From: Alphaproteobacteria bacterium
GTDB taxonomy: Bacteria > Pseudomonadota > Alphaproteobacteria > Bin95
Length of the DNA stretch: 64,000 nt
Assembly: GCA_022826185.1 (NCBI GenBank)
Contig: JAJDVH010000153.1
Location: 5,070 to 69,069 of the forward strand
Direction of reading: 5' to 3'
In this document: piece by piece, positions 1 through 64,000 of the stretch
Layout of the letters: each line of letters opens with the position of its first letter
Numbering within the stretch: position 1 is the first letter of the stretch
Notes under the pieces: model-generated
Databases searched by the model: none
What the model was told of the DNA's origin: nothing
What the model saw: the letters and a program-made list of their open reading frames with translations, nothing else
Made by a program: the position numbers and the translations under genes

Positions 1-1
1 C

Positions 2-142
2 CTGAAACGCTTCCCCCTCGAACGCCACCTCCGCGACGCCCGCGCCGCCTCCGTCATGCGCCCATGGACCCTGGACATCGTGACGGAGGAGATCTGGAAC
101 GCGGCGCTGGCGCCGGTGGACCAAGGCGGTGAATCAGGTTAG
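2..142 (+). CDS. 3' end of a CDS truncated by the window edge; the C-terminal residues (…LERHLRDARAAS…) resemble the C-terminal helix of acyl-CoA dehydrogenase/flavin-dependent oxidoreductases
   Basis: Open frame from window start to TAG at 140-142; weak similarity to ACAD C-termini by recall. Confidence 0.3.
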   Translation: MKRFPLERHLRDARAASVMRPWTLDIVTEEIWNAALAPVDQGGESG

Positions 143-251
143 TGCCGCGCTTGGAATCGGTTAACAACGGCAATTCAAAGGTTGAAAAATTAGATTTGTC
201 ATGCTCCTGAGTTGCGAGTACCCTTTACAGGGGCGCAAGAGACGCAGAGGC

Positions 252-608
252 ATGGCGGAAGCATTCGACAAGGAAAAGGCGGCGCGCGCCCTTGAGCGGG
301 CGGGCCTCGATCCGGCTGCGGCGGAAGCGATCGCGCAGTCCGGCTCGACGATCGGGCGCGGCACGCTCGATCCCGTGCCGCCCTGGCTTGCCGCCTTGCT
401 CCTGGGAGCATTTCTCGCCGTCCTCAGCTGGGGCGCACTTGAGATAAAGAACACCGGCGAACGGCTGACACTTATCGAATACAAGGTCGATGAACTTGAG
501 ACGAGCGTCATCAGGCTGGAGCAAAGGGTAACCGCATTGGAGGAGGGCCAGCGGAAGCTGGCTGCAATGTTGCAGGTCGTTCTCGACCGGCTGCCGCCGC
601 GCTCCTGA
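252..608 (+). CDS. DUF1640-like membrane-anchored coiled-coil protein (hypothetical)
   Basis: ATG at 252 preceded by a GAGG Shine-Dalgarno. N-terminus (AEAFDKEKAARALERAGLDPAAAEAIAQ) resembles DUF1640. One transmembrane helix, then a heptad-like coiled coil. Confidence 0.5.
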   Translation: MAEAFDKEKAARALERAGLDPAAAEAIAQSGSTIGRGTLDPVPPWLAALLLGAFLAVLSWGALEIKNTGERLTLIEYKVDELETSVIRLEQRVTALEEGQRKLAAMLQVVLDRLPPRS

Positions 609-672
609 CGAGCAGAACCAGGCAACCGGCGCCCAACTGTCAGGCGCCTACCGCTTCAGTGCCAAGCGCGGC

Positions 673-921
673 TTATCCCCCGCCGATGCGGGGGAGGAGA
701 TAGACTTCGGCGCCTTCGGGGATCGGGGCGGTCAGGTCGTCCTGGTGCATGACGCCGTCTATGGCGACGGCCATGCTTTCCTCGACCTGGCGGCCGAGAC
801 CCGGAAAGCGCGCCTCCAGGTCCCGGACCAGGCCTCTTATGCTCGTTGCGTCCGACTCCAGCTCGGCCGTGCCGCCTGTGTATTGGCGGCAGGCCGAGTG
901 GGTCAGGACGATGCGCGCCAA
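673..921 (-). CDS. MoaD/ThiS-family ubiquitin-like sulfur-carrier protein
   Basis: 82 aa ending in a Gly-Gly C-terminus. Lies directly downstream of the molybdo-enzyme large subunit. Confidence 0.6.
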   Translation of the reverse strand: MARIVLTHSACRQYTGGTAELESDATSIRGLVRDLEARFPGLGRQVEESMAVAIDGVMHQDDLTAPIPEGAEVYLLPRIGGG

Positions 922-928
922 GGCGGGG

Positions 929-3211
929 CTATTCCTCCGCCGCCGCCTGCTCGTCCACCGCCTTGCGGACCTTGGGCGGCGACATGGGCAGCTCCGTCAT
1001 CCGGATGCCGATGGCGTCCTGGATGGCATTCGCCATCGCGGCCATGGGCGGCACGATCGGCACTTCGCCGACCCCGCGCGCGCCGTAGGGATGCCTCGGG
1101 TTCGGCACCTCGACGACGACCGTGTCGATCATCGGCAGGTCCGAAGCGACCGGGATGCGGTAGTCGAGGAAGCCGGGATTCTCCAGCCGGCCCTGGTCGT
1201 CATAGATGTATTCCTCGTTGAGCGCCCAGCCGATGCCCTGCACGGCGCCGCCCTGGATCTGCCCCTCGACATAGGAGGGATGGATCGCGCGGCCGGCGTC
1301 CTGTGTCGCCAGATAGCGCAGCACCTTCACATGGCCGGTCTCCCGGTCCACCTCGACATCGACCAGATGCGTGCCGAAGCCGGGGCCCGCGCCCTGGGCG
1401 TTGAGCGAGGAGGTGGCGGCGATCGGCCCGCCGGTGCGGCCCGACTTGGCCGCGAGGTCTTCCAGCGACAGCGGCTCGAAATCGCCCGCATTGCTGCCGG
1501 CGGGAACGGCCCGGCCGTCCTGCCACTCGACCGCATCGACCGGGATGTCCCAGGTCTTGGCGGCGCGCGCCTTCAGCTCGTTCACGACCGATTTCGACGC
1601 CTCCACCACGGCCATGCCGGTGGCGAAGGTGACGCGGCTGCCGCCGGTGAGGAAGCAGTAGCCGACCGAGCTCGTGTCCGCGACGATCGGGCGGACGCGC
1701 TCCACGTCGATGCCGAGCACCTCGGCCGCCATCATCGCCATGGAGGCGCGGGAGCCGCCGATATCCGGGTTGCCGGTGGCGACCACGGCCGTGCCGTCCT
1801 CGTTGATGTTGACGGTCGCGGAGGACTCGCCGCCGATATTGAACCAGAAGCCTGCGGCGACGCCGCGGCCCTGGTTCGGCCCGAGCGGCACATTGTAGTT
1901 CGGGTGGTCCTTCACCGCCTCCAGCGTCTCGACGCAGCCGATATCGCCGAAGGTCGGGCCGTAGGCGGCCTTCGTGCCCTTCTTGGCGGCATTTTTGAGC
2001 CGAAGCTCGACCGGGTCCATGTCGAGTTCGCGCGCAAGCTCGTCCACCGCGCTCTCGACGCCGAAATTCGAGATCGGCGCGCCGGGCGCCCGGTAGGCGG
2101 CGACCTTGGGACGGTTGGTCACGACGTCATAGCCGGTGATGCGCACGTCCTGGAGGTCGTACACCGCGAACGCGGTCATGCAGCCGGGGCCGACGGGCGA
2201 GCCTGCATAGGCGCCGGCCTGGAATTTCAGCACCGCGTCGCCGGCGACGATGGTGCCGTCGCGCTTGGCGCCGATCTTGACCCAGACGGTGCCACCCGAG
2301 GTCGGGCCGGAGCCGCGGAACACCTCTTCGCGGGTCATCGCCATCTTGACCGGCCGTCCGGATTTCCGCGACAGCACGACCGCCAGCGGCTCCAGATAGA
2401 CCAGCGTCTTGCCGCCGAAGCCGCCGCCGATCTCCAGCGGCGTCACGCGGATTTCGGAAATGTCGATGCCGAGCAGCTTGGCCACATAGGCGCGGACCAT
2501 GAACTGCCCCTGGCTGGAGCAGTAGATCTGCACCTGCCCGTCCGCGGCATACTGCGCCACGCAGGCATGCGGCTCGATATAGCCCTGGTGGACCGGCGCG
2601 GTCTTGTATTTGCGCTCGATGACGATGTCGGCCTTCCCGAACGCCGCGTCCACGTCGCCCAGCTCGAAGACCATGCGCTTGGCGACATTGGAAGGCGTCG
2701 TCGGCTTCGGATCGACGCCCGAGGTGAACATGTCGTCATGGAGAACGGGTGCGCCCTCGACCATCGCGTCCTCGACGTCGATGACATGCGGCAGCACCTC
2801 GTAATCCACCTCGATGGCCGCGAGCGCGGCATCGGCGGCGGCGGCGCTGGTGGCCGCGACGGCCGCGACGGCATGGCCGTCATAGAGCGCCTTGTCGCGC
2901 GCCATCGTGTTGCCGGACATGTCCTTGAAGTCCGCCGGGCCTTCGCCGACAAAGGCTTCCTCGCTGGTGATCTCGGGCATGTCGGCCGCGGTCATCACCG
3001 CCTTGACGCCCGGGATCGCCTCCGCCTTCGAAGTATCGATGGAACGGATGCGGGCATGGGCGTGCGGGCTGCGCAGCACCTTGCCCACAAGCTGGCCGGG
3101 AAGCTGGAAATCGGCTCCGAACTGAGCGCGGCCGGTGACCTTGTCCACGCCGTCCGGGCGGATCGGCCTGGTGCCGACGACCTTGAGGTCAGGGGTTCCG
3201 TCGGGTGCCAT
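929..3211 (-). CDS. Xanthine dehydrogenase/CoxL-family molybdopterin-binding large subunit (form-II-like active-site loop AYRAPGA)
   Basis: About 760 aa with aldehyde oxidase/XDH large-subunit architecture. Start reassigned to ATG at 3211 (MAPDGTPDLKVVG), 2 nt after the small-subunit stop. Active-site loop resembles form-II AYRGAGR rather than the AYxCSFR of true CO dehydrogenase. Confidence 0.85.
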   Translation of the reverse strand: MAPDGTPDLKVVGTRPIRPDGVDKVTGRAQFGADFQLPGQLVGKVLRSPHAHARIRSIDTSKAEAIPGVKAVMTAADMPEITSEEAFVGEGPADFKDMSGNTMARDKALYDGHAVAAVAATSAAAADAALAAIEVDYEVLPHVIDVEDAMVEGAPVLHDDMFTSGVDPKPTTPSNVAKRMVFELGDVDAAFGKADIVIERKYKTAPVHQGYIEPHACVAQYAADGQVQIYCSSQGQFMVRAYVAKLLGIDISEIRVTPLEIGGGFGGKTLVYLEPLAVVLSRKSGRPVKMAMTREEVFRGSGPTSGGTVWVKIGAKRDGTIVAGDAVLKFQAGAYAGSPVGPGCMTAFAVYDLQDVRITGYDVVTNRPKVAAYRAPGAPISNFGVESAVDELARELDMDPVELRLKNAAKKGTKAAYGPTFGDIGCVETLEAVKDHPNYNVPLGPNQGRGVAAGFWFNIGGESSATVNINEDGTAVVATGNPDIGGSRASMAMMAAEVLGIDVERVRPIVADTSSVGYCFLTGGSRVTFATGMAVVEASKSVVNELKARAAKTWDIPVDAVEWQDGRAVPAGSNAGDFEPLSLEDLAAKSGRTGGPIAATSSLNAQGAGPGFGTHLVDVEVDRETGHVKVLRYLATQDAGRAIHPSYVEGQIQGGAVQGIGWALNEEYIYDDQGRLENPGFLDYRIPVASDLPMIDTVVVEVPNPRHPYGARGVGEVPIVPPMAAMANAIQDAIGIRMTELPMSPPKVRKAVDEQAAAEE

Positions 3212-3212
3212 G

Positions 3213-3692
3213 TCAGGATGCTCCTCGCATGTCGGCGGCCGTGTCGAGCACGGCGCGGATGATCTTGTCGTAGCCGGTGCAGCGGCAGAGATTGCCGGCG
3301 AGCCAGTAGCGCGCCTCCTCCTCGGTGGGATTCGGGTTGCGCTCCAGCAGCGCCCGGGATGCGACGAGGAAGCCCGGCGTGCAGATGCCGCATTGCAGCG
3401 CGGCATATTCCAGGAACTTCTGCTGCAGCGGGTGCAACTGGTCCCCGTCGGCCATGCCCTCGATGGTCTCGACCGAGTGGCCCTCGGCCTCGACGCCCAG
3501 CATCAGGCAGGAACAGACGAGGCGGCCGTCGACCGTGATCGAGCAGGCGCCGCAGTCGCCCGTGGCGCAGCCTTCCTTGGTGCCGGTCAGGTGTAACTCG
3601 TCGCGAAGCACGTCGAGCATGGTCTGCTCAGTGTTGCAGAGGAACTCGACCGGCTCGCCGTTGATCGTGGTGGAAATGTGATGTTTCGCCAT
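3213..3692 (-). CDS. (2Fe-2S)-binding small subunit of the molybdo-enzyme (CoxS/XdhC-iron-sulfur type)
   Basis: 159 aa with conserved cysteine clusters (CGxCxxC, CxxGxC...C) typical of CoxS. Confidence 0.85.
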   Translation of the reverse strand: MAKHHISTTINGEPVEFLCNTEQTMLDVLRDELHLTGTKEGCATGDCGACSITVDGRLVCSCLMLGVEAEGHSVETIEGMADGDQLHPLQQKFLEYAALQCGICTPGFLVASRALLERNPNPTEEEARYWLAGNLCRCTGYDKIIRAVLDTAADMRGAS

Positions 3693-3701
3693 GGTTTCGG
3701 C

Positions 3702-4568
3702 TCAGGCTCCCGCGCGCTTGAAGGCAGTGGCGGCCGCGCGGCGCGCCAGCACGCCTGCGACCTTGGTGCGGTATTCGATGGTGCCGCGCTTGTCGTCGAT
3801 CGGCTTGCAGGCGGCCCGCGCGGCAGCGTCGAGCGCGGCGAGAGCCGCATCGTCGAGCTTGCTGCCGATCAGCGCCGCAGCCGCATCGGGAACGACCAGC
3901 ACGGTCGGCGCGACGGCCCCGAGCGACACTTTCGCCGCTGTGCAGGTGCCGCCCTCATCCAGCGTCACGCAGACGCCGGCGCCGACCACGGCGATGTCCA
4001 TTTCCGTGCGCGGAATGAAGCGCAGATAGGCGTCGCCCGTGCGCGCCGGCTTCGGCGGCAGCTTGACCGCGACCACCATCTCGCCCTTGGCGAGCGATGT
4101 GCTTCCCGGCCCGGTCGGGACCTCTTCGACCGGAACCTCACGCTCCCCGTTCGGCCCGGCTATGACGACCGTCGCGCCTGCCGCGATCAGCGCCGGCACG
4201 GAATCCGCAGCCGGCGAGGCGTTGCAGAGATTGCCGACGAAGGAAGCGCGGCCCTGGATCTGCGTCGAGCCGATCAATTCGACCGCTTCGACGATGCCCG
4301 GCCAGTCCCTGGACAGCGTGGCGTGCTCGCCCGCTTCGGCGCCGGAAACGGATGCGCCGATCCGGTAGCCGCCGCCCTCGGACGTAATCGTCCTGAGTTC
4401 GGGAATCCGCTTGGTATCGACGATCAGGTCCGGCTTCAGAATGCCGGAACGCAATTGGACAAGGAGGTCAGTACCCCCCGCCAGCACCTTGGCGACGCCG
4501 CTCGCGTTCGCCAGCAACTGCACCGCTTCGGCCACCGTCGTGGGCGCAGCGAAACTCGGTGCGTACAT
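3702..4568 (-). CDS. FAD-binding medium subunit (CoxM/XdhB-like)
   Basis: 288 aa with a FAD-binding PCMH-type domain (AGGTDLLVQLR motif). First gene of the M-S-L operon. Confidence 0.8.
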   Translation of the reverse strand: MYAPSFAAPTTVAEAVQLLANASGVAKVLAGGTDLLVQLRSGILKPDLIVDTKRIPELRTITSEGGGYRIGASVSGAEAGEHATLSRDWPGIVEAVELIGSTQIQGRASFVGNLCNASPAADSVPALIAAGATVVIAGPNGEREVPVEEVPTGPGSTSLAKGEMVVAVKLPPKPARTGDAYLRFIPRTEMDIAVVGAGVCVTLDEGGTCTAAKVSLGAVAPTVLVVPDAAAALIGSKLDDAALAALDAAARAACKPIDDKRGTIEYRTKVAGVLARRAAATAFKRAGA

Positions 4569-4743
4569 CCTTCCTCCTCAATCTCGCATGGTCGCGCAAA
4601 AAGACCCCGGCCGGAACCGTGGGACCGGTCGGCCGCCTTCGGATGCATACATTCTAGAGCCAACCGCAACCCTTTGGCGAGAGCGCAGCGTCGATAAGTC
4701 GCCTCGACTGCCTCGTTCGCCGCTCGAGGCAGAACGAAACTTC

Positions 4744-5244
4744 TCAAAAATCAATCACCACAGGACTATGTCCGCAGTCTTCGATGAACCGCACGAGGTC
4801 TTCCGGGGCGATGGCGGTGGTGCGGTCGTTGCGGAGCGGGTGGTAGTTGAGCGGCGAGATTTCGAGCATCCGGGCCTGCAGCACCGGTTGCACGCGCTGT
4901 TCGCGATCATTGATGAGGGCGAAGGGCGTGACCGCGCCGGGCAGGACGCCCAGCACCTCCATCAGCCGTTCGGCGGAACCGAAGGAAGGCCGTCCCGCGC
5001 CGATGCGTTCGCCGAATGCCTTCAGCTCGATCTTCGCGTCCTCAAGACAAACGACGAGCCAGTAGGCGCTCTTCCGGTTCTTCAGGAACAGGTTCTTGCA
5101 ATGGCCGCCGGCGATACTACCGCGCAGTTCCCGGTTTTCGTCCACCGTGAACACCGGCTCGTGGCAGACGGTGCTATAGGCGATGGCGAGCTCGTCTAGG
5201 CGGGCGAAAAGGTCCTCCGGCGTGGCGGGCATGGAGGCCGTCAT
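4744..5244 (-). CDS. Prolyl-tRNA synthetase-associated (YbaK/ProX-type) deacylase domain protein
   Basis: 166 aa with the YbaK-like fold signature (…GGHCKNLFLK…); stop overlaps the PrpD-like gene. Confidence 0.65.
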   Translation of the reverse strand: MTASMPATPEDLFARLDELAIAYSTVCHEPVFTVDENRELRGSIAGGHCKNLFLKNRKSAYWLVVCLEDAKIELKAFGERIGAGRPSFGSAERLMEVLGVLPGAVTPFALINDREQRVQPVLQARMLEISPLNYHPLRNDRTTAIAPEDLVRFIEDCGHSPVVIDF

Positions 5245-6646
5245 GCCGTTACTGCGGTTGCGGCGGCGAGCGCGGCGGCGTCGTGGCGAGGGAGTTCCAT
5301 CAGGACGGTCTTCAGCCGCTCCGCCGCTGCCTCGCCCACGGCGCCTGCCGCAAGCGCATCGTATTTGGAGAGCAGCGCCGCCTCGCGGCCCGGATGGCCC
5401 GGGGCTCCGGACGGATTGAGGGTTTCCGACCGTTCCACCCGTCCCCCGGGCCCGGCGATCTCCACCCAGCCGGGGTAATCGGCCGGATACAGGCCGTCGA
5501 GTTCGGCGTCAGGCACCAGTTCGATCCGCCGGGCGAGTTCGACCAGTTCCGGGTCCTTCAACCGCTCGTCGGTATATTGGGCGGGAAGCGCGTTGCCGTC
5601 CGCAAGCGCCGCGGCGATGGTGAAACGCGCGCTCATCTGGCCGTTGAGGGCGGTGCCGGGCTCGTAGTCGAAGCCGCACTGGACATCGACCACGCGCGGC
5701 AGGCCGGCGCGAACCGTTTCGTCTGCAGCCGGCATACGCCCGAGACGCTCGCGGAGCTCGCGGGCGGCATCGACATAGGAATGCAGCGAACCGCAGCAGG
5801 AATAGGGCTTGAAATAGACCTGCTCGACGGCCCATTCGCCGCCGAGCCCATCCAGCAGGCGTTCCGGCTTTGCGGCGTCGGAGAAGGCGTGGAGGAAGCC
5901 GCCGTCATCGGTCTCCAGCACGCTCGCCGGGCCGGTGAAACCCATCGCGGCCAGCTCCGCCGCCATGACGCCGGCATGGGCGGCGCGGCCCGGATGCAGG
6001 CGTTTGCTCATTGCGCCGTCCGCGTTGAAGGCGAACAGCCCGGACCCCTGCGTTGCGCCAAGGCCGAGCGCCCAGGCGGTTGCCTCTTCGTCGAGCCCGA
6101 ACAGCACGGCGCCCGCCGCCGCCGCGCCGAGCGGGCCGCACACGCCCGTCAGGTGCCAGCCGCGCAGCCTGGCCGCATTGGGATCGAGGGCGCGGGACGC
6201 GCGGACCATGATCTCATAGCCCGCGACGACCGCCATTTCGATCTCGTCGCCCCCCGAGCCGAGGCGCTCGGCAAGCGCAAGCGTGGCCGGGACGACCGCG
6301 GCGCCCGGGTGCAGCTTGGCAATAAAGTCGTCGAGTTCGAAGGCATGGGCAGCGACGCCGTTCACGAGCGCTGCGTCGGCAGGCCTGAGCGAGGGGCCGG
6401 CTTCTCCCCAGACCGTAGCAAGGCCCTCGCCATTGCCGGGAGGCCCGTACCCCCGGCGTGCCCAGGCCAATGCCGTTTCGGCCCAGAACTCCCGCCGTCC
6501 GTGCAGTGCGGCACCCATCGTATCGAGGATGGCGAGGCGCGCGGCATGGCGTGCGCTATCGGGTAAGGCCTCCGGGCGAAGGCCGGCCAACCAGCGGGCG
6601 AGTTCTACGGTCAGGGCTGTCGTTTCGCTGCGGTCGCGCGGCATGG
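5241..6646 (-). CDS. MmgE/PrpD family protein (2-methylcitrate dehydratase-like)
   Basis: The ORF-track N-terminal extension is rejected. Start placed at ATG 6646 (MPRDRSETTALTVELARWLAGLRPEALP), the typical MmgE/PrpD N-terminus. Confidence 0.8.
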
Positions 6647-6775
6647 CAGGTCTCCGAAAGCACAGGGCAGTCCACCGGGAGGGTTCCAACGGCGGCAATT
6701 TCCGGCAAAGAATGCAGGAATCGCGGTCCGCTCGCAAACCGGTCGGCCGCCTCGGAGAAGCGGGAGAGTGCGGCC

Positions 6776-7969
6776 ATGCCGGGTCCGTTCCACGGCCTGA
6801 GAGTGATCGACCTGACAACGGTGGTCGTAGGCCCTTACACGAGCCAGTTCCTCGGCGACCTCGGCGCCGACGTCATCAAGGTCGAGGCGCCCGAAGGCGA
6901 CCTCTCGCGGCTGGTCGGGCCCCACCGCAATCCCGGCATGACCTCGCAGTGGGTGCATGTGAACCGCAACAAGCGCAGCGTGGTTCTCGACCTCAAGACC
7001 GAAGGCGGCAAGCAGGCGATGGACCGGCTGCTCGGCACAGCCGACGTCTTCGTCCACAATATGCGCCCGGAGCCGCTGGCGCGGCTCGGCCTCGACTATG
7101 CGCGCGTGTCCGGGATCAGGCCGGACATCGTGTTCTGCAACATCTGGGGGTTCGGTCGCAGCGGCCCCTATGCCGGGCGGGCGGCTTTCGACGACGTGAT
7201 CCAGGCGGGCGCCGGCCTCGCCGCGCTGGAAGGTTTCGCCACGGGCGAGGCGAAATATGTGCCCATGCTGATCGCCGACAAGACGACGGCGCTGTTCGCG
7301 GCGCTCGCGGTCTCGGGCGCGCTCTACCACCGCCTTGCGACCGGCGAGGGGCAGGAGGTCGAGGTGCCGATGTTCGAGAGCATGGCGGGGTTCGCCATGG
7401 TGGAGCATCTGTGGGGCGAAAGCTTCGTGCCGGCCCTGGACCGGGTGGGCTCGGAACGCCATGCCACGCCGAAGCGCTGGCCGATCGCCACGAAGGACGG
7501 CTTCATCTGCGTGCTGGCGACATCCGACAAGCACTGGCGCGCCCTGCTGGCGATCGCCGGGCGTCCGGAACTGATCGAAGACCCGCGCTATGCGACCCGT
7601 CCGGCTCGTTTCCGGCACCGGGACGAGATCAATGCCGAACTCGAAACGTGGATGCAGGAGAAGACCACCGAGGAATGGGCGGGACCGCTGTCGGAGGCGG
7701 GCGTTCCCTGCATGCCGGTGCAGAGCCTGGAGCAGGTGGTCGCGGACCCCCATCTGGCCGAAGTCGGCTTCTGGCACGAGATCGACCATCCGAGCGAGGG
7801 CCGGCTCCGGCTGATGGCGCCCTCGCTCACGCTCAATCGCTCGCCCGCCTCGATCCGCCGGCCGCCGCCCCGCCAGGGCGAGCACACGCGGGAAGTGCTG
7901 TCGGAAATCGGCTTCGACGACGCCGGGATCGAGGACCTACTGGCCTCCGGCGCAGCGATGGCGGAATAA
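6776..7969 (+). CDS. Family III CoA-transferase (CaiB/BaiF)
   Basis: Start at ATG 6776 (MPGPFHGLRVIDLTTVVVGP), the canonical CaiB N-terminus. Divergent from the PrpD-like gene. Confidence 0.85.
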   Translation: MPGPFHGLRVIDLTTVVVGPYTSQFLGDLGADVIKVEAPEGDLSRLVGPHRNPGMTSQWVHVNRNKRSVVLDLKTEGGKQAMDRLLGTADVFVHNMRPEPLARLGLDYARVSGIRPDIVFCNIWGFGRSGPYAGRAAFDDVIQAGAGLAALEGFATGEAKYVPMLIADKTTALFAALAVSGALYHRLATGEGQEVEVPMFESMAGFAMVEHLWGESFVPALDRVGSERHATPKRWPIATKDGFICVLATSDKHWRALLAIAGRPELIEDPRYATRPARFRHRDEINAELETWMQEKTTEEWAGPLSEAGVPCMPVQSLEQVVADPHLAEVGFWHEIDHPSEGRLRLMAPSLTLNRSPASIRRPPPRQGEHTREVLSEIGFDDAGIEDLLASGAAMAE

Positions 7970-8047
7970 TGTAGTCACAGTATGGTCTTGAATTTGGCGG
8001 TTCAACGGCGCATGTTGCCGTAGCTGAAACGCCGGGAGCGATTCGCC

Positions 8048-8308
8048 ATGGAAATGGCCCTTCGGGAAGCCAAGGCCCGCCTCTCCGAACTCGTCACTGC
8101 CGCCTGCCGGGGTGAGCGCGTCGTTATCACCAAATACGGCCAGCCGGCGGTCGAACTCGTGCGCTGCGAGCGGCGCGGCGGGATCGATTTCGACAAGCTG
8201 GAAGAAGACCGCAGGCGGCTCGGTCTCATAGGTGACGGAGAAGGGTGGCCGGAGGAGTTCGACGATCCCGCATTCAGCCGTTACGTCCTGGGCCTCGAAG
8301 ACGAGTAG
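8048..8308 (+). CDS. Phd/YefM-family type II antitoxin
   Basis: 86 aa. The N-terminus (MALREAKARLSELV…RVVITKYGQPAVELV) is the Phd/YefM signature. Confidence 0.75.
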   Translation: MEMALREAKARLSELVTAACRGERVVITKYGQPAVELVRCERRGGIDFDKLEEDRRRLGLIGDGEGWPEEFDDPAFSRYVLGLEDE

Positions 8309-8319
8309 CCGGACAACCG

Positions 8320-8730
8320 GTGCGGATTCTCCTCGATACCTCCTTTCTCTACAACCTGATGGATGCGCCGGGAAAGTTCGCGGACTTTCGGCGCCGACTA
8401 TTAATGTCAGGCGAGACGCAGTTTTACGTAAGCGCGGTGTCGATCTGGGAGATGCGGCTCAAATTCAATGCCCGCCATGCTTCGGGTGAGCGCAAGAGCC
8501 GGTTCGACCCGAACGATGTCATTCCCGTGCTGGAAAACCAGGGTGTGACATTCCTGCCGATGACGATACGCCATGCCGCCCGCGCCCTCGAGACGCCGCT
8601 CGCGCATCGGGACCCGTTCGACGAATTGCTGCTCGTCCAGGCTCAGGAGGAGGGCCTGAAGCTGCTTACCGTCGATCGTCTCCTTGCCGGCCACCCGCTT
8701 GCGGTCTCCTCGCAGGAAGCCGGGCCATGA
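8320..8730 (+). CDS. vapC: PIN-domain toxin (VapC-like)
   Basis: GTG start 12 nt after the antitoxin stop. The VRILLDTSFL N-terminus carries the PIN acidic Asp, and a conserved Asp lies near the C-terminus. Confidence 0.7.
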   Translation: MRILLDTSFLYNLMDAPGKFADFRRRLLMSGETQFYVSAVSIWEMRLKFNARHASGERKSRFDPNDVIPVLENQGVTFLPMTIRHAARALETPLAHRDPFDELLLVQAQEEGLKLLTVDRLLAGHPLAVSSQEAGP

Positions 8731-9287
8731 TGCAGGACGTTCCGGCGGGGCATATCGCCGCCATCGTCACCGATCTTGAGATGACGTCGCCCCCCGCCGA
8801 TCCCGGCCCGGCCGCCGCGCTGGTCAGGTGGCGCAATCCGGACCTCGATGCCTACCGCGCGCTGTTTCGCGAGATCGGCGAGGACTGGCTCTGGTTCTCG
8901 CGCCTCTCGCTTCCCGACAAGGCGTTGGCGGCCATCCTGCACGATCCGCAGGTAGAGCTCTATGCGGGCCCGGACAGGGAGAGCATCGTCGAGCTCGATT
9001 TCCGGCAAGGAGGTTCGTGCGAGGTCGCGTTCTTCGGTCTCGTGCCCTCCATGACGGGGCGCGGAGAAGGACGCAGGCTGATGGCGGCGGCGCTCTCCCT
9101 GGCGTGGCGGGAAGGCGTCGGCAGGGTCTGGCTGCATACCTGCACGCTCGACCACCCGGCCGCGCTTCCCTTCTATCTCTCCTGCGGCTTTCGCGCGGTG
9201 CGCCGGCGCGTCGAGGTGGAGCCCGACCCGAGGCTTGACGGGCGGATCGCGCCGCAAGCCGCCTCGCACCATCCCGTCATTCGCTGA
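8727..9287 (+). CDS. GNAT-family N-acetyltransferase
   Basis: 186 aa with an acetyl-CoA binding motif (GRGEGRRLM). ATGA overlap with the vapC stop. Confidence 0.7.
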   Translation: MMQDVPAGHIAAIVTDLEMTSPPADPGPAAALVRWRNPDLDAYRALFREIGEDWLWFSRLSLPDKALAAILHDPQVELYAGPDRESIVELDFRQGGSCEVAFFGLVPSMTGRGEGRRLMAAALSLAWREGVGRVWLHTCTLDHPAALPFYLSCGFRAVRRRVEVEPDPRLDGRIAPQAASHHPVIR

Positions 9288-9376
9288 GAGCGGCTTCCAA
9301 GAGCCGCATTGCGAAGCATGACCGGAATCTCCTAGACCCGCCTTCGACTGACATTCCCGAACCGGAGAAGGACGAC

Positions 9377-10165
9377 ATGCAGATTTCCATGACCGGGCGC
9401 ACGGCGCTCATCACCGGCGGCAGCGACGGCATGGGCCGGGCGATGGCGCTGAAATTCGCAGGCGCCGGCGCGTCGGTCGCCATCGCCGCCCGCCGCCAGG
9501 GGCCGCTCGACGAGGCGCTGGCCGCGCTGGAAGCGGTTGCGCCCGGCCGCGCGGCTGCTTTTTCCGCCGACGTCAGCAGGGTCGAAGACTGCGAACGGAT
9601 CTACCGCGATACCGTCGCGCGGTTCGGCGCCGTGGATATCCTGGTCAACAATGCCGGAACTTCGCAGACCGGCAAATTCGAAGAGATCGACGATGCGACC
9701 TGGCAGGCCGACCTCGACCTCAAGCTGTTCGCCGCGATTCGGCTGTCGCGCCTGGCGCTGCCCGACATGAAGGCGCGTGGCTGGGGCCGGATCGTCAATG
9801 TGTTGAATGTGGGCGCGAAGGCGCCGCAGGCCGGCGGCGCGCCAACGGCCGTTTCGCGGGCGGCGGGCATGGCGCTTACCAAGGTGCTGGCAGGCGAGGG
9901 CGCTCCGCACGGTGTGCTGGTCAACGCGCTGTTGACCGGGTTTATCCGTTCCGGCCAGTGGGTCCGCCGGCATGCGAACGCGGCCCCGGACACGGACTTC
10001 GACACCTGGCTCGGAGAGATGGCGGGCAATCTGGGCGTGCCGCTCGGGCGGTTCGGCGAGGCCGAGGAATTCGCCAATATCGCCTGTTTCCTGGCCTCCG
10101 ACGCCGGTTCCTACATCACGGGCACGGCGATCAATGTGGACGGGAACCGCAGCCCGGTCGTCTAG
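9377..10165 (+). CDS. SDR-family oxidoreductase
   Basis: TGxxxGxG (ITGGSDGMG) near the N-terminus and a YxxxK-type catalytic region; 262 aa. Confidence 0.85.
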   Translation: MQISMTGRTALITGGSDGMGRAMALKFAGAGASVAIAARRQGPLDEALAALEAVAPGRAAAFSADVSRVEDCERIYRDTVARFGAVDILVNNAGTSQTGKFEEIDDATWQADLDLKLFAAIRLSRLALPDMKARGWGRIVNVLNVGAKAPQAGGAPTAVSRAAGMALTKVLAGEGAPHGVLVNALLTGFIRSGQWVRRHANAAPDTDFDTWLGEMAGNLGVPLGRFGEAEEFANIACFLASDAGSYITGTAINVDGNRSPVV

Positions 10166-10339
10166 CCGCGCTTCGGGCAACCTGTCGCCTGCCCCGCTGC
10201 GGCTTGCATTCCGGGGCGCGCGCGCGTAAACAGCCGGCGATTTCGCACGCGGGCCGCGGCCGACAAGGCCGGTCCGGTTCCTTCCCGAGGGAAGGCGACG
10301 GCCCGCGTCAGGACAAACCGGAACGAGGAAGGCGAGCCG

Positions 10340-11410
10340 ATGGCCGTGCCGACATTCACCATGCGCCAGCTTCTGGAAGCGGGCGTTCACTTCGGACATC
10401 ACACCCGACGCTGGAACCCGAGGATGGCGCCTTTCATCTTCGGGATCCGCAACGGCATCCACATCATGGACCTCCAGCAGACGGTCCCGATGCTCTACCG
10501 GGCGCTGGAAGCGGTTTCCAATGTTGTGGGCGAGGGCGGGCGCGTGCTGTTCGTCGGAACCAAGCGCCAGGCGCAGGAGACCGTGGCCGAGTCCGCCCGC
10601 CAGTGCGGACAGTATTTCGTCAACCACCGCTGGCTCGGCGGCATGCTGACCAACTGGAAGACGATCTCCAACTCCATAAACCGGTTGCGCGAGCTCGAGG
10701 AGCAACTGGCGCAGGACGATCTCGGCCTGACCAAGAAGGAGTTCCTGCAACTCCAGCGCGAACGCGACAAGCTGGAGCAGACGCTTGGCGGCATCAAGGA
10801 GATGGCGGGTCTGCCCGACATCCTGTTCGTGATCGACACCAACAAGGAGCACATCGCCGTCGCCGAGGCCCGCAAGCTGAACATCCCTGTGGTCGCCGTG
10901 CTAGACAGCAACTCCGATCCGGATGGCGTCGAGTTCCCGGTACCCGGCAATGACGATGCGATCCGGGCGATCTCGCTCTATTGCGAACTGGTGACGGGCG
11001 CGGTGCTTGACGGCATCGAGCGCGAGATGACGGCGACGGGCCAGGACATCGGCGAACTCGAAGCTGCGCCGCAGGAGTTGGTTGCAGAAGGCGCCGGCGA
11101 ACCGGAGGAAGCGCCGGTCGAAGCTGCCGCAGTCGAAAGCGTCGAGGCGGCCGGGGACTCCGAACCGGTCGCTGCAGCCGAGACCGCGGAAGCTGCGGAA
11201 AGTGCCGAGGCAGTCGAGACGGCGGAGGCAGCCGAGACTGTCGAGACAGCAGAGGCAGTTGAAACTGTCGAGACGGCGGAGGCAGCTGAAACTGTCGGGG
11301 CAGCGGGGGAGGCTGAGACTGTCGAAGCCGCGGGGCAGGCTGAGATTGTCGAAACGACAGAGGCGGTCGAAGACGCCGACACGGACGACAACGCCGCGAC
11401 AGCCGGCTGA
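10340..11410 (+). CDS. rpsB: 30S ribosomal protein S2 with a long Ala/Glu/Thr/Val-repeat C-terminal extension
   Basis: N-terminal 250 aa unmistakably S2 ([11 protein letters not shown]…). C-terminal ~100 aa is an acidic [13 protein letters not shown] tandem repeat. Confidence 0.95.
11100..11385 (+). repeat. In-frame imperfect tandem repeat (27-30 nt units, gaggcagc[ct]gagactgtcgagacggcg-like) encoding the S2 acidic tail
   Basis: Visible periodicity in the DNA and protein ([64 protein letters not shown]). Confidence 0.6.
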
Positions 11411-11446
11411 AACAAGACGAAACGACCGCAAGAAGGACGAACACCG

Positions 11447-12367
11447 ATGGCTCAGGTGACGGCGGCGCTGGTCAAGGATCTGCGCGAGCGGACCGGCGCG
11501 GGCATGATGGACTGCAAGAAGGCGCTGACGGAAAACGGCGCCGATATCGAGGCGGCCCTGGATTGGCTGCGCAAGAAAGGCCTGGCCGCAGCGCAGAAAA
11601 AAGCCGGCCGGACGGCGGCGGAGGGCCTGATCGGCATGGCCCTGGAGGACGGGCGCGGCGCGCTGGTCGAGCTCAATTCCGAAACCGACTTCGTCGCGCG
11701 CAACGAAGGCTTCCAGGTAGCGGTCGCGAAACTGGCCGAACTCGGGCTCGCCGTCGAAGGCGGCATCGACGCGCTGAAGGGAAGCGAGATCGAGGGGCAG
11801 ACGGTCGAAGAGTATGTCACCGGCCTGATCGCCACCATCGGCGAGAACATGAACCTTCGACGCTACGCCACGATCCAGGTCGAGGAAGGCATCGTTGCCG
11901 GCTATGTGCACAGTGCGGCGGCGCCGGGACTCGGCAAGATCGGCGTGCTGGTCGGGCTTGAGTCATCGGGCGACAAGGAGAAACTGGCCGCGCTCGGCAA
12001 GCAGATCGCCATGCATGTCACTTCGGCGAATCCCCGCTGGGTCGGCCGGGACGACGTGGACGAGACGTCAGTAGAACGAGAGCGGGCCATCCTGGTCGAT
12101 CAGGCGAAGGCATCGGGCCGCCCGGACCATGTCATCGAGAAGATGGTCGATGGACGGATGCGCAAATATTACGAGGAGGTCGTGCTCGCGGAGCAGGCCT
12201 TCATCATGGATACCGACAAGTCGGTGGGCAAAGTGCTGGAGGAAGCGGCGGGCGACATCGGCGCGCCGGTTGCCTGCTCCGGCTTCGTGCGGTTTGCGCT
12301 CGGCGAGGGCGTCGAACGCGAAGACAAGGACTTCGCCGCCGAAGTTGCCCAGACGCTGGGAGACTGA
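11447..12367 (+). CDS. tsf: Elongation factor Ts
   Basis: Conserved N-terminus (AALVKDLRERTGAGMMDCKKAL); sits after rpsB. Confidence 0.95.
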   Translation: MAQVTAALVKDLRERTGAGMMDCKKALTENGADIEAALDWLRKKGLAAAQKKAGRTAAEGLIGMALEDGRGALVELNSETDFVARNEGFQVAVAKLAELGLAVEGGIDALKGSEIEGQTVEEYVTGLIATIGENMNLRRYATIQVEEGIVAGYVHSAAAPGLGKIGVLVGLESSGDKEKLAALGKQIAMHVTSANPRWVGRDDVDETSVERERAILVDQAKASGRPDHVIEKMVDGRMRKYYEEVVLAEQAFIMDTDKSVGKVLEEAAGDIGAPVACSGFVRFALGEGVEREDKDFAAEVAQTLGD

Positions 12368-12391
12368 CGGCCGCACCGGACGGGAGAATTC

Positions 12392-13108
12392 ATGGCGCCG
12401 CAAACCCGCTTCAACCGCGTGTTGCTCAAGGTCTCCGGGGAGGCCTTGATGGGCGGCGAGGAGTTCGGCATTGCGCCCTCCACCATGCGCCGCATTGCGG
12501 GCGATATCGCTGAAGCGCAGGCCCTGGGCGTTGAGATCGCGGTCGTCGTTGGCGGGGGCAATATTTTCCGGGGCGTAAATTCCTCGAAGATCGGCGTCGG
12601 GCGTGTGGCCGGCGACAATATGGGGATGCTCGCCACGGTCATAAACGCGCTCGCCCTGCGGGGCGCGCTGGAAGAAGACGGCGTCCAGGCCCGCGTGCAA
12701 AGCGCAATCCCGATGCATACCGTCTGCGAGCAGTTCATACGTGAACGCGCCGAACGCCATCTCAGGCGGGGCCGGGTTCTGGTATTGGCCGGCGGCACCG
12801 GCAACCCGTTCTTCACCACCGATTCCGCCGCGATTTTGCGGGCAAGCGAACTCCGTTGCGACGCGGTTCTCAAGGCCACCAAGGTGGACGGCGTCTATTC
12901 GGCGGACCCGGAACAGGTTCCGGAGGCCGTGCGCTACGATGCGCTGACTTACAAGGAGGTTCTGGAACGCGATCTCAGGGTTATGGACGCCGCCGCCGTT
13001 GCGATGGCGCGCGACAACCGCATTCCGATTCTGGTCTTTTCGCTGCATAATGCCGGCTCGTTCGCGCGCGCGTTGACGGGCCGCGAGGCATCGACGATTA
13101 TCCAGTAG
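12392..13108 (+). CDS. pyrH: UMP kinase
   Basis: RVLLKVSGEAL…GGGNIFRG motifs. Confidence 0.95.
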   Translation: MAPQTRFNRVLLKVSGEALMGGEEFGIAPSTMRRIAGDIAEAQALGVEIAVVVGGGNIFRGVNSSKIGVGRVAGDNMGMLATVINALALRGALEEDGVQARVQSAIPMHTVCEQFIRERAERHLRRGRVLVLAGGTGNPFFTTDSAAILRASELRCDAVLKATKVDGVYSADPEQVPEAVRYDALTYKEVLERDLRVMDAAAVAMARDNRIPILVFSLHNAGSFARALTGREASTIIQ

Positions 13109-13123
13109 GAAAGCGAGATTCTC

Positions 13124-13684
13124 GTGTCCGAAGACCCCGATATCGACGATCTGGAACGGCGTATGAATGGCGCCATCGAGGCGCTGAAGCGAGAGTTTGC
13201 GGGACTGAGAACCGGACGGGCCAGCACTTCGCTTATCGAGCCGTTGACGGTGGAAGCCTATGGCTCGGAAATGCCGATCAACCAGGTGGCAACCCTGGGC
13301 GCGCCCGAGCCGCGCATGCTGACGGTGCAAGTCTGGGACAGGGGCAATGTGAAGGCGGTGGAACGCGCCATCCGCGAGTCGGCGCTCGGGCTCAATCCTG
13401 CGTCCGACGGCCAGTTGATCCGCATCCCCATCCCCGAACTGAGCGAGGAACGCAGGACGGAATTGGCGCGGGTTGCGCACCGCTATGCCGAGCAGGCGCG
13501 GGTGGCCGTCCGCAATGTGCGCCGCGACGGCATGGACAAGCTCAAGCGCATGGAGCGGGCGGGCGACCTTTCCCAGGACGAACAGCATCTCTGGTCTGAA
13601 GAAGTGCAGGAGTTGACGGACCGGTTCGTCAAGGAAATCGACGACGCCGTCACCACCAAAGAATCCGAAATCATGCAGGTGTGA
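13124..13684 (+). CDS. frr: Ribosome recycling factor
   Basis: GTG start; 186 aa with conserved RRF sequence. Confidence 0.9.
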
Positions 13685-14427
13685 CCGCGATGGCGGTCCG
13701 AACACGGGCGTTTCCGGCGCCGCTTTCGCTGCCGCGCCATGTGGCGGTCACCATGGACGGCAACGGGCGCTGGGCCGCTGCGCGCGGTCTGCCGCGTGCC
13801 ACAGGCCACGCACGGGGTGCGGAAGCGGCGCGTGCAACGGTGCGGGCGGCAACCGAACTGGGTATCGAGATCCTTACGCTCTACAGCTTCTCGTCGGAGA
13901 ACTGGCGGCGTTCGGTGGAGGAGGTCAACGATCTGCTCGGCCTGCTGCGATACTATCTGGGCCGGGAACTGGACGACATGCACCGGAACGGAGTCCGCTT
14001 GCGAATGATCGGGGAACGGGACCGCCTGCCCGCCGACCTCTGCCAGCGGATCGTCCATGCCGAAGCCCTGACTGCCGCCAATGACGCTATCCTGGTGCAG
14101 GTCGCTTTCAGCTATGGGGGACGCGGCGAGATCGTGCGCGCCGCGCGCGGCCTGGTCGAGGATGGAGCTGCCGGCAGGCTGCTGCCCGGCGACATCGACG
14201 AAGCCGCCTTTGCGGCAAGGCTGGATACGGCGGGCATACCGGACCCGGACCTGATGATCCGTACCGGCGGCGAGATGCGCATCAGCAATTTTCTGCTGTG
14301 GCAGGCCGCTTATGCCGAATTCGTGTTTACCGACAGGCTCTGGCCGGATTTCTCGAAATCCGACCTCGAAGAGGCGCTCGCCGAATTCAGCCGGCGCGAA
14401 CGGCGTTATGGCGCTCGGGCTGCCTGA
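13681..14427 (+). CDS. uppS: Isoprenyl transferase (undecaprenyl-diphosphate synthase)
   Basis: [15 protein letters not shown] motif. Start is GTG 13681 or ATG 13690. Confidence 0.9.
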
Positions 14428-15190
14428 CGACACCCTTCAGCGTTCGGTCGCGGCCATCCTGTTGATGCCCGCAGCGATTCTGGCGGTGTGGGCTGGAACC
14501 CCGTTCTGGGAAGCGCTGGTGTTCGCGGGCGCGCTGGTTGCCGGGCGCGAGTGGGCCGCCATGGCGGAGCCGGGCGCGGTAAAGGCGTTCATGGCGATTC
14601 CGGCGGTTGCAGCCGTGCCCGTGCTGTTTTCGGCATCGGCGCTCGTTCAGGGCGCGGTCGCGCTCGGTGCGGCCGCTGCAGCCGGCTTGCTCCTCAGGCG
14701 AAAGGCGCTGGCGGTCGGGGCGCTCTATATCGCGGTGCCCGTCATGTGCCTCGTCGCGCTCCGGCGTCCGGAATCCGGGGGGATGGAGCTGGCGATCTGG
14801 CTGTTCGCCGTCATCTGGGCGGGGGATATCGCGGCCTGGTGGACAGGGCGGCGCTTCGGCGGCCCGAAACTCGCGCCTGCCTGGAGCCCGGGCAAGACCT
14901 GGAGCGGCCTTCTCGGCGGTCTCGCTGCAGCCGGTCTGGCCGGCGCGGGGGTGAGTACGGTCTTCGGTCCGTCCGGGGCGGCGGGCGAGGGCTTCGCCGC
15001 CGGCATCCTGGTCGGCGCGGCAGGGGCGGCGGGCGACTTGTTCGAAAGTGCGTGCAAACGCCGTTTCGGCGTCAAGGACAGCGGACGCCTTATTCCCGGA
15101 CATGGCGGGCTGCTCGACCGCGTGGACGCGCTCCTGGCGGGCGCGGTTGCAGTCATGCTGCTTGCGGCTTGCGGATGGCGCTGGACATGA
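14408..15190 (+). CDS. cdsA: Phosphatidate cytidylyltransferase
   Basis: Start reassigned to ATG 14408 (overlaps the uppS end by 20 nt). Multi-TM CDP-diglyceride synthase with the C-terminal GHGGxLDRxD motif. Confidence 0.85.
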   Translation: MALGLPDDTLQRSVAAILLMPAAILAVWAGTPFWEALVFAGALVAGREWAAMAEPGAVKAFMAIPAVAAVPVLFSASALVQGAVALGAAAAAGLLLRRKALAVGALYIAVPVMCLVALRRPESGGMELAIWLFAVIWAGDIAAWWTGRRFGGPKLAPAWSPGKTWSGLLGGLAAAGLAGAGVSTVFGPSGAAGEGFAAGILVGAAGAAGDLFESACKRRFGVKDSGRLIPGHGGLLDRVDALLAGAVAVMLLAACGWRWT

Positions 15191-16362
15191 CAGCGAAGCG
15201 GGTGACGGTGCTGGGTTCGACGGGTTCGGTTGGCGCAAACACGCTTTCCGTCATCGCCGAACACCCCGACCGCTTCCGGGTCGTCGCGCTCGCCGCGGGC
15301 AGGAACGCCGCCGCGCTCGTGCAGCAGGCGCAGAGCTTTCGGCCCGACTTTGCCGCCATTGCCGATCCCGCCGGCTATCCGACGCTGAAGGAAGGGCTGG
15401 CCGGCACCGGAATCGAAGTGGCGGCCGGGCCGGATGCCGTGGCGGAAGCTGCCAGGCGCGACGCCGGATGGGTCATGGCGGCAATCGCCGGCGCGGCGGG
15501 CCTGGAATCCACGCTCGCCGCCGTAGAGCGCGGCGCAGTCGTCGCGCTGGCCAACAAGGAGAGCCTGGTGTGCGCGGGCGAGCTGATGATGGCTGCGGCC
15601 CGCGCTTCGGGAAGCATGATCCTGCCGGTCGATTCCGAGCACAATGCGATCTTCCAGGTTTTCGACGACCGTTGCCGGGAGGCGGTGCGCCGCCTGATCC
15701 TGACGGCATCCGGTGGCCCCTTCCGGTGCGCCAGCCGGGACCGGATGGCCGCTGTGCGGCCTGCGGAGGCGCTCCGCCACCCCAACTGGGACATGGGCGC
15801 CAAGATCACCATCGATTCGGCCACCATGATGAACAAGGGCCTGGAGCTCATCGAAGCCCACCACCTGTTCGCGATGCCGGGCGAGGCCATAGACATTCTC
15901 GTCCATCCGCAATCCATCGTGCACTCCATGGTGGAATATGCGGATGGATCGGTGCTGGCGCAGCTGGGAACGCCCGATATGCGCACGCCCATCGCCGTCG
16001 CGCTGGCCTGGCCGGAGCGCCTGGCGGTTACGGGCGAACGCCTCGATCTCTCGGTTGTGGGCCGCCTCGATTTTGAACCGCCCGATCCCGAGCGGTTCCC
16101 GGCCCTTGCGCTGGCCCGAAAGGCCCTGGAACGCGGGGGCAGGGAACCTGCCGCGCTCAGTGCGGCCAACGAGGTGGCGGTCGCGGCTTTCTTGTCGGAG
16201 CGGATCGGCTTTCTGCAAATCGCCGACATTGCGGGGAACACGGTTGCTGAATTAGGTTCGGGTCCGCTTGCGGGGCTGGACGATGTGCGTTCCGCGGACA
16301 GGGAGGCTCGGGAGGTGGCGGAAAGGTTCGTCGAGCGGGCCGCAGCCGCAGGTCCGCGCTAG
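15187..16362 (+). CDS. dxr: 1-deoxy-D-xylulose-5-phosphate reductoisomerase
   Basis: ATG 15187 overlaps the cdsA stop (ATGA). MTAKRVTVLGSTGSVGANTLSV N-terminus; the 624-aa ORF-track fusion is rejected. Confidence 0.9.
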   Translation: MTAKRVTVLGSTGSVGANTLSVIAEHPDRFRVVALAAGRNAAALVQQAQSFRPDFAAIADPAGYPTLKEGLAGTGIEVAAGPDAVAEAARRDAGWVMAAIAGAAGLESTLAAVERGAVVALANKESLVCAGELMMAAARASGSMILPVDSEHNAIFQVFDDRCREAVRRLILTASGGPFRCASRDRMAAVRPAEALRHPNWDMGAKITIDSATMMNKGLELIEAHHLFAMPGEAIDILVHPQSIVHSMVEYADGSVLAQLGTPDMRTPIAVALAWPERLAVTGERLDLSVVGRLDFEPPDPERFPALALARKALERGGREPAALSAANEVAVAAFLSERIGFLQIADIAGNTVAELGSGPLAGLDDVRSADREAREVAERFVERAAAAGPR

Positions 16363-16374
16363 GGAGGCGCCGGG

Positions 16375-17487
16375 TTGAGCTTTCTTTGGGAATATCTGGT
16401 TCCGTTCCTGGTGCTCCTGGGCGTACTCGTCTTCGTGCACGAGTTCGGTCATTACTGGGCGGCGCGGCGCTGCGGCGTTCGGGTCGAGGTCTTTTCCGTG
16501 GGCTTCGGCCGGGAGCTCTGGGGCTGGACCGACCGGGCCGGAACGCGGTGGAAGATCGCCATAATCCCGCTCGGCGGTTATGTGCGCATGTTCGGCGACG
16601 CGGGAGAGGCGGTTGGCGGGCCGGTATTGACCCCGGAGGAACGGAGCGTCGCCTTCGGAGCCAAACCCCTGGGTCAAAGAGCGTTCATCGTGGCGGCCGG
16701 ACCGGCCGCCAACTTCCTGTTCGCAATCCTTGTCGCTGCCGTGATGTTCATGACGTACGGCCAGAGGCATACCAGCCCGGTCGTGACCGCAGTCGTTGAA
16801 GACAGCGCCGCCGCAGCCGCCGGCATCCGGGCCGGAGACCGGTTCGTTGCGCTCGACGGCGAGACCATTGCGCGCTTCGAGGACCTGCAGCGGATCGTTC
16901 GCCTGAGCCCGGGCCGCCCCCTGGAAGCGGTCCTGGAGCGCGACGGCGAGGAGACCGCGCTGACGATTACGCCACGGGTCTCGCAGCAGACCGACAGCCT
17001 TGGCAACGTGCATGAATTCGGCCTGCTCGGCGTGCGCGGCAAGATGACGGAGATGGTGCGCTATGGCCCCGGTAAGGCGCTTGTCGCGGCTGTCGACTAC
17101 ACATGGACCATGACGGCGACCATCCTGACCTTTATCGGCGAGATGATCGAGGGTCGTCGTTCCACCGACGAACTGGGCGGGGTGCTGCGCATCGGACATA
17201 TCGCCGGCGAGGTCGCGAAGATCGACTTCTCGGCCTATCTGCACTTCATGGTGCTGCTGTCGATCAATCTGGGTCTCATCAACCTGTTCCCGATTCCGCT
17301 TCTGGATGGAGGGCACCTGGTGTTTTACGCCATTGAGGCAATCCGGGGCCGTCCGCTGGGGCAGAAGGCGCAGGAGATCGGGTTCAGAATCGGACTGGGA
17401 GCGGTCGTTGCGCTGATGCTGTTCGTAACCTGGAACGACTTGGTGTACTTTCAGGTCGTTGCGTTTCTGGAACGCGTCGTCGGATGA
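16375..17487 (+). CDS. rseP: RIP zinc metalloprotease RseP (site-2 protease)
   Basis: TTG start (SFLWEYLVPF…HEFGHY). HExxH motif and PDZ region. Confidence 0.9.
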   Translation: MSFLWEYLVPFLVLLGVLVFVHEFGHYWAARRCGVRVEVFSVGFGRELWGWTDRAGTRWKIAIIPLGGYVRMFGDAGEAVGGPVLTPEERSVAFGAKPLGQRAFIVAAGPAANFLFAILVAAVMFMTYGQRHTSPVVTAVVEDSAAAAAGIRAGDRFVALDGETIARFEDLQRIVRLSPGRPLEAVLERDGEETALTITPRVSQQTDSLGNVHEFGLLGVRGKMTEMVRYGPGKALVAAVDYTWTMTATILTFIGEMIEGRRSTDELGGVLRIGHIAGEVAKIDFSAYLHFMVLLSINLGLINLFPIPLLDGGHLVFYAIEAIRGRPLGQKAQEIGFRIGLGAVVALMLFVTWNDLVYFQVVAFLERVVG

Positions 17488-17507
17488 CGCCATCATTGGG
17501 GGTTACC

Positions 17508-19805
17508 ATGGACAAATGGCGAGCCGCGCTTGCCGCATGGGCACTGGCCGCCATTATGGCGCTGGCGCCGGTTGCGGCCGGCGCCCAGAGCGGAGGCGCA
17601 ATCCGCGATATCGAGGTCGTCGGCGCGCAGCGCATCGATCCCGAGACCGTACGGTCCTACCTGCGTATCCGGCCCGGCGATGTCCTCGGGCCGAGAAGCA
17701 TCAGCGATGCCCTAAAAAGCCTGTTCGAGACCGGTTATTTCGCCGATGCCAGCATCGATGTACGCGGCGGCGTCCTGGTTGTGACGGTGGCCGAGAACCC
17801 GATCGTCAACCGGATTGCATTCGAAGGCAATCGGCGCATCGACGACGAGACCCTGAGCCCCGAGGTGCAGCTGAAACCGCGCCAGATCTTCACCCGCTCG
17901 GCGGCGGAAAAGGATGTCAAGCGTATTCTGGAAATCTACCGGCGGTCCGGCCGGTTTGCCGCGAGTGTCGAAGCAAAGCTCATCGAGCTTCCGCAGAATC
18001 GCGTTGATGTCGCTTTCGAAATCGTCGAGGGAGACCAGACGCTCATCGAGAAAATCATTTTCATCGGCAATGAGCAATTCAGCGACAGCGACCTGATCGG
18101 CGAGATCAGCAGCAAGGAAGCGGCCTGGTACCGCTTTCTCTCCAACGACGATGTTTACGACCCGGACCGCGTCGCCTTCGACCGCGAACTGCTTCGCGGT
18201 TTCTACCTCTCGGAGGGCTATGTCGATTTCCGGGTCACTTCGGCCGTGGCGGAGCTCACGCCGGACCGGGACGGCTTCATCCTGACTTTCACGGTCGAGG
18301 AAGGCCCGCAATATACCTTCGGCAAGATCGAACTCGAAAACAAATTGATTGATGTTCCGGATTTTCGCCTGTCCCTGTTGCTCAAGCCGCGATCCGGCGA
18401 AATCTACAACAACGAATTGGTTCGCGAGACGGTTGACGATCTGGTCGATGAGGTCGGAACGTTCGGTTTCGCATTCGTCGATGTGCAGCCGCGTTCGAAA
18501 GTCCGTAGAGAAGAAAAGGAAGTCGATCTGGTCTTCCTCGTGGATGAAGGCCCGAGAGTGTATGTCGAACGTATCGACATCGAAGGAAATTTGCGCACGC
18601 TGGATCGTGTTATCAGGCGCGAATTCGGGATTGTAGAGGGGGATGCCTTCAACACTTCCAAAATTTCCCGCGCGACCCGGCGGGTCCGGAATCTCGGCTA
18701 CTTCAAGAAAGTCGATGTTTCGAACGAGCAGGGCAGTAGTTCGGATCGGGCAAAGGTAACGGTTGAGGTTGAAGAGACACCTACCGGAGAATTCTCGATC
18801 GGAGCCGGATATTCGAGCGAAAGCGGGGCCTTGTTCAACGTAAGGCTTGCTGAACGAAATCTGCTCGGGAAAGGACAGGAACTTGCCTTGGCCGCCACCG
18901 TGTCCGAGAGCCAGAACCAGATCGACCTGTCGTTCACCGAACCCTACTTCCAGGACCAGCCGATCTCGGTGGGCGCGGATGTGTTCCGGCTCACGACGGA
19001 TTATGACGACAGGCAGATCGACGAAGAGGAGACTATCGGTGGCCGCCTGAGGGTCGGCTACAAGCTGTCCGAGAACTGGACCCAGAGATGGCGCTATACC
19101 CTGAGTCAACGCAATACGGACTACGATGAAAGCAGAACAACCCTTAAAGATTCCGACACGCTGTTGTCGGCCGTCGGGCACGAGGTCGCTTACGACACGC
19201 GGGACAACCGGTTCACCCCGACATCCGGGCGCGTGCTGAGCATCGGCAACGACCTTGCCGGCCTCGGAGGCGATGCCTCCTTCCTTCGCACCGATGTCAG
19301 GGGCTCCCAGTATCTCCCAATGTCGAAACGGCCGACGGTGACGCTGGCACTGTCGGCAAGGGCGGGGGCCATCGTCGGCCTCGGCGAGGATGTCGAGGGT
19401 TCCGACCGTTATTTCCTCGGCGGCAGGAGCTTGAGGGGCTTTGAAAGCGGTGGCGTCGGCCCGAGGTGCAGGACGGGGCTGGACGGCTGTATTTCTGGCG
19501 TTGCACTCGGAGGAAATTACCTCGCCACCGCGACTGCCGAGGCGATCTTCCCGATCGGGCTATCGTCCGAGGACCTGGGCCTTCAGGGCAGGCTTTTCGC
19601 CGAGTTCGGTACGCTTTTCGATGTCGATACCAATATCAATAACGACCAATACCACGACGAGTCCTCGATACGCGGTTCGCTGGGCTTCGGTGTTTCCTGG
19701 ACCACGCCGCTCGGCCCGCTTCGCCTGGATTTCGCCTGGCCTGTGATGAAAGAGGATTACGACAAGGACGAGACGATCCTGTTCAGCATCGGGACCCAGT
19801 TCTGA
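17508..19805 (+). CDS. bamA: Outer membrane protein assembly factor BamA
   Basis: Signal peptide (MDKWRAALAAWALAAIMALAPVAAGAQ), POTRA repeats, and a C-terminal beta-barrel ending …FSIGTQF. Confidence 0.95.
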   Translation: MDKWRAALAAWALAAIMALAPVAAGAQSGGAIRDIEVVGAQRIDPETVRSYLRIRPGDVLGPRSISDALKSLFETGYFADASIDVRGGVLVVTVAENPIVNRIAFEGNRRIDDETLSPEVQLKPRQIFTRSAAEKDVKRILEIYRRSGRFAASVEAKLIELPQNRVDVAFEIVEGDQTLIEKIIFIGNEQFSDSDLIGEISSKEAAWYRFLSNDDVYDPDRVAFDRELLRGFYLSEGYVDFRVTSAVAELTPDRDGFILTFTVEEGPQYTFGKIELENKLIDVPDFRLSLLLKPRSGEIYNNELVRETVDDLVDEVGTFGFAFVDVQPRSKVRREEKEVDLVFLVDEGPRVYVERIDIEGNLRTLDRVIRREFGIVEGDAFNTSKISRATRRVRNLGYFKKVDVSNEQGSSSDRAKVTVEVEETPTGEFSIGAGYSSESGALFNVRLAERNLLGKGQELALAATVSESQNQIDLSFTEPYFQDQPISVGADVFRLTTDYDDRQIDEEETIGGRLRVGYKLSENWTQRWRYTLSQRNTDYDESRTTLKDSDTLLSAVGHEVAYDTRDNRFTPTSGRVLSIGNDLAGLGGDASFLRTDVRGSQYLPMSKRPTVTLALSARAGAIVGLGEDVEGSDRYFLGGRSLRGFESGGVGPRCRTGLDGCISGVALGGNYLATATAEAIFPIGLSSEDLGLQGRLFAEFGTLFDVDTNINNDQYHDESSIRGSLGFGVSWTTPLGPLRLDFAWPVMKEDYDKDETILFSIGTQF

Positions 19806-20341
19806 TGCGAACACTTGCTGCGGTTTTGCTGCTGTGCTTCTGCACGGCGCCGGTTCTGGCGGCCGTGCCGCAATCGGTGGTGATCGTCATTGATACCAAC
19901 CGGATCATGCGCGAGGCCAGGGCAACGGTGGAAATTGCCAGGCAGGTGGAAGCCATCGGCGCCCGCTACGGGAGCGAGTTCAAGGCCGCTGAAGCCCGCC
20001 TGCGGCAGGAAGACCAGGCGCTGACGAACCAGCGCAACCTGATTAACAAGGAGGCCTACAAGGCAAAAGCGCAGGAATTGCACGAGAGATTGGCGACGCT
20101 TCGCAGCAAGGCTCAACGCCAAAGGACGAATCTCGACCGGGCGCGTTCCGAAGCCGTGCGCAAGGTTCAATTGCAGCTTCTGCGCGTTGCGGGCGAATTA
20201 GCCGGGGAACTCGGAGCGAATATTGTGGTACAGAAGGCTGCCTTGGTCTGGGCCGACGAGAGTGCTCTGGAAATTACCGAAGATGCCCTGGAGCGCTTGA
20301 ATGAGGTCCTGCCGAGTGTAACCATCGAGTTGGATCGGTAG
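19805..20341 (+). CDS. OmpH/Skp-family periplasmic chaperone
   Basis: 178 aa with signal peptide and coiled-coil. TGATG overlap with bamA. Confidence 0.8.
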   Translation: MRTLAAVLLLCFCTAPVLAAVPQSVVIVIDTNRIMREARATVEIARQVEAIGARYGSEFKAAEARLRQEDQALTNQRNLINKEAYKAKAQELHERLATLRSKAQRQRTNLDRARSEAVRKVQLQLLRVAGELAGELGANIVVQKAALVWADESALEITEDALERLNEVLPSVTIELDR

Positions 20342-20374
20342 AGGCGAAGCGCTGGCAGCGTTTGGCGAGGGAAT

Positions 20375-20830
20375 ATGACGACTGACGACGCCGATATCGC
20401 GGAAATCGGCGAGGTGATGGCGACGATTCCGCATCGCTATCCCTTCCTGATGATCGACCGTGTGACGGAGATCCGGTTGGGAGAAAGTGCGGTCGGTATC
20501 AAGAATGTCTCCATCAACGAGGCGCATTTCCAGGGGCATTTTCCGGCCAAGCCGGTCATGCCGGGCGTTCTGCTCGTCGAGGCGATGGCCCAGACAGCGG
20601 CAGTGCTCGTCGTGAAGACGATGGGCGACCATGTGCGGGGCAAGCTCGTCTATTTCATGACGATCGACAATGCGCGCTTCCGCCGGCCCGTGGTGCCCGG
20701 CGACCAGGTGCGTATCGAAGTAACGGTCCGCCGCCACCGCGGCGCGGTATGGCGGTTCCGCGGCGAGGCCAAGGTGGACGGGGCCCTGGTGGCGGAGGCC
20801 GAGTACAGCGCGATGATCCAGGGGCTGTGA
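20375..20830 (+). CDS. fabZ: 3-hydroxyacyl-ACP dehydratase FabZ
   Basis: Hot-dog fold; HFPxxPVMPG motif. Confidence 0.95.
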   Translation: MTTDDADIAEIGEVMATIPHRYPFLMIDRVTEIRLGESAVGIKNVSINEAHFQGHFPAKPVMPGVLLVEAMAQTAAVLVVKTMGDHVRGKLVYFMTIDNARFRRPVVPGDQVRIEVTVRRHRGAVWRFRGEAKVDGALVAEAEYSAMIQGL

Positions 20831-21636
20831 TGACGCGCTCCATTCACCCGAGCGCCGTGGTGGAAGAGGGCGCGACGCTCGGCGAAGATGTGCAGATCGG
20901 GCCTTTCTGCCATGTGGGCGGAGAAGTCCGCCTGGGCGACGGCTGCGTCCTGCACGCCCATGTCGTTGTCGCGGGGCGCACGGATGTCGGCCCGGCCACC
21001 CGGATATTCCCTTTCGCATCGGTCGGGCACCCGCCACAGGATCTGAAATATGCCGGCGAGCCTTCGACCCTGGAAATCGGCTCCGGCAATATCATCCGCG
21101 AACATGTCACCATGAACCCGGGCACGAAAGGCGGCGGCATGCGCACCGTGGTCGGAGACCGGAACCTGTTCATGATGGGGGCGCATGTGGCGCATGACTG
21201 CCGGGTCGGAAGCGGTTGCGTCCTGGCGAACAATGCCACGCTGGGAGGCCATGTCATTGTCGAGGACGGCGCGATCATCGGCGGGCTGGCCGCCGTTCAC
21301 CAGTTCGTGCGGGTTGGAACCCAGGCAATGATCGGCGGACTGTCGGCCGTCGTGCAGGACGTGATTCCCTACGGCATGGTGCTCGGCGACCGTGCAACCC
21401 TGCGGGGCCTCAACTGGATCGGCCTGAAGCGCGCCGGGACCGACCGCGAGACATTGGCGCGGCTTCGCAAGTCATATCGGCAGTTGTTCGGCGAGGAAGG
21501 CCCGATTGGCGGACGGGTTGACGCCGTTTCGGCAAAATACGGCGACGATCCCATGGTTCGGCGCATCGTCGAGTTCATGGGCGCAGAGTCCGACCGCGGC
21601 CTCTGCCTGCCGGAGAATTCCGGGGATGCAGCCTAA
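20830..21636 (+). CDS. lpxA: Acyl-ACP--UDP-GlcNAc O-acyltransferase LpxA
   Basis: ATG 20830 overlaps the fabZ stop. Left-handed beta-helix hexapeptide repeats. The ORF-track upstream extension is rejected. Confidence 0.9.
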   Translation: MTRSIHPSAVVEEGATLGEDVQIGPFCHVGGEVRLGDGCVLHAHVVVAGRTDVGPATRIFPFASVGHPPQDLKYAGEPSTLEIGSGNIIREHVTMNPGTKGGGMRTVVGDRNLFMMGAHVAHDCRVGSGCVLANNATLGGHVIVEDGAIIGGLAAVHQFVRVGTQAMIGGLSAVVQDVIPYGMVLGDRATLRGLNWIGLKRAGTDRETLARLRKSYRQLFGEEGPIGGRVDAVSAKYGDDPMVRRIVEFMGAESDRGLCLPENSGDAA

Positions 21637-22468
21637 GCTTGCGATCGTCGCCGGCGGCGGATGGCTGCCGCTGGCCGTCGCCGAAGCCTGCCGGAAGCGC
21701 GAACGCCCCTACTTCCTGTTGGGACTGGAAGGGTTTGCAGAGGCTGACGGGTTGCGCGGCCATCCCCACCGCTGGGGCCGGATTGGCGCGGTGGGGCGGG
21801 TCATCGAAACGATCCGCGAGGAGGCGGCCACCGACGTTGTGTTCGCCGGTCATGTCCGGCGACCGTCCCTGGCTTCGCTCCGGCCGGATCTCTACACGGT
21901 CCGCATGCTTGCCCGGATCGGCGCGAAGGCGCTGGGCGACGACGGGTTGATGCGCCACATCGTGGAGGCCTTCGAGGCGGAAGGGCTCAGCGTGGTGGAA
22001 GTGTCTTCCATCCTTGCCGATGCGCTGGCGCTGCCGGGTCCGCTCGGCGCGCTGGCCCCGGACGAGACCGCGCTCGAGGATATCCGCCGGGGCGTGGAAG
22101 TGGCCGAGGCGCTCGGACGCGCCGATGCGGGCCAGGCGGTCGTCGTGCAGCAGGGAATCGTGCTGGCGATAGAAGCGGCCGAGGGCACCGACCGGATGGT
22201 CGCGCGCGCTGCCTGCCTGCGGCGGGACGGGCCCGGCGGCGTGCTGGTCAAGATGGCGAAGCCGCAGCAGGACCGGCGCATGGACCTGCCGGTCATCGGT
22301 CCCGCGACCGTGGATGCCGCCGCCGCGGCCGGGCTTCGGGGAATCGCGGTGGAAGCCGGCGGGGTGCTGGTCACGGACCGCGAGGCGGCGACGAAGCGCG
22401 CCGACGAGGCGGGGCTGTTCATTACCGGCGCGGAGCCCGGTTCAGGAGCCCCGCGCCGGCAGTCGTGA
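21626..22468 (+). CDS. lpxI: UDP-2,3-diacylglucosamine hydrolase LpxI (DUF1009)
   Basis: ATG 21626 (MQPKLAIVAGGGWLP…) overlaps the lpxA end by 11 nt. Conserved LpxI N- and C-domains. Confidence 0.8.
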   Translation: MQPKLAIVAGGGWLPLAVAEACRKRERPYFLLGLEGFAEADGLRGHPHRWGRIGAVGRVIETIREEAATDVVFAGHVRRPSLASLRPDLYTVRMLARIGAKALGDDGLMRHIVEAFEAEGLSVVEVSSILADALALPGPLGALAPDETALEDIRRGVEVAEALGRADAGQAVVVQQGIVLAIEAAEGTDRMVARAACLRRDGPGGVLVKMAKPQQDRRMDLPVIGPATVDAAAAAGLRGIAVEAGGVLVTDREAATKRADEAGLFITGAEPGSGAPRRQS

Positions 22469-22474
22469 GCGGCC

Positions 22475-22861
22475 TCAGGCGGGCGTGAAGCAGGGCACCT
22501 TCTGGCCGCCTTCGGCTTCGACGAAGACCGCCTTGACCCTCATGCCCACGGCCAGGCTGTCGAAGTCGCAATCGACGAAATTCGTCATCATCGTGATGCC
22601 TTCGTCCAGCCGCACATAGCCGATAGCATATTGGGGGTCGGACCGGCGCATGACGGAATAGGTGTAGATCTCGCCGGTGCCCGCGGCCTCGACCGTTTCG
22701 ACATTCTCCGAAAGCGTGAACGGGCTCAGCTTGCGCGGATACCAGAAGAAACGGCCGGTATCGCCGCAGCGCGGCAGCATGAGCTTGCCCTCATTGCAGG
22801 CATCCCAGAAGTCCTGGTTCTCGACATTGGTCGGCGGGGCCGGAATCTTGCGGGCGCTCAT
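22475..22861 (-). CDS. Zn-ribbon/OB-fold DUF35 protein (partner of an SCP-x-type thiolase)
   Basis: 128 aa with a CxxC…CxxC-like Zn-ribbon and an OB fold. Translationally coupled to the upstream thiolase. Confidence 0.7.
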   Translation of the reverse strand: MSARKIPAPPTNVENQDFWDACNEGKLMLPRCGDTGRFFWYPRKLSPFTLSENVETVEAAGTGEIYTYSVMRRSDPQYAIGYVRLDEGITMMTNFVDCDFDSLAVGMRVKAVFVEAEGGQKVPCFTPA

Positions 22862-24036
22862 GCGTCGGCCCTCCCGAGAATCGTTGTGGAGCTGCCCATG
22901 CGGGTGCCGAGCGAACCGCCCGTGCCATGGGCCAGCGCAAGCTGGCAGTCCTTGACCTGCACCGCCGGATGCGCTTCGTCGCGAAGCTGGCGCACGGCCT
23001 CCAGCACCTTGGTCAGCCCGCCGCGGTTCATGGGATGGTTGCTGCAGAGCCCGCCGCCGTCCGTGTTGAAGGGCAGCTTGCCCGCGCCGGAGATCAGGTT
23101 GCCGTCCGAGACGAAGGCGCCGCCCTTGCCCTTTTCGCAGAAGCCGAGGTCCTCAAGCGTTTCCAGCACGGTGATCGTGAAGCTGTCGTAGATCGACGCA
23201 TAGTCGATATCGCCCGGCGCGACGCCCGCCTCCTCGAAGGCCCGGGGGCCGGACCAGCGGGCTCCCGTATAAGTCAGGTCCACCTGGCCCGACATCAGGT
23301 TCTTCGGCGCTTCGCCGCAACCGAGAACCTTGACGCAATCCCGCTCCAGGGAGGAAGCGACCTCCGGCGCGACCACGACGAACGCCCCGCCGCCGTCCGA
23401 GATCACGCAGCAGTCGAGCCGGTGCAGCGGATCGGAGATCACGGGCGAATTCACCACGTCATCGACCGTCACGACATTGCGCAGCATGGCGTGCTCATTG
23501 TGCTGGGCGTGGTGCGACGCGGCCACCTTGATCCAGGCGAGCTGCTCGCTTGTGGTCCCGAACTCGTGCATGTGCCGGCGCGCCGCCATGGCGTACATGT
23601 TCACGACGGTCGGGCCGTAGATGAACTCGAACGGCACGTCCGGCGAGGCGTCCCCGTAGTTGCGCGGCGCGGTGCCGGTCGCCATGCCCTCCGAGCGCGG
23701 CCGCCCGGCGAGCGTGATAAGTGCGACCTTGCACTTGCCCGCTGTAATTGCCTGGGCGGCATGGCCGACATGGAGGACGTAGGAAGAGCCGCCGACATCG
23801 GTGGCGTCCATATGCCGGACGTTCCTCAGGCCCATATATTCGACCATCGACAGCGGGCCGAGGCCGGGCGCATCGCCGGCACAGTAATAGGCGTCGACAT
23901 CCTCTATCGACAGCCCGGCGTCGTCGAGCGCGCCTCTAGCGCTTTCGGCGTGGAGTTGGGCGACCGACTTGTCGACCGCCTTGCGGGTCGGGTGTTCGCT
24001 GATACCCGCAATGAAGGCTTTGCCCCTCGTGTGCAT
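22858..24036 (-). CDS. Thiolase-family (SCP-x/lipid-transfer-protein type) protein
   Basis: 392 aa with thiolase N- and C-terminal domains and an active-site Cys region. 4-nt overlap with the DUF35 gene. Confidence 0.8.
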   Translation of the reverse strand: MHTRGKAFIAGISEHPTRKAVDKSVAQLHAESARGALDDAGLSIEDVDAYYCAGDAPGLGPLSMVEYMGLRNVRHMDATDVGGSSYVLHVGHAAQAITAGKCKVALITLAGRPRSEGMATGTAPRNYGDASPDVPFEFIYGPTVVNMYAMAARRHMHEFGTTSEQLAWIKVAASHHAQHNEHAMLRNVVTVDDVVNSPVISDPLHRLDCCVISDGGGAFVVVAPEVASSLERDCVKVLGCGEAPKNLMSGQVDLTYTGARWSGPRAFEEAGVAPGDIDYASIYDSFTITVLETLEDLGFCEKGKGGAFVSDGNLISGAGKLPFNTDGGGLCSNHPMNRGGLTKVLEAVRQLRDEAHPAVQVKDCQLALAHGTGGSLGTRMGSSTTILGRADA

Positions 24037-24105
24037 TCGCAGTTCCAGTGTTGACGGAGCGGAATTGGGTGACGGCCTACAGCGTAGGCGGCCGGAGGCC
24101 GGCCC

Positions 24106-25200
24106 TCAAGGCACGATGCGCTCGCGGCGAAACTGCCGCAGCAGTTCGACGAGCATATCCTCTGTGTCCATGCAGTCCTGGAAGCCGTGTTGCCGCACCT
24201 TGATCGTGCTGACGACAGCCGGGTTCGGCCGCTGGCCGTAGCCGAAGATGAAGTCCGCGAACTGCCAGGACGGCACGATTTCACCCAGCCGGTAAGGGCG
24301 CAGGCCGTGACGCGCGACCATGGCATCCCAGACGGGGCCCTTGTCGGCCATGACGCGCCTCAGCGAGCAGGGGAAGGGCTGTTCCAGCGGCATCTCGAAA
24401 ACCTCGGCGACCCGCGGCCAGAGATTGTGCCAGACATAGCAATCGCCGTTCGCGATGTTGAAGGCTTGGCCGGCTGCTGCCGGCGTCCGGCCGGCCCAGG
24501 CGGCGGCGCGGGCGAGAAGCCGCGAATCCGTCGCCTCCTGGATGCGCGGCTCGCCGCCGGGGAACCTGAGCGGCATGCCAAGCTCTTTCGAAAGCGCCGC
24601 ATAGGCCGCCACGCAGGCAAGCGCGTTCATGTTCGAGCCGATGGCGATGCCGAAAACGACCTGCGGACGCAGGACGGTCCAGCCCCAGCCCGCGCCTGCG
24701 GCCCGTTTATTCAGCCATTCTTCCTGGTCGTGATAGAAATTCGGCCCCCAATAGCGGGGGTCCCGCTCCTTCGCCGGCGTCTTGAACGGGCCGTGATGCG
24801 CGCCGTAGGCCTTGGTGCCCTGCAGCAGCGTGACATGCCGGAGGCCGGGCGAGCACGCCTCGACGGTCTCGACCGCGTTGCGCAGCATGGCGAGATTCGT
24901 CTCGGCGTGGTCCGGGTCGCGCCAGCCGCTCGCCACGTCGGCTTTCTCGTAAACCGCGGCATAGACAATGTGGGTGACGCCGCGAAGATCGGACAGGCCG
25001 GCTTCGCATGCGGCCCGGTCCCGCAGGTCGACGGCGCGGAATTCGGCCCCGGTCCGGAAATCGGGGGCCCGGCGCGACAGGCCGACGGTGCGCCAGCCCG
25101 GCAGTGAGTCGAAATGCTCCACCATCGCCCGGCCGACGGTGCCGAGCGCGCCGCACACCAGCACTGTTCCTGCGGCGGGCGGCGCCGCTTCGCTAGCCAT
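24106..25200 (-). CDS. NAD-dependent epimerase/dehydratase (extended SDR) family protein
   Basis: 364 aa with an N-terminal Rossmann motif (VLVCGALGTVG). Confidence 0.7.
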   Translation of the reverse strand: MASEAAPPAAGTVLVCGALGTVGRAMVEHFDSLPGWRTVGLSRRAPDFRTGAEFRAVDLRDRAACEAGLSDLRGVTHIVYAAVYEKADVASGWRDPDHAETNLAMLRNAVETVEACSPGLRHVTLLQGTKAYGAHHGPFKTPAKERDPRYWGPNFYHDQEEWLNKRAAGAGWGWTVLRPQVVFGIAIGSNMNALACVAAYAALSKELGMPLRFPGGEPRIQEATDSRLLARAAAWAGRTPAAAGQAFNIANGDCYVWHNLWPRVAEVFEMPLEQPFPCSLRRVMADKGPVWDAMVARHGLRPYRLGEIVPSWQFADFIFGYGQRPNPAVVSTIKVRQHGFQDCMDTEDMLVELLRQFRRERIVP

Positions 25201-25224
25201 GTTGCAGCGTCCTGCCGGACACAG

Positions 25225-25641
25225 CTACGCGATGATGTCCGATGCGTATTCCTCGGCGGCCTGGCGCGTCACCTCGATGAACTTCTTGGTCCCGAGCACG
25301 ATCGCCTTCCTCGACACGCCGCCATTCAGAAAGATGTAGTAGTCGCAGAGCAGAAGCGTGGCGTCCTTGGTGACTGCGGCGCGGGTGATGATGTAGCGGT
25401 CGTTGATCCTGTTGACGCATTCCAGCTTTTCCTGGAGCGGCACGTTGTCCTTCAACGGAAAGAGTATCGCGAGATGGATCGCGTCCTGATGGCTCGGCAG
25501 CGTTGCGATGCATTTCAGCCCGCTCTCGGTAATCACGGAATCGCCGTCGCCGTCCTGTTCGCATTCCATGTAAGCGGCGTCGTACAGAGTGTGCAGGAAG
25601 TCCCGGTTCAGGATTTTGGGTGTTACCAGGTCGTCGTACAT
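25225..25641 (-). CDS. YbjN-domain protein (putative sensory transduction regulator / T3SS-chaperone-like fold)
   Basis: Start reassigned to ATG 25641 (MYDDLVTPKILNRDFLHTLYDAAYME…). Noticeably lower GC than its neighbours. Confidence 0.5.
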   Translation of the reverse strand: MYDDLVTPKILNRDFLHTLYDAAYMECEQDGDGDSVITESGLKCIATLPSHQDAIHLAILFPLKDNVPLQEKLECVNRINDRYIITRAAVTKDATLLLCDYYIFLNGGVSRKAIVLGTKKFIEVTRQAAEEYASDIIA

Positions 25642-25817
25642 CTCCACCACCCGGCACCCCGTTCCGCTCTGCCCGCTGCGAATTCCGGACCATATTCGGG
25701 CCACCCGGCAGGCGCAAGACGGGAAAGCCGGGCGGCTCGGTCGCAGGTTGCCGGAGGCGCTTGTCGAAACTGGCGCAAGTCGTCAAGATAGGGCGCAGAG
25801 TGAAAGGGAGGGACCCC

Positions 25818-26984
25818 ATGCAACTGCGTATCCTTGCCGCGACGGCAGTCATCGTCGGCCTTGCGGCTCCGGCCTTCTCGGCCGACCTTCCGAAGACTGT
25901 GACGCTGACAGCGTACGGCACCACGTCGTCGGGCTACGCCCAGTCCATCGCCATCGGCGGCATGCTCAAGAAGAAGTATGATGTCGAATTGCGCGTGATT
26001 CCGGGCAAGAACGACGTCTCGCGCATGATTCCCGTTGTGAAGAAGCGTGCGCATCTCTGCGCCTGCGGTATCGCCGCCGCTTTCACGCAGGAAGGCGTGT
26101 TCATGTTCGGCTCCAAGTCCTGGGGGCCAATGGCGGTCCGCAACCTTTACAACAACGCCAAGGGGCCGCACGGCCTGATGCCGGTGGTCGCGGGCGATGC
26201 CGGAGTCGAGGTCGCTGCCGACCTCAAGGGCAAGAAGATGGCCTGGATCAAGGGCGCCCCGGCGCTCAACGTCAATCTCACGGCGTTGATGGCCTTCGGC
26301 GGCGTCACCTGGGACGATGTGACCAGGGTCGAGTTCCCCGGCTGGAAACAGGCGGTGGACGGCGTGATCGGCGGCCAGGCCGATGCGGTCATGGTTTCCA
26401 CCATGTCGCCGCATGTGAACCGCCTGATGGCTTCGCCGCGAGGCAATTGGTGGGTCTCGCTGCCCCACGATGACAAGGAAGGCTGGGCCCGGGCCAAGGC
26501 CGTGGCGCCCTTCTGGAACCCGAACAAGGTCACGCTCGGCATCGGCCTCGAGAACAACATTTCGGGCAAGGCGGAATTCGACGGCCAGATGTACCCCTAT
26601 CCGATCGTGATCGGGCTCGCGGGCGACCTGTCCGACGACTTCACCTACGCCATGACCAAGGCTGTCATGGAGGGCTATGAAGGCGTGGACGGCTACGGGA
26701 CGCTGAAGGGCACGGCGGGCTACCAGCTCGACGCCCAGAACCTCACATGGGTGTTCCCCTATGCGGCCGGCTCGGTCCGCTACTACAAGGAAGCGGGCGC
26801 CTGGGGCGCGGAGGAAGAGGCGTACAACAACGGGCTGCTGAAGCGTCAGGACGTGCTGATGAGCACGTGGGAGACCTACTACGCCGCCAACAAGGACATG
26901 GAGGACGACGCCTTCGAGGCAGGCTGGGCCGAGGCCCGCAAGGAGGCGTTGACCGCGGCCGGCCTGGAAGCGCCGTTCTCGTGA
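25818..26984 (+). CDS. TAXI-family TRAP transporter solute-binding protein (periplasmic)
   Basis: ATG 25818 with a strong RBS (AAAGGGAGGG). Signal peptide MQLRILAATAVIVGLAAPAFSA. Lies directly upstream of a fused TRAP permease. Confidence 0.6.
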   Translation: MQLRILAATAVIVGLAAPAFSADLPKTVTLTAYGTTSSGYAQSIAIGGMLKKKYDVELRVIPGKNDVSRMIPVVKKRAHLCACGIAAAFTQEGVFMFGSKSWGPMAVRNLYNNAKGPHGLMPVVAGDAGVEVAADLKGKKMAWIKGAPALNVNLTALMAFGGVTWDDVTRVEFPGWKQAVDGVIGGQADAVMVSTMSPHVNRLMASPRGNWWVSLPHDDKEGWARAKAVAPFWNPNKVTLGIGLENNISGKAEFDGQMYPYPIVIGLAGDLSDDFTYAMTKAVMEGYEGVDGYGTLKGTAGYQLDAQNLTWVFPYAAGSVRYYKEAGAWGAEEEAYNNGLLKRQDVLMSTWETYYAANKDMEDDAFEAGWAEARKEALTAAGLEAPFS

Positions 26985-27096
26985 TCATTGCGGGCAGGAA
27001 ACTGCCGGCATAAACCCTGAACAGACCCGCCATGCGTCAAGCATGGCGGGTCCTTCCTTGGTCGGTTACGGCCTGCGAACCAGAGGCTTGCTTGCC

Positions 27097-29127
27097 ATGA
27101 CACAGCCCGAGCGGGAGACGGCGCTCAGCCGCCAGGCGGAAGATGCGGTCGAACGGGCCGAAGCTTCGATCAGCCGCCACCGGGAACTCGGACCGGTCTG
27201 GATGACGATTGTGGTTTCCGCCTCCACCTTGTCGGTGCTGGCCTCGATCTATTTCATCTTCAACCTTCATTTGATGATCGATGTAAAGATCTTCGGAGAG
27301 GAGACCGAATACTACTATTTCATGCTCGCCATGCTGTTGCCACTGGTGTTCCTGCTCTATCCGCCATGGCGCGGCGTCGGTCCGATGAACCGGGTTCCCT
27401 GGTACGACATGTTGCTTTCGCTGGTCGTGTTCACAGTGTCGATCGTGTTTGCGGCTCACGGCGAAGAAAACCTGCTGGAAGGCTGGGAATACGACGCGCC
27501 GGAATGGGCAATTTACGCCTCCTATTTCATGTGGCTGATGGTGCTGGAAGCCACCCGCAGGGCGGGTGGCATGCCGATCTTCATCATCTGCCTCGTCGTG
27601 TCGCTCTATCCGACGCTGGCCGAACATGCGCCCGGTTTCCTGGAGGGCCAGGCTGAGTCCCTCGCGGTAACCGCGAGCTTCCACATGTTCGGCACGGAGA
27701 GCGTCATGGGCATTCCCATGCGCGCTTTCGCCTCGCTGGTGGTCGGGTTCCTCATCTTTGGCGTCGCGCTGCAATTCACCGGCGGCGGCGCCTTCTTCCT
27801 CAACCTCGCCTTTGCTCTGCTGGGGCGTTTCCGCGGCGGGCCGGCCAAGGTTGCGATCTTCTCGTCGGGCCTGATGGGTTCGATGAGCGGCTCGGTCATC
27901 ACCAATGTGCTGACCACGGGCGCGCTCTCGATCCCGGCGATGAAGCGCGTCGGCTTCCGGCCGGCCTATGCGGGCGGCGTGGAGGCCTGCGCGTCCACCG
28001 GCGGCGTGCTGATGCCGCCCGTGATGGGCGCCACCGCCTTCATCATGGCGACCTTCCTGGAAATCTCCTACGCCGTGATCCTGGTGGCGGCGATCATCCC
28101 GTCGCTGCTCTACTATTTCAGCCTGTTCATGCAGATCGACGCCTATTCGGCCCGCTTCGGCCTCGAGGGCCTGCCGAAGTCCGAAATGCCGCAAGCGCGG
28201 CAGGTCATCCGCGACGGCTGGCACTTCATCTTCGTGCTGGCGCTGCTGATCGTGATGCTGCTGGTGATGCAGCAGGAAGCGCAGGCGCCCTATTACGCCG
28301 CCGCCCTGCTGATCGTCATCAACCAGGTGCGGGCGCACGACCGCTGGGACCTGGAGCGGTGCAAGCAGTTCCTGATCGGCATCGCCAAGCTGTTCACGGA
28401 ACTCGCCGGCATTCTGGCGGGCGTCGGCCTCATCATCGGCGCGTTGATGCTGACCGGGAAGGTCGGCAACCTGTCGCTGGAACTCGTCACCCTCGCCGGG
28501 GATTCAATCTTCATCCTGCTGGTTATGGGCGCGCTGACCAGCTTCATCCTCGGCATGGGCATGACGGTGACGGCGGCCTACCTGTTCCTGGCCATCGCGC
28601 TCGCGCCGGCGCTGACAGCCAGCGGGCGGCTCGACCTGCTCGCCGTGCATCTCTACATGATGTATTGGGGCATGATCTCCTTCATCACGCCGCCCGTCGC
28701 GCTCGGCGCCTTTGCGGCGGCGACGGTGGCCCGCGCCAACCCCATCACCACCGGCTTCGAGGCGATGCGGCTCGGCGCGATCATCTATTTCGTGCCGTTC
28801 TTCTTCGTGCTGAACCCGGCGCTGATCGGCCACGGCTCGACCGTCGAGGTCATTACCGTCTGCGGGCTTGCCTTTGCGGGCGTCATCCTGATTTCGGGTG
28901 CGCTGCAGGGCTACCTGATCGGCATCGGGACGCTCACCGGCAATCCGTTTGCGGCATGGCCGATACGTCTTGCGCTGTTCGTGTCCGGCCTGCTGCTCGC
29001 TCTGCCGGGCGGCGAACTCACCGGCTACACGCACACGCAGTTGCTTGTGGCAGCAGTCGTGTTGGGCGTCCCTGCTGCGGCGGGCGGCTGGTTTATGAAC
29101 CGGGGGGAGGCGGCAAGGCCGGCCTGA
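27097..29127 (+). CDS. TRAP transporter fused permease (DctQ-DctM fusion, TAXI-associated)
   Basis: About 676 aa and highly hydrophobic, with multiple TM segments. Start at ATG 27097 (MTQPERETAL…). Confidence 0.8.
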   Translation: MTQPERETALSRQAEDAVERAEASISRHRELGPVWMTIVVSASTLSVLASIYFIFNLHLMIDVKIFGEETEYYYFMLAMLLPLVFLLYPPWRGVGPMNRVPWYDMLLSLVVFTVSIVFAAHGEENLLEGWEYDAPEWAIYASYFMWLMVLEATRRAGGMPIFIICLVVSLYPTLAEHAPGFLEGQAESLAVTASFHMFGTESVMGIPMRAFASLVVGFLIFGVALQFTGGGAFFLNLAFALLGRFRGGPAKVAIFSSGLMGSMSGSVITNVLTTGALSIPAMKRVGFRPAYAGGVEACASTGGVLMPPVMGATAFIMATFLEISYAVILVAAIIPSLLYYFSLFMQIDAYSARFGLEGLPKSEMPQARQVIRDGWHFIFVLALLIVMLLVMQQEAQAPYYAAALLIVINQVRAHDRWDLERCKQFLIGIAKLFTELAGILAGVGLIIGALMLTGKVGNLSLELVTLAGDSIFILLVMGALTSFILGMGMTVTAAYLFLAIALAPALTASGRLDLLAVHLYMMYWGMISFITPPVALGAFAAATVARANPITTGFEAMRLGAIIYFVPFFFVLNPALIGHGSTVEVITVCGLAFAGVILISGALQGYLIGIGTLTGNPFAAWPIRLALFVSGLLLALPGGELTGYTHTQLLVAAVVLGVPAAAGGWFMNRGEAARPA

Positions 29128-29143
29128 CCCGCATCGGCGCCGC

Positions 29144-29317
29144 CTACTGGAACGCCGCCACGAGGCCGATAACGATCCCGACGACGCCGATCACGGTAAT
29201 GACGGCCCCGCCGACCCTGGCCTGCAGGCCGTCGTCCGCGCCGAAGCCGATCCGCATGGCGACGATGCCCAGGATCGCGACCAGGGCAGACATGACCAGT
29301 CCGAGCGCGGTGCCCAT
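29144..29317 (-). CDS. Small two-TM glycine-zipper membrane protein (hypothetical)
   Basis: 57 aa (MGTALGLVMSALVAILGIVAMRIGFGADDGLQARVGGAVITVIGVVGIVIGLVAAFQ), downstream of the ABC permease genes. Confidence 0.4.
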   Translation of the reverse strand: MGTALGLVMSALVAILGIVAMRIGFGADDGLQARVGGAVITVIGVVGIVIGLVAAFQ

Positions 29318-29361
29318 CCTGTTTCCCCTCGTACTGCGCCCGCCGAGCCGAGACAGGCGCT

Positions 29362-30216
29362 CTACTGCGGCGACATGCCTCTCAGCCGTTCGGAGCGCCG
29401 CCGCAGCAATTCGACGGTGGTCAGCAGGCAGATCGAGATAACCACCAGAATGGTCGCGACGGCCAGGATCGTCGGGCTGATCTGCTCGCGCAAGCCTGTG
29501 AACATCTGCCAGGGCAGCGTCTTCTGGCCGGCAGAGCCTACGAACAGCACCACCACCACCTCGTCGAAGGAGGTGATGAAGGCGAACAGCCCGCCGGAGA
29601 TCACGCCGGGCAGGATCAGCGGCGCCTGGACCTTGAAGAAGGTTCGCACCGGGTTGGCGCCGAGATTGGCTGCAGCGCGCGTCAGGCTCCGGTCGAACCC
29701 GACCAGCGTCGCGGTCACCGTAATGATGACGAACGGGATGCCGAGCGCCGCATGGGCCAGCACGACGCCGACATAGGTGCCCTGGAGGCCGATGCGCGAA
29801 TAGAAGAAATACATGCCGGCGGCGGAGATGATGAGCGGCACGATCATCGGGGAGATCAGCACCGCCATGATTGCGCCCCGGAACGGCACATGGCTCTGTG
29901 ACAGGCCGATGGCGGCGAGCGTGCCGAGGCTCACCGAAAGCAGGGTCGCGACGGGCGCGATCCGCACGGAGTTGTAGAGCGCGTTCTGCCAGTCGATGTT
30001 GGTGAAGAAGTCGTTGTAGTTCACCATGCTGTAGGCATCGGCCTCCAGCGCCAGCATTCCCGGCGTGAAGGTGAAATAGGGAAGCGGGTTGAAGCTGAGC
30101 GGGACGATGACCAGCAGCGGGAAGATCAGGAAGAAGAAGATCAGCACGCAGATGAGCCGGAAGCCCCAGTACCAGAGCTTCTGCCCGGTCGATGCGTATG
30201 GGGGCAAGGCGGCCAT
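29362..30216 (-). CDS. ABC transporter permease (PotC-like)
   Basis: 284 aa, six TM, with an EAA-like loop. Confidence 0.85.
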   Translation of the reverse strand: MAALPPYASTGQKLWYWGFRLICVLIFFFLIFPLLVIVPLSFNPLPYFTFTPGMLALEADAYSMVNYNDFFTNIDWQNALYNSVRIAPVATLLSVSLGTLAAIGLSQSHVPFRGAIMAVLISPMIVPLIISAAGMYFFYSRIGLQGTYVGVVLAHAALGIPFVIITVTATLVGFDRSLTRAAANLGANPVRTFFKVQAPLILPGVISGGLFAFITSFDEVVVVLFVGSAGQKTLPWQMFTGLREQISPTILAVATILVVISICLLTTVELLRRRSERLRGMSPQ

Positions 30217-30222
30217 GCGGTC

Positions 30223-31491
30223 CTATCCCAGCTTCACATTGTCGATGCCGATGATCCGGTCGTAGAGCCAGTAGAGGACCAGCACGACCACCAGCAGGAT
30301 GACGCCCAGCGCCGCGGCGAGGCCCCAATTGAGGCTCGACGAGATATGGTAGGCGATCCGGTTGGAAATGAAGGTGCCCGACGTGCCGCCGACCAGCTCG
30401 GGCGTGATGTAATAGCCGATGGCGAGGATGAAGACGAGGATGGCGCCGGCGCCGATGCCGGGCACGCTCTGCGGGAAATAGACCCGCCAGAACGCGGTCC
30501 AGTCCGTCGCGCCCAGGGACTTTGCGGCGCGCATGTAGCTCGGCGGGATCGTGCGCATCACCGAGTAGAGCGGCAGGATCATGAAGGGCAGCAGGATATG
30601 CGTCATCGCGATGATCGTGCCGGTCTGGTTGTTGATCATCGCAAGGCGCGCGCCATCGCCGACAATCCCGAGGAAGACAAGCGTGTCGTTTATGACGCCC
30701 TGTTGCTGAAGCAGCACCTTCCAGGCGGAGGTGCGGACCAGCAGCGAGGTCCAGAAGGGCAACAGCACGAGGATCATCAGCATGTTCGACGTGCGCATCG
30801 GCAGGGTCGCCAGAAGGAATGCGACCGGATAGCCGATCAGGAGGCAGGCGACTGTAATCACGACGCTAAGGATCAGCGTGCGCTCGAACAGGAAGATGTA
30901 GATCCGTTCGTTCTCGGGCCTCGCCTCGATGCCTGTTGCGCCGAGCTTCGCATCGACGGCGTTGAGGAAGTAACCTGACGTGTAGGCGTTCGAAAAACGC
31001 TTGATCGTGGCCCAGGTCTCAGGATCGGCCCAGCTCTTGTGGATCTTGGCGAACTGCGCGGCGAGATCGCCGTCCTCCTCCATCCTCTTGACCCGCCGCC
31101 CGGTCTTGCGCAGCAGGCTGGCGACTCCCGTCTGCTCGTAGTTGAGCCGGGAGCCGAGCTTGGTATGCGCCTTGGCGGCGACCGCGGCGAGCAGGTCCTG
31201 GCGAAGAGCGGCGAAGACCTTTTCGCCCGGCGGTTGGCCGGAGGCGTCGTCCCAGTCCTCCAGCGCCGCCACGGTGAGCGGCAGCGTTTCCGGCACGATC
31301 GCGTTCTCGACCGAACGGAACAGCATGTCCGCGATCGGCGCGGCGAAGGTGACCAGAATGAAGATCAGCAGCGGCGCGATCAGCATGAGCGCGCGCAGCT
31401 TCTGCAGGCGAAGCGCGCGGGCGAGCGACTGCCTCAGCGGCCGGCCGTCTGCCGCAAGGATCGGCCCGGAGACGTTTTCGCCGTTCGCCAT
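30223..31491 (-). CDS. ABC transporter permease (PotB-like, with an extended periplasmic N-domain)
   Basis: 422 aa, multi-TM. Confidence 0.8.
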   Translation of the reverse strand: MANGENVSGPILAADGRPLRQSLARALRLQKLRALMLIAPLLIFILVTFAAPIADMLFRSVENAIVPETLPLTVAALEDWDDASGQPPGEKVFAALRQDLLAAVAAKAHTKLGSRLNYEQTGVASLLRKTGRRVKRMEEDGDLAAQFAKIHKSWADPETWATIKRFSNAYTSGYFLNAVDAKLGATGIEARPENERIYIFLFERTLILSVVITVACLLIGYPVAFLLATLPMRTSNMLMILVLLPFWTSLLVRTSAWKVLLQQQGVINDTLVFLGIVGDGARLAMINNQTGTIIAMTHILLPFMILPLYSVMRTIPPSYMRAAKSLGATDWTAFWRVYFPQSVPGIGAGAILVFILAIGYYITPELVGGTSGTFISNRIAYHISSSLNWGLAAALGVILLVVVLVLYWLYDRIIGIDNVKLG

Positions 31492-31561
31492 TGGTCCCCG
31501 CGCGCCTTCTCCCGAAGGCCGAAAAGGGTGGAGGGGCCGCAGCCCCTCCTTCAGGACGCCT

Positions 31562-32659
31562 TTACTTGGCGAGCCAGGTCTGGAACTTCGCGTCGATATC
31601 GTCGCGATAGTCCGCCCAGAACTCGTAGTTGTAGAGCAGCGTGTTGCTCATGTTTTTCGGCTCGTTCGGCATGTGCGGGGCCATGTCGATACCGAGGGTC
31701 GCGTGCTTGCCCACCAACGGCGCCGAAGACGCGCGCGCCGGACCGTAGGAGATGTATTTCGCCTGGTCCGCAAGGCGCTGGGTGTCCGTGGCGAAGTTGA
31801 GATAGTGCAGCGCGCGCTTCTTGCGCTCGTCGCTCAGGTTCGCCGGGACGATCCACCCGTCGAGGTCGAACACCTGGCCGTCCCACAGCATGGCGACCGG
31901 CTGTTTGTCCTCCTCGATGAGCTTGAACAGGCGCCCGTTATAGGTCGAGCCGATCACGACCTCGCCGTCGGCCAGAAGCTGCGGCGTATCCGCGCCGGCG
32001 GACCACCACACCACATGCTCCTTGATGGTGTCGAGCTTGGCGAATGCCTGCGCCTGGCCTTCTTCGGTCGCCAGCACATCGTAGATGTCCGCCATGGCGA
32101 CGCCGTCGCACATCAGCGCCCATTCCATGTTGTTGATCGGGCGCTTCTCGAGGCTGCGCTTGCCCGGATAGTTCTCCAGGTCGAACACCGCGCAGACATT
32201 CTTCGGTGGCGTGTCGCCGACCATGTCGGTGCGGTAGCCGAAGGTCGTCGAATAGACGATCTGCGGGATGAAGCAGGGCGTCACGAGAAAATCGCCGAAA
32301 TCCTTGGATGCGGGCGTGCCGTCGGGCGCCGCCGCCAGCACCGAATCCACGTCGACTTCCATCGCGAGGCCTTCGTCGCAAAGCCGGATGGCGTCCGAGG
32401 CGACCACATCGACCACGTCCCAGGTCGTGTTGCCGGCTTCCGCCATGGCGCGAAGCTTGGCAACCGCCTCCGCCGCGCTCTCGTCGTTGATGATGTTCAC
32501 CTCCGGATTCATTTCCATGTACGGCTTGTGGTAGGCGTTCATCTGGGACGCCGAGTAGGCCCCGCCCCAGGACACGATGGTCATGTCCTCCGCCTGCGCC
32601 GCGCCGGCCATCGCCACGGAGGCGACTGCGCCGGCTGCAAGGAATGTTCTGAGTTTCAT
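31562..32659 (-). CDS. ABC transporter substrate-binding protein (PotD/PotF polyamine-type family)
   Basis: Start at ATG 32659 (MKLRTFLAAGAVASVAMAGAAQA signal peptide). Confidence 0.8.
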   Translation of the reverse strand: MKLRTFLAAGAVASVAMAGAAQAEDMTIVSWGGAYSASQMNAYHKPYMEMNPEVNIINDESAAEAVAKLRAMAEAGNTTWDVVDVVASDAIRLCDEGLAMEVDVDSVLAAAPDGTPASKDFGDFLVTPCFIPQIVYSTTFGYRTDMVGDTPPKNVCAVFDLENYPGKRSLEKRPINNMEWALMCDGVAMADIYDVLATEEGQAQAFAKLDTIKEHVVWWSAGADTPQLLADGEVVIGSTYNGRLFKLIEEDKQPVAMLWDGQVFDLDGWIVPANLSDERKKRALHYLNFATDTQRLADQAKYISYGPARASSAPLVGKHATLGIDMAPHMPNEPKNMSNTLLYNYEFWADYRDDIDAKFQTWLAK

Positions 32660-32740
32660 GTGGCGTTCTCCCTTGTTTACCACTCGTTCAGTTCAAGCGT
32701 GGCGCAACGGAGAAACAGCGACGCTCCCCCGGGTTACGGC

Positions 32741-33835
32741 TCAAGCCGCGTCCAGCGCCCTGCAGTCGTTCGTGAGCCATCCTATGGGGGTCGTTTCGCC
32801 CACCCTCAGCATTGAATGCTTGGCGGAATTCGGGATTTTGACGATGAAGTCGTCCCGCCCGGCCACCTCCATCCGGCAGCGGATGTGATCCCCCAGATAG
32901 ATCAGTTCGACGACCCTGCCCTGAAGCTGGTTCGGCGCCGAGGGTTCGGCGATCAGCACGCGCTCGGGCCGGATCGACAACATCGTCGGGAAACCGACGC
33001 CCCGGCAATTGACCGCCAGCGCGCCGATCTCCTCGGCCCCGTCCAGATGGACGCGCGCTTCCTTGTCCGCAAACGCCGTTACCATGCCGTCGAGCTTGTT
33101 GTTCTCTCCGATAAACTGCGCCACGAAAGCGTTTTCGGGCCTCTCGTAGAGGTCTTCCGGGGTGGCGAGCTGCTGGATCACGCCGTCGTTGAAGACCGCG
33201 ATCCGGTCGGACATCGTCAGGGCCTCCGACTGGTCGTGCGTGACATAGACGACGGTGACGCCCAACCGCTCATGCAGGTGCTTGATCTCGTACTGCATGT
33301 GTTCGCGGAGCTGTTTATCCAACGCTCCCAGCGGTTCGTCCATCAGCACAAGGTCCGGCTCGAACACCAGGGCGCGCGCCAGCGCCACCCGCTGCTGCTG
33401 GCCGCCGGAAAGCTGGGCCGGCCGGCGCCCTGCGAACTCGGTTCCGCCCATTTGAACCATGTCCAGCGCACGCTGAACTTTTTCCTCTACCTCCGCACGG
33501 CTCATCCGGCGCACCTGCAACGGAAACGCCAGGTTCTCCGCGACGGTCATGTGGGGGAAGAGGGCGTAATTCTGGAAGACCATCCCGATGCCGCGCTTGT
33601 GCGGGGGGATGTTGTTGATCGGGCGCCCGCCGAGGTTGATCTGGCCGTGCGTCGCCACCTCGAACCCGGCCAGCATCATCAGGCAGGTTGTCTTGCCGGA
33701 GCCCGAAGGGCCGAGCATCGTAAGGAATTCGCCGCGCGCAATTTCGAGGTTCAGATTCTTCACGACAAGCGTTTCGCCGTCGTAGCTCTTCTGAACTCCG
33801 TCAAACATGACGAAAGCGCGATCCTGGTCCGTCAC
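32741..33835 (-). CDS. ABC transporter ATP-binding protein (PotA-like)
   Basis: Walker [10 protein letters not shown], signature [15 protein letters not shown], Walker [12 protein letters not shown], and a C-terminal TOBE-like domain. Confidence 0.9.
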
Positions 33836-33994
33836 GACGTCTCCTGCAGCCGACAGTTGCCAGCGGACGCTAACACAAAGGAAGCAACGGCCGGAAGAGG
33901 AATGATGGCATCTCCCGCCAGACAGGGTTTCAACCCCTTGCAGTTGCTGCTATTCGGCTCGTGTCCGCAAACCTCGAACACGGGAGTTTCCGGT

Positions 33995-34237
33995 ATGGCC
34001 CAGCAACTCCTCCACCTGGTTTTCGGCGGGCGGCTGGTGCACCCCGACGGAACCGAATTCGCTGACCTCGACGCTCTGGATATCGTAGGCATCTATCCCA
34101 ACTACGCCGAGGCCGCCCGGGCCTGGCGGGGCAAGGCCCAGGGCACGGTGGACGACGCGCATATGCGATATTACGTCGTACATCTGCATCGCCTGCTGGA
34201 CCCCGACAACCATGAACACACAGAGGGACATTGCTGA
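33995..34237 (+). CDS. DUF4170 domain protein
   Basis: 80 aa (MAQQLLHLVFGGRLVHPDG…IVGIYPNYAEAARAWRGKAQ…MRYYVVHLHRL), a small family conserved in alphaproteobacteria. Confidence 0.6.
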   Translation: MAQQLLHLVFGGRLVHPDGTEFADLDALDIVGIYPNYAEAARAWRGKAQGTVDDAHMRYYVVHLHRLLDPDNHEHTEGHC

Positions 34238-35883
34238 TGGATGGCGGAGAGGCGCTCGCGGAAACGCTTGCGGCATGGGGGGTGGAAGCGGCCTTCGCCG
34301 TACCGGGCGAAAGCTATCTTCCCGTCCTTGCCGGGCTCCAGCGCCGGGCGAACGCCATCCGCCTCGTTACGCCCCGCCATGAGTCAGGCGTCACCTTTGC
34401 CTGCGCGGCCTATGGCAGGATCGCCGGCAAGCCAGCCGTCGGTCTCGTCAGCCGCGGGCCGGGCTCGACCAATGCTTCCATCGGGCTCCATGTCGCGCAG
34501 CAGGACTCGGTGCCCATGCTCCTGGTCATCGGCGATGTGCCGACGCCGTCCAAGGGCCGCGAAGCCTTCCAGGAAATCGACTACCACAAGATGTTCTCCG
34601 GCATTGCGAAGGCAGTGCTCGAACCGCAAACCGCGGCGGATGTGCCGCAGAAGGCGGCCCGCGCGCTGGAACTGGCTGCCGCGGGGCGGCCGGGGCCGGT
34701 GGTGCTGGTCATGCCGAAGGACATTTCGGACGGCGATGCAGGCGCGCCGGAGGTGCCTCGGCCGGTTCCGCGCGCTCCTCTGCTGCCCGATGCCGAAGCC
34801 GTGGCGGCGGCGGCCCGGCTTGTCGATGCGGCCCGCCGCCCGATCGTCATTGCGGGCGAGCTGATCGCGTTCGAAGGCGCGGGGGCGGCCTTGTCCGATT
34901 TCGCTGCGGCCAGCGGCGCGGCCGTGACCGCCGCCTATCGCTGCCAGGACGCCATGGCGAATGACGATCCCGCCTATATCGGGCATCTGGAGATCAACCG
35001 GGACCACTTCCAGGAGCGGGGCTGGGCGGAGGCCGACCTCGTCATCGCCGCCGGGGCAAGGCTGGACGGCATCACGACCCGTGACTTCTCGATGATCCGG
35101 GAAGACCAGACGCTGATACACATCCACCCCGACGCCGAAGTCCTGGGCCGCTGGCCGTCCGGAGCAGCCATCCGGGCCGATGCGCGTCCCGCGCTGGAGG
35201 CATTGTCGGGCGCCGTTACGAACGGAAGCCATGAGCGCCACGAATGGCGGGCGGGGCTGAACAGTGCCTACCGGCAATTTTCGGAACCCGGTGGCGTTTC
35301 TGTTCATGGCCGCGTCGACCTCGCCGAAGTCACGGCCGAAACGCAAAGGCAGTTGCCTGCCGACGCGGTGGTCATAACCGACAGCGGCACCTTCGCGCGC
35401 TGGGTGCATCGCTATTACAGCTTCGGAGAGCCGCGCACGCAGGCGGGGCCGATGGCGGGCGCGATGGGTTACGGCGTCCCCGGCGGCATCGGCGCCGCGC
35501 TTGCGCGTCCCCGGTCCCCGGTGGTCGTGTTCGTGGGCGACGGCGGTTTCCTGATGACCGGGCAGGAAGCTGTGACACTGGTGCAGGAGCGGCTGCCGGT
35601 GAAGATCGTCGTTTGCGACAACAATGCCTGGGGCTCGATTCTCACCTCGCAGCAGACGCGGTACGGCGAAGCCGGAATTTTCGGCACGAGGCTGGAAAGC
35701 CCCGACTTCGAGGCGGTCGGCCGGGCCTACGGGCTCCATTCGAGCCGCGTGCGGGAAACGGGTGAATTCGCTGGCGCCTTTGCCGCTGCCCTCTCATATC
35801 CGGGCCCGGCGCTGATCCACCTGGAGCTGGACGAGCGCGACATTTCCCCCTTCACCGGCCAGTCGCAGTCCTACCGGGTCTGA
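34231..35883 (+). CDS. Thiamine-pyrophosphate-dependent enzyme (acetolactate synthase/benzoylformate decarboxylase superfamily)
   Basis: 550 aa with N-terminal PYR, central, and C-terminal PP domains (GDGGF…N motif region). Confidence 0.8.
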   Translation: MLMDGGEALAETLAAWGVEAAFAVPGESYLPVLAGLQRRANAIRLVTPRHESGVTFACAAYGRIAGKPAVGLVSRGPGSTNASIGLHVAQQDSVPMLLVIGDVPTPSKGREAFQEIDYHKMFSGIAKAVLEPQTAADVPQKAARALELAAAGRPGPVVLVMPKDISDGDAGAPEVPRPVPRAPLLPDAEAVAAAARLVDAARRPIVIAGELIAFEGAGAALSDFAAASGAAVTAAYRCQDAMANDDPAYIGHLEINRDHFQERGWAEADLVIAAGARLDGITTRDFSMIREDQTLIHIHPDAEVLGRWPSGAAIRADARPALEALSGAVTNGSHERHEWRAGLNSAYRQFSEPGGVSVHGRVDLAEVTAETQRQLPADAVVITDSGTFARWVHRYYSFGEPRTQAGPMAGAMGYGVPGGIGAALARPRSPVVVFVGDGGFLMTGQEAVTLVQERLPVKIVVCDNNAWGSILTSQQTRYGEAGIFGTRLESPDFEAVGRAYGLHSSRVRETGEFAGAFAAALSYPGPALIHLELDERDISPFTGQSQSYRV

Positions 35884-35986
35884 AGAAGGGCTTTCAGCCT
35901 CCGCCGGGGGAACGCTCGTTGAAGCCGCGCTCCCGCTGTTCTAGCGTGCAGCGGCGCAGGTTCGAGGCCCGAGGGGGGAAGCCGGC

Positions 35987-38107
35987 ATGAGCATCCGCAT
36001 CGAGACGCTCGACGCATTCTTCAATCCGAAGTCGGTGGCCATTATCGGCGCTTCTTCCAACTTCACGAAGATCGGCGGCCGGCCCGTCCACAACATGAAG
36101 ATCTCCGGCTATGGCGGCGAGGTCTATCCGGTCAATCCGGGCGCTGCCGAAATCCAGGGCCTGCCGGCTTTCCCCGCTATGGCCGACATTCCGGGGCCGG
36201 TGGACATGGCGGTGATCGTCGTGCCGATGCCCGTTGTGGAACCGGCGGTGCAGGCCTGCATCGACAAGGGGGTGAAGGCCGCCATCGTGCTGTCCTCCGG
36301 TTTCGCCGAGATTTCCGAGGACGGCGCGCGCGCCCAGCGCCGCCTGGCCGATCTCGGCGCCGAGGGCGGGCTTCGCATCATGGGGCCCAACTGCATGGGC
36401 GTGATGAACACCGGCACCGGCATGATCGCCACCTTCATCTCGGCCATCGGCGATACGGGGCCTGAGAGGGGCACGATTTCCGTCGCCGCCCAGTCCGGCG
36501 CTTTCGGCGGCCATTGCTTCACGCTTGCCCGCGAACGCGGCCTCGGCCTGAACCTCTGGGCCACAATGGGCAACCAGTGCGACGTCGAGTTCTCCGACTG
36601 CCTCGCCTACATGGCGCAGGACCCCGGCACCAGCGTCGTGCTCGGCTACATGGAAGGCGTCCAGGACGCGGACAAGCTGATCGAGGCGCTCGAAATCGCC
36701 CGCGCGGCCGAGAAGCCGGTCGTGCTGATGAAGGTCGGGCGCTCCGAGGTCGGCACGGCTGCAGCGGCCTCGCACACGGCCTCGCTCACGGGCTCCGACG
36801 CCGTTTTCGATGCGCTGCTCCGCCAGTACAACGTCTATCGGCCCCACAGCATCGACGAGATGTTCGACGTCGGCTACGCCTTCGCCGGGGGCCAGCTGCC
36901 GAAGAGCGCCAGGACGGGCATCATCACGGTTTCCGGCGGCGTCGGCGTCATCATGGCCGATGCGGCGGAGGACGCCGGGCTCGAGCTGCCGCCGCTGCCC
37001 GAGGCGACGCAGGACCGGATGAAGGCGCTCGTGCCCTTCGCAGGCACCCGCAACCCGCTGGATGTGACCGCGCAGTTCATCAACGACGCGACCCTGATGG
37101 AGACCATGTACGGCGCCCTGCTGGAAGACGGCGACTATGCAAGCGCGGTCTGCTTCCTGGCGGGGGTCGGCCTGAACCCGCTGATGATGAAGGAGCTGGA
37201 GCCGAGCCTGGAGGCGGTAAGGAAGCGCTTTCCCGACCATCTGCACATGCTCGCCATCCTGACCACGCCCGAGCGCCGCGCGCGGATCCAGGAGATGGGC
37301 TACCTCTGCTACGAAGATCCGAGCCGGGCGATCCATGCGCTCGGGGTTCTGGCGCGGTATTCCGAGGCGTTGAAGCGGGGGCCTTCCGCGCAGCCGCCGG
37401 CCCTGCCGTCCGGTGCGCCGAGGCTCAGCGCCGGACTGGCCATCAACGAGATCGAAGGCAAGCGCATTCTGGCGGCCGCCGGCGTGCCGGCCGTCCCGGA
37501 GCGAATTGCAGGTTCGCCGTCGGACGCTGCCGAGGCTGCCGAGGCGGCGGGCTTCCCGGTCGTCATGAAGATCGTATCGCCGGACATCCTCCACAAGTCC
37601 GAGATCGGCGGCGTCATCCTCAATGTCGCGTCCCGGGAGGCAGCGGAGACGGCCTGCCGGGACCTGCTTGCGCGTGCCGAAGCGCATGCGCCGGACGCGC
37701 GGATCGACGGCGTGCTGGTCGCGCCGATGGTTTCGGGCGGCGTCGAGACCATTCTCGGCGTCGTCCGCGATCCGGTGTTCGGGCCGGTGGTGATGTTCGG
37801 GCTCGGCGGCATTTTCGTCGAGGTCCTGAAGGACGTGACCTTCCGCATCGCGCCGTTCGGCATCGACGAGGCGCGCCGGATGATCGGCGAGGTGCGCGGC
37901 TACCCGATGCTGCAGGGCGTCCGCGGAGCGCCGCCTGCGGACGAAGACGCGCTGGCGGAGGCGCTGGCAAGGCTTTCGGCGTTCGCGGCCGCCAATGCCG
38001 ATGTGCTTGAGACGATCGACGTCAACCCGTTCATCGTGCTGCCGAAAGGGGAGGGCGCGGTCGCCGTGGACGCGCTGATTGCCGTCCGCGACAACGCCGG
38101 CGGATGA
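35987..38107 (+). CDS. Acetate--CoA ligase family protein (ADP/NDP-forming acyl-CoA synthetase, fused alpha-beta)
   Basis: 706 aa. CoA-binding N-domain (KSVAIIGASSNFTKIGG), succinyl-CoA-synthetase-like flavodoxin domain, and a C-terminal ATP-grasp. Confidence 0.85.
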   Translation: MSIRIETLDAFFNPKSVAIIGASSNFTKIGGRPVHNMKISGYGGEVYPVNPGAAEIQGLPAFPAMADIPGPVDMAVIVVPMPVVEPAVQACIDKGVKAAIVLSSGFAEISEDGARAQRRLADLGAEGGLRIMGPNCMGVMNTGTGMIATFISAIGDTGPERGTISVAAQSGAFGGHCFTLARERGLGLNLWATMGNQCDVEFSDCLAYMAQDPGTSVVLGYMEGVQDADKLIEALEIARAAEKPVVLMKVGRSEVGTAAAASHTASLTGSDAVFDALLRQYNVYRPHSIDEMFDVGYAFAGGQLPKSARTGIITVSGGVGVIMADAAEDAGLELPPLPEATQDRMKALVPFAGTRNPLDVTAQFINDATLMETMYGALLEDGDYASAVCFLAGVGLNPLMMKELEPSLEAVRKRFPDHLHMLAILTTPERRARIQEMGYLCYEDPSRAIHALGVLARYSEALKRGPSAQPPALPSGAPRLSAGLAINEIEGKRILAAAGVPAVPERIAGSPSDAAEAAEAAGFPVVMKIVSPDILHKSEIGGVILNVASREAAETACRDLLARAEAHAPDARIDGVLVAPMVSGGVETILGVVRDPVFGPVVMFGLGGIFVEVLKDVTFRIAPFGIDEARRMIGEVRGYPMLQGVRGAPPADEDALAEALARLSAFAAANADVLETIDVNPFIVLPKGEGAVAVDALIAVRDNAGG

Positions 38108-39282
38108 GCCGCAGCCCCGTCATTGTCGGCGTAGCCGATGCGCCGACCCATGAACGGGGCCGCGCGCTGCCCGGCGCGACGGTGCTTTCCATACAGCGCG
38201 ATGCAGCCCATGAGGCGCTCGCCCAGGCAGGACTGAGGATGCGCGATGTGGACGGTCTCGCTGTCGCCGGCATGTGGGGCATGCCGGGGCCGGGGGCCAT
38301 GCAGCCGGTCCTGCTGACGGAGTATCTGGGTCTCGAATGGCCGCGCTATCTCGACGGGACGAATATCGGCGGCGCGGCCTTCGTGCTGCATGCCGGCCGG
38401 GCGGCGGAAGCGATCCGCTCCGGCCAGGCGGAGACGGTGCTGATCGTTTACGGCTCGCTGCAGAAGAGCCAGACGGCGCGGGCGCTGGGCGGGCGCCCGG
38501 CGATGTTCTCGAACCAGTGGGACATTCCCGCAGGGCTGCCGCTGCCGGTCGGCGCCTATGCGATGGCGGCGCAGAGGCATGCCCATGTTTATGGCTCGAC
38601 CCGCGAGACCCTTGCCGAAATCGCCGTGGCGACCCGGGCCTGGGCGGCGCTCAACCCCGCCGCTGCGTTCCGCGAGCCGATGACGGTGGACGATGTGCTG
38701 GACGCGCGGATGATCGCCTCGCCGCTCGGGCGCTACGACTGCTGCCTCGTCACCGACGGCGGCGGGGCGGTGGTGATGACCACGGAGGAGCGTGCGCGCG
38801 ACCTGCGGACGCCGCCGGTCCATGTGCTGGGCCACGGCGCGTCGGCCTCGCACACGAGCATCGCGCACATGCCCGACATGGCGAAGCTCGAGGCCGCCGA
38901 GCATTCCTCGCGCCGGGCCTACGCCATGGCGGGACGGAGGCCGGCCGAGATCGACCTTGCGATGCTCTACGACAGCTTCACCATCACCGTGCTGATGACG
39001 CTGGAGGCGCTCGGGCTCTGCGGCTACGGCGAGGGCAAGGAGTTCGTCAGGGGCGGCCGGACCGGCCCCGGCGGCGCCTTTCCGGTCAACACCAATGGCG
39101 GCGGGCTCTCCTATTGCCATCCGGGCATGTACGGGCTGTTCACCATCATCGAGGCATGCCGCCAGCTCTGGGGCCTTGCGGGCGAGAGGCAGGCGGAAGG
39201 CGTGCGCACGGCGATCTGCCACGGCACGGGCGGCGTGCTCTCTTCGGGCGCGACGCTCATCCTGTCGACCGAAAACGGCTAG
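38104..39282 (+). CDS. Thiolase-family (SCP-x type) protein
   Basis: 392 aa. Paralogous in architecture to the 22858-24036 thiolase; overlaps the preceding stop. Confidence 0.8.
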   Translation: MSRSPVIVGVADAPTHERGRALPGATVLSIQRDAAHEALAQAGLRMRDVDGLAVAGMWGMPGPGAMQPVLLTEYLGLEWPRYLDGTNIGGAAFVLHAGRAAEAIRSGQAETVLIVYGSLQKSQTARALGGRPAMFSNQWDIPAGLPLPVGAYAMAAQRHAHVYGSTRETLAEIAVATRAWAALNPAAAFREPMTVDDVLDARMIASPLGRYDCCLVTDGGGAVVMTTEERARDLRTPPVHVLGHGASASHTSIAHMPDMAKLEAAEHSSRRAYAMAGRRPAEIDLAMLYDSFTITVLMTLEALGLCGYGEGKEFVRGGRTGPGGAFPVNTNGGGLSYCHPGMYGLFTIIEACRQLWGLAGERQAEGVRTAICHGTGGVLSSGATLILSTENG

Positions 39283-39292
39283 AGTCGGCCCC

Positions 39293-39700
39293 ATGACCTA
39301 CGACAAGCCGGTCCCCGCCATCGACGCCGAATCGGAGCCTTACTGGACCGGCGCGCGCGAAGGCCGCCTGATGATCCAGCGCTGCGGCAGGACCGGGCGC
39401 TGCTTTCTCTATTCGCGCCGCCTTGCGCCGGGCGCGGAGGATGCCGATATCCGGTGGATCGAGGCGAAGGGAACCGGGACCGTTTATTCCTTCACCGTCT
39501 GCCACACGCCGGCCGGGCCGGCCTTCCGGGACGAGACGCCTTATGTCGTCGCCTGCGTCGAACTGGACGAGGGCGCGCGCATCGTAAGCAACCTCGTGAC
39601 CGGGGACATCGACGCGGTCCGTATCGGCCAGCGGGTCGAGGCGTTCTTCGACAGGGTTTCCGAAGACCTGACGATCCCGAAGTTCCGCCCGGCGGGCTGA
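39293..39700 (+). CDS. Zn-ribbon/OB-fold DUF35 protein
   Basis: 135 aa with a CxxC-like ribbon (RCGRTGRCF) and an OB fold. Directly downstream of the thiolase. Confidence 0.7.
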   Translation: MTYDKPVPAIDAESEPYWTGAREGRLMIQRCGRTGRCFLYSRRLAPGAEDADIRWIEAKGTGTVYSFTVCHTPAGPAFRDETPYVVACVELDEGARIVSNLVTGDIDAVRIGQRVEAFFDRVSEDLTIPKFRPAG

Positions 39701-39707
39701 ACCCGCG

Positions 39708-40649
39708 GTGCCGAAACGCTTCTGGCATTATTTCGGCATTGTTGCCGCGGTCGCCGTCTTCGCCGCCGCCGTCTGGGCGCTGACCTGGCAGCTGCGGGAC
39801 CTGCGCTGGGACGAACTCGGCCGCCAGCTTGAAGCGATCCCGCTGCTGCGAATCCTGGCGGCCGTGGCCGCAACCTTCGCCGCCTATCTGGTGCTGGCGG
39901 CCTATGACCACACCGCGTTCCGCTATATCGGAAGGCGCATGTCCTTCGGCCGGGTCGCGTTCGTCTCCTCCATTTCCTACGCCTTCAGCCACAACCTGGG
40001 CTTCGGGGCGCTCACCGGCGGCGCGGTCCGCTTCCGCTTCTACACGGACTGGGGCGTTCCTCCCGGCGATGTCGCCCGCGTCGTCCTCTATGCCGGCATC
40101 GTCTATTACCTCTGCGCGCTTTCCGTGGGCGGCCTGCTGACGCTTCCCAATGCGGCGGTGCTGGCCGATGCGCTGGAGCTCGACGCCGGCCTCATCCGCG
40201 CCGTTGCGGCCGTCTGGGTGCTGTCCGGCGCGCTCTATGTCCTGTGGTGCCTCTGCGGCAGGCCGGTTGTGCGCGTTGGCGAGCGCGAGGTGACGCCGCC
40301 GAAAATCAAACACGGACTGATCCAGTTCTGCGTGGGCATCCTCGAATGGGTGTTCACCAGCGCCGTGCTCTACCTGGTGCTGCCGCCGGATTTCGGCATG
40401 CCCTACTGGCATTTCGTCGCCGTCTATGTGCTGGCCTACATGGCCGGCTATATCAGCCATGTGCCGGGCGGCCTCGGCGTGTTCGAGACGGTGCTGCTGG
40501 TGCTGATGCCCGAGACCGTCCCGACCCATGTCGTGGCCGCGGGCATCATCACCTACCGGGTCATCTATTTCCTTCTGCCGCTGGCCCTCGCGCTCGCCCT
40601 CTTCGGCGCCTACGAAGCCTCCCGGGGGCGCTTCTCGCGCAAGGGGTAG
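39708..40649 (+). CDS. Lysylphosphatidylglycerol-synthase-TM-domain (MprF flippase-like, UPF0104) membrane protein
   Basis: GTG start; 313 aa, about 8 TM, LPG_synthase_TM-like. Confidence 0.6.
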   Translation: MPKRFWHYFGIVAAVAVFAAAVWALTWQLRDLRWDELGRQLEAIPLLRILAAVAATFAAYLVLAAYDHTAFRYIGRRMSFGRVAFVSSISYAFSHNLGFGALTGGAVRFRFYTDWGVPPGDVARVVLYAGIVYYLCALSVGGLLTLPNAAVLADALELDAGLIRAVAAVWVLSGALYVLWCLCGRPVVRVGEREVTPPKIKHGLIQFCVGILEWVFTSAVLYLVLPPDFGMPYWHFVAVYVLAYMAGYISHVPGGLGVFETVLLVLMPETVPTHVVAAGIITYRVIYFLLPLALALALFGAYEASRGRFSRKG

Positions 40650-40718
40650 GGCGTTGTCTCGCACCGGAACGCATGTTAGCCCTTGCCGGCACCTGCACCC
40701 GGCCTCGGAGTTTTCCGA

Positions 40719-43700
40719 ATGACGGCCCGCTTCTTCGAGCGCCCGATTCTCAACTCGCCATACGAATATCCGTCGCGACATTGGGAGCTTGACGGGACCA
40801 CCCGCCAGCCGACCGACCGAATCCTCGAACGCCGTCGGGATGTCGATTTCATTACGCCCATTCCTGCGGCCAGAAAGCGGCGGAACACGCAGGAACAACT
40901 GATTCTTCACGAAACCGCGGAACGGATCGGGACGGAGAGCCAGCAATACAAGCTGGCCGAGATGATCGCCAGCATCCGCCGCCAGGTCGATATCTGGCGC
41001 GCGCTGCCGGAGGCGCAATGGCGGGTGACGCCGGAAACGGCCCGGCTGCTACGGCATTGGCGCAATCATAAATTCAACGATATCAGGCCGTTCTTCTGCC
41101 AAGTGGAGGCCGTGGAGACCGCGATCTGGCTGACGGAGGTGGCGCCGTCACAGGGAAGCGCCGGGCGAGCTTTTCTCGAAGAACTCGAAAGGGCAAACGA
41201 AGACGCGAATCCCGGCTTATCCCGGCTGGCGCTGAAACTCGCGACAGGTGCAGGCAAAACCACCGTTATGGCCATGCTCATCGCCTGGCAAACCGTCAAC
41301 GCGGTGCGCCGGCCCGGCAGCCGGCGTTTTACTCGGGGGTTCCTCGTCGTCACTCCCGGCATCACTATCAAGGACCGGCTGCGCGTGCTCCAGCCCAACG
41401 ACCCGGACAGCTACTACCGGGAGCGGGAACTGGTGCCTGCCGACATGCTCGGCGACCTCGGCAAGGCGAAGATCGTCATCACCAACTACCACGCCTTCAA
41501 GCCCAAGGAGACGATGGCGGTTTCAAGGGGCGGCCGTGCGCTCCTGCAGGGCAGGGGGCCGGATCTGCGCACGGTGGAAACCGAAGGTCGGATGGTCCAG
41601 CGCGTGGTCGAGGACCTTATGGGTCTGAGGAATATCCTCGTGCTCAATGACGAGGCGCATCACTGCTACAGGGAGAAACCCGCCGACGAAGACGACGAAG
41701 GCGTTCTCCGGGGAGAGGACCGCACCGAGGCCGAGAAGAACCGGGAAGCCGCCCGGCTCTGGATATCCGGGCTGGAGGCGGTTGACCGCAAGCTCGGCCT
41801 CGCCCGCGTGGTCGATCTTTCGGCCACACCGTTCTTCCTGCGCGGATCGGGCTATGCGGAAGGCACGCTTTTCCCCTGGACGGTGAGCGACTTCTCGCTG
41901 ATGGACGCCATCGAGTGCGGCATCGTCAAGCTGCCGCGTGTGCCGGTCGCCGACAACATTCCGGGCACCGAGATGCCGACCTTCCGTAACCTCTGGCAGC
42001 ATATCGGCAAGGACATGCCGCGAAAGGGCAGAAGCAAGGCGTCCGGGCTGGACCCGCTGCGACTTCCTACCACGCTGCAGACGGCGCTGGAGGCTCTTTA
42101 CGGCCACTACGAGGATACTTTCGGGCTATGGCAGGAACAGGGCATCGAGGTGCCGCCCTGCTTCATCGTGGTCTGCAACAACACGGCTACCTCAAAGCTG
42201 GTTTACGACTTTATTTCCGGGTTCCACCGTACAGGTCCTGACGGTTCTCAAGCGTTGGTACAGAGCCGCTTCCCGCTTTTCCGGAATTTCGACGAGTTGG
42301 GCGCTCCACTCGCCCGCCCGCATACCTTGCTGATCGACAGCACGCAGCTTGAGTCCGGGGAGGCACTGGACCGGAATTTCCGCGCTGCGGCAGCGGATGA
42401 GATCGAACGTTTCCGCCGGGAGATCGTTGAACGCACCGGTGACCGGCAGCAGGCCGAGAAGTTGTCCGATGCAGATTTGTTGCGCGAGGCGATGAACACG
42501 GTCGGCAAGGCGGGCCGGCTTGGCGGTGCGACCCGTTGCGTGGTGTCGGTTTCCATGTTGACGGAAGGCTGGGATGCCAACACTGTCACCCATGTGCTCG
42601 GCGTCCGCGCGTTCGGCACGCAGCTCCTCTGCGAGCAGGTCGTCGGCCGGGCCTTGCGCCGACAGTCATATGAGTTGAACGAAGACAAACTGTTCGACGT
42701 TGAATATGCCGACGTCCTCGGGATCCCCTTCGATTTCACCGCCGAACCTGTTGTGGCGCCGCCACAGCGGCCTCGCAAGACCGTCCAGGTCCGGGCCGTC
42801 CGCCCAGAACGCGACGGGTGCGAAATTCGCTTCCCGCGCGTAGCCGGCTATCGGATCGAACTGCCGGAGGAGCGGTTGGAAGCGGAATTCAATACGGATT
42901 CGACGCTGGAACTGACCCCCGATCTCGTCGGCCCTACGAGAACCCGAAACGAGGGTATTGTCGGTGAAGGCGTCGATCTGACGGTAGAGCGCTTGGAAGG
43001 CATGCGGTTGCGGACGATTCAGTTTCATCTCGCAAACCATCTGTTGAACACGAAGTATCGGGACTCCGGCGAGGAACCGAAATTGCACCTGTTCGGCCCG
43101 CTCAAACGGATTACGCGCGAATGGCTGGACGATCACCTCGTTTGCAGGGGCGGCACCAAGCCGGCGCAAGTGCTGTATCCCTCATTGAAGGAGGTAGCTT
43201 GCGAGCGGATCAAGCAGGCAATCGACCGGGGCAGCGCGCAGCGCAAGGCGAGAGAAGACTCAAGCGAACCTTCCATTACGGCCGTGCTCGACCCCTACAA
43301 CCCTTCCGGTTCCACGGCCCATGTCCGTTTCACCACGACGAAGCAGTCTCTCTGGACGACGAATCCCGACCGTTGCCATATCAACTATGCCGTCTATGAC
43401 AGCGGCTGGGAGGCGGAGTTCTGCCGTATCGCCGATGCCCATCCCCGCGTCCGTGCCTGGGTGAAGAACCACGGCCTCGGCCTGGAGGTGCCCTATCGGT
43501 CCGGTTCCGAGACCCGGACCTACATTCCGGACTTCATCGTCCTGGTCGATGACGGGCGCGGTGTGGATGACCCGCTTCACCTGGTCATCGAGATCAAGGG
43601 CTATCGCGGTGAGGACGCGAAGGACAAGAAAGGGACCATGGACACCTACTGGGTGCCCGGCGTGAACGCGCTCGGTGATTACGGTCGCTGGAAGTTTACG

Positions 43701-43886
43701 GAATTCACGGATGTGTATGACATGGAAGATGATTTTGCCCGCATCGTGGGGCCGGAATTCGACCGCATGGTCGGCCAATTCCGTTCGTCCACCGAAATCG
43801 AATCCAGCAGATGGCTGGCAGAGAGCGGAGGCAGCGCTCCGGACCTCGAATACATTCCCCGTCGTCGAAGTGAAGCGGCCGGATGA
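40719..43886 (+). CDS. Type III restriction enzyme Res subunit (SF2 helicase plus C-terminal PD-ExK endonuclease)
   Basis: Walker A LATGAGKTT, DEAH box VLNDEAHH, and a C-terminal PD…EIK motif (YIPDFIVLV…VIEIKG). Start at ATG 40719. Confidence 0.85.
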   Translation: MTARFFERPILNSPYEYPSRHWELDGTTRQPTDRILERRRDVDFITPIPAARKRRNTQEQLILHETAERIGTESQQYKLAEMIASIRRQVDIWRALPEAQWRVTPETARLLRHWRNHKFNDIRPFFCQVEAVETAIWLTEVAPSQGSAGRAFLEELERANEDANPGLSRLALKLATGAGKTTVMAMLIAWQTVNAVRRPGSRRFTRGFLVVTPGITIKDRLRVLQPNDPDSYYRERELVPADMLGDLGKAKIVITNYHAFKPKETMAVSRGGRALLQGRGPDLRTVETEGRMVQRVVEDLMGLRNILVLNDEAHHCYREKPADEDDEGVLRGEDRTEAEKNREAARLWISGLEAVDRKLGLARVVDLSATPFFLRGSGYAEGTLFPWTVSDFSLMDAIECGIVKLPRVPVADNIPGTEMPTFRNLWQHIGKDMPRKGRSKASGLDPLRLPTTLQTALEALYGHYEDTFGLWQEQGIEVPPCFIVVCNNTATSKLVYDFISGFHRTGPDGSQALVQSRFPLFRNFDELGAPLARPHTLLIDSTQLESGEALDRNFRAAAADEIERFRREIVERTGDRQQAEKLSDADLLREAMNTVGKAGRLGGATRCVVSVSMLTEGWDANTVTHVLGVRAFGTQLLCEQVVGRALRRQSYELNEDKLFDVEYADVLGIPFDFTAEPVVAPPQRPRKTVQVRAVRPERDGCEIRFPRVAGYRIELPEERLEAEFNTDSTLELTPDLVGPTRTRNEGIVGEGVDLTVERLEGMRLRTIQFHLANHLLNTKYRDSGEEPKLHLFGPLKRITREWLDDHLVCRGGTKPAQVLYPSLKEVACERIKQAIDRGSAQRKAREDSSEPSITAVLDPYNPSGSTAHVRFTTTKQSLWTTNPDRCHINYAVYDSGWEAEFCRIADAHPRVRAWVKNHGLGLEVPYRSGSETRTYIPDFIVLVDDGRGVDDPLHLVIEIKGYRGEDAKDKKGTMDTYWVPGVNALGDYGRWKFTEFTDVYDMEDDFARIVGPEFDRMVGQFRSSTEIESSRWLAESGGSAPDLEYIPRRRSEAAG

Positions 43887-44254
43887 TTCTGGTGGATACG
43901 GTGGTGTGGATCGATCATCTGCGCGGTACCGAGCCTCATCTTGAGGAGATGTTGGACGCCGGTAACGTGGTGATGCATGCCATGATTCTCGGTGAGCTTG
44001 CGTGCGGCAACATTCCGAAGCGAGCAGAATTTCTGCAACGAATGCAGGATCTGCCGAATATCCGCGAGTGCACTCATGTCGATGTCATGTCCATGATTGA
44101 AACGAACGGGCTTATGCGCAGGGGAATCGGCTTTGTGGACGCGCATCTTCTTTGTTCAGTTCTCGAGCACGCTGGCATGACGCTCTGGACACGGGACCGA
44201 AAATTGAAGCGGATGGCGGAGACCCTTGGAGTTTCCTATGTGGAAAATGCTTAA
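43883..44254 (+). CDS. Orphan PIN-domain ribonuclease (VapC-like) embedded between res and mod
   Basis: 123 aa (MILVDTVVWIDHL…GFVDAHL…TRD) with PIN acidic residues. ATGA overlap with the res stop, no cognate antitoxin ORF. GC about 52% against a background of about 67%. Confidence 0.7.
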   Translation: MILVDTVVWIDHLRGTEPHLEEMLDAGNVVMHAMILGELACGNIPKRAEFLQRMQDLPNIRECTHVDVMSMIETNGLMRRGIGFVDAHLLCSVLEHAGMTLWTRDRKLKRMAETLGVSYVENA

Positions 44255-44355
44255 CGAGGCTGTTGGGGGCGAAATGCGACGTCCGGACACGAAGACAGTG
44301 CGTGCGGGGAGTTCCCGCTCGATGGCCTCCCTGCGCTTTGCCGGAAACGGTTGAT

Positions 44356-47151
44356 ATGGCGCGCCGCAGCAGGAAGACGCCGAAATCCGTCGAGACCCTC
44401 ACCCACGGCGAGGCGTCCAGGCGGAACATTCCGACGGCGGAGTTCCATCCCGTCATGGCGGAGGAGGAGAAGGCGCCGCGCCCGGTGGTCTATGAGCGCA
44501 ACCGGGACCTCGATCCGCAGCTTGTCTGGCGCGGGAAGGAGGCGCAGGACGCGGCGGACCTCACCGTGCAGGCGCCGCCGCTCTACATCCAGGAGAAGGT
44601 GCATCCCAAGGCGCTGGTAGACGACCTGCTGCGGCAGACGAAGGCGCGCCGCGACGAGGAGGCGGAGGCGGCGCCGGACCTGTTCGCCGATTTCAACGGC
44701 CTGCCGGACGAGGACGCGCGCACGGAGTTCTACCGCCACGACGCCAACTGGTCGAACCGCATGATCCTGGGCGACAGCCTGCAGGTGATGGCGAGCCTTG
44801 CCGAGCGCGAGGGCCTGCGCGGCAGGGTGCAATGCATCTATATCGACCCGCCCTACGGCATCCGCTTCAACTCCAACTTCCAGTGGTCCACCACCAGCCG
44901 CGACGTGAAGGACGGCAATGCCGCCCACATCACCCGCGAGCCGGAGCAGGTGAAAGCCTTCCGCGACACCTGGCGCGACGGCATCCACTCCTATCTGACT
45001 TATCTCCGCGACCGGCTGACGGTGGCGCGGGAACTGTTGACGGAAAGCGGCTCGGTCTTCGTGCAGATCGGGGACGAGAACGTTCACCGGGTCCGGGCGT
45101 TGATGGATGAGGTGTTTGGGGACAAAAATTTCGTGTCAGTAATCACCTTAAAGAAGACAGCAGTTCAGACTGATTTAGCGCTACCCAGTGTTTCAGATTA
45201 CATCATATGGTTCTGTAAGGATATAAATTCAATAAAGTATCGACAAGTATACCTTTCGAAAGGTATAGGAGATCCGGGATCCGAACAATACAAATTAATT
45301 CGAATAGAGGGAGGTCATTTCAGACGGATAAAGGATCAATCTAGCTATACAATTCACGAGCTATGCCGACCAGATAACCTAACGTCTAGTCACGAATACA
45401 GTAGAGGTCGAGAAATTATCGAGTTTCGGGGGCGTCAATTTTCTCCAGGTAATCGCTATTGGTCAACGAGCCCGGAATCTATCCAACGTCTGGAGAAAGC
45501 AGATCGTCTACACGCGGGAACAGGGCGATCCTTGAGCCACGTTAGGTTCCTTAGCGACTTTTCGATTATGCCACTTTTGAATATCTGGACTGATACAGGC
45601 ACAGGCGGTTACGGAGACGAAAAATACTATGTGGTACAAACTACCTCAAAAATTATTCAACGCTGCGTTCTGATGACCACCGACCCCGGCGATCTCGTGC
45701 TGGACCCGACCTGCGGCTCTGGCACCACTGCATATTGCGCAGAGCAGTGGGGCCGGCGATGGATCACCATCGACACCTCCCGCGTGGCGCTCGCGCTGGC
45801 GCGGGCGCGGGTCATGGGCGCGCGCTATCCCTGGTATCTGCTGGCCGACAGCCCGGAGGGGCAGCGCAAGGAGGCCGAGATTATCCGCCGTGCTCCCTCG
45901 GAAACGCCGACTGGCGGCAATATCCGACAGGGCTTCGTCTATGAGCGCGTGCCGCATATCACGCTGCGCAGCATCGCCAACAATGCCGAGATCGACGTGA
46001 TCTGGGAGAAGTGGGAAGAGCGGCTGGCGGCGCTCCGTGGCCAGTTGTCAGTGACCGGTGGCCAGGAAGAAACTCTCGAAGAATGGGAAGTCCCGCGCGA
46101 GCGTCCCGACCACTGGCCACCGGCCACCGACTCCTTGCTCGCCGAATTCTGGGAGCTTCGCATAGCCCGGCAGAAGGAGATCGACGCCTCCATCGCCGCC
46201 AGGGCCGATACCGAATATCTCTACGACAAGCCCTATGAGGACCGGTCCCGCATCCGCGTCGCCGGCCCCTTCACGGTCGAGAGCCTGGCGCCGCACCGGA
46301 TGCTGGCCGTCGACGAAGACGACGAGCTGTTCTCCACCCTCGGCGAAAAGGGCCGCACCTATGGCGAAGCGCCCGACTTCGCGGAGATGATCCTGGAGAA
46401 CCTGAAAACCTCTGGCGTTCAGCAGGCGCATAGGGAGGATCGGATTGCCTTCTCCTCCCTCGCGCCCTGGCCGGGCGACGGCTATATCTGCGGCGAGGGC
46501 CGCTACGAGGAGGCGGACGGCAAGCCGCGCCGCGCCGGCATCTTCATCGGCCCGGAATTCGGCACCGTCTCGCGCCCCGACCTCTCCGCCGCTGCCCGCG
46601 AGGCGGCCGAAGCCGGCTTCGACGTGCTCATCGCCTGCGCCTTCAGCTACGACGCCCATGCCAGCGAGTTCGAGCGGCTGGGCCGCATCCCCGTCCTCAA
46701 GGCGCGCATGAACGCCGACCTGCACATGGCCGACGATCTGAAGAACACGGGCAAGGGCAATCTCTTCGTCATCTTCGGCGAGCCCGACATCGATATCCTG
46801 GACGAAGGCGGCGACGAAATCAGGGTCAGGATCAACGGCGTGGACGTGTTTCACCCGAATTCCGGCGAGGTGCGCAGCGACGGGCCGGACGGCATTGCCT
46901 GCTGGTTCGTGGACACGGACTACAACGAGGAGAGCTTCTTCGTCCGCCACGCTTATTTCCTGGGCGCCAACGACCCCTACAAGGCGCTCAGGACGACGCT
47001 CAGGGCAGAGATCGACGAGGACGCCTGGGCCACGCTCAACAGCGACACCTCGCGCCCGTTCCCGCGCCCGGCCTCCGGCCGCATCGCCGTCAAGGTCATC
47101 AACCATCTGGGCGACGAGGCGATGAAGGTGTTTCGAGTGGATAGTGGCTAG
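44356..47151 (+). CDS. Type III restriction-modification Mod subunit (beta-class N6-adenine/N4-cytosine DNA methyltransferase) with a long C-terminal extension
   Basis: Motif IV DPPY (IYIDPPYGIRF) precedes motif I (DPTCGSGTT), with a variable region between. 931 aa. Start at ATG 44356. Confidence 0.85.
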   Translation: MARRSRKTPKSVETLTHGEASRRNIPTAEFHPVMAEEEKAPRPVVYERNRDLDPQLVWRGKEAQDAADLTVQAPPLYIQEKVHPKALVDDLLRQTKARRDEEAEAAPDLFADFNGLPDEDARTEFYRHDANWSNRMILGDSLQVMASLAEREGLRGRVQCIYIDPPYGIRFNSNFQWSTTSRDVKDGNAAHITREPEQVKAFRDTWRDGIHSYLTYLRDRLTVARELLTESGSVFVQIGDENVHRVRALMDEVFGDKNFVSVITLKKTAVQTDLALPSVSDYIIWFCKDINSIKYRQVYLSKGIGDPGSEQYKLIRIEGGHFRRIKDQSSYTIHELCRPDNLTSSHEYSRGREIIEFRGRQFSPGNRYWSTSPESIQRLEKADRLHAGTGRSLSHVRFLSDFSIMPLLNIWTDTGTGGYGDEKYYVVQTTSKIIQRCVLMTTDPGDLVLDPTCGSGTTAYCAEQWGRRWITIDTSRVALALARARVMGARYPWYLLADSPEGQRKEAEIIRRAPSETPTGGNIRQGFVYERVPHITLRSIANNAEIDVIWEKWEERLAALRGQLSVTGGQEETLEEWEVPRERPDHWPPATDSLLAEFWELRIARQKEIDASIAARADTEYLYDKPYEDRSRIRVAGPFTVESLAPHRMLAVDEDDELFSTLGEKGRTYGEAPDFAEMILENLKTSGVQQAHREDRIAFSSLAPWPGDGYICGEGRYEEADGKPRRAGIFIGPEFGTVSRPDLSAAAREAAEAGFDVLIACAFSYDAHASEFERLGRIPVLKARMNADLHMADDLKNTGKGNLFVIFGEPDIDILDEGGDEIRVRINGVDVFHPNSGEVRSDGPDGIACWFVDTDYNEESFFVRHAYFLGANDPYKALRTTLRAEIDEDAWATLNSDTSRPFPRPASGRIAVKVINHLGDEAMKVFRVDSG

Positions 47152-47267
47152 TGGCCGGTGGCCAGTGGATAGTGAATGGTAGATAGTGGATAACGGTTGC
47201 AGGCGGGCCTCGGCCGGACTATCCACTAGCCACTGACCACTAGCCACTGACCACTGGCGGCCGCCTC
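47134..47267. repeat. Palindromic heptamer-repeat element, copy 1 (full inverted repeat). Left arm is about seven NNAGTGG heptamers; right arm is five CCACTNN heptamers plus GGCGGCCGCC
   Basis: gagtggatagtggctagtggccggtggccagtggatagtga… loop gttgcaggcgggcctcggccggac …tatccactagccactgaccactagccactgaccactggcggccgcc. The left arm overlaps the mod stop; the right arm ends 2 nt before the ATG at 47268. Confidence 0.8.
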
Positions 47268-47519
47268 ATGGAAACCTGGATTACGCCGGCGCTGGTCGTC
47301 GCGCTGGCCGCGCTCATGATCGGTATGATCCGCTCGCTGCGCAGCGATCTGGAACAGCGCATCGACAGGGTCGAACAACGAATGGATCGCCTGGAGACCG
47401 GCCAGGTCGAGTTGAAGGAAGGTGTAGCCGAAGTGCGGGGAGAACTGAGGTTTGTCCGCGACTACATTCTTCGGCGCAACATGCCGATGGAAGAGCCGCC
47501 GGCTGCGCCAGCGGAATAG
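47268..47519 (+). CDS. Small membrane-anchored coiled-coil protein (hypothetical; DUF1640-like architecture)
   Basis: 83 aa with an N-terminal TM (ITPALVVALAALMIGMI) and then a heptad coiled coil (LEQRIDRVEQRMDRLETGQVELKEG). Flanked by two copies of the heptamer-repeat element. Confidence 0.5.
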   Translation: METWITPALVVALAALMIGMIRSLRSDLEQRIDRVEQRMDRLETGQVELKEGVAEVRGELRFVRDYILRRNMPMEEPPAAPAE

Positions 47520-47523
47520 GCCA

Positions 47524-47605
47524 ATGGCTGGTGGATAGCAGTTGCAGGCCGGCTTCGGCCGGACTATCCACTAGCCACTGACCACTAACCACTGGCGGCC
47601 GCCCC
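47524..47605. repeat. Palindromic heptamer-repeat element, copy 2 (short left arm, same loop and right arm)
   Basis: ggctggtggatagca gttgcaggccggcttcggccggac tatccactagccactgaccactaaccactggcggccgcc cc ATG; about 90% identical to the right half of copy 1. Confidence 0.8.
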
Positions 47606-48787
47606 ATGGACCTCAATTTCGCCCCTGAAGACGAAGCCTTTCGCGACGAGTGCCGTTCCTTCCTGGCCGAGACGCTGCCGGGCGATGTGGCGCGCAAGGT
47701 CGGGCTCGGCATCCAGCCGACGCTGGCCGAGACGATGGCGTGGCACAGGGCGCTTTACGACAAGGGCTGGGTCGCGCCGAATTGGCCGACCGAATGGGGC
47801 GGGCCCGGCTGGACCGTGACGCAGAAATACATCTGGGACGAGGAGCAGGCGCTCGCCAATGCGCCGCGCCCGATCCCCTTCGGCCTTTCCATGTGCGGGC
47901 CGGTGCTGATGGCCTTCGGCACCGAGGAGCAGAAGCGGGACAACCTGCCGCGCATCCTCTCCGGCGAGCGCATCTACTGCCAGGGCTATTCCGAGCCCGG
48001 CGCCGGCTCCGACCTCGCCGCGCTCAAGACCCGCTGCGAGGTGCATGACGACCGCCTCGTCATCAACGGCCAGAAGATCTGGACGACGGCGGCCCACTGG
48101 GCGAACTGGATTTTCTGCCTCGTGCGGACATCCTCGGAAGGCAAGCGGCAGGAGGGCATCTCCTTCATCCTGATCGACATGGCCACGCCCGGCATCGAGG
48201 TGAAGCCGCTCATCACCATCGACGGCCTGCACGAGGTCAACGAGGTGTTCTTCACCGATGTCGTCGTGCCGCGCGAGAACCTCGTGGGCGAGGTGGACCA
48301 GGGCTGGACGATCGCCAAATACCTGCTGGGCCATGAGCGCATGGGCGGCGGGGCGCTGGGTAGCCAGAAGAATGGCCTGCGCTCGCTCAAGGAGATTGCG
48401 GCGGACCAGGGGCTGGAGGAGGACGCGACCTTCATGCGCAAGGTGGCGGAGGTCGAGATCGAGCTCCAGACGCTGGAAATGCAGATGCTCCGCATGCTCG
48501 CCGCCGTCTCGGCGGACAAGGAGATCGGCGCCGAGTCGTCGATGATCAAGATACGCCGGACGGAGATCCAGCAGCGCCTCTCCGAGCTCAAGATGGAGGC
48601 GGCGGGCTACGACGCGGGTCCCTACCAGATCGAGGCCATGGAGCATGGCTGGAACGAGGAGCCGGTCGGCCCCGACTACGCCAACGCGCTCGCGGCGAAA
48701 TATTTCAACGACCGCAAGCACACGATCTTCGCCGGCTCCAACGAGATCCAGCGCAACATCATCTCGAAGCGGGTGCTGGGCCTTTGA
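47606..48787 (+). CDS. Acyl-CoA dehydrogenase family protein
   Basis: 393 aa with ACAD N, middle, and C domains (…YSEPGAGSDLAAL…). Start is immediately after repeat copy 2. Confidence 0.85.
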   Translation: MDLNFAPEDEAFRDECRSFLAETLPGDVARKVGLGIQPTLAETMAWHRALYDKGWVAPNWPTEWGGPGWTVTQKYIWDEEQALANAPRPIPFGLSMCGPVLMAFGTEEQKRDNLPRILSGERIYCQGYSEPGAGSDLAALKTRCEVHDDRLVINGQKIWTTAAHWANWIFCLVRTSSEGKRQEGISFILIDMATPGIEVKPLITIDGLHEVNEVFFTDVVVPRENLVGEVDQGWTIAKYLLGHERMGGGALGSQKNGLRSLKEIAADQGLEEDATFMRKVAEVEIELQTLEMQMLRMLAAVSADKEIGAESSMIKIRRTEIQQRLSELKMEAAGYDAGPYQIEAMEHGWNEEPVGPDYANALAAKYFNDRKHTIFAGSNEIQRNIISKRVLGL

Positions 48788-48920
48788 GGCGGCCTCGTCC
48801 CGCAAGCCTGCCGGACTTGTTCCACTGCCGTCCGGTTGGCGTCCTCCTCGCCGCCCCGGCCCCGAGCCCTGTCGGCTTCACACATCTGTGGCGTCGGCAT
48901 AGCGTCGCACCGCCCATAAC

Positions 48921-49047
48921 CGTCACCCCGGACTTGATCCGGGGTCCAACTCCGGTTCTCGCGGCGGCCCCGGCGGTTGGACATGCTCTCCACCGGTGGC
49001 AGGCGCAGGCGGTCAGGGATGGACCCCGGATCAAGTCCGGGGTGACG
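48921..49047. repeat. REP-like element: two inverted 27-nt hairpin units cgtcaccccggacttgatccggggtcc … ggaccccggatcaagtccggggtgacg
   Basis: Perfect 27-nt inverted repeat separated by about 73 nt. Each arm is itself a CCCCGG/CCGGGG hairpin. Intergenic between the ACAD and E1-alpha genes. Confidence 0.8.
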
Positions 49048-49083
49048 GAAGGGGGTGTCCGGGCATGACAGGAGACGGCTGAC

Positions 49084-50088
49084 ATGAGCGGCTCCCGGCC
49101 CAATCTTGACCTCGAACGGCTGGCGGACCGGCATCGGCGGATGCACCGCATCCGCGCCTTCGAGGAGCAGGCCGTCGCTGCGCTGCAGGAAGGGCTGGTG
49201 TTGGGCGCCATACACCCCTCCATCGGGCAGGAGGCCTGTGCGGTGGGCGCGGTCGGGAGCCTCGCGCGCGAGGACCTGCTGCTCTCGACTCATCGCGGCC
49301 ACGGCCACACGCTGGAGAAGGGCGCCTCCGCGGTTGCGATGATGCGCGAGCTGTTCGGGCGCGAAGGCGGCAATTGCGGCGGCAAGGGCGGCTCCATGCA
49401 CATCGCCGACTTCTCGGTCGGGATGCTGGGCGCGAACGGGGTCGTCGGCGCCAACATCAACATCGCCGCAGGTGCTGCCCACGCGGTGCGGCTCAAGGGC
49501 GAGCGGCGCATCGTCTGTTGCATCTTCGGCGACTGCGCGGTCAATCGCGGACCTTTCCTGGAGGGGCTGAACTGGGCGCGGGTCTTCGACCTGCCGGTGC
49601 TGTTCGTCTGCGAGGACAACGCCTTCGCCGCCACCACCCGGACCGAGGCGATGACCGGCGGCCCCGGCCCGGCGGCGCGCGCCGAGGCGCTGGGGATTCC
49701 GGCCCGGGCCGTGGACGGCAACGATGTGGACCTCGTGGCGGAGGTGACGACGGAGCTGCGCGGGCGGATCCTCGACGGCGGCGGCCCGCAATTCCTCTGG
49801 GCGAAGACCTGGCGGCTGACGGGCCACACGGCCGTGGACAAGGCCGCCTACCGCGATGCCGGGGAGGTCGAGGAGCGCTGGAAGGACGACCCGATCGCCC
49901 GCGCCGCGGAGACCTTGCGGGCGCATGGCGTCGCCGATGAGACGCTTGCCGGCCACCGGGAAGCCGCCGTCGGGGAGATGCAGGCTGCCTTCGAGGAGGC
50001 GAAGGCCGCGCCCTGGCCGGAAGACGGTGCGCTCTACGCCGACGTGCAGGATATCGGCGACCCGCGCGAGGCGGCGTTCCGATGGTGA
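49084..50088 (+). CDS. TPP-dependent 2-oxoacid dehydrogenase E1 component, alpha subunit (pyruvate/acetoin dehydrogenase-like)
   Basis: 334 aa with a TPP-binding motif (GDCAVNRG…N). Confidence 0.85.
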   Translation: MSGSRPNLDLERLADRHRRMHRIRAFEEQAVAALQEGLVLGAIHPSIGQEACAVGAVGSLAREDLLLSTHRGHGHTLEKGASAVAMMRELFGREGGNCGGKGGSMHIADFSVGMLGANGVVGANINIAAGAAHAVRLKGERRIVCCIFGDCAVNRGPFLEGLNWARVFDLPVLFVCEDNAFAATTRTEAMTGGPGPAARAEALGIPARAVDGNDVDLVAEVTTELRGRILDGGGPQFLWAKTWRLTGHTAVDKAAYRDAGEVEERWKDDPIARAAETLRAHGVADETLAGHREAAVGEMQAAFEEAKAAPWPEDGALYADVQDIGDPREAAFRW

Positions 50089-51050
50089 AGACGAGCTACA
50101 TGGAAGCCGGCAAGCGGGCGCTGGCCGAGGAGATGCGCCGCGACCCGACGGTGTGGGCGGTCGGCGAGGACCTCGGGCGCGGCGGCGTGTTCGGGCAGTA
50201 TGCCGGCATGGTCGAGGAATTCGGCCCGCTCCGGATTTCGGACGCGCCGATTTCAGAGGCGGCGATCCTCGGCTCCGCCGTCGGCGCGGCGCTGGCGGGG
50301 ACGCGCCCGGTGGTGGAGATGCGCTTCGCCGACTTCGCGCTCTGCGCCGTGGACGAGCTGGTGAACCAGGCGGCCAAGGCCCGCTACATGTTCGGCGGGC
50401 AGGGCGGCGTGCCGCTTGTGGTGCGCGAGCCGATGGGCATGTGGCGGTCCTCCGCCGCGCAGCACTCGCAGTCGCTGGAAGCCTGGTATGTGCATATTCC
50501 GGGCCTGACGGTGGTCGCCCCGGCGACGCCGGGGGACAATCTGCGCCTGCTGAAGGCGGCGATCCGCAGCGACGATCCGGTGGTCTATATGGAGCACAAG
50601 GACCTGTGGGGGATCGAGGAGGAGCTCGGCGAGGACGAGCCGCCGGGCGCGCTCGGCAGCGCGCGGATCGTCCGGGAAGGCGATGACGCCACGGTGGTCT
50701 CATGGTCTGCCATGGTTCGCAATGCCGCCGCTGCGGCCGAGCAGCTGGCCGAGGAAGGCGTGTCGGTGGAGGTGATCGACCTGCGCACGCTCTGGCCCTG
50801 GGACCGCGGCGCGGTGCTGGAGTCCGTGCGCAGGACCGGACGGCTGGTCGTGGCGCAGGAGGCGGTCTCGGTGGGCGGTTTCGGAGCCGAGGTCGCTGCG
50901 ACCGTCTCGGAGGCGCATTTCGGCAACCTGAAAGCGCCCGTGAAGCGCCTCGGCGCGCCGCGCATCCCGATTCCCTATGCAAAGCCGCTCGAAGACATGC
51001 TGCGCGTGGGCCCGGACGCGATTGCGGACGCGGTTCGCGCGCAGTTGTGA
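50082..51050 (+). CDS. 2-oxoacid dehydrogenase E1 component, beta subunit (transketolase-like)
   Basis: 322 aa. Overlaps the alpha-subunit stop. Confidence 0.85.
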   Translation: MVKTSYMEAGKRALAEEMRRDPTVWAVGEDLGRGGVFGQYAGMVEEFGPLRISDAPISEAAILGSAVGAALAGTRPVVEMRFADFALCAVDELVNQAAKARYMFGGQGGVPLVVREPMGMWRSSAAQHSQSLEAWYVHIPGLTVVAPATPGDNLRLLKAAIRSDDPVVYMEHKDLWGIEEELGEDEPPGALGSARIVREGDDATVVSWSAMVRNAAAAAEQLAEEGVSVEVIDLRTLWPWDRGAVLESVRRTGRLVVAQEAVSVGGFGAEVAATVSEAHFGNLKAPVKRLGAPRIPIPYAKPLEDMLRVGPDAIADAVRAQL

Positions 51051-51076
51051 GCTTTTTTCCAAGAGGACTTGAAGCG

Positions 51077-51583
51077 ATGACCGATTGGCAGGAGGACCTT
51101 TACCGGGTCCTCAAGGAGTTCGAGGTCAGCCAGGTGAGCTATGTGCCGGATGCCGGCCACCGGGTGCTGATCGACATGTCGCTAGCCGACCCGGAGGTGC
51201 ATTCCGTGCCGCTGACGACGGAGGAAGAGGGCATCGCCATGCTGGCCGGCGCCCATCTGGGCGGCGCGCGCGGCGTCGCGGCCATGCAGTCCTCGGGCAT
51301 CGGCAATTGCGTCAACATGTTCTCGCTGGTGAAGAACGGCCTGTTCCCGATGCTGGTGCTGGTGTCGATGCGCGGCGACTTCGGCGAGGGCAATCCCTGG
51401 CAGATGCCGATGGGGCAGGCGGTCGAGCCGGTGATGGAGGCGATGGGCTTCATCACCGTGCGGATCGACCGGCCCGAGGATGTCGAGGGCGCAATGCGGG
51501 CGGCCTGCACCATGGTGTTCAAGTCGGGGCAGGCGGTGGGCGTGCTTCTCACCCAGAAATTGATCGGTGCAAAAGCATTTTAA
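51077..51583 (+). CDS. Sulfopyruvate/phosphonopyruvate decarboxylase-like alpha subunit (ComD-like TPP-enzyme N-terminal half)
   Basis: 168 aa, start at ATG 51077. Pyr-binding domain of split TPP decarboxylases. Confidence 0.6.
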   Translation: MTDWQEDLYRVLKEFEVSQVSYVPDAGHRVLIDMSLADPEVHSVPLTTEEEGIAMLAGAHLGGARGVAAMQSSGIGNCVNMFSLVKNGLFPMLVLVSMRGDFGEGNPWQMPMGQAVEPVMEAMGFITVRIDRPEDVEGAMRAACTMVFKSGQAVGVLLTQKLIGAKAF

Positions 51584-51601
51584 GCGAGGGAAATTGAAGC
51601 G

Positions 51602-52228
51602 ATGAATGAAGCATTCAGGGCCGGGACCGCGGCCGATATGAGCCCCGTCGGCACGCTCGACAGGCGCGAGGCCGTGCCCGCGCTGGTGGGCAATCCGCAG
51701 GACTGGCTGATCGTCGCGGGCCTTGCCGGCACGGCGAAGGACACGGCCGCCATGTGCGAGCCGGAGGCCAACTATTTCGCCTGCGCGGGCGTCATGGGCG
51801 GGGCTGTCGCCATGGGGCTCGGACTGGCGCTCGCGCGGCCTGACCGCAGCGTGCTGGTGCTGACGGGCGACGGCGAGCTGCTGATGAATGTGGGCTCGCT
51901 TGCGACCGTCGCGATCCTGAACCCGCCCAACCTCTCCATCGTCTGCGTCGATAACGGCCATTACGGCGAGACGGGCTACCAGAAGAGCCACACCTCGCTG
52001 GGCGTGGATCTTGCCGCAATGGCGTCCGGGGCCGGCATCACGGCGGTCCGCTCGGTATCCGAAACGCACGAGATCGAAGAGGCCGGACGGTTGCTGCGCG
52101 AAGCCAACGGCGCGTCGTTCGTGCTGCTGAAGATTACCCCGGACGCGCCGCCGCCCGTCATCAGGCGCTCCCTGGATGCGGCCTTCGCCAAGGACCGCTT
52201 CCGCACCGCAACGCTCCCGGCAGGGTAA
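51602..52228 (+). CDS. Sulfopyruvate/phosphonopyruvate decarboxylase-like beta subunit (ComE-like TPP-binding half)
   Basis: 208 aa with a GDGxxxMN…N TPP-binding motif (LTGDGELLMNVGSL…VDNG). Confidence 0.6.
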   Translation: MNEAFRAGTAADMSPVGTLDRREAVPALVGNPQDWLIVAGLAGTAKDTAAMCEPEANYFACAGVMGGAVAMGLGLALARPDRSVLVLTGDGELLMNVGSLATVAILNPPNLSIVCVDNGHYGETGYQKSHTSLGVDLAAMASGAGITAVRSVSETHEIEEAGRLLREANGASFVLLKITPDAPPPVIRRSLDAAFAKDRFRTATLPAG

Positions 52229-52290
52229 GGCCCCGGCGACTCATACCTGCGGCATCGACTTCAGACCCATGTGAAGATCATGGCCCATAT

Positions 52291-52320
52291 CGTCACCCCG
52301 GCCCCCGAGCCGGGGTCCAT
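52291..52320. repeat. Single REP-like hairpin unit (cgtcaccccggcccccgagccggggtcca) in a convergent intergenic region
   Basis: Same GTCACCCCGG…CCGGGGTCCA ends as the units at 48921-49047, with a different loop. Confidence 0.6.
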
Positions 52321-52465
52321 CCCTGACTCGGGCCACCGCCGCAGCCGGAGAAGAACAAGTTGGACCGCTGAAGCTGCCGCCAGAACCGTGGCTGGGCCCC
52401 GGCTCGGGGGCCGGGGCGACGGTGGAGGTCGCTCGGCCATCGGTTCCGGTCAACGACCGTTGGTA

Positions 52466-54535
52466 TCAGGGATCGTTCGACCGGTCCGGTTGCCGGGCTC
52501 CGGTGCTTCCGGTGATCCTGGGCCGGAACGGGTAGGGCGTTTTCCGGGTCCCGATGCCGGGAAGCGGGCGCACCGGCGCGCCTTCATGCGCCGCCGCCAT
52601 GAAATCGTGCCAGATGCGCGCCGGCAGCCCGCCGCCCGTGACCTCGTCCATCGGCGCGCCGTCATCGTTGCCGACCCAAACGCCGGCCACGAGGTTCCCC
52701 GTGAAGCCCACGAAAAAGGCGTCGCGGAAGGACTGGCTGGTGCCCGTCTTGCCGGCGGCGGGGCGGTCGGAGAGCCGGGCCGCCTTGCCGGTTCCCTGCT
52801 TCACGACGGCGGTCAGCAGGTCGTTCATGGATGCCACCACGCCGGGAGCCACGGCTTCCCCCGCGCCGGTGCCCGCCCGCTGGAACACGCCCGCAATCTC
52901 CCGGACGCCGTAGGGGATGACGCCGCGCCCGCCATTGGCGAAGGCGGCGTAGGCCCCCGTCAGTTCGATCAGCCTCACCCCGCTGGAGCCGAGCGCGATG
53001 GTGAGGTCGGGCGCCAGGTCCGAGGTGATGCCGAGACGGCGGGCTGCGTCTGCGACGCGGGCGCGTCCGGCCCGGTCGGCGAGACGGACGGCGGCGGCGT
53101 TCAGGGACCGGGCGAAGGCCTCCCGCATGGTGACGGAGCCCCGGAAGCGACCGTCGAAGTTCTTCGGCGCCCAGCCGCCCACATTGACGCGCGCATCGGT
53201 CACGATGTCGTCCGGCTCCAGGCCGCGCTCCAGGGCCGCTAGGTAAACGAACAGCTTGAAGGCGGACCCCGGCTGGCGAAGCGCCTGCGTCGCGCGGTTG
53301 AACTGGCTTTCGCCGTAATCCCTGCCGCCCACCATCGCCCGCACCGCGCCGTCCGGGGCCATCGCGACCAGCGCGGCCTGCGACGGGTTCGTCTTGCCTG
53401 CCAGCGCGGCGGCGACCGTCTCGGCTGCGAGCCACTGCAGGCCGGGGTCGAAGGTCGTGGCGATGCGCAGGTCCCGGTCCACCAGGCCCATGCGCCGGTG
53501 GACCTGCGCCAGCACCCAGTCGGCGAAATAGCCGCGCCCGTCCGGCGCCGTCCTGGTCCGCAAGGCGGAGCCTGCCGCCGCCTGCGCCTGCTCGGCCGAG
53601 ATGAAGCCGGACTCCGCCATCGCCTTCAGCACAAGCCGGGCCCGCTCGCCGGCGCCTCCGGGATTGGCGACAGGCGACAACCGGCTCGGCGCCTTCAGCA
53701 GGCCGGCCAACACGGCGGCTTCCCAGAGGTCGACTTCGGCCGCCGGCTTGGAGAAGAAGCGCCGTGCAGCGGCATCGATGCCATAGGCCCCGGAGCCGAA
53801 ATAGGCGCGGTTCAGGTAGAGCGAAATGATGTGGTTCTTGTCGTAGCGCCACTCCAGCCAGAAGGCGAGAAGGGCCTCGCGGATTTTCCTCTCGATGGAC
53901 CGTTCGGGCGTGAGGAAGACATTTTTCGCAAGTTGCTGGGTGATCGTGCTGCCGCCCTGGCGCACGCCGCCCTCGACGATGTTGACCCAGAGCGCCCGCG
54001 CCAGGCCGATCGGGTCGATGCCGCCATGCTCCAAGAAGCGCCGGTCCTCGATGGCTATGACGGCGCGCGGCACATAGGCAGGCAGCCGCGCCGCATCCAC
54101 CGGGTCGCCGTAAAGGTCGCCCTTTGCAAGCACCGGATTGCCGTCCACATCGTTGAGGAAGATGCCCGGCCGCCGCCCGCTTTCCGCGACGCGGTCGACA
54201 TCGGGCAATGTGTAGGAAAAATAGGCCAGCGCCACGATGAGGGCGACCAGCCCCCACACGCAGACGACCGCAATTCCGGAAACGAGGCGCCGCAGCACGG
54301 ACCGGCGCGCGGCGGACCCTCCACCGGCTCTTCGTCTCCTGCCACGGGTCGGGCGCGGCGGCTTCCGCTTGGACGCCGCTTTGCCGGCAGCCCGGCCCGT
54401 AAGCGCCCGGCCCGGCGAAATCGGCGTTTTGGCTGCCGACTTTGTCTCTTCGTCGGTTCCCTTGCGCAGCCGCGGACCGCCTCGGCGGCGCTGCCGCCCG
54501 GTTCCCTTGCCTGTCCTGTCGCCCTGGCGCGCCAT
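52466..54535 (-). CDS. Penicillin-binding protein 1A family (bifunctional glycosyltransferase/transpeptidase) with an Arg/Lys-rich cytoplasmic N-terminal tail
   Basis: GT51 motifs (EDRRFLEHGGID, GGSTITQQL) and transpeptidase motifs (SAFK, SLN, KTGT). Start placed at ATG 54535; the upstream part of the ORF-track ORF is rejected. Confidence 0.8.
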   Translation of the reverse strand: MARQGDRTGKGTGRQRRRGGPRLRKGTDEETKSAAKTPISPGRALTGRAAGKAASKRKPPRPTRGRRRRAGGGSAARRSVLRRLVSGIAVVCVWGLVALIVALAYFSYTLPDVDRVAESGRRPGIFLNDVDGNPVLAKGDLYGDPVDAARLPAYVPRAVIAIEDRRFLEHGGIDPIGLARALWVNIVEGGVRQGGSTITQQLAKNVFLTPERSIERKIREALLAFWLEWRYDKNHIISLYLNRAYFGSGAYGIDAAARRFFSKPAAEVDLWEAAVLAGLLKAPSRLSPVANPGGAGERARLVLKAMAESGFISAEQAQAAAGSALRTRTAPDGRGYFADWVLAQVHRRMGLVDRDLRIATTFDPGLQWLAAETVAAALAGKTNPSQAALVAMAPDGAVRAMVGGRDYGESQFNRATQALRQPGSAFKLFVYLAALERGLEPDDIVTDARVNVGGWAPKNFDGRFRGSVTMREAFARSLNAAAVRLADRAGRARVADAARRLGITSDLAPDLTIALGSSGVRLIELTGAYAAFANGGRGVIPYGVREIAGVFQRAGTGAGEAVAPGVVASMNDLLTAVVKQGTGKAARLSDRPAAGKTGTSQSFRDAFFVGFTGNLVAGVWVGNDDGAPMDEVTGGGLPARIWHDFMAAAHEGAPVRPLPGIGTRKTPYPFRPRITGSTGARQPDRSNDP

Positions 54536-54567
54536 CGCGCCATATAGGCTGAAGGCCGGGCGTAATT

Positions 54568-55818
54568 CTAGGTTCTTGCGCGGTGGGCCTGGCTTCGCGG
54601 CAGGATCAGCAGGTTGCCGATGAGCTGCATGCCCTTGTCGTCTTCGGCGGCCGCGCGTTCGCGCAGCGCAAGCAGCGCCCTGCCGGCGGCCGTCTCGCCC
54701 CAGAACCAGTCGGAGAGGTCCTGTGAGGCCGCCCCTCCGGGCTGCGCCGTGGCGGCTTCCGTGTAGAAGGCCATCAGGTCGTCGCAGGCCAGTTTCAGGG
54801 AACGCGATAGCTTCCGCTCGGGACCCGGATCCTTCGGCTCCCCGCCGTCGGCGTAGCGGCTGACGATCCGCGCGGCGTCCTCGATATCGTAGCCGCTGGC
54901 GCCGACGGTCGTGCGTCCGCGCCGGTCCTTCGCCGCGTCCCACCAGGGCCGCAGCCGGGCGATTTCGTCCGCGACCAGGCGCTCGAGGCTGCCGGCCGAG
55001 GCCGCGTCCGGTCGCGGAAGGGACACGGGACAGGCCCAGCCGTCGTAATCCGCCGGCTCCGGCGCGGGGTCGGGAAACTCCTCCAGCACGGGGCCGGCAG
55101 GCCGGTCCAGCAGGTCGAGGGCGGCCCGCAGCACACGGAGCTGGAATGCCGGGTCGTCGGGCGCGCCGAGCGGCCTGCCGAGCTCGAACGGCACCGACAG
55201 CGTGCGCGGATTGGCGATCGCCTCGGCGTGTTCGTGAACCAGGGCAATGACCACCGTGGCAATGCCCTTGCGCTCCAGATAGTGGGCGAGCGCGCACACG
55301 GCGCGCGTGCAGTTCGGTCAGACGGGGACCAGCAGCGCCGTATCGACGCCTTCGGCCTGCATGGCCGCCGCGACATCCTCCGCGAAGGGCTGCATCGGCG
55401 CGGGGTCGCTCGCGCCCATGAAGGAATAATGGTGGGCCGCAACGCCGCCGATCTCGCCGCTGGCGGCCATCTCGTTCAGGCGCTCGACCGGATAGACGAT
55501 GTTGAGGTCCTGCTGGAAGCCGGTCCGGTCGTAATTGACCGAGATATGACTCATCACGATGTCGTTGGCGTCGGCATCGGCCGGCAGCACCCGGTAATCG
55601 ACGGCTCCCGGGCCGAACGGGTGGTCTCCCCGCCTGCCGAGCCCGGCGGAGGAAACGACCGCAACCCGGCGTTCGGACAAGGGCGGCCCGAGCACGAATG
55701 CGCCGCCCTCCATTTCGGGAAGCGGCAGGCGGGCGAGATGCCGGGCCACGCTCTCCGGCATGTCGGCGTAACGGGTCATGGACGCTCCTTGCGGAATCTG
55801 CGGCGATGCGCGAAACAA
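54568..55818 (-). CDS. Glycine/betaine/sarcosine/D-proline reductase selenoprotein-B-family protein with an in-frame TGA (candidate selenocysteine, U-P-N-C motif)
   Basis: ORFs 55318-55818 and 54568-55299 are in the same frame, separated only by TGA at 55318-55320 plus 7 codons. Read-through gives …ALLVPV-U-PNCTRAVCALAHYLERKG…, one continuous ~416-aa protein of this family. Confidence 0.6.
55290..55306 (-). promoter_or_regulatory. Candidate bacterial SECIS-like hairpin: GCGCGC-CGUGU-GCGCGC, starting 11 nt 3' of the in-frame UGA
   Basis: mRNA reads UGA CCGAACUGCAC GCGCGC CGUGU GCGCGC UCGCC. Six-bp GC stem with a GU-containing loop. Confidence 0.35.
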
Positions 55819-55847
55819 CGGGACGACGCTACATAGAGTGAGGCGAG

Positions 55848-56828
55848 ATGCAGGTCAAAGCCATACAGATCGACAGGCCCGGCCCCCCGTCGGCGATGGA
55901 GTTCCGCACGGTGACGGTCGGCGAGCCCGGCCCCGGCGAAGCCCTTATCCGGCACACGGCAATCGGTTTGAACTACATCGACACTTACCACCGGTCCGGC
56001 CTTTACGACCTGTCCATGCCGAGCGGGCTCGGCAGCGAGGGAGCGGGCGTCGTCGAAGCGGTCGGGGAGGGTGTCGACCATGTTCGGCCGGGCGACAGGG
56101 CCGCCTATGCAGGCGGCGCCCCCGGTTCCTATTCGGAAGCGCGCACAATGCCCGCCGACCGGCTGGTGAAGCTGCCGGACGAAATCGACGACAGGCAGGC
56201 CGCAGCCATGATGCTGAAAGGCATGACCGTCGAATACCTGCTGAACCGCACCTTCAAGGTGTCGGCGGGCCAGACCATCCTGTTCCATGCCGCGGCCGGC
56301 GGTGTCGGCCTGATCGCTGGCCAGTGGGCCAGCGCGCTCGGCGCGACCGTGATCGGCACGGCGGGCGGACCCGAGAAGTGCGCCCTCGCGGCGAAATACG
56401 GCTACGACCGCATGATCGACTACACGCAGGGCGGCATTGCGCGGCAGGTTCGCGAGTTGACCGGCGGGGCCGGCGTTCCGGTCGTCTATGACAGCGTCGG
56501 CAAGGCGACCTGGGAGGAATCGCTGGATTGCCTCGCGCCGCGCGGGGTGATGGTGTCGTTCGGCAATGCGTCCGGCCCGGCTCCGTCCTTTGCGCCCGGC
56601 ATTCTCGGGGCCAAGGGTTCGCTTTACCTGACCCGCCCGTCCCTCGTGCACTACACACTGACACAGCCGGAGGTGCAGGCGTCGGCCGATGCGCTGTTCG
56701 GCATGGTGATGTCGGGGAAGGTCAGGATCGAGGTGAACCAGACCTATGCGCTCGCCGACGCCAGGAAGGCGCATAAGGACCTGGAGGGACGCCGGACCAC
56801 CGGGTCGACCGTCCTGCTGGTGGAGTGA
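55848..56828 (+). CDS. NADPH:quinone oxidoreductase (MDR superfamily, Qor-like)
   Basis: 326 aa with a Rossmann motif (AAGGVGL). Start MQVKAIQIDRPG. Confidence 0.85.
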   Translation: MQVKAIQIDRPGPPSAMEFRTVTVGEPGPGEALIRHTAIGLNYIDTYHRSGLYDLSMPSGLGSEGAGVVEAVGEGVDHVRPGDRAAYAGGAPGSYSEARTMPADRLVKLPDEIDDRQAAAMMLKGMTVEYLLNRTFKVSAGQTILFHAAAGGVGLIAGQWASALGATVIGTAGGPEKCALAAKYGYDRMIDYTQGGIARQVRELTGGAGVPVVYDSVGKATWEESLDCLAPRGVMVSFGNASGPAPSFAPGILGAKGSLYLTRPSLVHYTLTQPEVQASADALFGMVMSGKVRIEVNQTYALADARKAHKDLEGRRTTGSTVLLVE

Positions 56829-56835
56829 CCGCACG

Positions 56836-57624
56836 ATGTCCGCAGACACGATCCTCTACGAGGTCCGCGACGGCCTCGCCCATGTGACCCTCAACCGTCC
56901 TGACGCCGCCAACGCCTTCGATCTGGACTTCGTCCGGGCGTTTCATCGCACCATGATCGACTGCGACAAGAACAAGGCCGTGCGGGCGGTGTTGCTGACG
57001 GGCGCCGGCAAGATGTTCAGCGCCGGCGGCGATCTCAAATTCTTCCTGCAGGCGGGCGACAGGGTGGCATCCGTTCTGGCGGAGATGACGACCAGCCTCC
57101 ATACCGCGATTGCGGTGATGAACAGGATGGACGCCCCGGTCGTGATCGCCGTCAACGGCATGGCGGCCGGCGGCGGGATGTCGCTGGCCTTGACGGGCGA
57201 TGTCGTCTTTGCGGGCGAAAGCGCCCGGTTCACCATGGCCTATACCGCGGGCGGCCTCTCGCCGGACGGCAGTTCCACCTGGTTCCTGCCCCGGCTGGTC
57301 GGTTTCCGGCGCGCGAAGGAGTTGGCGCTGACGAACAGGATGCTGGGCGCCGCCGAAGCGATGGAACTCGGCATCGTCGACCGCGTGGTTCCGGACGATG
57401 ACCTGATGGCGGAGGCGGAAAAGCAGGCGCGCGCCTTCGCCGAAGGGCCGACCGGGGCCTACGGCGCGGTCAAGCGGCTGATGATGGAGAGCTTCCAGAA
57501 CGGTCTCGAAACGCAGATGGAGCTCGAGTCCCGTTCCATCGCCGCCCGCGCGTCCAGCGCCGACGGGCGCGAAGGCGTCGGCGCCTTCGCCGAGAAACGC
57601 AAGCCGGTCTTTTCCGGGGAATAA
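56836..57624 (+). CDS. Enoyl-CoA hydratase/isomerase (crotonase) family protein
   Basis: Start at ATG 56836 (MSADTILYEVRDGLAHVTLNRPDAANAF). Oxyanion-hole motifs. Confidence 0.85.
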   Translation: MSADTILYEVRDGLAHVTLNRPDAANAFDLDFVRAFHRTMIDCDKNKAVRAVLLTGAGKMFSAGGDLKFFLQAGDRVASVLAEMTTSLHTAIAVMNRMDAPVVIAVNGMAAGGGMSLALTGDVVFAGESARFTMAYTAGGLSPDGSSTWFLPRLVGFRRAKELALTNRMLGAAEAMELGIVDRVVPDDDLMAEAEKQARAFAEGPTGAYGAVKRLMMESFQNGLETQMELESRSIAARASSADGREGVGAFAEKRKPVFSGE

Positions 57625-57630
57625 CCGTCC

Positions 57631-58509
57631 ATGAACGCCGCCGAGCTGCCGAAGTCCTTCGTCGAGGTGAAGGGCAAGCGAATGGCCTATGTCGAAATGG
57701 GGGAGGGCGACCCCGTCGTCTTCCTCCACGGCAATCCGACGTCCTCCTATCTCTGGCGCAACATCATGCCGCACGTCTCGGGCCAGGCCCGCTGTCTGGC
57801 GCCCGACCTGATCGGCATGGGCGACAGCGACAAGCTCGGCGATCCCGGGCCCGGCAGCTACCGCTTCGTCGAGCACCGCGAATATCTGGACGGCTTCCTC
57901 GATGCCGTCGGCCTGGGCGGCAACGCCGTTTTCGTCATCCATGACTGGGGGTCGGCGCTCGGTTTCGACTGGGGCAACCGGCACCGCGACCGCGTGAAGG
58001 GCTTCTGCTACATGGAGGCGCTTGTCCGGCCGGTGACCTGGGATGAATGGCCGGAAGCGGCAAAGGCCGTGTTCCAGGGCTTCCGTTCTCCGGCGGGCGA
58101 AGGGATGGTGCTGGAGAAGAACGTGTTCGTCGAGCGCGTGCTGCCCGGCTCGATCCTGCGAAAGATATCCGAGGAGGAAATGGCGGTTTACCGCCGGCCC
58201 TTTGCGGAAGCCGGCGAAGACCGCCGCCCGACGCTGACATGGCCGCGCGAGATTCCGATCTCCGGCGAGCCTGCCGATGTGGTCGAGATCGTCGGCGCCT
58301 ATTCGGAGTGGCTGGCGGCTTCGGATGTCGCAAAGCTGTTTATCGACGCCGAACCCGGCGCCATCCTGACCGGCCCGCAAAGGGAGTTCTGCCTTCACTG
58401 GCCCAACCAGACCGTGGCGAAGGTCAAGGGAAGTCACTTCATCCAGGAAGACTCTCCCGACGAGATCGGCAGGGCGCTCTCGGACTGGTTGCACGGCTTG
58501 CCGCGCTAA
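57631..58509 (+). CDS. Haloalkane dehalogenase (alpha/beta hydrolase, HLD family)
   Basis: [14 protein letters not shown] and a nucleophile elbow (HDWGS). Confidence 0.8.
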
Positions 58510-58540
58510 TTTGTCGCGATAATGCGAAGCACTCGCACCT

Positions 58541-58593
58541 TGCGCAAGTGACTTGACCTTCCTTTTATTGCGAATGAATATCAATCGCGCAAT
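58541..58593. promoter_or_regulatory. Candidate operator palindromes upstream of the Fe3+ binding-protein gene: CTTGCGCAAG (perfect 10-bp) and ATTGCG-N15-CGCAAT
   Basis: Located -70 to -20 relative to ATG 58613. Symmetry is visible in the sequence; the cognate regulator is unknown. Confidence 0.3.
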
Positions 58594-58612
58594 GAAAGGA
58601 AGGGAGGGCTCC

Positions 58613-59620
58613 ATGCGCCGCCTCCTCCTCGGGGTCGCCGCTTTCGCTGGCATTGCCCTTGCCGCCTTGAGTTCGGCCGCGGCTCAGGACGTCAATGTCT
58701 ATTCCTACCGCCAGCCGTTTCTGGTGAAGCCGCTCTTCAAGGCCTTCCAGGAAAAGACCGGCATCAAGGTCAATGTCGTCTTCGCCAAGAAGGGTCTGAT
58801 CGAACGGCTGAAAACGGAAGGAGAGGCCAGCCCGGCCGATCTGGTCTTCACGGTCGATATCGGCAGGCTGCACGATGCCGTCAAGGCTGGTGTGGTGAAG
58901 CCGCTCAAAACGGACACGCTGGCTGCCAATATCCCGGCTTCGCTCCGGGACCCGGACGGCGCATGGTACGGGCTGACCACCCGGACGCGGATCATTTACG
59001 TGTCCCGCGACCGTGTTCCCGAAGGTGCGATCCGGACTTATGAGCAGCTTGCGGATCCGGAATGGAAGGGGCGCATCTGCACCCGCAGCGGCAAGCACGT
59101 GTACAACATAGCGCTCATTTCCTCGATGATCGCGCATCACGGCGCGGAAAAGGCCGAAGCCTGGCTCAGGGGGTTGAAGGCGAATCTCGCCCGCCGCCCG
59201 CAAGGCAACGACACCGCGCAGGTAAAGGCGATCTTTGCCGGCGAGTGCGATGTGTCGATCGGGAACCACTATTATTTCCACAAGATGCTCGACAACCCGA
59301 AGCAGAGACCGTGGGCCGAGTCGGTCCGGGTGGTATTTCCGAACCAGGAGGGCCGCGGGGCCCACGTCAACATCTCCGGGGCCTTGCTGGTGAAAGGAGC
59401 GCCGAACGAAGCCAATGCGGTGGCGCTGCTGGAATTTGCATCGGGTAAGGAGGGCCAGGCCATCTACACGGAGATCAACGGGGAATATCCTGTACGGCCC
59501 GATGTTCCCGGACCGGAGCGCCTCTCGTCCTTCAAGGCAGACACGCTGCCGCTTTCGCGCGTGGCCGAGCTTCGCGAACAAGCCGGCATGATGGTGGACC
59601 GGGTGGACTATGACGGCTGA
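58613..59620 (+). CDS. Fe(3+) ABC transporter substrate-binding protein (FbpA/AfuA family); no cognate permease or ATPase adjacent
   Basis: Start at ATG 58613 with RBS AAAGGAAGGGAGGG. Signal peptide MRRLLLGVAAFAGIALAALSSAAA. Confidence 0.8.
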   Translation: MRRLLLGVAAFAGIALAALSSAAAQDVNVYSYRQPFLVKPLFKAFQEKTGIKVNVVFAKKGLIERLKTEGEASPADLVFTVDIGRLHDAVKAGVVKPLKTDTLAANIPASLRDPDGAWYGLTTRTRIIYVSRDRVPEGAIRTYEQLADPEWKGRICTRSGKHVYNIALISSMIAHHGAEKAEAWLRGLKANLARRPQGNDTAQVKAIFAGECDVSIGNHYYFHKMLDNPKQRPWAESVRVVFPNQEGRGAHVNISGALLVKGAPNEANAVALLEFASGKEGQAIYTEINGEYPVRPDVPGPERLSSFKADTLPLSRVAELREQAGMMVDRVDYDG

Positions 59621-61152
59621 GCGAGCCGGTTCGCCAGTTCCAGCTTGCGGACCTTGCCCGTGGCGGTGACCGGCAGGGTGGCGCGCTCGACGATCTCGAT
59701 GCGCCGCGGCGTCTTGTAGGCAGCGAGTTCCGCCCGGCAGGCCCGCCTGAGCGCTTCTGCGTCCGGCGACGCCCCGGGCGCCGCGACCACGACTGCTACA
59801 GGCACCTCGCCTTTCACGGTGTCCGGCAGGCCGACGACATAGGCCTCCGCGACGCCCGGCTGGTCCTGCAGGAACATTTCGATCTCGCGCGGCGCGATAT
59901 TGATGCCGCCCGATTTCAGCATTTCCTTGAGGCGTCCCCGGAAAAGCAGCCTGCCGCTGCCGTCCCATGCCGCGAGGTCCCCGGTCTTCATCCAGCCGTC
60001 CGCGGTGAAAATCTCGGCGTCGCGTTCCGGGTCGTTGTAGTAGCCCGGCATGTTCCGCCCGCGCAGCCAGATTTCGCCCTGCTCTCCATCCAGACCGGTC
60101 CCGGGGTCGACGAGCCGGAATTCCTGTCCCGGCAACGGGCGGCCGCATGTTGCGTGCCGGACCTCGCGCGGGTCGCCATAGTCGCAAACCGCTGAATTTC
60201 CATAGGCTTCCGTCAAGCCGTAAACCTGAAGGATTCGGGAGACGCCGAGGCGTTCGACCAGGGCCATCTCGCCGGGCGTACCGATGGAAAGGCCCGTTCT
60301 CAGCGAAGAAAGGTCGCGCGAAGGCCGGTCGGGATGCTCCCACATCGCATGAGCCATGTTGGGCAGGCCGTAGAAGACGGAGCAACGCTCCCGCTCGATC
60401 AGCGCCATCGCTTCACCGGGCTCGAAGGCATGCTGGAGGACGACGGTCGCTCCGTGGGTGAGCGCGACCCCGAGGGCGTTGGCGGCGGCGAAGCTCCAGA
60501 AGAGGTTGATCGCGAGCCAGACCCGGTCCTCAGGCCTGACCCGCATCCGTTCGCCGATGGGGCGCATGTTCTCGATTATGCCGCGATGGGTGAGTTGAGC
60601 CCCCTTGGGCATGGCCGTCGTGCCGGAGGTGAACAGGATTTGGGCTACATCGTCCGGTTCCGGGCCCGGGAAGGCGCCGGGTTCGCGGCGGAGAACGGCG
60701 AAGGGCAGGGCGCCGGGCGGTGCCTCGCCGAGGATGACGACCGTCGGCACTTCCCGGAATGCGCCGGCCTCCCGGAGCAGAGCGGCATAGTCCTGGCCGA
60801 GATAGCGGTCGGCGGCTACCAGCAGCTTGATGTCCACCTTGGCGAACACATGGCGAAGCTCGTGGCCGCGAAACCAGGTGTTGACCGCGACGACCCGTGC
60901 GCCGAGCGACAGCGCCGCAAACATGACGAGCAGCCATTCCGCGCAATTGCCCATCAGCAGGCCGACATTGTCGCCCCGCCGGATGCCGTGCGCGGCGAGG
61001 CCGGCGGCCAGGCGGGCGGCTTCGTCCCGGAAGGCGCCATAGGTCCAGCGCTCGTTGCGATAGACCAGGAATTCGCGGTCGGGCGCGCTGTCGGCCAGCG
61101 CGTCCAACAGGGCGGGAAGCGTGCGGGCGGCCCGGACCGCTTCGGAGATCAT
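59608..61152 (-). CDS. AMP-dependent synthetase/ligase (class I adenylate-forming acyl-CoA synthetase)
   Basis: 514 aa with an AMP-binding motif (LFTSGTTAMPKG) and a C-terminal hinge Lys region. Confidence 0.85.
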   Translation of the reverse strand: MISEAVRAARTLPALLDALADSAPDREFLVYRNERWTYGAFRDEAARLAAGLAAHGIRRGDNVGLLMGNCAEWLLVMFAALSLGARVVAVNTWFRGHELRHVFAKVDIKLLVAADRYLGQDYAALLREAGAFREVPTVVILGEAPPGALPFAVLRREPGAFPGPEPDDVAQILFTSGTTAMPKGAQLTHRGIIENMRPIGERMRVRPEDRVWLAINLFWSFAAANALGVALTHGATVVLQHAFEPGEAMALIERERCSVFYGLPNMAHAMWEHPDRPSRDLSSLRTGLSIGTPGEMALVERLGVSRILQVYGLTEAYGNSAVCDYGDPREVRHATCGRPLPGQEFRLVDPGTGLDGEQGEIWLRGRNMPGYYNDPERDAEIFTADGWMKTGDLAAWDGSGRLLFRGRLKEMLKSGGINIAPREIEMFLQDQPGVAEAYVVGLPDTVKGEVPVAVVVAAPGASPDAEALRRACRAELAAYKTPRRIEIVERATLPVTATGKVRKLELANRLAQPS

Positions 61153-61514
61153 CGTTCGCGCGCAGCTTCCACGACGGGCACGGCGCGCCCGTTATAGACA
61201 TCCGGCTTGCGCACCCGGACGCGGCACCAGGTCACTCTGGGGTCCTGCAGACAGACATCGAGAAGCTCGTCCACCAGCGTTTCCAGCAGGTCGGTGTGCG
61301 GGCGGGCGGGCCACTCCGAGGTCACATGCCGATAGACGCGGTCATAGTCGATGCAATCGTCGAGGCTCCGGGCCGCGTCCCATTCGGGCCGTGTCATCTC
61401 TACATCGACCAGCAGGCGCTGGCGCCTGTCGGGATGGCGTTCCCAGTCCGCAACGCCAACCCTGGCCTCGACCGTAATGCCTTCCAGAGCCACACGCTGC
61501 CAGGTCCGCGTCAT
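61149..61514 (-). CDS. folB: Dihydroneopterin aldolase
   Basis: 121 aa, FolB fold (…GITVEARVGV…E…Y…K). Overlaps its neighbours by 4 nt. Confidence 0.7.
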   Translation of the reverse strand: MTRTWQRVALEGITVEARVGVADWERHPDRRQRLLVDVEMTRPEWDAARSLDDCIDYDRVYRHVTSEWPARPHTDLLETLVDELLDVCLQDPRVTWCRVRVRKPDVYNGRAVPVVEAARER

Positions 61515-62245
61515 TCCTCGATCATCGCCGTCTCGACGTCCTCATAGTCCTGAAAGCGGAATCCGGCGTCAACGTAGAGCGTTTCTCCGGTCACGCTCTC
61601 CGTCTCGACTAGGTAACGCACGGCCCCGAAAATGTCGTCGAGCGCAATCTCCCGCCTGAGAAGGGTGGACCGGACGACCGCCCGGTATTCGTCGGCGCTC
61701 TGGCCGCCGCTGGGCAGCACCACGCCGGGCGCGACCGCATTGACCCGGACGGTCGGCGCCAGCGCCTGCGCCAGCATCGTCGTGGCGTTCTGCAGGGCCG
61801 TCTTGGCGAGCGTGTAGGAGAGAAAGGACGCGCTCGGCCGCCAGACCTTGAAGTCGAGGAAATTGATGGCGACGGCCGGGCGGCCCCGGACCGCAACCGC
61901 CCGGATAAGGTTCACCGGGGCCGCCAGGTTGACGGCGATATTTCGCTCCCAGGTGGCGGCTTCCAGGGTTTCCATATCGTCATACTCGAAGGTGGAAGCG
62001 CAGTTGATGAGCACATCGACCGGCCCGAGCGCGGCCTCGCAACCGGCGATCAGGGCCTCCGCGGCATCCCACTCGGAAAGGTCGGCCGGAAGCAGGGCCG
62101 TCCGCTCGATCCGGGCTGCGAGCGTTTCGGCCTCCTGCCTCGACCCGTTGTAATGGATACCGACGGAACAGCCCGCCCGGCCGAAACCGAGGGCAAGATG
62201 GCGGCCGATTCGCCGCGCCGCGCCCGTCACCAGCACCACCGTCAT
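61511..62245 (-). CDS. SDR-family oxidoreductase (pteridine/dihydromonapterin-reductase-like, FolM-type) next to folB
   Basis: Start reassigned to ATG 62245 (MTVVLVTGAARRIG…). Confidence 0.75.
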   Translation of the reverse strand: MTVVLVTGAARRIGRHLALGFGRAGCSVGIHYNGSRQEAETLAARIERTALLPADLSEWDAAEALIAGCEAALGPVDVLINCASTFEYDDMETLEAATWERNIAVNLAAPVNLIRAVAVRGRPAVAINFLDFKVWRPSASFLSYTLAKTALQNATTMLAQALAPTVRVNAVAPGVVLPSGGQSADEYRAVVRSTLLRREIALDDIFGAVRYLVETESVTGETLYVDAGFRFQDYEDVETAMIEE

Positions 62246-63093
62246 GACGCCAGCCAGGCTTCCAGGTTCTTGGCTTCGCCGGCGCCCTGGGCCGCCCGGA
62301 ACGCCTCGTTGGCGCTGGCATTGGCGGCGAATTCCGCGCGGGCGGCCGCGGCGATCTCCGGTGAGAGGTCGAGGTCGCCTGCGTCGATGGCGGCGATGAT
62401 CGCCGCATAACCCCTTGCCGCCCGGTCGGCCGTGTCGGGCGACTGGGTGATCGAGCCGTCGCGCTTGACATAGTCGTAGCCGGTGCGCGCGAGGCCGCGG
62501 AATTCCGGACACCGGGTCAGCACTTCGAGGTTGAACACCACATCGCTGCAGAAGTCGAAGGCGCGCCAGCCATCGCCGGCGTACTCGCGGCGGAGAAGCG
62601 CGTTCATCGGCAGGCGGGGGGCGAGGATCGCTTCGGCCGTCAGCCGGAAGTCGGCCGGAGCCTGCGGGAACGCCGTCTTGGCCAGGCGCCCTTCGATCCA
62701 GAGCGCCGTATTGTCGATCGCCGCGCCGTATCGCTCAGCGCAGGGCAGCATGAAGGCGAGCCGTTCCGGGCGCATGGTGTCGTCGGCGTCGAGATTGGCG
62801 ATGAAGCGTCCGCGCGCGGCCGCCAGCGCGGCATTGCGCGCTGGTCCGTCGCCGCTGCCGTTCCGCCCCGTCGAAACCTGCCGGAGGCGCGGGTCGGCGC
62901 AGTCGAGCATCGCCGCATAGTCCTCGCCGTCGTCGGAGGCGAGCACCACCTCGATGTCGTCGAACGTCTGGGCGAGCGCGCTTTCGACCGCCTTGCCGAG
63001 CGTTTCGGCGGCCTCGAAACACGGGACCAGAATGCTGACGGTCGGTGCTAGACTGGGCGCCAGGAAGCCGTCCTCCTCAGGAGCGGCGGCAGA
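62242..63093 (-). CDS. Family 2 glycosyltransferase; conserved N-terminus (…PTVSILVPCFEAAETLGKAVESALAQTF…) lies in an open frame with no ATG/GTG/TTG start upstream of it
   Basis: Maximal ORF back to the in-frame TAA at 63094-63096. First canonical start (GTG 62949) would delete the nucleotide-binding beta1. Either a non-canonical start (CTG/ATT) or a sequence error/pseudogene. Confidence 0.5.
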   Translation of the reverse strand, partial: SAAAPEEDGFLAPSLAPTVSILVPCFEAAETLGKAVESALAQTFDDIEVVLASDDGEDYAAMLDCADPRLRQVSTGRNGSGDGPARNAALAAARGRFIANLDADDTMRPERLAFMLPCAERYGAAIDNTALWIEGRLAKTAFPQAPADFRLTAEAILAPRLPMNALLRREYAGDGWRAFDFCSDVVFNLEVLTRCPEFRGLARTGYDYVKRDGSITQSPDTADRAARGYAAIIAAIDAGDLDLSPEIAAAARAEFAANASANEAFRAAQGAGEAKNLEAWLAS

Positions 63094-63117
63094 TTAGCAG
63101 CATCGGAGAAACCCCGC

Positions 63118-63924
63118 ATGAACGGCCTGCCGTCCTACGAAGTGCTTGCGATCCGCTATGGCGAACAGAAAGAGCGCCCGGAAGGCTCGACCTTCATGGG
63201 CGGCGACCCGGCGAAAATGATCCCCGGACTCGATTTCTTCACCTATGTCATCATGGGGGCCGGGCGCACCTGGATCGTCGATACCGGCTTCAAATCCGAC
63301 ATTTCGGGCGAGGGCGGCCGCATGCACCTGCACGACCCGGCGGCGGTGCTGGGCCGACTCGGCGTTGACGCAAGGACGGCGTCCGACGTCCTGCTGACCC
63401 ATGCGCATTTCGACCATGTCGGCAATCTTGCCGACTATCCGGCGGCCGGCTTCCGCATGCACGCCGAGGAGATGGCGTCGATCACCGGGCCGGACATGAC
63501 GCATCCGGCCTTTCGCCACGCCTACCATCTGCGCGACACCCAGGCCCTGGTGCAGCTCGTCTATGAAGACCGGTTGCGTTTCGACACCGAGCCCGTCGTC
63601 GAGATCGCGCCCGGCCTCGAATCGCACCTGATCGGCGGCCATGCGCGCGGCCAGACGGTGCTGCGCGTCCACAGCAGAAGGGGCTGGATCCTGCTTGCCT
63701 CCGACGCCGTCCACCTGTTCGAGGAAGTCACGGACGAGCGGCCGTTCGCGATCTTCTACGACCTGGCGAAAATGGTCGAAGGCTACCGGCGCTGCCTGGC
63801 GCTCGCCGGCTCTCTTGACCGCCTCGTTCCCGGCCACGATCCGCTGGTGACGGCGCGCTATCCCGCCCCGAGCGCCGACCTCGAAGGCATCGTGCTCGAC
63901 CTCGGCGCCGAACCCTCGGACTGA
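63118..63924 (+). CDS. MBL-fold metallo-hydrolase (N-acyl-homoserine-lactonase AttM/AiiB-like family)
   Basis: HAHFDH zinc motif; 268 aa. Confidence 0.75.
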   Translation: MNGLPSYEVLAIRYGEQKERPEGSTFMGGDPAKMIPGLDFFTYVIMGAGRTWIVDTGFKSDISGEGGRMHLHDPAAVLGRLGVDARTASDVLLTHAHFDHVGNLADYPAAGFRMHAEEMASITGPDMTHPAFRHAYHLRDTQALVQLVYEDRLRFDTEPVVEIAPGLESHLIGGHARGQTVLRVHSRRGWILLASDAVHLFEEVTDERPFAIFYDLAKMVEGYRRCLALAGSLDRLVPGHDPLVTARYPAPSADLEGIVLDLGAEPSD

Positions 63925-64000
63925 TGCGGTTGCGGCGCTTGCGCAGACGGCATCGGCGGCTATAGTCGCGCGTCCTTTCGGAGGGACCATCCCATGCTGA

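Follow-up and report, generated by a model that had tools for sequence, protein, structure and literature searches.

A Type III-like restriction-modification locus with an embedded VapC-type PIN gene and a VapB-derived segment at the end of its restriction subunit

The locus described here raises the question of what keeps a PIN-domain toxin in check when its gene stands between the two subunits of a restriction-modification (R-M) system and no antitoxin gene accompanies it. R-M and toxin-antitoxin (TA) systems are commonly regarded as distinct layers of immunity, and to our knowledge PrrC-EcoprrI is the one well-studied physical link between them, an almost isolated case. The first-pass annotation of the window (the whole stretch of 64,000 nucleotides that was analysed) reported a Type III-like R-M pair with a VapC-type PIN gene between the subunits. 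This description is borne out: the open reading frames of res, PIN gene and mod and their coordinates agree with ours (Table 1), and the start of res is called identically on 100%-identical metagenome contigs (KELL22-1 scaffolds). The GC content of res (0.62) and mod (0.617) lies below that of the flanks (0.665 and 0.688), and that of the PIN gene is lower still (0.53, earlier given as about 52%), as had been noticed from the start.

Table 1. Positions of the features of the res-PIN-mod locus within the window.
Feature	Position	Strand	Remarks
res	40719-43886	+	1055 aa counted from ATG; restriction subunit
Res C-terminal extension, aa 1009-1055	43743-43883	+	outside family profile; absent from most close homologues
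VapB-derived peptide on Res, aa 1026-1053, EIESSRWLAESGGSAPDLEYIPRRRSEA	43794-43877	+	antitoxin HMM match
ATGA overlap of PIN start codon and res stop codon (TGA)	43883-43886	+	read from sequence
PIN gene	43883-44254	+	123 aa; VapC-type toxin; Pfam PF01850
Spacer between PIN gene and mod	44255-44355		101 nt
mod	44356-47151	+	931 aa; beta-class N6/N4 DNA methyltransferase
Variable low-GC (about 53%) centre of mod	45122-45658	+	between motif IV and motif I

The restriction subunit belongs to NCBIfam NF046055 ("BPTD_3080 family restriction endonuclease", 1307 bits), whose profile covers residues 6-1008 only. Res combines an SF2 helicase/ATPase (Walker A GAGKT at aa 177-181, DEAH at aa 311-314) with a C-terminal PD-(D/E)xK nuclease (PD...ExK, here EIK, at aa 937-960), as is characteristic of Type III Res proteins. 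In Pfam it matches ResIII (PF04851), with RE_endonuc below its cut-off, and its match to the PADLOC Type III REase models (REase_III) is weak. Mod, likewise of Type III character, is a beta-class N6A/N4C methyltransferase and contains a target-recognition region of its own, presumably encoded by the variable centre of mod. It matches PF01555 (104 bits) and, over its full length, PADLOC MTase_III (PDLC03632, 1326 bits); motif IV (DPPY, aa 164) precedes motif I (DPTCGSGTT, about aa 430). The locus shares with the classical Type III systems EcoP1I and EcoP15I the two genes, a PF01555 beta-class Mod with an internal variable region, and a Res that joins an SF2 helicase to a C-terminal PD-(D/E)xK nuclease. 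Type III systems are further marked by ATP-dependent cleavage requiring a pair of inversely oriented asymmetric sites and by hemi-methylation through Mod. It differs in gene order, since mod precedes res in these prototypes whereas res precedes mod throughout the BPTD_3080 family. The order had first been called unusual; as all 69 of the 69 BPTD_3080-family species loci showing both genes have res followed by mod on one strand, it is a family-wide variant and not a peculiarity of this locus. The Mod protein is about 290 aa longer than that of EcoP15I, and we know of no biochemistry for the BPTD_3080 family.

The PIN gene encodes a full-length toxin of the VapC type, with the four conserved acidic residues that distinguish the PIN toxins of VapBC systems. 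These residues (D5, E38, D86 and D105) are invariant across 32 homologues, and the catalytic aspartates, whose possible absence had been raised as an objection, are thus present on alignment. The AF2 model (pLDDT 94.7) finds its best PDB matches in VapC11 (6a7v, TM 0.79) and VapC15 (4chg). Matches to the NCBIfam VapC models are below their cut-offs; an assignment to PDC-M11A was discarded, the PADLOC match (E = 0.004) being too weak to use. Values of dN/dS between 0.04 and 0.30 indicate purifying selection, the lowest being obtained against a 98% identical copy on a contig with 94.6% DNA identity. Res-linked PINs form one large clade, separate from the free PINs, with identities within the clade down to 45%. 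Whether the res-PIN-mod arrangement is recurrent was a question posed at the outset: it is found, with the same 4-nt overlap of res and PIN gene, in every PIN homologue examined (six, and locus L084), a recurrence that argues against chance. The ATGA overlap is present in L001, L003, L171 and L177. This overlap, together with a weak Shine-Dalgarno sequence, suggests translational coupling of the PIN gene to res and supports the linkage first proposed. Scanning positions 40400-47700 yielded no promoter or terminator above shuffled expectation, and the spacers on the plus strand, including the one between PIN gene and mod, contain no sigma-70-like promoter or terminator; such scans are uninformative for an organism of 66% GC.

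The PIN protein had been described as antitoxin-less. We find instead that the toxin-binding segment of a VapB antitoxin is fused to the C-terminus of Res: a stretch of 28 residues, EIESSRWLAESGGSAPDLEYIPRRRSEA, is homologous to the toxin-binding C-terminal half of PF09957 VapB antitoxins (about 65 aa). An HMM built from free antitoxins alone (65 free-standing PF09957 sequences) matches, in all six frames of the window, the C-terminus of Res only (E = 6e-7, 20 bits; the match is short, 28 aa), the next best match having an E-value of 2.2. The alignment covers positions 37-64 of 65, and the ribbon-helix-helix half of the antitoxin (positions 1-36) is missing from Res. Applied to the set of Res proteins, the same HMM gives scores of up to 26 bits for tail-bearing members, at their very C-terminus, against at most 2.3 bits for tail-less ones. 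The tail was flagged by none of Pfam, NCBIfam and PADLOC, and an AF2 model of Res residues 861-1055 (mean pLDDT 47) is too poor to interpret. A cryptic separate antitoxin is ruled out by the single HMM match in Res, with no second antitoxin segment in the six frames of the window, and by the small open reading frames at 43675-43944 (+), 43679-44146 (-), 44226-44354 (+) and 44112-44456 (-), which are without a Pfam match. The search of all frames that had been recommended for such an antitoxin is therefore negative for a separate reading frame and positive for an antitoxin C-terminal segment within res.

Of the 120 Res clusters nearest to the Res of the window, 86 stop some 30 aa beyond the motif WxFxEFxD; the tail is present in 25, and a fused MNT domain in the remaining 9. 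Co-occurrence with the PIN clade is strict, the tail being found at 7 of the 7 independent Res-linked PIN loci examined with its motif conserved in all of them. In a genome sample that was blind to the toxin, the tail is present on 3 of 76 Res proteins; the cognate PIN gene, or its first four codons, accompanies two of these three as opposed to none of the 73 tail-less proteins (Fisher p = 0.001). Tails persist without a cognate PIN in L026, where four PIN codons are left, and in L085, so that the presence of a tail does not by itself prove a current function. A chance similarity is ruled out by the E-value and specificity of the HMM, by the co-occurrence and by two independent parallels, the MNT domain and a FitA-like tail (see below).

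Free relatives of the PIN protein (42-51% identity) occur at 80 metagenome loci. Nearly all of them are preceded, with a like overlap, by an antitoxin of about 65 aa ending in ...ERESARRLARLGGSEPQLxPIPRRRS and belonging to PF09957 VapB (60-62 bits). In most of the 80 vapBC pairs the antitoxin stop ends 3 nt past the PIN start, as in the res-PIN junction. On plasmids of cultured bacteria the relatives are annotated by NCBI as VapB/VapC pairs; a close known pair is WP_020686163.1/WP_041647774.1 from a plasmid of Aromatoleum aromaticum EbN1. For toxin and antitoxin alike, the nearest solved structures are those of VapBC11 and VapBC15. With VapBC systems (PF09957/PF01850; M. tuberculosis VapBC11, 6a7v, and VapBC15, 4chg) the locus shares the toxin fold and catalytic quartet, the antitoxin C-terminal motif RESARRLAxLGGSEPxLxxIPRRR and the overlapping stop/start junction. 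Unlike these systems, it has neither a separate upstream antitoxin gene with an N-terminal autoregulatory DNA-binding domain nor the ribbon-helix-helix half for DNA binding and dimerisation, and its toxin-binding peptide forms the end of a restriction subunit of 1055 aa. In VapBC11, antitoxin residues 41-63 alone contact the toxin, and peptides derived from them inhibit the RNase (PMC6265470). By analogy with VapB11, the Res tail would comprise a lateral-site helix, a G-x-P hinge and an arginine-rich segment reaching the active site.

The VapB tail is not the only antitoxin joined to a Res protein of this family; a parallel involving another antitoxin had been predicted and was borne out. Where Res carries a fused C-terminal MNT antitoxin domain, the gene for a HepT toxin follows directly and is itself followed by mod, and in L179 an unfused MNT and HepT cassette occupies the same junction. 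The sister Res proteins with a C-terminal MNT domain and a subsequent HepT gene resemble the HepT-MntA (HEPN/MNT) TA systems, in which MntA inactivates HepT by AMPylation; such a pair is absent from the window, and MNT is an enzymatic antitoxin and not a binding peptide. A second type of tail, FitA-like, is found in L059, whose Res ends in KELLASCPIDGEYLVRPREFPRDIDF and overlaps a different PIN gene, here truncated. Relatives of this PIN in L048 and L027 are accompanied by free antitoxins ending in KEMLASCPVDLDLDRPRDFGRAVET. Judged from these sequences, fusion of an antitoxin to Res arose at least three times (VapB tail, MNT domain and FitA-like tail). Its recurrence with different antitoxins, together with the retention of the VapB tail across a deep clade, suggests that the fusion itself is selected. 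We note that the res-mod junction holds unrelated inserts at 46 of the 69 species loci, among them Bro-N, Fic, GmrSD, deaminase, YhcG, NYN and DUF2283 genes and free TA pairs, and because so many unrelated cargo genes share it, position alone does not prove functional coupling.

We consider it probable that the three genes form a hybrid of a Type III-like R-M system and VapBC, the role of the antitoxin having passed to the restriction subunit. Of the roles suggested for the PIN protein in the first-pass annotation, we favour that of a third component of the defence module. The hybrid may have originated from an ancestral vapBC cassette in the res-mod junction, followed by an in-frame fusion in which the ribbon-helix-helix half of the antitoxin was lost, the toxin-binding half was joined to the end of Res and the ATGA junction of vapB and vapC was retained. 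Each PIN molecule would then be made by termination and reinitiation right after a full-length Res, and would be bound 1:1 by the Res tail with its RNase active site occluded, as VapC11 is by residues 41-63 at the C-terminus of VapB11. Since the DNA-binding half is missing, autoregulation of the TA type would not be expected. Neutralisation would depend on the presence and integrity of Res; a point against this model is that classical type II TA logic needs a labile antitoxin. If Res were removed, truncated, degraded or sequestered, the VapC RNase would be set free, with cleavage of tRNA or rRNA and growth arrest as the predicted result. Candidate triggers are an anti-restriction factor of a phage, a halt in host synthesis, and the loss or frameshifting of res. 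The PIN protein would then guard the restriction enzyme or back it up by abortive infection, penalise the loss of res in the manner of an addiction lock, or do both. The most likely arrangement resembles that of PrrC, with Res acting as the antitoxin and the toxicity of PIN tied to the integrity of Res by guard or addiction logic.

In an alternative account, which we regard as unlikely, the PIN gene and the antitoxin remnant are passenger cargo, one of many selfish or defence cassettes in the junction, and an accidental in-frame fusion keeps the toxin neutralised. The link to restriction would then be one of co-expression only, and PIN an ordinary TA or abortive-infection module or a stabiliser of the locus. 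The many unrelated inserts mark the junction as a cargo hotspot, and the embedding of genes in defence operons is known generally (bioRxiv 10.1101/2024.01.29.577857). Against an accident stand the at least three fusions of an antitoxin to Res and the retention of the VapB-tail form while PIN identities fall to 45%. It is also conceivable, with a quite low probability, that the tail is a tether that recruits an active PIN RNase or nuclease to the restriction complex while this sits on foreign DNA; phage transcripts or nucleic-acid structures would be attacked there and the host spared. Repeated fusions of HEPN RNases with REase or helicase subunits are known from R-M systems and have been interpreted as functional cooperation (PMC3710099), and PIN would be produced in step with Res. 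What was kept of VapB, however, is the very segment with which the active site is occluded in the solved relatives, arginine-rich end included; the parallel MNT-HepT form uses an enzyme-type antitoxin whose known role is the inactivation of HepT; and the free relatives of the PIN protein are annotated as classical TA toxins.

The alternatives offered earlier, a truly solitary PIN without an antitoxin or a functionless, decayed TA remnant, are scarcely credible. A separate antitoxin reading frame is indeed lacking, and decay does occur in the family, given the truncated PIN of L059 and the four PIN codons that are all that L026 keeps. The PIN of the window, by contrast, is full length with its four acidic residues and a dN/dS of 0.04 against the 98% identical copy, and a toxin-binding antitoxin segment is present on Res. 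Nor does decay agree with the invariant catalytic residues and the range of dN/dS values of a PIN group that forms a large Res-linked clade of its own.

A precedent for a restriction enzyme that neutralises a toxin is PrrC in the Type Ic system EcoprrI, an RNA-cleaving toxin that is silenced by the restriction enzyme and freed upon its inhibition, so as to form a second line of defence (PMC3710099, PMC12707154). As in this "R-M guardian", the toxin is encoded within the R-M operon, and the proposed masking of PIN by Res would follow the same logic. The two differ in both toxin and mask: the ABC-ATPase-HEPN protein PrrC is silenced by a Type I complex whose contacts with it are undefined, whereas the toxin here is a VapC PIN and the predicted mask is a recognisable antitoxin peptide on a Type III-like Res. 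PINs beside Type I R-M subunits "with antitoxin elements missing" have been reported in a survey of 2017, which also states that a direct interaction of TA and R-M systems had not been shown to date (Matelska et al. 2017, PMC5499597). Defence genes embedded in multi-gene defence systems were described as "guilt by embedding" (Payne et al. 2024, bioRxiv 10.1101/2024.01.29.577857). Both studies concern defence and toxin genes nested between R-M-like subunits, in Hma, BREX, DISARM and Type I R-M systems, and the arrangements there are not conserved. The res-PIN-mod arrangement, in contrast, is conserved, belongs to a Type III-like family and has a specific link in the fused antitoxin segment. In the full-text literature searched, whose coverage is incomplete, no report of a Res subunit with a fused antitoxin came to light. 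A toxin-binding peptide borne by Res offers a concrete and testable answer to the puzzle of R-M-linked PINs without antitoxins. If correct, it would show how a restriction enzyme can be guarded by simple molecular means against phage anti-restriction or loss of res, and would account for a class of apparently orphan toxins; it would also mean that software for finding TA and defence systems misses such loci.

A syntenic relative, L167, bears on the origin of the locus and on the exchange of its parts. The locus had been regarded as a horizontally acquired island. The spread of the BPTD_3080 family across many phyla at 65-75% identity and the GC content below that of the flanks agree with acquisition as such; the best named relative of Res, from an Alphaproteobacteria MAG, is 75% identical. 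A recent insertion of the whole R-M system is not supported, as L167 has the same R-M system between the same flanks at the same site, with a divergence equal to that of the flanks (85% nt), and signs of a mobile element are missing: the window contains no tRNA genes, no direct repeats bracketing res to mod were found, and the genes adjoining them are metabolic genes and not an integrase. DNA similarity between L167 and the window ends at 43729, just before the tail, and returns at 44350, at the start of mod; in place of the tail and PIN gene L167 has MNT and HepT. The low-GC centre of mod cannot be aligned with L167 and has been swapped, with both sides aligning at 85-93%, so that the two loci differ in the junction cassette and in the presumed target-recognition region of Mod. 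We tentatively extend the reading of Res as antitoxin to the family: a Type III-like restriction family may repeatedly have captured antitoxins at the C-terminus of Res, turning it into a sensor-antitoxin that releases VapC or HepT when a phage disables or destroys Res or when res is lost or truncated, with the junction as an exchangeable guard slot. The released toxin would abort the infection or kill the defector cell, and close relatives could exchange guard cassettes through recombination in the conserved 3' end of res and 5' end of mod. The allelic swap of tail/PIN against MNT/HepT at one chromosomal site provides ready material for experiments.

The locus comprises three co-oriented genes encoding the restriction subunit (Res), a PIN protein and the methyltransferase subunit (Mod) of a restriction-modification (R-M) system. 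ORFs and motifs bear out the coordinates of the first-pass annotation and the ATGA overlap shared by the res TGA and the PIN ATG, and the gene calls are identical on two metagenome scaffolds 100% identical to the window. Res carries the motifs GAGKT (aa 177-181), DEAH (aa 311-314) and PDF...EIK (aa 937-960), matches the Pfam families ResIII and RE_endonuc, and scores 1307 bits against the NCBIfam equivalog 'BPTD_3080 family restriction endonuclease'; Mod is matched end to end by the PADLOC Type III Mod model (1326 bits). GC content drops from 0.665 and 0.688 in the flanks to 0.62 in res, 0.617 in mod and 0.53 in the PIN gene.

Features of the res-PIN-mod locus (window positions)
Feature	Position	Strand	Length	Remarks
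res	40719-43886	+ (co-oriented with PIN, mod)	1055 aa	from ATG
PIN	43883-44254	co-oriented with res, mod	123 aa	PF01850
Spacer PIN-mod			101 nt	
mod	44356-47151	co-oriented with res, PIN	931 aa	PF01555

The NCBIfam profile reaches only aa 1008 of Res. Among the 120 closest Res clusters of the matches listed (71-100% identity), 86 end about 30 aa past WxFxEFxD, 25 have a tail of the form ..WLAxAGGSxPDLEYIPRRRSE.. and 9 have a fused nucleotidyltransferase domain. A metagenome scan for relatives of the PIN gave at least 80 free-standing loci at 42-51% identity. In almost every one the PIN gene follows a gene for a protein of about 65 aa, for example MRTTLNIDDQLLDEARRLTGMTEKATLVREGLRALIERESARRLARLGGSEPQLESVPRRQSDPA, whose stop overlaps the PIN start. 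These proteins are PF09957 VapB antitoxins (60-62 bits), and plasmid counterparts of the pairs in cultured bacteria are annotated by NCBI as VapB/VapC. A profile made from 65 free antitoxins and run over the window in all six frames gave a sole significant match, Res aa 1026-1053 (EIESSRWLAESGGSAPDLEYIPRRRSEA, E=6e-7; next best E=2.2), which aligns to positions 37-64 of 65. With this profile, tail-bearing Res score as high as 26 bits, at their very C-terminus, and tail-less Res no more than 2.3 bits. The match and this separation of scores argue that the C-terminal half of a VapB is fused to Res, the N-terminal ribbon-helix-helix (RHH) half being absent; that the tail is VapB-derived is almost certain. 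The PIN had previously been described as antitoxin-less. A search of all frames for a cryptic antitoxin instead led to the toxin-binding half at the Res C-terminus as its only match, and neither the six-frame profile search nor the neighbouring small ORFs provided another candidate nearby.

Relatives of the PIN number in the thousands by homology search. The order res-PIN-mod with the same overlap is found in all six homologues looked up (98, 63, 61, 56, 55 and 50% identity), and both recur for the sole cognate PIN of a genome sample (locus L084, 48% identity). A neighbour-joining tree of 8 verified Res-linked PINs, 114 other top matches and 71 free-standing relatives places the verified PINs in one clade with 113 of the 114 top matches, all 71 free-standing PINs falling outside. 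In one lineage (loci L003, L004 and L005, 6434-6840) a HicB-HicA pair lies between the Res-linked PIN and mod, so that two toxin modules are stacked in a single junction.

The tail is present in 7 of 7 distinct Res-linked PIN loci. Within a toxin-blind sample of 76 Res, chosen without regard to toxin, three have a PF09957-like tail (L084, L026 and L085), and a cognate PIN accompanies none of the 73 tail-less Res (Fisher p=0.001). L084 combines the tail with an intact cognate PIN. L026 (11100-11930) retains an intact tail, but of its cognate PIN only the first four codons, ATGATTCTGGTC (MILV), are left; then come hairpin repeats of REP-like type and a complete, new antitoxin and PIN pair of another subfamily, so that the locus shows cassette turnover in progress. 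In L085 a BrnT-like gene stands in place of the cognate PIN. Toxin-antitoxin (TA) logic leads one to expect this pattern, in which an antitoxin segment survives its toxin and never the reverse.

Other members of this Res family have parallel fusions. In HepT/MNT systems MNT acts as the antitoxin, and a Res with fused MNT was predicted to precede its cognate HEPN toxin. In both loci examined, a HepT gene directly follows res-MNT and precedes mod; in L179 this junction contains an unfused MNT and HepT pair. Several MNT-fused Res still have the initial half of a VapB-like tail ahead of the MNT domain (e.g. ..RSFTEIEAGKRLGGTG..), and this persisting half-tail suggests that MNT arrived by cassette replacement inside an older tail. 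L059 adds a third case: its Res terminates in KELLASCPIDGEYLVRPREFPRDIDF and overlaps a PIN from a different subfamily. Relatives of this PIN in L048 and L027 come with free antitoxins that end in KEMLASCPVDLDLDRPRDFGRAVET and KELLASCPVDLDLDRSRDLGRDIEI; a truncated PIN marks the L059 locus itself as decaying.

The closest solved relatives of both the antitoxin and the PIN are M. tuberculosis VapBC11 (6a7v) and VapBC15 (4chg). With its AF2 model (pLDDT 94.7), the PIN finds its best structural matches in VapC11 (TM 0.79) and VapC15; the predicted model of the Res C-terminus is of poor quality. In VapB11, residues 1-40 form the DNA-binding RHH and residues 41-63 make all toxin contacts: a helix occupies a lateral site, and after a Gly-x-Pro hinge the terminal segment lies at the active site. 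Peptides taken from this stretch are enough to inhibit the RNase (PMC6265470). These same elements are present in the Res tail as EIESSRWLAES, GGSAP and DLEYIPRRRSE. By analogy we infer that the tail binds and silences the PIN, and neutralisation by the tail is probable.

Alongside the observed architecture, tail homology, co-occurrence, parallels and conservation, the following working is proposed. The PIN would be translated by coupling after every full-length Res and then bound by the tail of Res. As the RHH half is missing, there would be no TA autoregulation and restraint of the toxin would depend on Res, whose loss, truncation, degradation or sequestration would free the RNase. Such a design could guard the restriction enzyme against anti-restriction in the manner of PrrC (PMC3710099, PMC12707154), or act as an addiction lock that keeps res from being lost, or do both; a guard or sensor function is put forward tentatively, at somewhat less than even odds. 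Against this proposal stands the possibility that the PIN is passive cargo of a junction with many other passengers, which we consider unlikely; recruitment as an accessory nuclease is less likely still. An orphan or decayed PIN is highly improbable: the first-pass annotation had allowed for a decayed TA remnant, which for the window is rejected by the acidic residues D5, E38, D86 and D105, invariant among 32 homologues and aligned with the catalytic residues of VapC11, and by dN/dS, which is 0.04 in comparison with the closest copy and 0.13-0.30 with distant ones. By these sequence criteria the PIN appears functional.

A 2017 paper described PIN genes beside subunits of Type I R-M, 'with antitoxin elements missing', in arrangements that were not conserved, and remarked that a direct TA-R-M interaction had yet to be demonstrated (PMC5499597); HEPN toxins fused to REases or helicases, with the PrrC analogy, were described in 2013 (PMC3710099). 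In the full-text literature searched, whose coverage is incomplete, no account of a restriction subunit with a fused antitoxin moiety came up. As toxins embedded in R-M loci and type II TA pairs are both established kinds, we see the locus as a variant that joins the two and not as a category of its own.

One genome per species was scanned with an alignment of Res homologues, and the best 80 of more than 600 matching loci were examined (65-75% identity; Proteobacteria, Chloroflexota, Nitrospirota, Planctomycetota, Acidobacteriota, Latescibacterota, Cyanobacteria and others). The res-mod order, earlier considered unusual, is normal for the family: each of the 69 loci with both genes visible has res ahead of mod, on one strand. 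The two adjoin directly in about 23 of these; the other 46 have a gap of up to 5.5 kb with cargo, which often begins by a 4-nt overlap with the res stop. Cargo types include Bro-N/ORF6N, Fic, GmrSD, deaminase-HATPase_c_4, DUF1016/YhcG nucleases, NYN, AAA ATPases, DUF4258/DUF2283 pairs, MNT and HepT pairs, and PINs. The BPTD_3080 res-mod junction is a cargo hotspot, the same phenomenon as the defence-gene 'embedding' known from Hma, BREX, DISARM and Type I R-M (2024; bioRxiv 10.1101/2024.01.29.577857), here in a Type III-like family.

An uncharacterised protein of about 156 aa paired with a DUF1828 protein recurs in the junctions of L007, L167 and L179 (the DUF1828 protein alone in L034) and may be a defence-system candidate. 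A third recurrent C-terminal Res extension, ..PPAAGIAATTLVEPSAAPIHR/G, exceeds the plain form by about 15 aa and is found in P0149, P0162, P0176, P0185, P0192 and other homologues, and in L179, where a 158-aa and DUF1828 pair and the free MNT and HepT pair follow. In L027 the Res reading frame is broken, and a 5.5-kb insert (11450-16930) in the junction contains two reverse-transcriptase-like ORFs (YADD/YCDD) resembling group II intron RTs, one transposase-like ORF and a FitA-like antitoxin remnant.

L167, from the same sampling campaign, shares the flanking genes of the window: upstream a TPP enzyme, CoA ligase, thiolase, ChsH2-like OB protein and LPG-synthase-like membrane protein, downstream an acyl-CoA dehydrogenase. 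It aligns to window 34711-43729 (to about Res aa 1004) at 85% nucleotide identity, is unalignable from there to the mod start (44350), where identity is 93%, and diverges again at 45122-45658 before aligning to the end (85-93% on both sides). The junction of L167 holds MNT and HepT plus four more small genes where the window has tail and PIN. The divergent centre of mod (53% GC) has motif IV (DPPY, aa 164) on one side and motif I (about aa 430) on the other. It is presumably the target-recognition domain and seems to have been swapped, in which case the close relatives would differ in methylation specificity. Since the alignment crosses R-M and flanks alike apart from these two regions, the R-M as a whole is as old as its flanks in both lineages, the exchanged parts being the junction cassette and the specificity region. 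The earlier reading as a horizontally acquired island is tempered on this account, and a window scan found no tRNA gene, integrase or bracketing repeat around the R-M; what stands is the GC content below that of the flanks and the patchy spread over phyla, which shows that the family is mobile over longer time scales.

The R-M lies within a run of lipid/steroid-type catabolic genes (34000-40650 and 47600-52200: TPP enzyme, acyl-CoA ligase-like protein, thiolase, ChsH2-like OB-fold protein, acyl-CoA dehydrogenase, E1 dehydrogenase subunits), with no recognisable defence island or mobile element in these surroundings. At the mod stop there is a palindrome with 38-nt arms and GTGGATA/GTGGCTA/GTGGCCA heptamers (47136-47255), and a 64-nt direct repeat (47186-47249 and 47531-47594, 92% identical) flanks an 83-aa coiled-coil-like ORF (47268-47519). 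Because L167 has no counterpart of window 47288-47540, the whole unit (47136-47604) looks like a small insertion or duplication.

What the first reader, a model, noticed from the sequence alone, without database searches (positions are those of the whole stretch)
45110..45670. Mod gene is a GC mosaic: a roughly 45%-GC block coincides with the target-recognition domain between methyltransferase motifs IV and I
Within mod, the segment encoding roughly residues 255-440 (…DKNFVSVITLKKTAVQTDLALPSVSDYIIWFCKDINSIKYRQVYLSKGIG…YYVVQTTSKIIQRCV…) is strikingly AT-rich compared with the flanking roughly 65-68% GC. That flanking sequence encodes DPPY (IYIDPPYG) upstream and DPTCGSGTT downstream. In beta-class Type III Mod proteins this is exactly where the TRD sits. 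The pattern indicates recent TRD replacement by recombination from a low-GC donor, meaning a specificity switch.
Basis: seen in the sequence. Interest (0 to 1): 0.55.

Follow-up and report, generated by a model that had tools for sequence, protein, structure and literature searches.

The report
Swappable AT-rich recognition cassette in mod
The AT-rich block inside this DNA-methyltransferase gene is real and is the exchangeable DNA-recognition module of a Type III restriction system, but all 99 relatives examined have the same AT-rich module, so the dip marks a well-known cassette-swapping design, not a datable import from a low-GC donor.

Summary
Observation confirmed. Window 45123-45671 is 42.4% GC against 67.0% and 66.2% in the rest of mod. 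It is the lowest 549-bp stretch in the 64 kb (z = -5.9). GC3 is 0.38 against 0.91/0.86, and CAI is 0.25 against 0.81/0.76. The block is the variable target-recognition domain (TRD) of a 931-aa Type III Mod, lying after DPPY and before DPTCGSGTT.

Recombination is shown. The closest relative (L081) is 94% and 87% nt-identical in the two arms and has no detectable nt similarity in the block (27% aa). The same TRD type (70-82% aa) occurs only on backbones 73-83% identical. Maximum-likelihood breakpoints are 45122/45123 and 45671/45672 (Fisher p about 1e-46).

"Recent import from a low-GC donor" is only partly supported:
- In 99 of 99 family genes the TRD has lower GC3 than its arms.
- All carriers of this TRD type, in hosts of 44-66% GC, have TRD GC of 0.40-0.44, with near-saturated synonymous sites.
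- Which piece moved cannot be told.
- One 44%-GC carrier is compositionally uniform, so a low-GC lineage of origin is possible.

This is a new member of a known kind: TRD swapping, and a low-GC recognition domain in modA12, are already published.

By-catch: the res-mod gap is a cargo slot for toxin genes, and Res carries a fused VapB-like tail ahead of a PIN toxin gene.

The parts
40719..43886 (+). res, the restriction subunit (1055 aa from the gene-caller's ATG; the mechanical ORF starts at 40683)
   Evidence: Pfam ResIII (1.3e-08) plus a weak RE_endonuc match. NCBIfam NF046055 'BPTD_3080 family restriction endonuclease' scores 1306.9 bits against a cut-off of 800 and covers residues 18-1020 of the 1067-aa ORF. 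Gene call in L085.
43743..43883 (+). 47-aa C-terminal tail of Res that lies outside the Res family model. It ends in ...SRWLAESGGSAPDLEYIPRRRSEAAG, which resembles the C-terminal extension of VapB antitoxins.
   Evidence: The NF046055 profile ends at Res residue 1020. The tail aligns with the C-terminal LGGSxPxLxxIPRRR extension of free-standing VapB antitoxins (PF09957) that precede most of the 80 PIN homologues retrieved from metagenomes. The same tail is found on Res in L001, L005, L069 and L084, and on an unrelated 1092-aa protein in L026.
43883..44254 (+). PIN-domain (VapC-like) toxin gene in the res-mod slot. Its ATG overlaps the res stop codon (ATGA).
   Evidence: Pfam PIN, 9.4e-08, 33.1 bits against a cut-off of 23.6. 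The NCBIfam VapC models score below their cut-offs. There is no separate antitoxin ORF.
44356..47151 (+). mod, a Type III DNA methyltransferase of 931 aa
   Evidence: Identical to P0001. Pfam N6_N4_Mtase, 1.8e-29. PADLOC MTase_III PDLC03632, 1325.6 bits, full length. The best solved relatives are Type III Mods 6K0W, EcoP15I 4ZCF and Mbo45V 7DSU.
44356..45122 (+). conserved 5' arm of mod (motifs IV-VIII), with host-like composition
   Evidence: GC 0.670, GC3 0.91, CAI 0.81. 94% nt-identical to L081 over 44356-45134, and 95-100% per 60-nt block over 44413-45069.
44845..44856 (+). motif IV, DPPY (residues 164-167)
   Evidence: Invariant D164 P165 P166 Y167 in the 46-sequence alignment.
45123..45671 (+). 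AT-rich TRD cassette (residues 257-439), the finding itself
   Evidence: GC 0.424, GC3 0.38, CAI 0.254. It is the variable segment of the family, with column conservation of 0.39-0.56 over residues 261-400 against about 0.9-0.98 in the adjoining conserved blocks. Maximum-likelihood breakpoints are 45122/45123 and 45671/45672. There is no blastn similarity to L081 between 45135 and 45660.
45672..47151 (+). conserved 3' arm of mod: motif X/I and a C-terminal region of about 440 aa with no Pfam family
   Evidence: GC 0.662, GC3 0.86, CAI 0.76. 87% nt-identical to L081. No Pfam match for residues 491-931 at E <= 0.1.
45703..45726 (+). motif I, DPTCGSGT (residues 450-457; AdoMet binding)
   Evidence: Invariant D450 P451 T452 C453 G454 G456 T457. 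Aligned with DFFAGSGTT of 6K0W.

Best explanation
The block is the target-recognition-domain cassette of the Mod subunit of a Type III restriction-modification system (res, PIN, mod; Res of the BPTD_3080 family).

In this gene family the two arms of mod are conserved and track host composition. The central roughly 180-residue TRD exists as dozens of divergent types. These are exchanged as whole blocks by homologous recombination within the conserved sequences that border them (...MDEVFG on the left, QRC(V/I)LMTTDPGD... on the right). Because the TRD sets which DNA sequence is methylated and restricted, each exchange re-targets the whole system.

The window's mod is one such mosaic. Its arms are closest to a relative from the same sample series that carries an unrelated TRD, and its TRD type is otherwise found on more distant backbones.

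The AT-richness travels with the cassette. It is a family-wide property of TRD cassettes and of this TRD type in every carrier. It is not evidence for the time of arrival or for a particular low-GC donor.

Shown here: the composition, the breakpoints, the phylogenetic incongruence and the family-wide pattern. Inferred: the change of specificity, the recombination mechanism, and that the system is active.
For: Composition and codon usage.

The TRD is the only strongly variable segment between highly conserved arms.

Mosaic against L081: res 78% nt, slot unrelated, 5' arm 94%, TRD no hit, 3' arm 87%.

Breakpoints at 45122/45123 and 45671/45672. Informative sites (window = L081 / window = L083) are 105/24, 41/206 and 205/98, p = 6e-46. 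With L084 in place of L083, p = 7e-69.

Among 114 full-length homologues there are 58 TRD types. The 44 nearest backbones (84-94% identical) all carry other types, and the window's type occurs only on backbones 73-83% identical.

Among 80 genes with DNA, TRD identity does not follow backbone identity (rho = -0.15). In the 42 listed genes whose nearest backbone neighbour is at least about 85% identical, the TRD identity to that neighbour is only 22-46%.

Converse mosaic: L084 and L086 share the TRD at 91% nt but the arms at only 80% and 76%.

Family-wide AT-rich TRD: 80/80 genes, plus 3/3, plus 16/16 on viral contigs. The effect is at synonymous sites: GC3 is 0.48-0.54 in the TRD against 0.73-0.78 outside, while GC1+2 is 0.47-0.50 against 0.52-0.53. 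It is not a general feature of variable columns, since variable columns outside the TRD have GC3 of 0.73.

Type III assignment.

Published precedent: TRD movement between Type III mod genes by recombination at conserved motif sequences (PMC3467074), and en-bloc exchange of the recognition domain with lower GC in modA12 (PMC3311624).
Against: - No methylome or activity data exist, so the specificity difference is inferred.
- The direction of the event is unresolved. The window's TRD-to-backbone distances to the other carriers of its TRD type are congruent (TRD 69-82%, backbone 73-83%). The window lineage could therefore have kept an old TRD while its near relatives swapped theirs.
- The unusually high identity of the 5' arm to L081 (94%, against 87% for the 3' arm and 78% for res) could equally reflect a recent conversion of the arm itself.
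- The window and L081 come from metagenome assemblies of the same sample series, so a chimeric assembly cannot be formally excluded. However, the identical protein is called on two separate assembly records, and the same mosaic pattern occurs in closed long-read chromosomes.
- The cause of the universal AT-richness is not explained by cassette exchange alone.
Confidence: 0.8

Rival explanations
1. One reading: the TRD was imported recently, by recombination, from a low-GC donor organism, and has not yet had time to drift towards the 66% GC of its host.
For: - GC3 of 0.38 and CAI of 0.25 are far outside the host range.
- One carrier of the same TRD type, L183 (context GC 0.44), has a compositionally uniform mod: TRD GC3 is 0.36 against 0.42 and 0.37 for the arms. 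The cassette therefore has the composition of a genome of about 42-44% GC.
- TRD turnover is fast relative to drift in composition. The window and L081 5' arms are 0.91 identical at four-fold sites yet carry unrelated TRDs.
- On the window's branch, third positions that are A/T in the other carriers have more often become G/C (7 against 1 on strict counts). This count is biased; see evidence against.
Against: - Every one of the 99 family genes has a TRD that is AT-richer than its arms, including hosts of 41-47% GC.
- This TRD type has GC of 0.40-0.44 in five other hosts of 49-63% GC, and their synonymous sites are near saturation with the window's (0.29-0.37). Each carrier would then need its own recent import.
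- The closest TRD is only 82% aa and about 73% nt identical, and it sits in a host of about 60% GC.
- The polarised substitution counts are unreliable because the outgroups are saturated. The arms show the opposite artefact.
Confidence: 0.2
2. The AT-richness is a steady state kept up by a local process, not a fading footprint of transfer.

Each TRD type is a rare allele under diversifying selection and recombines only with its own type. The weak forces that keep third positions G/C-rich elsewhere (selection on codon usage or GC-biased gene conversion) would then be ineffective inside the cassette, which drifts towards the AT-biased mutational equilibrium. Alternatively, slow, rare codons are selected in the TRD.

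Cassette swapping still occurs. This rival concerns only the cause of the low GC.
For: - The negative offset is universal (99/99) and lies at synonymous sites. It is present even at conserved TRD columns (GC3 0.54) and absent from variable columns outside the TRD (0.73).
- The regression TRD GC3 = 0.075 + 0.54 x arm GC3 meets the line of equality only near GC3 0.16, so symmetric exchange among family members cannot produce it.
- The same TRD type stays at GC 0.40-0.44 across hosts although its synonymous sites have turned over.
- In low and mid-GC hosts the arms are G/C-richer than their genomic context. For example L019 is 0.59 against 0.50, and L026 is 0.61 against 0.54.
Against: - There is no direct measurement of substitution spectra or allele frequencies.
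- The transitions in GC3 are sharp and coincide with recombination breakpoints, as expected for imported blocks.
- L183 shows that a uniform low-GC version exists.
- Mobile elements, which are generally AT-richer than their hosts (own knowledge), could be the reservoir. The family does occur on predicted viral contigs, but their TRDs show the same offset relative to their own arms.
- The sample is biased towards high-GC hosts, because the loci were ranked by similarity to a high-GC query.
Confidence: 0.3
3. There was no recombination: the TRD diverged in place under strong diversifying selection, and its amino-acid composition makes it AT-rich.
For: TRDs of all types remain homologous at 25-56% aa identity, with 1126 representative clusters at E <= 0.001. 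K294, R384, W411 and D413 are invariant in the alignment.
Against: - Nucleotide identity to L081 drops from about 97% to random within about 10 nt at both edges.
- The same TRD type occurs on distant backbones, and a TRD that is 91% identical sits on arms that are 76-80% identical.
- The GC deficit is at third positions, not at positions 1 and 2.
Confidence: 0.03
4. Assembly artefact: the metagenome assembler joined two strains' mod genes across the conserved arms.
For: The window and its closest relative come from the same sample series (the KELL22-1 samples) and share a nearly identical 5' arm.
Against: - The arm is 94-97% identical, not 100%.
- Two switches would be needed.
- The identical 931-aa protein is called on two different assembly records.
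- The same arm/TRD mosaic and AT-rich TRD are present in closed chromosomes and in many independent projects.
Confidence: 0.03

Closest known systems
TRD (DNA-recognition-domain) exchange in Type III mod genes: Helicobacter pylori mod loci (Furuta & Kobayashi 2012, PMC3467074) and modA of Neisseria/Haemophilus (Gawthorne et al. 2012, PMC3311624)
   Same: - Conserved 5' and 3' arms flank a hypervariable central domain.
- Exchange is en bloc, with breakpoints in sequences that encode conserved methyltransferase motifs.
- TRD and non-TRD trees are incongruent.
- A lower GC in the recognition domain than in the arms was reported for modA12 and read as horizontal transfer.
   Different: - Here the family is a 931-aa Mod with an uncharacterised C-terminal region of about 440 aa.
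- It is paired with a BPTD_3080-type Res in the order res-(cargo)-mod.
- It is spread over many phyla of environmental bacteria.
- There is no simple-sequence repeat tract, so it is not phase-variable.
- The AT-rich TRD is universal across the family (99/99) and is not confined to one allele.
EcoP15I / EcoP1I, the canonical Type III R-M systems (structure 4ZCF)
   Same: - A beta-class N6-adenine methyltransferase with the order motif IV, TRD, motif I.
- Res has an SF2 helicase and a C-terminal endonuclease domain.
- The closest solved structures by sequence and by fold are Type III Mods.
   Different: - The canonical gene order is mod then res, and the canonical Mod is about 645 aa (own knowledge, and the P1 record).
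- Sequence similarity is limited to the methyltransferase core (E = 5e-13).
- The P1 mod gene is AT-rich throughout and shows no clean arm/TRD/arm contrast.
TRD shuffling in Type I HsdS specificity subunits
   Same: Recognition modules are exchanged by recombination at conserved spacer regions, which creates new specificities while the catalytic parts stay constant (PMC3077401; PMC5399793).
   Different: It involves a different protein family and architecture: two TRDs per HsdS, in a separate subunit. Here a single TRD is embedded inside the methyltransferase.
PrrC anticodon nuclease nested in the Type Ic EcoprrI locus, and HEPN toxins embedded in or fused to R-M components (Anantharaman et al. 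2013, PMC3710099). This comparison is relevant to the by-catch only.
   Same: An RNase-type toxin gene sits inside an R-M operon and is presumably held in check by the R-M proteins. Toxin domains embedded in R-M operons are documented.
   Different: Here the toxin is a PIN (or HepT in L081), and the antitoxin part (a VapB tail, or an MNT domain) is fused to the C-terminus of Res. No functional data exist.

Membership tests
Type III R-M modification subunit (beta-class N6-adenine DNA methyltransferase) | Circularly permuted motif order: motif IV (DPPY), then TRD, then motif I (FxGxG) | tested here: met
   DPPY is at residues 164-167, the variable TRD at 257-439 and DPTCGSGT at 450-457. Pfam N6_N4_Mtase spans the region, 1.8e-29.
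Type III R-M modification subunit (beta-class N6-adenine DNA methyltransferase) | Closest characterised or solved relatives are Type III Mods | tested here: met
   phmmer against the PDB: 6K0W Mod 1.2e-16, EcoP15I Mod 4ZCF 5e-13, Mbo45V 4e-11. Foldseek top hits are the same, but TM-scores are low because the model is poor (pLDDT 51.7). PADLOC MTase_III PDLC03632 scores 1325.6 bits over the full length.
Type III R-M system | Adjacent Res subunit with an SF2 helicase and an endonuclease domain | tested here: met
   ResIII 1.3e-08. RE_endonuc 0.0016, which is below Pfam's cut-off. NCBIfam NF046055 'BPTD_3080 family restriction endonuclease' scores 1306.9 bits against a cut-off of 800. The res-mod pairing is conserved in the related loci.
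Type III R-M system | Canonical operon order mod then res | tested here: not met
   The order here and in all related loci is res, then a variable slot, then mod. This is a difference in organisation within a family that curated models still label Type III.
Type III R-M system | Hemimethylation of an asymmetric site, and ATP-dependent cleavage that requires two inversely oriented sites | not testable with these tools
   Needs a methylome and biochemistry.
Allelic TRD-cassette exchange (as in H. pylori mod, modA) | Conserved arms, a hypervariable centre, and incongruent TRD and arm relationships with breakpoints at the TRD edges | tested here: met
Phasevarion-type mod (phase-variable) | Simple-sequence repeat tract in the mod coding region or promoter | tested here: not met
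   Tandem Repeats Finder finds no such tract in 44356-47135. It finds only heptamer arrays that begin at the 3' end of mod (47136 onward).
VapBC type II toxin-antitoxin (for the PIN gene in the slot) | PIN-domain toxin preceded by a separate VapB antitoxin gene | tested here: inconclusive
   The Pfam PIN match passes its cut-off (33.1 against 23.6). The NCBIfam VapC models score below theirs (29.5 against 80). There is no separate antitoxin ORF. Only the C-terminal VapB-like extension is present, and it is fused to Res.

The most novel reading that the evidence does not exclude
The AT-richness of TRD cassettes is a steady-state, intrinsic signature of the cassette and not a fading footprint of a low-GC donor.

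In this reading, TRD types are rare alleles kept by diversifying selection, and each recombines only with its own type. The weak forces that keep synonymous sites G/C-rich in the rest of the genome do not operate inside them. They therefore sit near the AT-biased mutational equilibrium in every host, while the freely recombining arms track, or exceed, host GC.

If so, GC dips are useless as clocks for TRD acquisition. Instead they would be a compositional marker of balanced, non-recombining cassettes inside bacterial genes.
Probability: 0.3. Interest if true: 0.65.

Novelty: new member of a known kind. Interest (0 to 1): 0.4.

Why it matters
For this locus: the organism almost certainly methylates and restricts a different DNA motif from its nearest relatives in the same environment. 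That matters for gene flow and phage resistance between co-occurring strains.

More generally, the analysis is a caution. A sharp GC dip over a recognition domain is the normal state in this very widespread R-M family, so it cannot be read as a recent import.

If the universal synonymous AT-bias of TRD cassettes proves to be a steady state, it would be a clean natural test of what maintains GC content in bacteria.

The by-catch is the variable toxin cargo between res and mod, with antitoxin parts fused to Res. It suggests a built-in second line of defence, or an addiction module, in Type III systems that could be tested directly.

Tried and rejected
- **TRD-only word-index protein search.** It returned only 13 hits, mostly fragments, at 37-68% identity, so it did not find donors.
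- **Exhaustive search of the TRD against 50%-identity representatives.** It found 1126 clusters, none above 56% identity. It shows that TRD types are homologous but cannot find near neighbours, because of the clustering.
- **AlphaFold2 model from the 46-sequence alignment.** The model was poor (pLDDT 51.7), so the Foldseek result is used only as weak support.
- **Polarised counts of synonymous A/T-to-G/C against G/C-to-A/T changes.** These were done on the window branch and on the close L084/L086 pair. They were rejected as a test of drift towards the host against steady state, because the outgroups are saturated and their composition biases the polarisation. The arms show the mirror-image artefact.
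- **P1 EcoP1I mod as an independent Type III example.** The gene is AT-rich throughout and its GC3 declines into the C-terminal half, so it is uninformative.
- **Literature search for BPTD_3080.** Nothing was found.
- **Search of the window for a second mod or TRD copy that could be an intragenomic donor.** None was found.
- **Search for island boundaries by repeats.** There are no flanking direct repeats, only local heptamer arrays after mod.
- **Amino-acid composition as the cause of the family-wide dip.** Rejected, because GC1+2 is nearly equal inside and outside the TRD.
Full report
**1. The observation**

Sliding-window GC drops from 0.57-0.73 to 0.36-0.49 between about 45075 and 45675.

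The gene is the + strand ORF 44152-47151. Its real start is almost certainly ATG 44356, because the 931-aa product is identical to a database protein (P0001) and to the gene call on a second assembly record (L085).

In codon terms, GC3 falls from 0.77-1.0 to 0.27-0.53 and recovers to 0.67-0.97. The breakpoints were fixed with relatives (section 3). With them:
- The block 45123-45671 is 42.4% GC, against 67.0% and 66.2% for the two arms.
- It is the lowest 549-bp stretch of the 64-kb window (mean 0.660, sd 0.040, z = -5.9).
- Against a codon table from 34 host-like ORFs of the window, its CAI is 0.254. The arms score 0.81 and 0.76, and the lowest of 276 reference 183-codon windows scores 0.359.
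- GC2 is unchanged, GC1 is somewhat lower, and GC3 collapses from 0.91/0.86 to 0.38.

**2. What the block is**

Evidence that mod is a Type III methyltransferase:
- It has a Pfam N6_N4_Mtase domain (1.8e-29).
- It matches PADLOC's MTase_III model PDLC03632 over its full length (1325.6 bits).
- Its closest solved relatives are the Type III Mods 6K0W, EcoP15I (4ZCF) and Mbo45V. A Foldseek search of a poor AlphaFold model gives the same top hits.

Upstream lies res. It has a ResIII helicase and a weak endonuclease domain, and NCBIfam names it 'BPTD_3080 family restriction endonuclease' (1306.9 bits against a cut-off of 800).

DPPY is at residues 164-167 and DPTCGSGT at 450-457. In an alignment of 46 homologues these and most flanking columns are invariant. 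Residues of about 257-436 are the only long variable stretch.

There is no simple-sequence repeat tract, so this is not a phase-variable mod.

**3. Recombination**

Per-region identities split the best hits into two groups:

| Group | Examples | Arm identity (aa) | TRD identity (aa) |
|---|---|---|---|
| Near backbone, different TRD | P0007, P0004, P0017 | 94-97% (5') / 79-93% (3') | 28-37% |
| Same TRD type, more distant backbone | P0002, P0005, P0006, P0008, P0010 | 80-86% (5') / 75-79% (3') | 80-83% |

At the DNA level the nearest backbone is L081. It comes from the same sample series as the window. Its identity to the window by segment:

| Segment | nt identity to L081 |
|---|---|
| res | 78% |
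| res-mod slot | unrelated |
| mod 5' arm | 94% (95-100% per 60-nt block over 44413-45069) |
| 45135-45660 (TRD) | no detectable similarity |
| mod 3' arm | 87% |

Identity ends just after GATGAGGTGTTTGG (about 45120-45125) and resumes at CGCTGC...TGACCAC (about 45660-45675).

Counts of informative sites, written as window = L081 / window = L083, are 105/24 in the 5' arm, 41/206 in the TRD and 205/98 in the 3' arm (Fisher p = 6e-46). With L084 in place of L083, p = 7e-69. The two-breakpoint maximum-likelihood solution is 45122/45123 and 45671/45672.

Among 114 full-length homologues there are 58 TRD types at 60% identity or more. The 44 nearest backbones all carry other types. The window's type occurs only on backbones 73-83% identical.

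In 80 genes with DNA, TRD identity does not follow backbone identity (rho = -0.15).

The converse mosaic also exists. L084 and L086 share the TRD at 91% nt while their arms are only 80% and 76% identical.

En-bloc TRD exchange at the conserved borders is thus well supported. It matches what is published for Type III mod genes (PMC3467074; PMC3311624).

**4. Why 'recent import from a low-GC donor' is only partly right**

*Family-wide pattern.* I measured TRD and arm composition in:
- 77 loci from one-genome-per-species contigs;
- the window and six loci fetched by exact protein;
- 16 genes on predicted viral contigs.

In all 99 genes the TRD has lower GC3 than its arms. For the first 77, the mean difference is -0.26 (sd 0.11, range -0.54 to -0.02). 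The window ranks 4th most extreme of 80.

The effect is at synonymous sites. GC3 is 0.48-0.54 inside the TRD against 0.73-0.78 outside, whereas GC1+2 is 0.47-0.50 against 0.52-0.53. It holds at conserved TRD columns. It is not seen at variable columns outside the TRD (GC3 0.73).

It persists in hosts of 41-47% GC.

*This TRD type.* Its composition in the other carriers, against the window:

| Carrier | Context GC | TRD GC | TRD GC3 |
|---|---|---|---|
| window | 0.66 | 0.42 | 0.38 |
| L083, L084, L086, L087, L088 | 0.49-0.63 | 0.40-0.44 | 0.28-0.43 |
| L183 | 0.44 | 0.41 | 0.36 |

Four-fold sites between the window and the first five are near saturation (0.29-0.37 identical, against 0.26-0.28 expected from composition). 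The cassette has therefore been AT-rich throughout a long divergence.

*Direction.* The window's distances to those carriers are congruent between TRD (69-82%) and backbone (73-83%). The window lineage may therefore have kept its TRD while near relatives swapped theirs. The outlying similarity of the 5' arm to L081 may be a recent conversion of the arm, limited by the unrelated slot on one side and the unrelated TRD on the other.

The cassette therefore has the composition of a genome of about 42-44% GC, and a low-GC lineage of origin is conceivable. It is not a direct donor.

**5. What causes the universal AT-richness**

Symmetric exchange among family members cannot produce a negative offset in every host. 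The regression TRD GC3 = 0.075 + 0.54 x arm GC3 (r = 0.56) meets equality only near GC3 0.16.

Three candidates remain:
- (a) A constant flux of cassettes from AT-rich reservoirs, with residence times much shorter than the time needed to drift to host composition. In support, turnover is fast: the window and L081 arms are 0.91 identical at four-fold sites yet carry unrelated TRDs.
- (b) A steady state, because weak GC-favouring forces are ineffective in rare, type-restricted alleles.
- (c) Selection for rare codons in the TRD.

My attempts to separate these by polarised substitution counts were biased by saturated outgroups, and I discard them. This part remains unexplained.

**6. Comparison with what is known, and novelty**

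TRD movement in Type III mod genes is established, as is a recognition domain with lower GC than its arms, read as horizontal transfer (PMC3467074; PMC3311624). The finding is a new member of a known kind.

Differences from the textbook systems:
- The gene order is res, slot, mod.
- Mod is 931 aa, with an uncharacterised C-terminal half that has no Pfam match.
- The family spans very many phyla.
- The AT-rich TRD is universal in the family.

**7. By-catch**

*The slot is a cargo site.* In about 25 of 63 loci, res and mod abut. In the others the gap is 0.1-2.2 kb. Cargo found in the gaps:
- Fic (4 loci)
- MNT (4) and HepT (3)
- PIN (2)
- NYN (2)
- TIR
- GmrSD
- DUF4062 with HATPase_c_4 (2)
- Bro-N and ORF6N
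- DUF2283 (2)
- HicA and HicB

*In the window the slot holds a PIN gene.* Its ATG overlaps the res stop codon, and there is no antitoxin ORF.

*Res carries a VapB-like tail.* The last 47 residues of Res lie outside the Res family model. They end in GGSAPDLEYIPRRR. Most of the 80 PIN homologues retrieved from metagenomes are preceded by a free-standing antitoxin of about 65 aa (PF09957). Its C-terminal extension, LGGSxPxLxxIPRRR, aligns with the Res tail.

*The tail recurs elsewhere*:
- On Res of L069, with an intact PIN.
- On Res of L084, with a truncated PIN.
- On Res of L001 and L005, with no PIN detected.
- In L026, on an unrelated 1092-aa protein, again followed by an overlapping PIN.

*L081 shows the same logic with another family.* There, Res is fused to an MNT antitoxin domain and is followed by HepT.

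I infer that the antitoxin part is tethered to Res, so that the toxin is held by the restriction subunit. Toxin genes embedded in R-M operons are known (PMC3710099). I did not find this particular fusion described, but I did not search exhaustively.

**8. Verdict**

- Observation: confirmed.
- Interpretation: partly supported. The TRD assignment is right and recombination is shown. The claims of a recent event and a low-GC donor are not.
- Kind: an ordinary example of a known design in a little-studied but very widespread Type III family.
- Open points: an unexplained family-wide compositional rule, and a testable side observation on toxin cargo.

Noticed in passing
window 43887-44355 (the res-mod gap); L001-L088 equivalents: The gap between res and mod is a variable cargo slot across the family. 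It is empty in about 25 of 63 loci and 0.1-2.2 kb in the others. It carries Fic, MNT/HepT, PIN, NYN, TIR, GmrSD, DUF4062+HATPase_c_4, Bro-N/ORF6N, DUF2283 and HicA/HicB genes.
   Followed up: partly
window 43743-44254; L069 5502-5977; L084 7632-7888; L026 12384-12883: Res ends in a 47-aa tail outside its family model. The tail's GGSxPDLExIPRRR motif matches the C-terminal extension of free-standing VapB antitoxins (PF09957) that precede PIN homologues. A PIN gene follows with an ATGA overlap and there is no separate antitoxin. The same tail+PIN unit is attached to an unrelated 1092-aa protein in L026.
   Followed up: partly
L081 4262-8000 (also L082): In the closest relative, Res (1124 aa) carries a C-terminal NTP_transf_2 (MNT antitoxin) domain and is followed by a HepT-like toxin gene before mod. 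This is the same antitoxin-fused-to-Res logic with a different toxin family.
   Followed up: no
window 44413-45122 against L081: The mod 5' arm is 95-100% nt-identical per 60-nt block to a relative from the same sample series, while res is 78% and the 3' arm 87%. The tract is bounded by unrelated sequence on both sides (slot cargo and TRD). This suggests a very recent exchange of the arm itself between co-occurring populations.
   Followed up: partly
window 45826-47148 (Mod residues 491-931): The C-terminal half of Mod, about 440 aa, is highly conserved across phyla but has no Pfam family and no counterpart in the roughly 645-aa canonical Type III Mods. The AlphaFold model was too poor to assign a fold.
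   Followed up: partly
window 47136-47594: Heptamer arrays start at the last codons of mod (AGTGGAT x 8 at 47136-47192). They have an inverted partner (47218-47255) and a 64-nt repeat in two copies (47186-47249 and 47531-47594, 92% identical) that flank a called 83-aa ORF. The motif occurs nowhere else in the window.
   Followed up: partly
L019, L026, L030, L037, L045, L002, L042 (mod arms against context): In hosts of 50-54% GC the conserved mod arms are G/C-richer than their surroundings (for example 0.59 against 0.50), while the TRDs are AT-richer. The two parts of the gene deviate from the host in opposite directions.
   Followed up: no
window 18041-18966: This is the only other stretch of the window where 549-bp windows fall below 55% GC. 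It lies inside a 773-aa ORF (17484-19805) that reads like the outer-membrane assembly factor BamA by eye. No domain search was run.
   Followed up: no
window 40683-44254: res (GC 0.62, GC3 0.76, CAI 0.59) and the PIN gene (GC 0.53, GC3 0.62, CAI 0.47) are also compositionally atypical for the host, though much less so than the TRD. The mod arms are fully host-like.
   Followed up: no

Follow-up and report, generated by a model that had tools for sequence, protein, structure and literature searches.

A duplicated heptamer hairpin as a putative gene connector around a small gene beside a type III methyltransferase gene

In the 64-kb stretch of DNA from an uncultured alphaproteobacterium that was analysed here (the window), a block of 470 bp (47136-47605, forward strand, as are all features below) lies between a type III methyltransferase gene, mod, and an acyl-CoA dehydrogenase gene. 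It is composed of two copies of a hairpin-forming unit with an 83-aa gene between them, and constitutes an indel relative to the related locus L140. On balance, we think it probable that each copy is a portable connector, a terminator or insulator joined to a promoter, which was duplicated around an inserted moron-like gene. Morons are small genes with their own promoter and terminator, inserted between two other genes.

Layout of the two connectors

The block begins inside mod (44356-47151), whose start follows the gene call in the assembly L001 and whose product is a full-length match to PADLOC MTase_III PDLC03632. Nearly all mod homologues end in ...MKVFRV* while the window mod adds the residues DSG, and hence the array begins at the native mod stop position. 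The 5' arm of connector 1 (47136-47192), delimited by Tandem Repeats Finder and a listing of stop codons, consists of about eight AGTGGNN heptamers (period 7, 8.1 copies, AGTGGAT type), and the mod TAG (47149-47151) falls within them. The preliminary description of this DNA had correctly placed the array over the mod stop; its extent is five codons and the stop, not the last six codons, and three of the five are the extension relative to homologues. The arm is followed by a promoter-like core (47196-47224) formed by GTTGCA (47196-47201), a 17-nt spacer and CTATCC (47219-47224), and then by the 3' arm (47223-47257), with five CCACTRR heptamers that end in TAG, TGA, TAG, TGA and TGG and would constitute the 5' leader of the small gene. 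A GGCGGCCGCC box read from the sequence (47256-47265), followed by TC, leads to the small-gene ATG at 47268.

The small gene (47268-47519) closes with a TAG (47517-47519) whose last base is the first base of the short 5' arm of connector 2 (GGCCAATGGCTGGTGGATAG, 47519-47538). The order is then repeated: a core (47541-47569; GTTGCA at 47541-47546, a 17-nt spacer, CTATCC at 47564-47569), a 3' arm of four CCACTRR heptamers (47568-47595; TAG, TGA, TAA, TGG), the second box (47594-47603), CC, and the ATG at 47606 of the acyl-CoA dehydrogenase gene (47606-48787), whose cluster contains a member named pimeloyl-CoA dehydrogenase large subunit. The two copies thus do stand 2 nt upstream of two start codons, as first described, with GGCGGCCGCC occupying that place before both ATGs; the box is partly kept in L123 as GGCGACCGCC. 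No GGAGG-type ribosome-binding site or clear Shine-Dalgarno (SD) sequence was found in the 3' arms and boxes before either ATG, and stops close all three frames in the 3' arm of each copy and in the copy 1 5' arm.

Repeat finding, a search for inverted arms and folding all bore out that the duplicated heptamer palindrome is real. Tandem Repeats Finder detected a perfect 14-nt unit, CCACTAGCCACTGA, at 2.4 copies in 47223-47255 and 1.9 copies in 47568-47594. The arms of copy 1 (47136-47173 and 47218-47255) measure 38 nt each, are 87% complementary and lie 44 nt apart; the RNA fold that had been suggested as a check on its being a large hairpin gave -78.2 kcal/mol (z = -6.5), a value equalled by 0 of 200 shuffles. 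Copy 2 has the loop and right arm reported at first and also a short 5' arm and a hairpin of its own that had gone unnoticed (47519-47538 and 47564-47583, 85% complementary, z = -3.3). This 5' arm is 80% identical to 47153-47172, and the spacer of connector 2 contains a small CCGGC-TTCG-GCCGG stem-loop. In connector 1 the second box, CTATCC, sits in the inner stem. Folded alone, the 3' arm of connector 1 with the start region resembles shuffles (z = -0.2), and both leaders are unstructured (z about 0). The direct repeat comprises 64 nt (47186-47249 and 47531-47594) with 92% identity at a spacing of 345 nt; allowing one 7-nt indel and one 21-nt indel, the latter found by reading in the 5' arm, it spans from the upstream TAG to the downstream ATGGA. 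A direct repeat does therefore enclose the small ORF, although its unit measures about 95-125 nt from stop to start and not the 75 bp given earlier. The outer arms are inverted repeats (47143-47173 and 47563-47593, 31 nt, 87% complementary). With up to one mismatch, CCACTRRCCACTRR has 11 matches against 0.08 expected, 10 of which fall within the two copies, and the loop motif occurs in the 64-kb window only in these two copies.

The core and its possible promoter role

The segment between the arms had been described as a mere GC loop. Instead, it is the most conserved part of the unit and resembles a promoter. In all six copies compared, TTGCA and ACTATCCAC are unchanged and keep a fixed spacing, while spacer and heptamers vary; in L129 the heptamers have decayed and both boxes are intact. 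Small-gene homologues that have no heptamers carry CTTGCC-N17-CTATCG (L128) and CTCGCC-N17-CTATCG (L130) in the same place. The sigma-70 consensus of S. meliloti is CTTGAC-N17-CTATAT (PMC2873474), and GTTGCA-N17-CTATCC agrees with it at only 7 of 12 positions, which counts both for and against a promoter. On both strands of the window (128 kb), TTG-N19-CTAT occurs only three times, each 36-46 nt before a start codon; two of these are the connectors, and the third, TTGACC-N17-CTATGT, lies 45 nt before an AAGGAG ribosome-binding site and an ATG. By our count, TTGCA of connector 2 precedes the dehydrogenase ATG by 64 nt, as do the native TTGCAA of L136 and TTGCAT of L137. A scan with the E. coli consensus returned no promoter and no intrinsic terminator, and neither stem is followed by a U-tract. 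Also, CTATCCAC is the innermost stem segment, and its conservation could come from a role in the stem instead of a promoter. Taken together, the pattern suggests that the core is a sigma-70-type alphaproteobacterial promoter for the downstream gene.

From this anatomy we infer how a connector may work. Each would be self-contained, reaching from one gene's stop codon to the start codon of its downstream neighbour, with four parts: an AGTGGNN 5' arm at the stop, a promoter core, a CCACTRR 3' arm, and a GC box that ends 2 nt short of the ATG. In read-through RNA from the upstream gene both arms would pair as a long stem that stops, pauses or is cleaved, which may protect the upstream mRNA end and block ribosomes. 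RNA started at the internal promoter would carry the unstructured 3' arm alone, a leader lacking an SD motif and bearing TAG, TGA or TAA in three frames, and would be translated. Since the stem would form only on read-through RNA and internal RNA would have a single arm, the unit may insulate neighbouring genes from each other.

As an alternative to internal promoters, all three genes from mod to the dehydrogenase gene could be co-transcribed, the hairpins acting only at the RNA level as RNase III-type processing sites, as stabilisers of 3' ends in the manner of REP elements, or as devices for stop/start translational coupling. REP elements are intercistronic palindromes near stop codons that act on mRNA ends; REP/BIME sequences form a high-copy family, and none was found here. 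We consider this alternative rather unlikely, though several observations agree with it: stems of 20-38 bp adjoin stop and start codons, and 7 of 28 heptamer hairpins from other genomes and 17 of 49 from viral contigs repeat the stop-hairpin-start layout, their loops measuring 4-30 nt. The viral contig L155 has such a hairpin at each of eight consecutive junctions between genes, folding at -41 to -99 kcal/mol. For H. influenzae hmw1A, experiments have established that RNase III cleaves a 5'-UTR hairpin with heptamer repeats (PMC12721329). However, the alternative leaves unexplained why TTGCA-N17-CTATCC is the best conserved part, why the motif is kept in heptamer-less homologues and why its only other occurrence is at a promoter position. 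Neither does it account for L132, where the 5' arm of copy 1 is missing through a deletion that joins a 61-bp mod remnant to 47194 and the rest is intact.

Wider occurrence and known systems

Hairpins built from CCACTRR are common in public genomes, and many bacteria and viral contigs proved to contain similar ones. The architecture is thus widespread, while the specific element does not form a dispersed family: the loop motif had no match in the viral collection, loop and end-box motifs had no real relative in metagenomes, and blastn of the block against plasmids and phages gave no match. Most heptamer hairpins elsewhere have loops too short for a promoter, and long loops with promoter-like motifs are found only sometimes, so that a loop promoter is not a property of the wider class. 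The arms could also be a functionless by-product of polymerase slippage and inverted duplication that decorates an ordinary intergenic region. In favour, viral contigs are also rich in other heptamer cores (CACCTRR at 97 loci and CCCATRR at 44, with at least 120 for CCACTRR), and on reading, the changes in the arms from one copy to the other are not strictly compensatory. Such neutrality is nevertheless improbable given the strict polarity of heptamer-arm hairpins (28:1 in genomes, 65:3 in viral contigs, and likewise 21:1) and the 88-93% of R-R units that are stop codons. In a genome sample, moreover, 73 of 150 arrays overlap a long-ORF stop or begin within 15 nt after it, a number that falls to 25 of 150 for the opposite orientation, and in our element both copies, and the strains compared, keep the arms at about 90% identity.

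The closest parallel is provided by the promoter-early stem-loop (PeSL) cassettes of T4-type phages (Arbiol et al., 2010, PMC2839356; Comeau et al., 2014, PMC4122927), which run from a stop codon through a promoter and a stem-loop overlapping the -35 or -10 box to a start codon. They flank ORFans and bring about indels and mini-circles (PMC2839356). Cassettes and connectors alike are composite units between genes, from an upstream stop codon to a downstream start codon, with a sigma-70-like promoter (here predicted) and a stem-loop between or overlapping its boxes, repeated around small genes of unknown function, and in both the ends of indels between close relatives fall in the cassettes. They differ in that PeSL cassettes number about 50 per genome in a T4-type hyperplastic region, whereas two connectors lie in a bacterial chromosome beside a defence island, are built of heptamers, have a much longer stem and lack an SD motif. 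The likeness is probably best read as functional; promoter and terminator activity and mini-circles are, for the connectors, predictions from sequence.

Other systems share single features. The TAACTGA repeats, intergenic heptamer direct repeats of marine Beggiatoaceae that also occur in cyanobacteria and Bacteroidetes (MacGregor, 2015, PMC4679880), are likewise forward tandem heptamers just before starts, with every frame closed by stop codons, canonical ribosome-binding sites rare or absent, and an ACTGA core common to some units (CCACTGA and TAACTGA). They differ in unit sequence and in number (about 170 sets per genome against two copies here) and comprise 169 direct-repeat sets and one indirect repeat (PMC4679880), whereas the arrays of the connectors are paired with an inverted arm. 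Heptameric simple sequence repeats (the long SSRs of Mrazek 2007, Calothrix STRR, Xanthomonas GGGAATC, Nostoc GGGGAYT; PMC4692102) are also intergenic, over-represented, of 7-nt period and of varying length between relatives, those of Xanthomonas with occasional inverted pairs and stem-loop potential; unlike the connectors, they are G-rich, quadruplex-forming and present in hundreds of copies, and no strict polarity of the arms, content of stop codons or placement from stop to start is described for them. As is predicted for the connectors, the (ATCTTTC)n heptamers of hmw1A lie between promoter and start and form one arm of a long RNA hairpin that controls expression; the hmw1A hairpin is processed by RNase III (PMC12721329). 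There the repeats make up the 5' arm within the transcript, their partner is a G-rich arm free of repeats, and their number changes rapidly, whereas in the connectors both arms are repeats with a putative promoter between them. The earlier statement that no described family matches therefore holds for the exact element, and no description of this repeat unit was found in the literature; it does not hold for heptamer repeats before starts, inverted pairs or a 5'-UTR hairpin (PMC4679880, PMC4692102, PMC12721329).

Origin and variation of the block

In the product of the small gene, a hydrophobic helix at the N terminus precedes a coiled coil, as in a small membrane protein. The protein has 17 homologues (55-96% identity), every one starting METW, and matched no Pfam, PHROG or PADLOC family above threshold. 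Unlike a phage moron, the gene stands in no visible prophage context. Comparison with relatives supported the suggestion of an inserted or duplicated cassette of element plus small gene. In L140, blastn aligned 1439-2910 with window 45661-47135 and 3003-4194 with window 47606-48793; the 92 nt between the matches are the native dehydrogenase promoter region, also present in L136, and the order is mod (ending FRV-TAA), this region and the dehydrogenase gene, with neither small gene nor heptamers. The block is also absent from L136, L137 (an empty site of 73 bp) and L138, all with the native upstream region. The same upstream element with small-gene homologues occurs in two other contexts (L123-126 and L129), and the end of window connector 1 shares 10 identical nt, GCCTCATGGA, with the native dehydrogenase start in L136. 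From these alignments, it seems that in the window lineage connector 2 replaced the native dehydrogenase upstream region. In our reading of the block as duplicated connectors, the small gene would have entered between mod and the dehydrogenase gene with its own upstream region, and a second connector copy would have taken the place of the native promoter and leader. Through recombination between the direct repeats, each about 95 nt long, the small gene may now be a cassette that can be excised or exchanged; no strain with one connector and no small gene was found among the relatives compared.

The block might instead be a MITE-like non-autonomous element of 470 bp, with heptamer arrays as terminal inverted repeats, a passenger gene and a transposase in trans. 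The precise indel relative to L140, the inverted outer arms (31-40 nt, 75-87% complementary) and the presence of small gene plus element in at least three contexts would fit it. We nevertheless hold it to be quite improbable, as there is no target-site duplication and 92 bp were replaced, which is not a simple insertion; the small-gene homologues of L128 and L130 lack any arms, no transposase was found within 10 kb, and the motif and blastn searches reported above gave no relatives. Nor are there extra copies in the 64-kb window or across 238 kb of related sequence; the preliminary description had made further copies a touchstone of its proposal, and their absence does not by itself make the feature unreal.

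Least probable of all, and very doubtful in our view, is a contingency locus in which heptamer slippage alters leader length or stem strength and so switches or tunes the small gene and the dehydrogenase gene. Copy number does vary between strains, as anticipated (five heptamers in the copy 1 3' arm of the window against four in L132), the copy 1 5' arm is, by reading, 21 nt (three units) longer than that of copy 2, and heptamers are given as the most slippage-prone repeat size (Mrazek 2007, as cited in PMC4679880); however, the arrays are short (4-5 units) and heterogeneous, with TAG and TGA alternating, and are identical in three assemblies of one strain from different samples (the window, L001 and L002). 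They also lie outside coding sequence, where frame switching is impossible, and the stops that follow in every frame leave the mod reading frame unaffected. The classic slipped-strand variation first envisaged is therefore unlikely. The tie to the restriction-modification system, also proposed at first, is positional only: the element lies on the margin of a variable defence island.

Two heptamer-armed connectors around a small gene

The 470-bp block at 47136-47605, lying between the Type III methyltransferase gene mod and the acyl-CoA dehydrogenase gene (ATG 47606), is composed of a small gene of 83 aa (47268-47519) and two connectors, at 47136-47267 (copy 1) and 47517-47605 (copy 2). From the sequence evidence we lean, by a modest degree, towards the reading that the connector is a portable insulator-plus-promoter unit, which would have been duplicated around an inserted, moron-like small gene and would have taken over the upstream region of the dehydrogenase. 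The connector element in itself is no new category.

Connector 1 spans the TAG at 47149-47151 to the ATG at 47268, and connector 2 the TAG at 47517-47519 to the ATG at 47606. The first has a 5' arm of about eight AGTGGNN heptamers (47136-47192) and a 3' arm of five CCACTRR heptamers (47223-47257), and the 3' arm of the second contains four CCACTRR heptamers (47568-47595). Tandem Repeats Finder reports repeats of period 7 or 14 at 47136-47192, 47218-47256 and 47563-47594, and the heptamer pattern matches 11 times in the window for 0.08 expected, which is far beyond chance. The heptamer-hairpin feature is real and non-random. The preliminary description saw a large hairpin in copy 1, and this was borne out by 38-nt arms with 87% complementarity and by the RNA fold that it called for (-78.2 kcal/mol, z = -6.5). 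Copy 2 also forms a hairpin, with its own 5' arm (47519-47538, 85% complementary to 47564-47583) and a fold of z = -3.3. The leaders alone are no more structured than shuffled sequences and fold strongly once the 5' arm is included. A direct repeat of roughly 75 bp had also been proposed; the repeat is present, with an ungapped stretch of 64 nt at 92% identity, but its unit is longer and reaches from stop to start. Once a 7-nt indel and, by reading, a further one of 21 nt in the 5' arm are allowed for, it extends from each upstream TAG to the ATGGA of each downstream gene.

As had been noticed, both copies abut start codons: GGCGGCCGCC lies 2 nt 5' of both ATGs, and the CCACTRR arrays stop 10 nt short of each ATG. 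Read from the sequence, GGCGG alone is seen before the ATGs, and GGAGG or another Shine-Dalgarno sequence is absent at both starts; the same organism employs an AAGGAG ribosome-binding site elsewhere. In both 3' arms TAG, TGA or TAA recurs at 7-nt steps, so that the three frames are all closed, and 27 nt upstream of the ATG each copy has a stop in frame. The 5' arm of copy 1 likewise closes all three frames. Heptamer number varies between strains, as was suspected: the 3' arm of copy 1 has five units in the window versus four in the related locus L132. The stems do not fit an intrinsic (Rho-independent) terminator: no U-tract stands behind either of them, both being followed by GGCGGCCGCC, and a terminator scan of 46900-47900 returned 0 sites.

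The short 5' arm of copy 2 contains an exact E. coli Chi octamer, GCTGGTGG, at 47527-47534, and octamers that differ from it at one position occur in the arms (e.g. GCTAGTGG, GCCGGTGG, GCCAGTGG). The exact match is probably there by chance, as about five are expected per window by estimate, and the host may use another Chi.

States of the locus and its genes in relatives

Five states of the same locus were recovered from related sequences. The empty site (L137) consists of the lysyl-PG-synthase-like gene, 73 bp and the dehydrogenase. Loci L136 and L138 carry another insert of about 480 bp, followed by the native upstream region and the dehydrogenase, and L138 also contains an IS. In L140, mod ends in FRV-TAA and is followed directly by the native upstream region and the dehydrogenase, the small gene and the heptamers being absent. 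The window state, also found in the two other assemblies of this strain (L001 and L002), is res-PIN-mod, connector 1, small gene, connector 2 and dehydrogenase. Finally, L132 and L133 have a different island, in which an MNT/HepT pair and a 61-bp mod remnant precede connector 1 without its 5' arm, the small gene and connector 2. The homology between L140 and the window ends at 47135/47136 and resumes at 47606, so that the 470-bp block replaces 92 bp. Since all more distant relatives have the native region, the block was most simply inserted or substituted in the window/L132 lineage. In agreement with the cassette of element and small gene suggested from the window alone, the two copies flank the 83-aa gene and the block is an indel relative to L140. 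The comparison with L132 places the right edge of the variable defence island at 47194, i.e. at the beginning of the loop, or core, between the two arms.

The defence-island hotspot lies between the lysyl-PG-synthase-like gene and the small gene (window 40644-47193; L132 4798-6066). In the window it contains the Type III res, a PIN-domain gene and mod (6.55 kb), and in the 96%-related strain of L132 the MNT/HepT toxin-antitoxin pair (1.27 kb) together with the mod remnant, which corresponds to window 44922-44982. The insert of about 480 bp 5' of the dehydrogenase (L136 9440-9950; L138 8060-9950) is bracketed by a directly repeated 20-mer, cgccgccTTGCAAtccgggg, that takes in the native -35-like box, and L138 has in addition a DDE transposase at the same intergenic site. 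These inserts and the transposase indicate that the intergenic site upstream of the dehydrogenase has been hit repeatedly by insertions. Two intergenic palindromes of another family, at 48920-49048 and 52291-52421, share the terminal motif GTCACCCCGG-N8-CCGGGGTCCA and look MITE- or REP-like; the former, with 29-nt arms that are 100% complementary and 71 nt apart, lies between the dehydrogenase and the next gene and is shared with L140.

Upstream of the block stands a full-length Type III methyltransferase gene. Its homologues nearly all end in MKVFRV-stop and the window protein ends in FRVDSG-stop, which means that the array begins at the native stop position and adds three codons. Phase variation of mod (a phasevarion) was rejected, because the repeats begin at this position and every frame is closed by a stop beyond it. 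Blastn does not align the middle of mod in L140 (925-1438) with that in the window (45132-45660), although the flanks are 90-92% identical, which would be consistent with a swapped target-recognition domain. Also, a heptamer-like inverted repeat of 26 nt, 81% complementary, lies within the mod coding sequence (46040-46065 / 46113-46138; units CAGTGAC, CGGTGGC / GCCACCG). The downstream gene is an acyl-CoA dehydrogenase, and a member of its cluster, from an uncultured alphaproteobacterium, is named pimeloyl-CoA dehydrogenase large subunit.

The 83-aa ORF has 17 homologues with 55-96% identity, to which a METW start is common, and its product has a hydrophobic N-terminus and a coiled coil. Family searches with this protein gave no assignable family, and no copy of the gene was found in viral contigs; the locus context is chromosomal. 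Homologues in two other contexts share the core, the 3' arm and the GC box before the ATG: in L123-126 the element follows a hydantoinase gene and has a 5' arm of about 20 nt, and in L129 it stands in decayed form upstream of the small-gene homologue. The homologues in L128 and L130 are without heptamers. Judged from sequence, the element belongs to the small gene. The homologues are called as genes of 83-134 aa, their length varying partly by tandem 21-nt (7-aa) repeats of an RIDxVDxR-type motif (L128 10090-10131, L129 10137-10203, L123 10080-10200), and some of the longer calls may start upstream of the conserved METW. Locus L129 has, moreover, an intergenic perfect array, (GAGGCGC)14.7, at 7142-7244, which is unrelated to the CCACT heptamers.

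The core and a putative promoter

In an alignment of six copies, TTGCA and ACTATCCAC are invariant and at fixed spacing, while the spacer and the heptamers vary; in the L129 copy the heptamers are decayed and both boxes intact. The core, and not the arms, is the conserved part of the element, and it looks like a promoter. GTTGCA-N17-CTATCC fits the sigma-70 consensus of S. meliloti, CTTGAC-N17-CTATAT (PMC2873474), at 7 of 12 positions, and the heptamer-less homologues of the small gene have CTTGCC-N17-CTATCG and CTCGCC-N17-CTATCG about 32 nt upstream of the ATG. On both strands of the window TTG-N19-CTAT occurs at three sites for 1.33 expected, two of them being the connector copies. The third (TTGACC-N17-CTATGT, 55833-55858, minus strand) precedes a leader of 45 nt, an AAGGAG ribosome-binding site and the ATG at 55778; in layout this predicted site is a textbook alphaproteobacterial promoter, and we took it as a positive control for the motif within the window. 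All three sites are located 36-46 nt 5' of a start codon. By our own count, the distance from TTGCA to the dehydrogenase ATG is 64 nt in connector 2 and equals that of the native TTGCAA/TTGCAT in L136 and L137. Against a promoter speaks a scan with the E. coli consensus, which found none within the connectors. A sigma-54 promoter, whose consensus is TGGCAC-N5-TTGC, was discarded because TGG-N7-TTGCA is, by reading, one base short of it.

The main rival explanation, which we regard as unlikely, is that the connectors act purely at the RNA level, as intercistronic hairpins. The heptamer stem takes in CTATCC, and the spacer of connector 2 carries a CCGGC-TTCG-GCCGG stem-loop. As the heptamer hairpin of hmw1A shows, RNase III can act on stems of this kind (PMC12721329).

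If the insulator-plus-promoter reading is right, the connector would constitute a compact natural "insulated expression unit" of about 100 nt that fits exactly between two genes and brings together an all-frame translation stop, a stem in the RNA that hinders read-through, a promoter and a leader. Such a unit could carry a small gene to a new site and seize the promoter of a neighbouring metabolic gene, here at the edge of a defence-island hotspot.

Known elements and a wider class of heptamer-arm hairpins

By analogy, the best functional counterpart of the connectors would be the phage PeSL cassette (PMC2839356, PMC4122927), which runs from stop to start and contains a promoter overlapped by a stem-loop; copies of it lie beside ORFans and give rise to indels and mini-circles. 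The connectors resemble it in that they run from stop to start codon, their stem-loop lies between or overlaps the -35/-10-like boxes, the copies flank a small variable gene, and indels between relatives end in them (L140; the L132 edge at 47194). They differ in being chromosomal and without a Shine-Dalgarno sequence, whereas PeSL belongs to the hyperplastic region of T4-type phages and has a Shine-Dalgarno sequence at its 3' end.

As a class, heptamer repeats in intergenic DNA are recognised but little understood (PMC4679880; PMC4692102), so that only part of the statement that no described family matches the element holds: tandem CCACTGA/TCAGTGG heptamer strings were found in no paper. No function has gained acceptance for the over-represented heptamer repeats of bacteria since their discovery, and a detailed literature on them is said not to exist (PMC4692102). 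The TAACTGA repeats are similar in that a forward array lies a few nt before a start codon, stops close every frame and a canonical ribosome-binding site is lacking (MacGregor 2015, PMC4679880). They are, however, unpaired and number tens to hundreds of sets per genome (PMC4679880), whereas the unit here is CCACTRR, each array has an inverted partner and there are two copies only. With the long SSR class the window arrays share 7-nt units in at least three tandem copies, and a unit number that varies between strains (5 versus 4). Long SSRs are nevertheless many and dispersed over the genome, and no dispersed CCACT arrays were found in 238 kb of related sequence.

Further copies, for which a search had been proposed, did not appear elsewhere in the 64-kb window. 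Across the window and 11 related loci (238 kb), CCACT arrays stand solely beside the small gene or the dehydrogenase, and a high copy number as in REP/BIME was not seen. The loop-plus-arm motif GTTGCAGGCNGGCNNCGNNCGNACTATCCAC had 0 matches among metagenomes and viral contigs, and for the end-box motif CCACTRRCCACTGGCGRCCGCC two metagenome matches emerged, both by chance and without arrays; neither motif has a real relative in these collections. Blastn of 47120-47620 retrieved nothing relevant among plasmids or phages, and Rfam 15 gave no match at gathering score, generic long-hairpin (miRNA-precursor) models reaching 18-38 bits against thresholds of 77-197. The lack of arrays elsewhere in the 238 kb, of relatives in the collections and of an Rfam match argues against a dispersed REP or MITE family. 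The suspicion of IS termini stood as regards the inverted repeats (47143-47173 versus 47563-47593; 31 nt, 87% complementary), which give the block the terminal repeats of a MITE or IS, but not beyond them. A MITE or IS is very unlikely because there is no target-site duplication at 47135/47606, the block replaces 92 bp and searches found no dispersed copies. An integron attC site, with core GTTRRRY, was dismissed as well, GTTGCAG being unlike it by reading and an integrase being absent among the called genes within 10 kb.

The hairpin class with strict arm polarity is the part most worth following. A scan for three CCACTRR units, with one genome per species, gave at least 120 loci, among whose listed matches are Acidobacteriota, Planctomycetota, Chloroflexota, cyanobacteria and other groups, and the viral collection also gave at least 120. 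Control cores are frequent as well (97 and 44 loci in viral contigs), and the CCACT core is therefore not unique. Among the genome matches listed, the dinucleotide after CCACT is GA in 272, AA in 159 and AG in 103 cases versus GG in 41, so that 93% of units are stop-forming (88% among the viral matches listed). Also among the listed genome matches, the end of a long ORF coincides with the array or precedes it by no more than 15 nt in 73 of 150 cases when the array is read as AGTGG, versus 25 of 150 in the opposite orientation. The polarity 5'-AGTGG...CCACT-3' predominates by 28:1 in genomes and 65:3 in viral contigs (matches listed; L003-L122 and L141-L356, respectively), and the control core CACCT has the same polarity, with the C-rich arm, which is rich in T-RR stop codons, 3' in 21:1. 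The placement of stop codons may account for this polarity, as may a preference for transcribing the G-rich arm ahead of the other. Among the matches listed, 7 of 28 pairs from genomes and 17 of 49 from viral contigs have the stop-hairpin-start layout. Good promoter motifs are present in few of the hairpins with long loops from other phyla (e.g. L037, TTGACA-N16-GACAAT), so a promoter in the loop is no general rule.

It is possible, though rather doubtful, that the (AGTGGNN)n / (CCACTRR)n hairpins and their relatives with other C-rich cores are a widespread, functionally coherent and largely undescribed class of stop-to-start connectors, stop-rich arm 3', that punctuate, insulate or couple neighbouring genes in many phyla and some viral contigs. 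Their repeated nature would then make them portable recombination modules that shuffle small genes, and the window would show a module of this kind in the midst of the process, its loop fitted with a promoter. Arm polarity, stop-forming bias and stop-to-start placement provide concrete, testable hypotheses on heptamer repeats, the candidate functions being RNase III processing, translational coupling, insulation and modular shuffling. One example is the 10-kb viral contig L155 (IMGVR_UViG_3300047586_000106), with eight heptamer-arm hairpins at 330-6465, seven of which occupy consecutive junctions between co-directional genes in the first 6.5 kb. Each is laid out as a stop, (AGTGGNN)3-5, a short loop, (CCACTRR)4-11 and a start codon 2-20 nt further on, mostly without a ribosome-binding site, and the eight junction regions give RNA folds of -41 to -99 kcal/mol.
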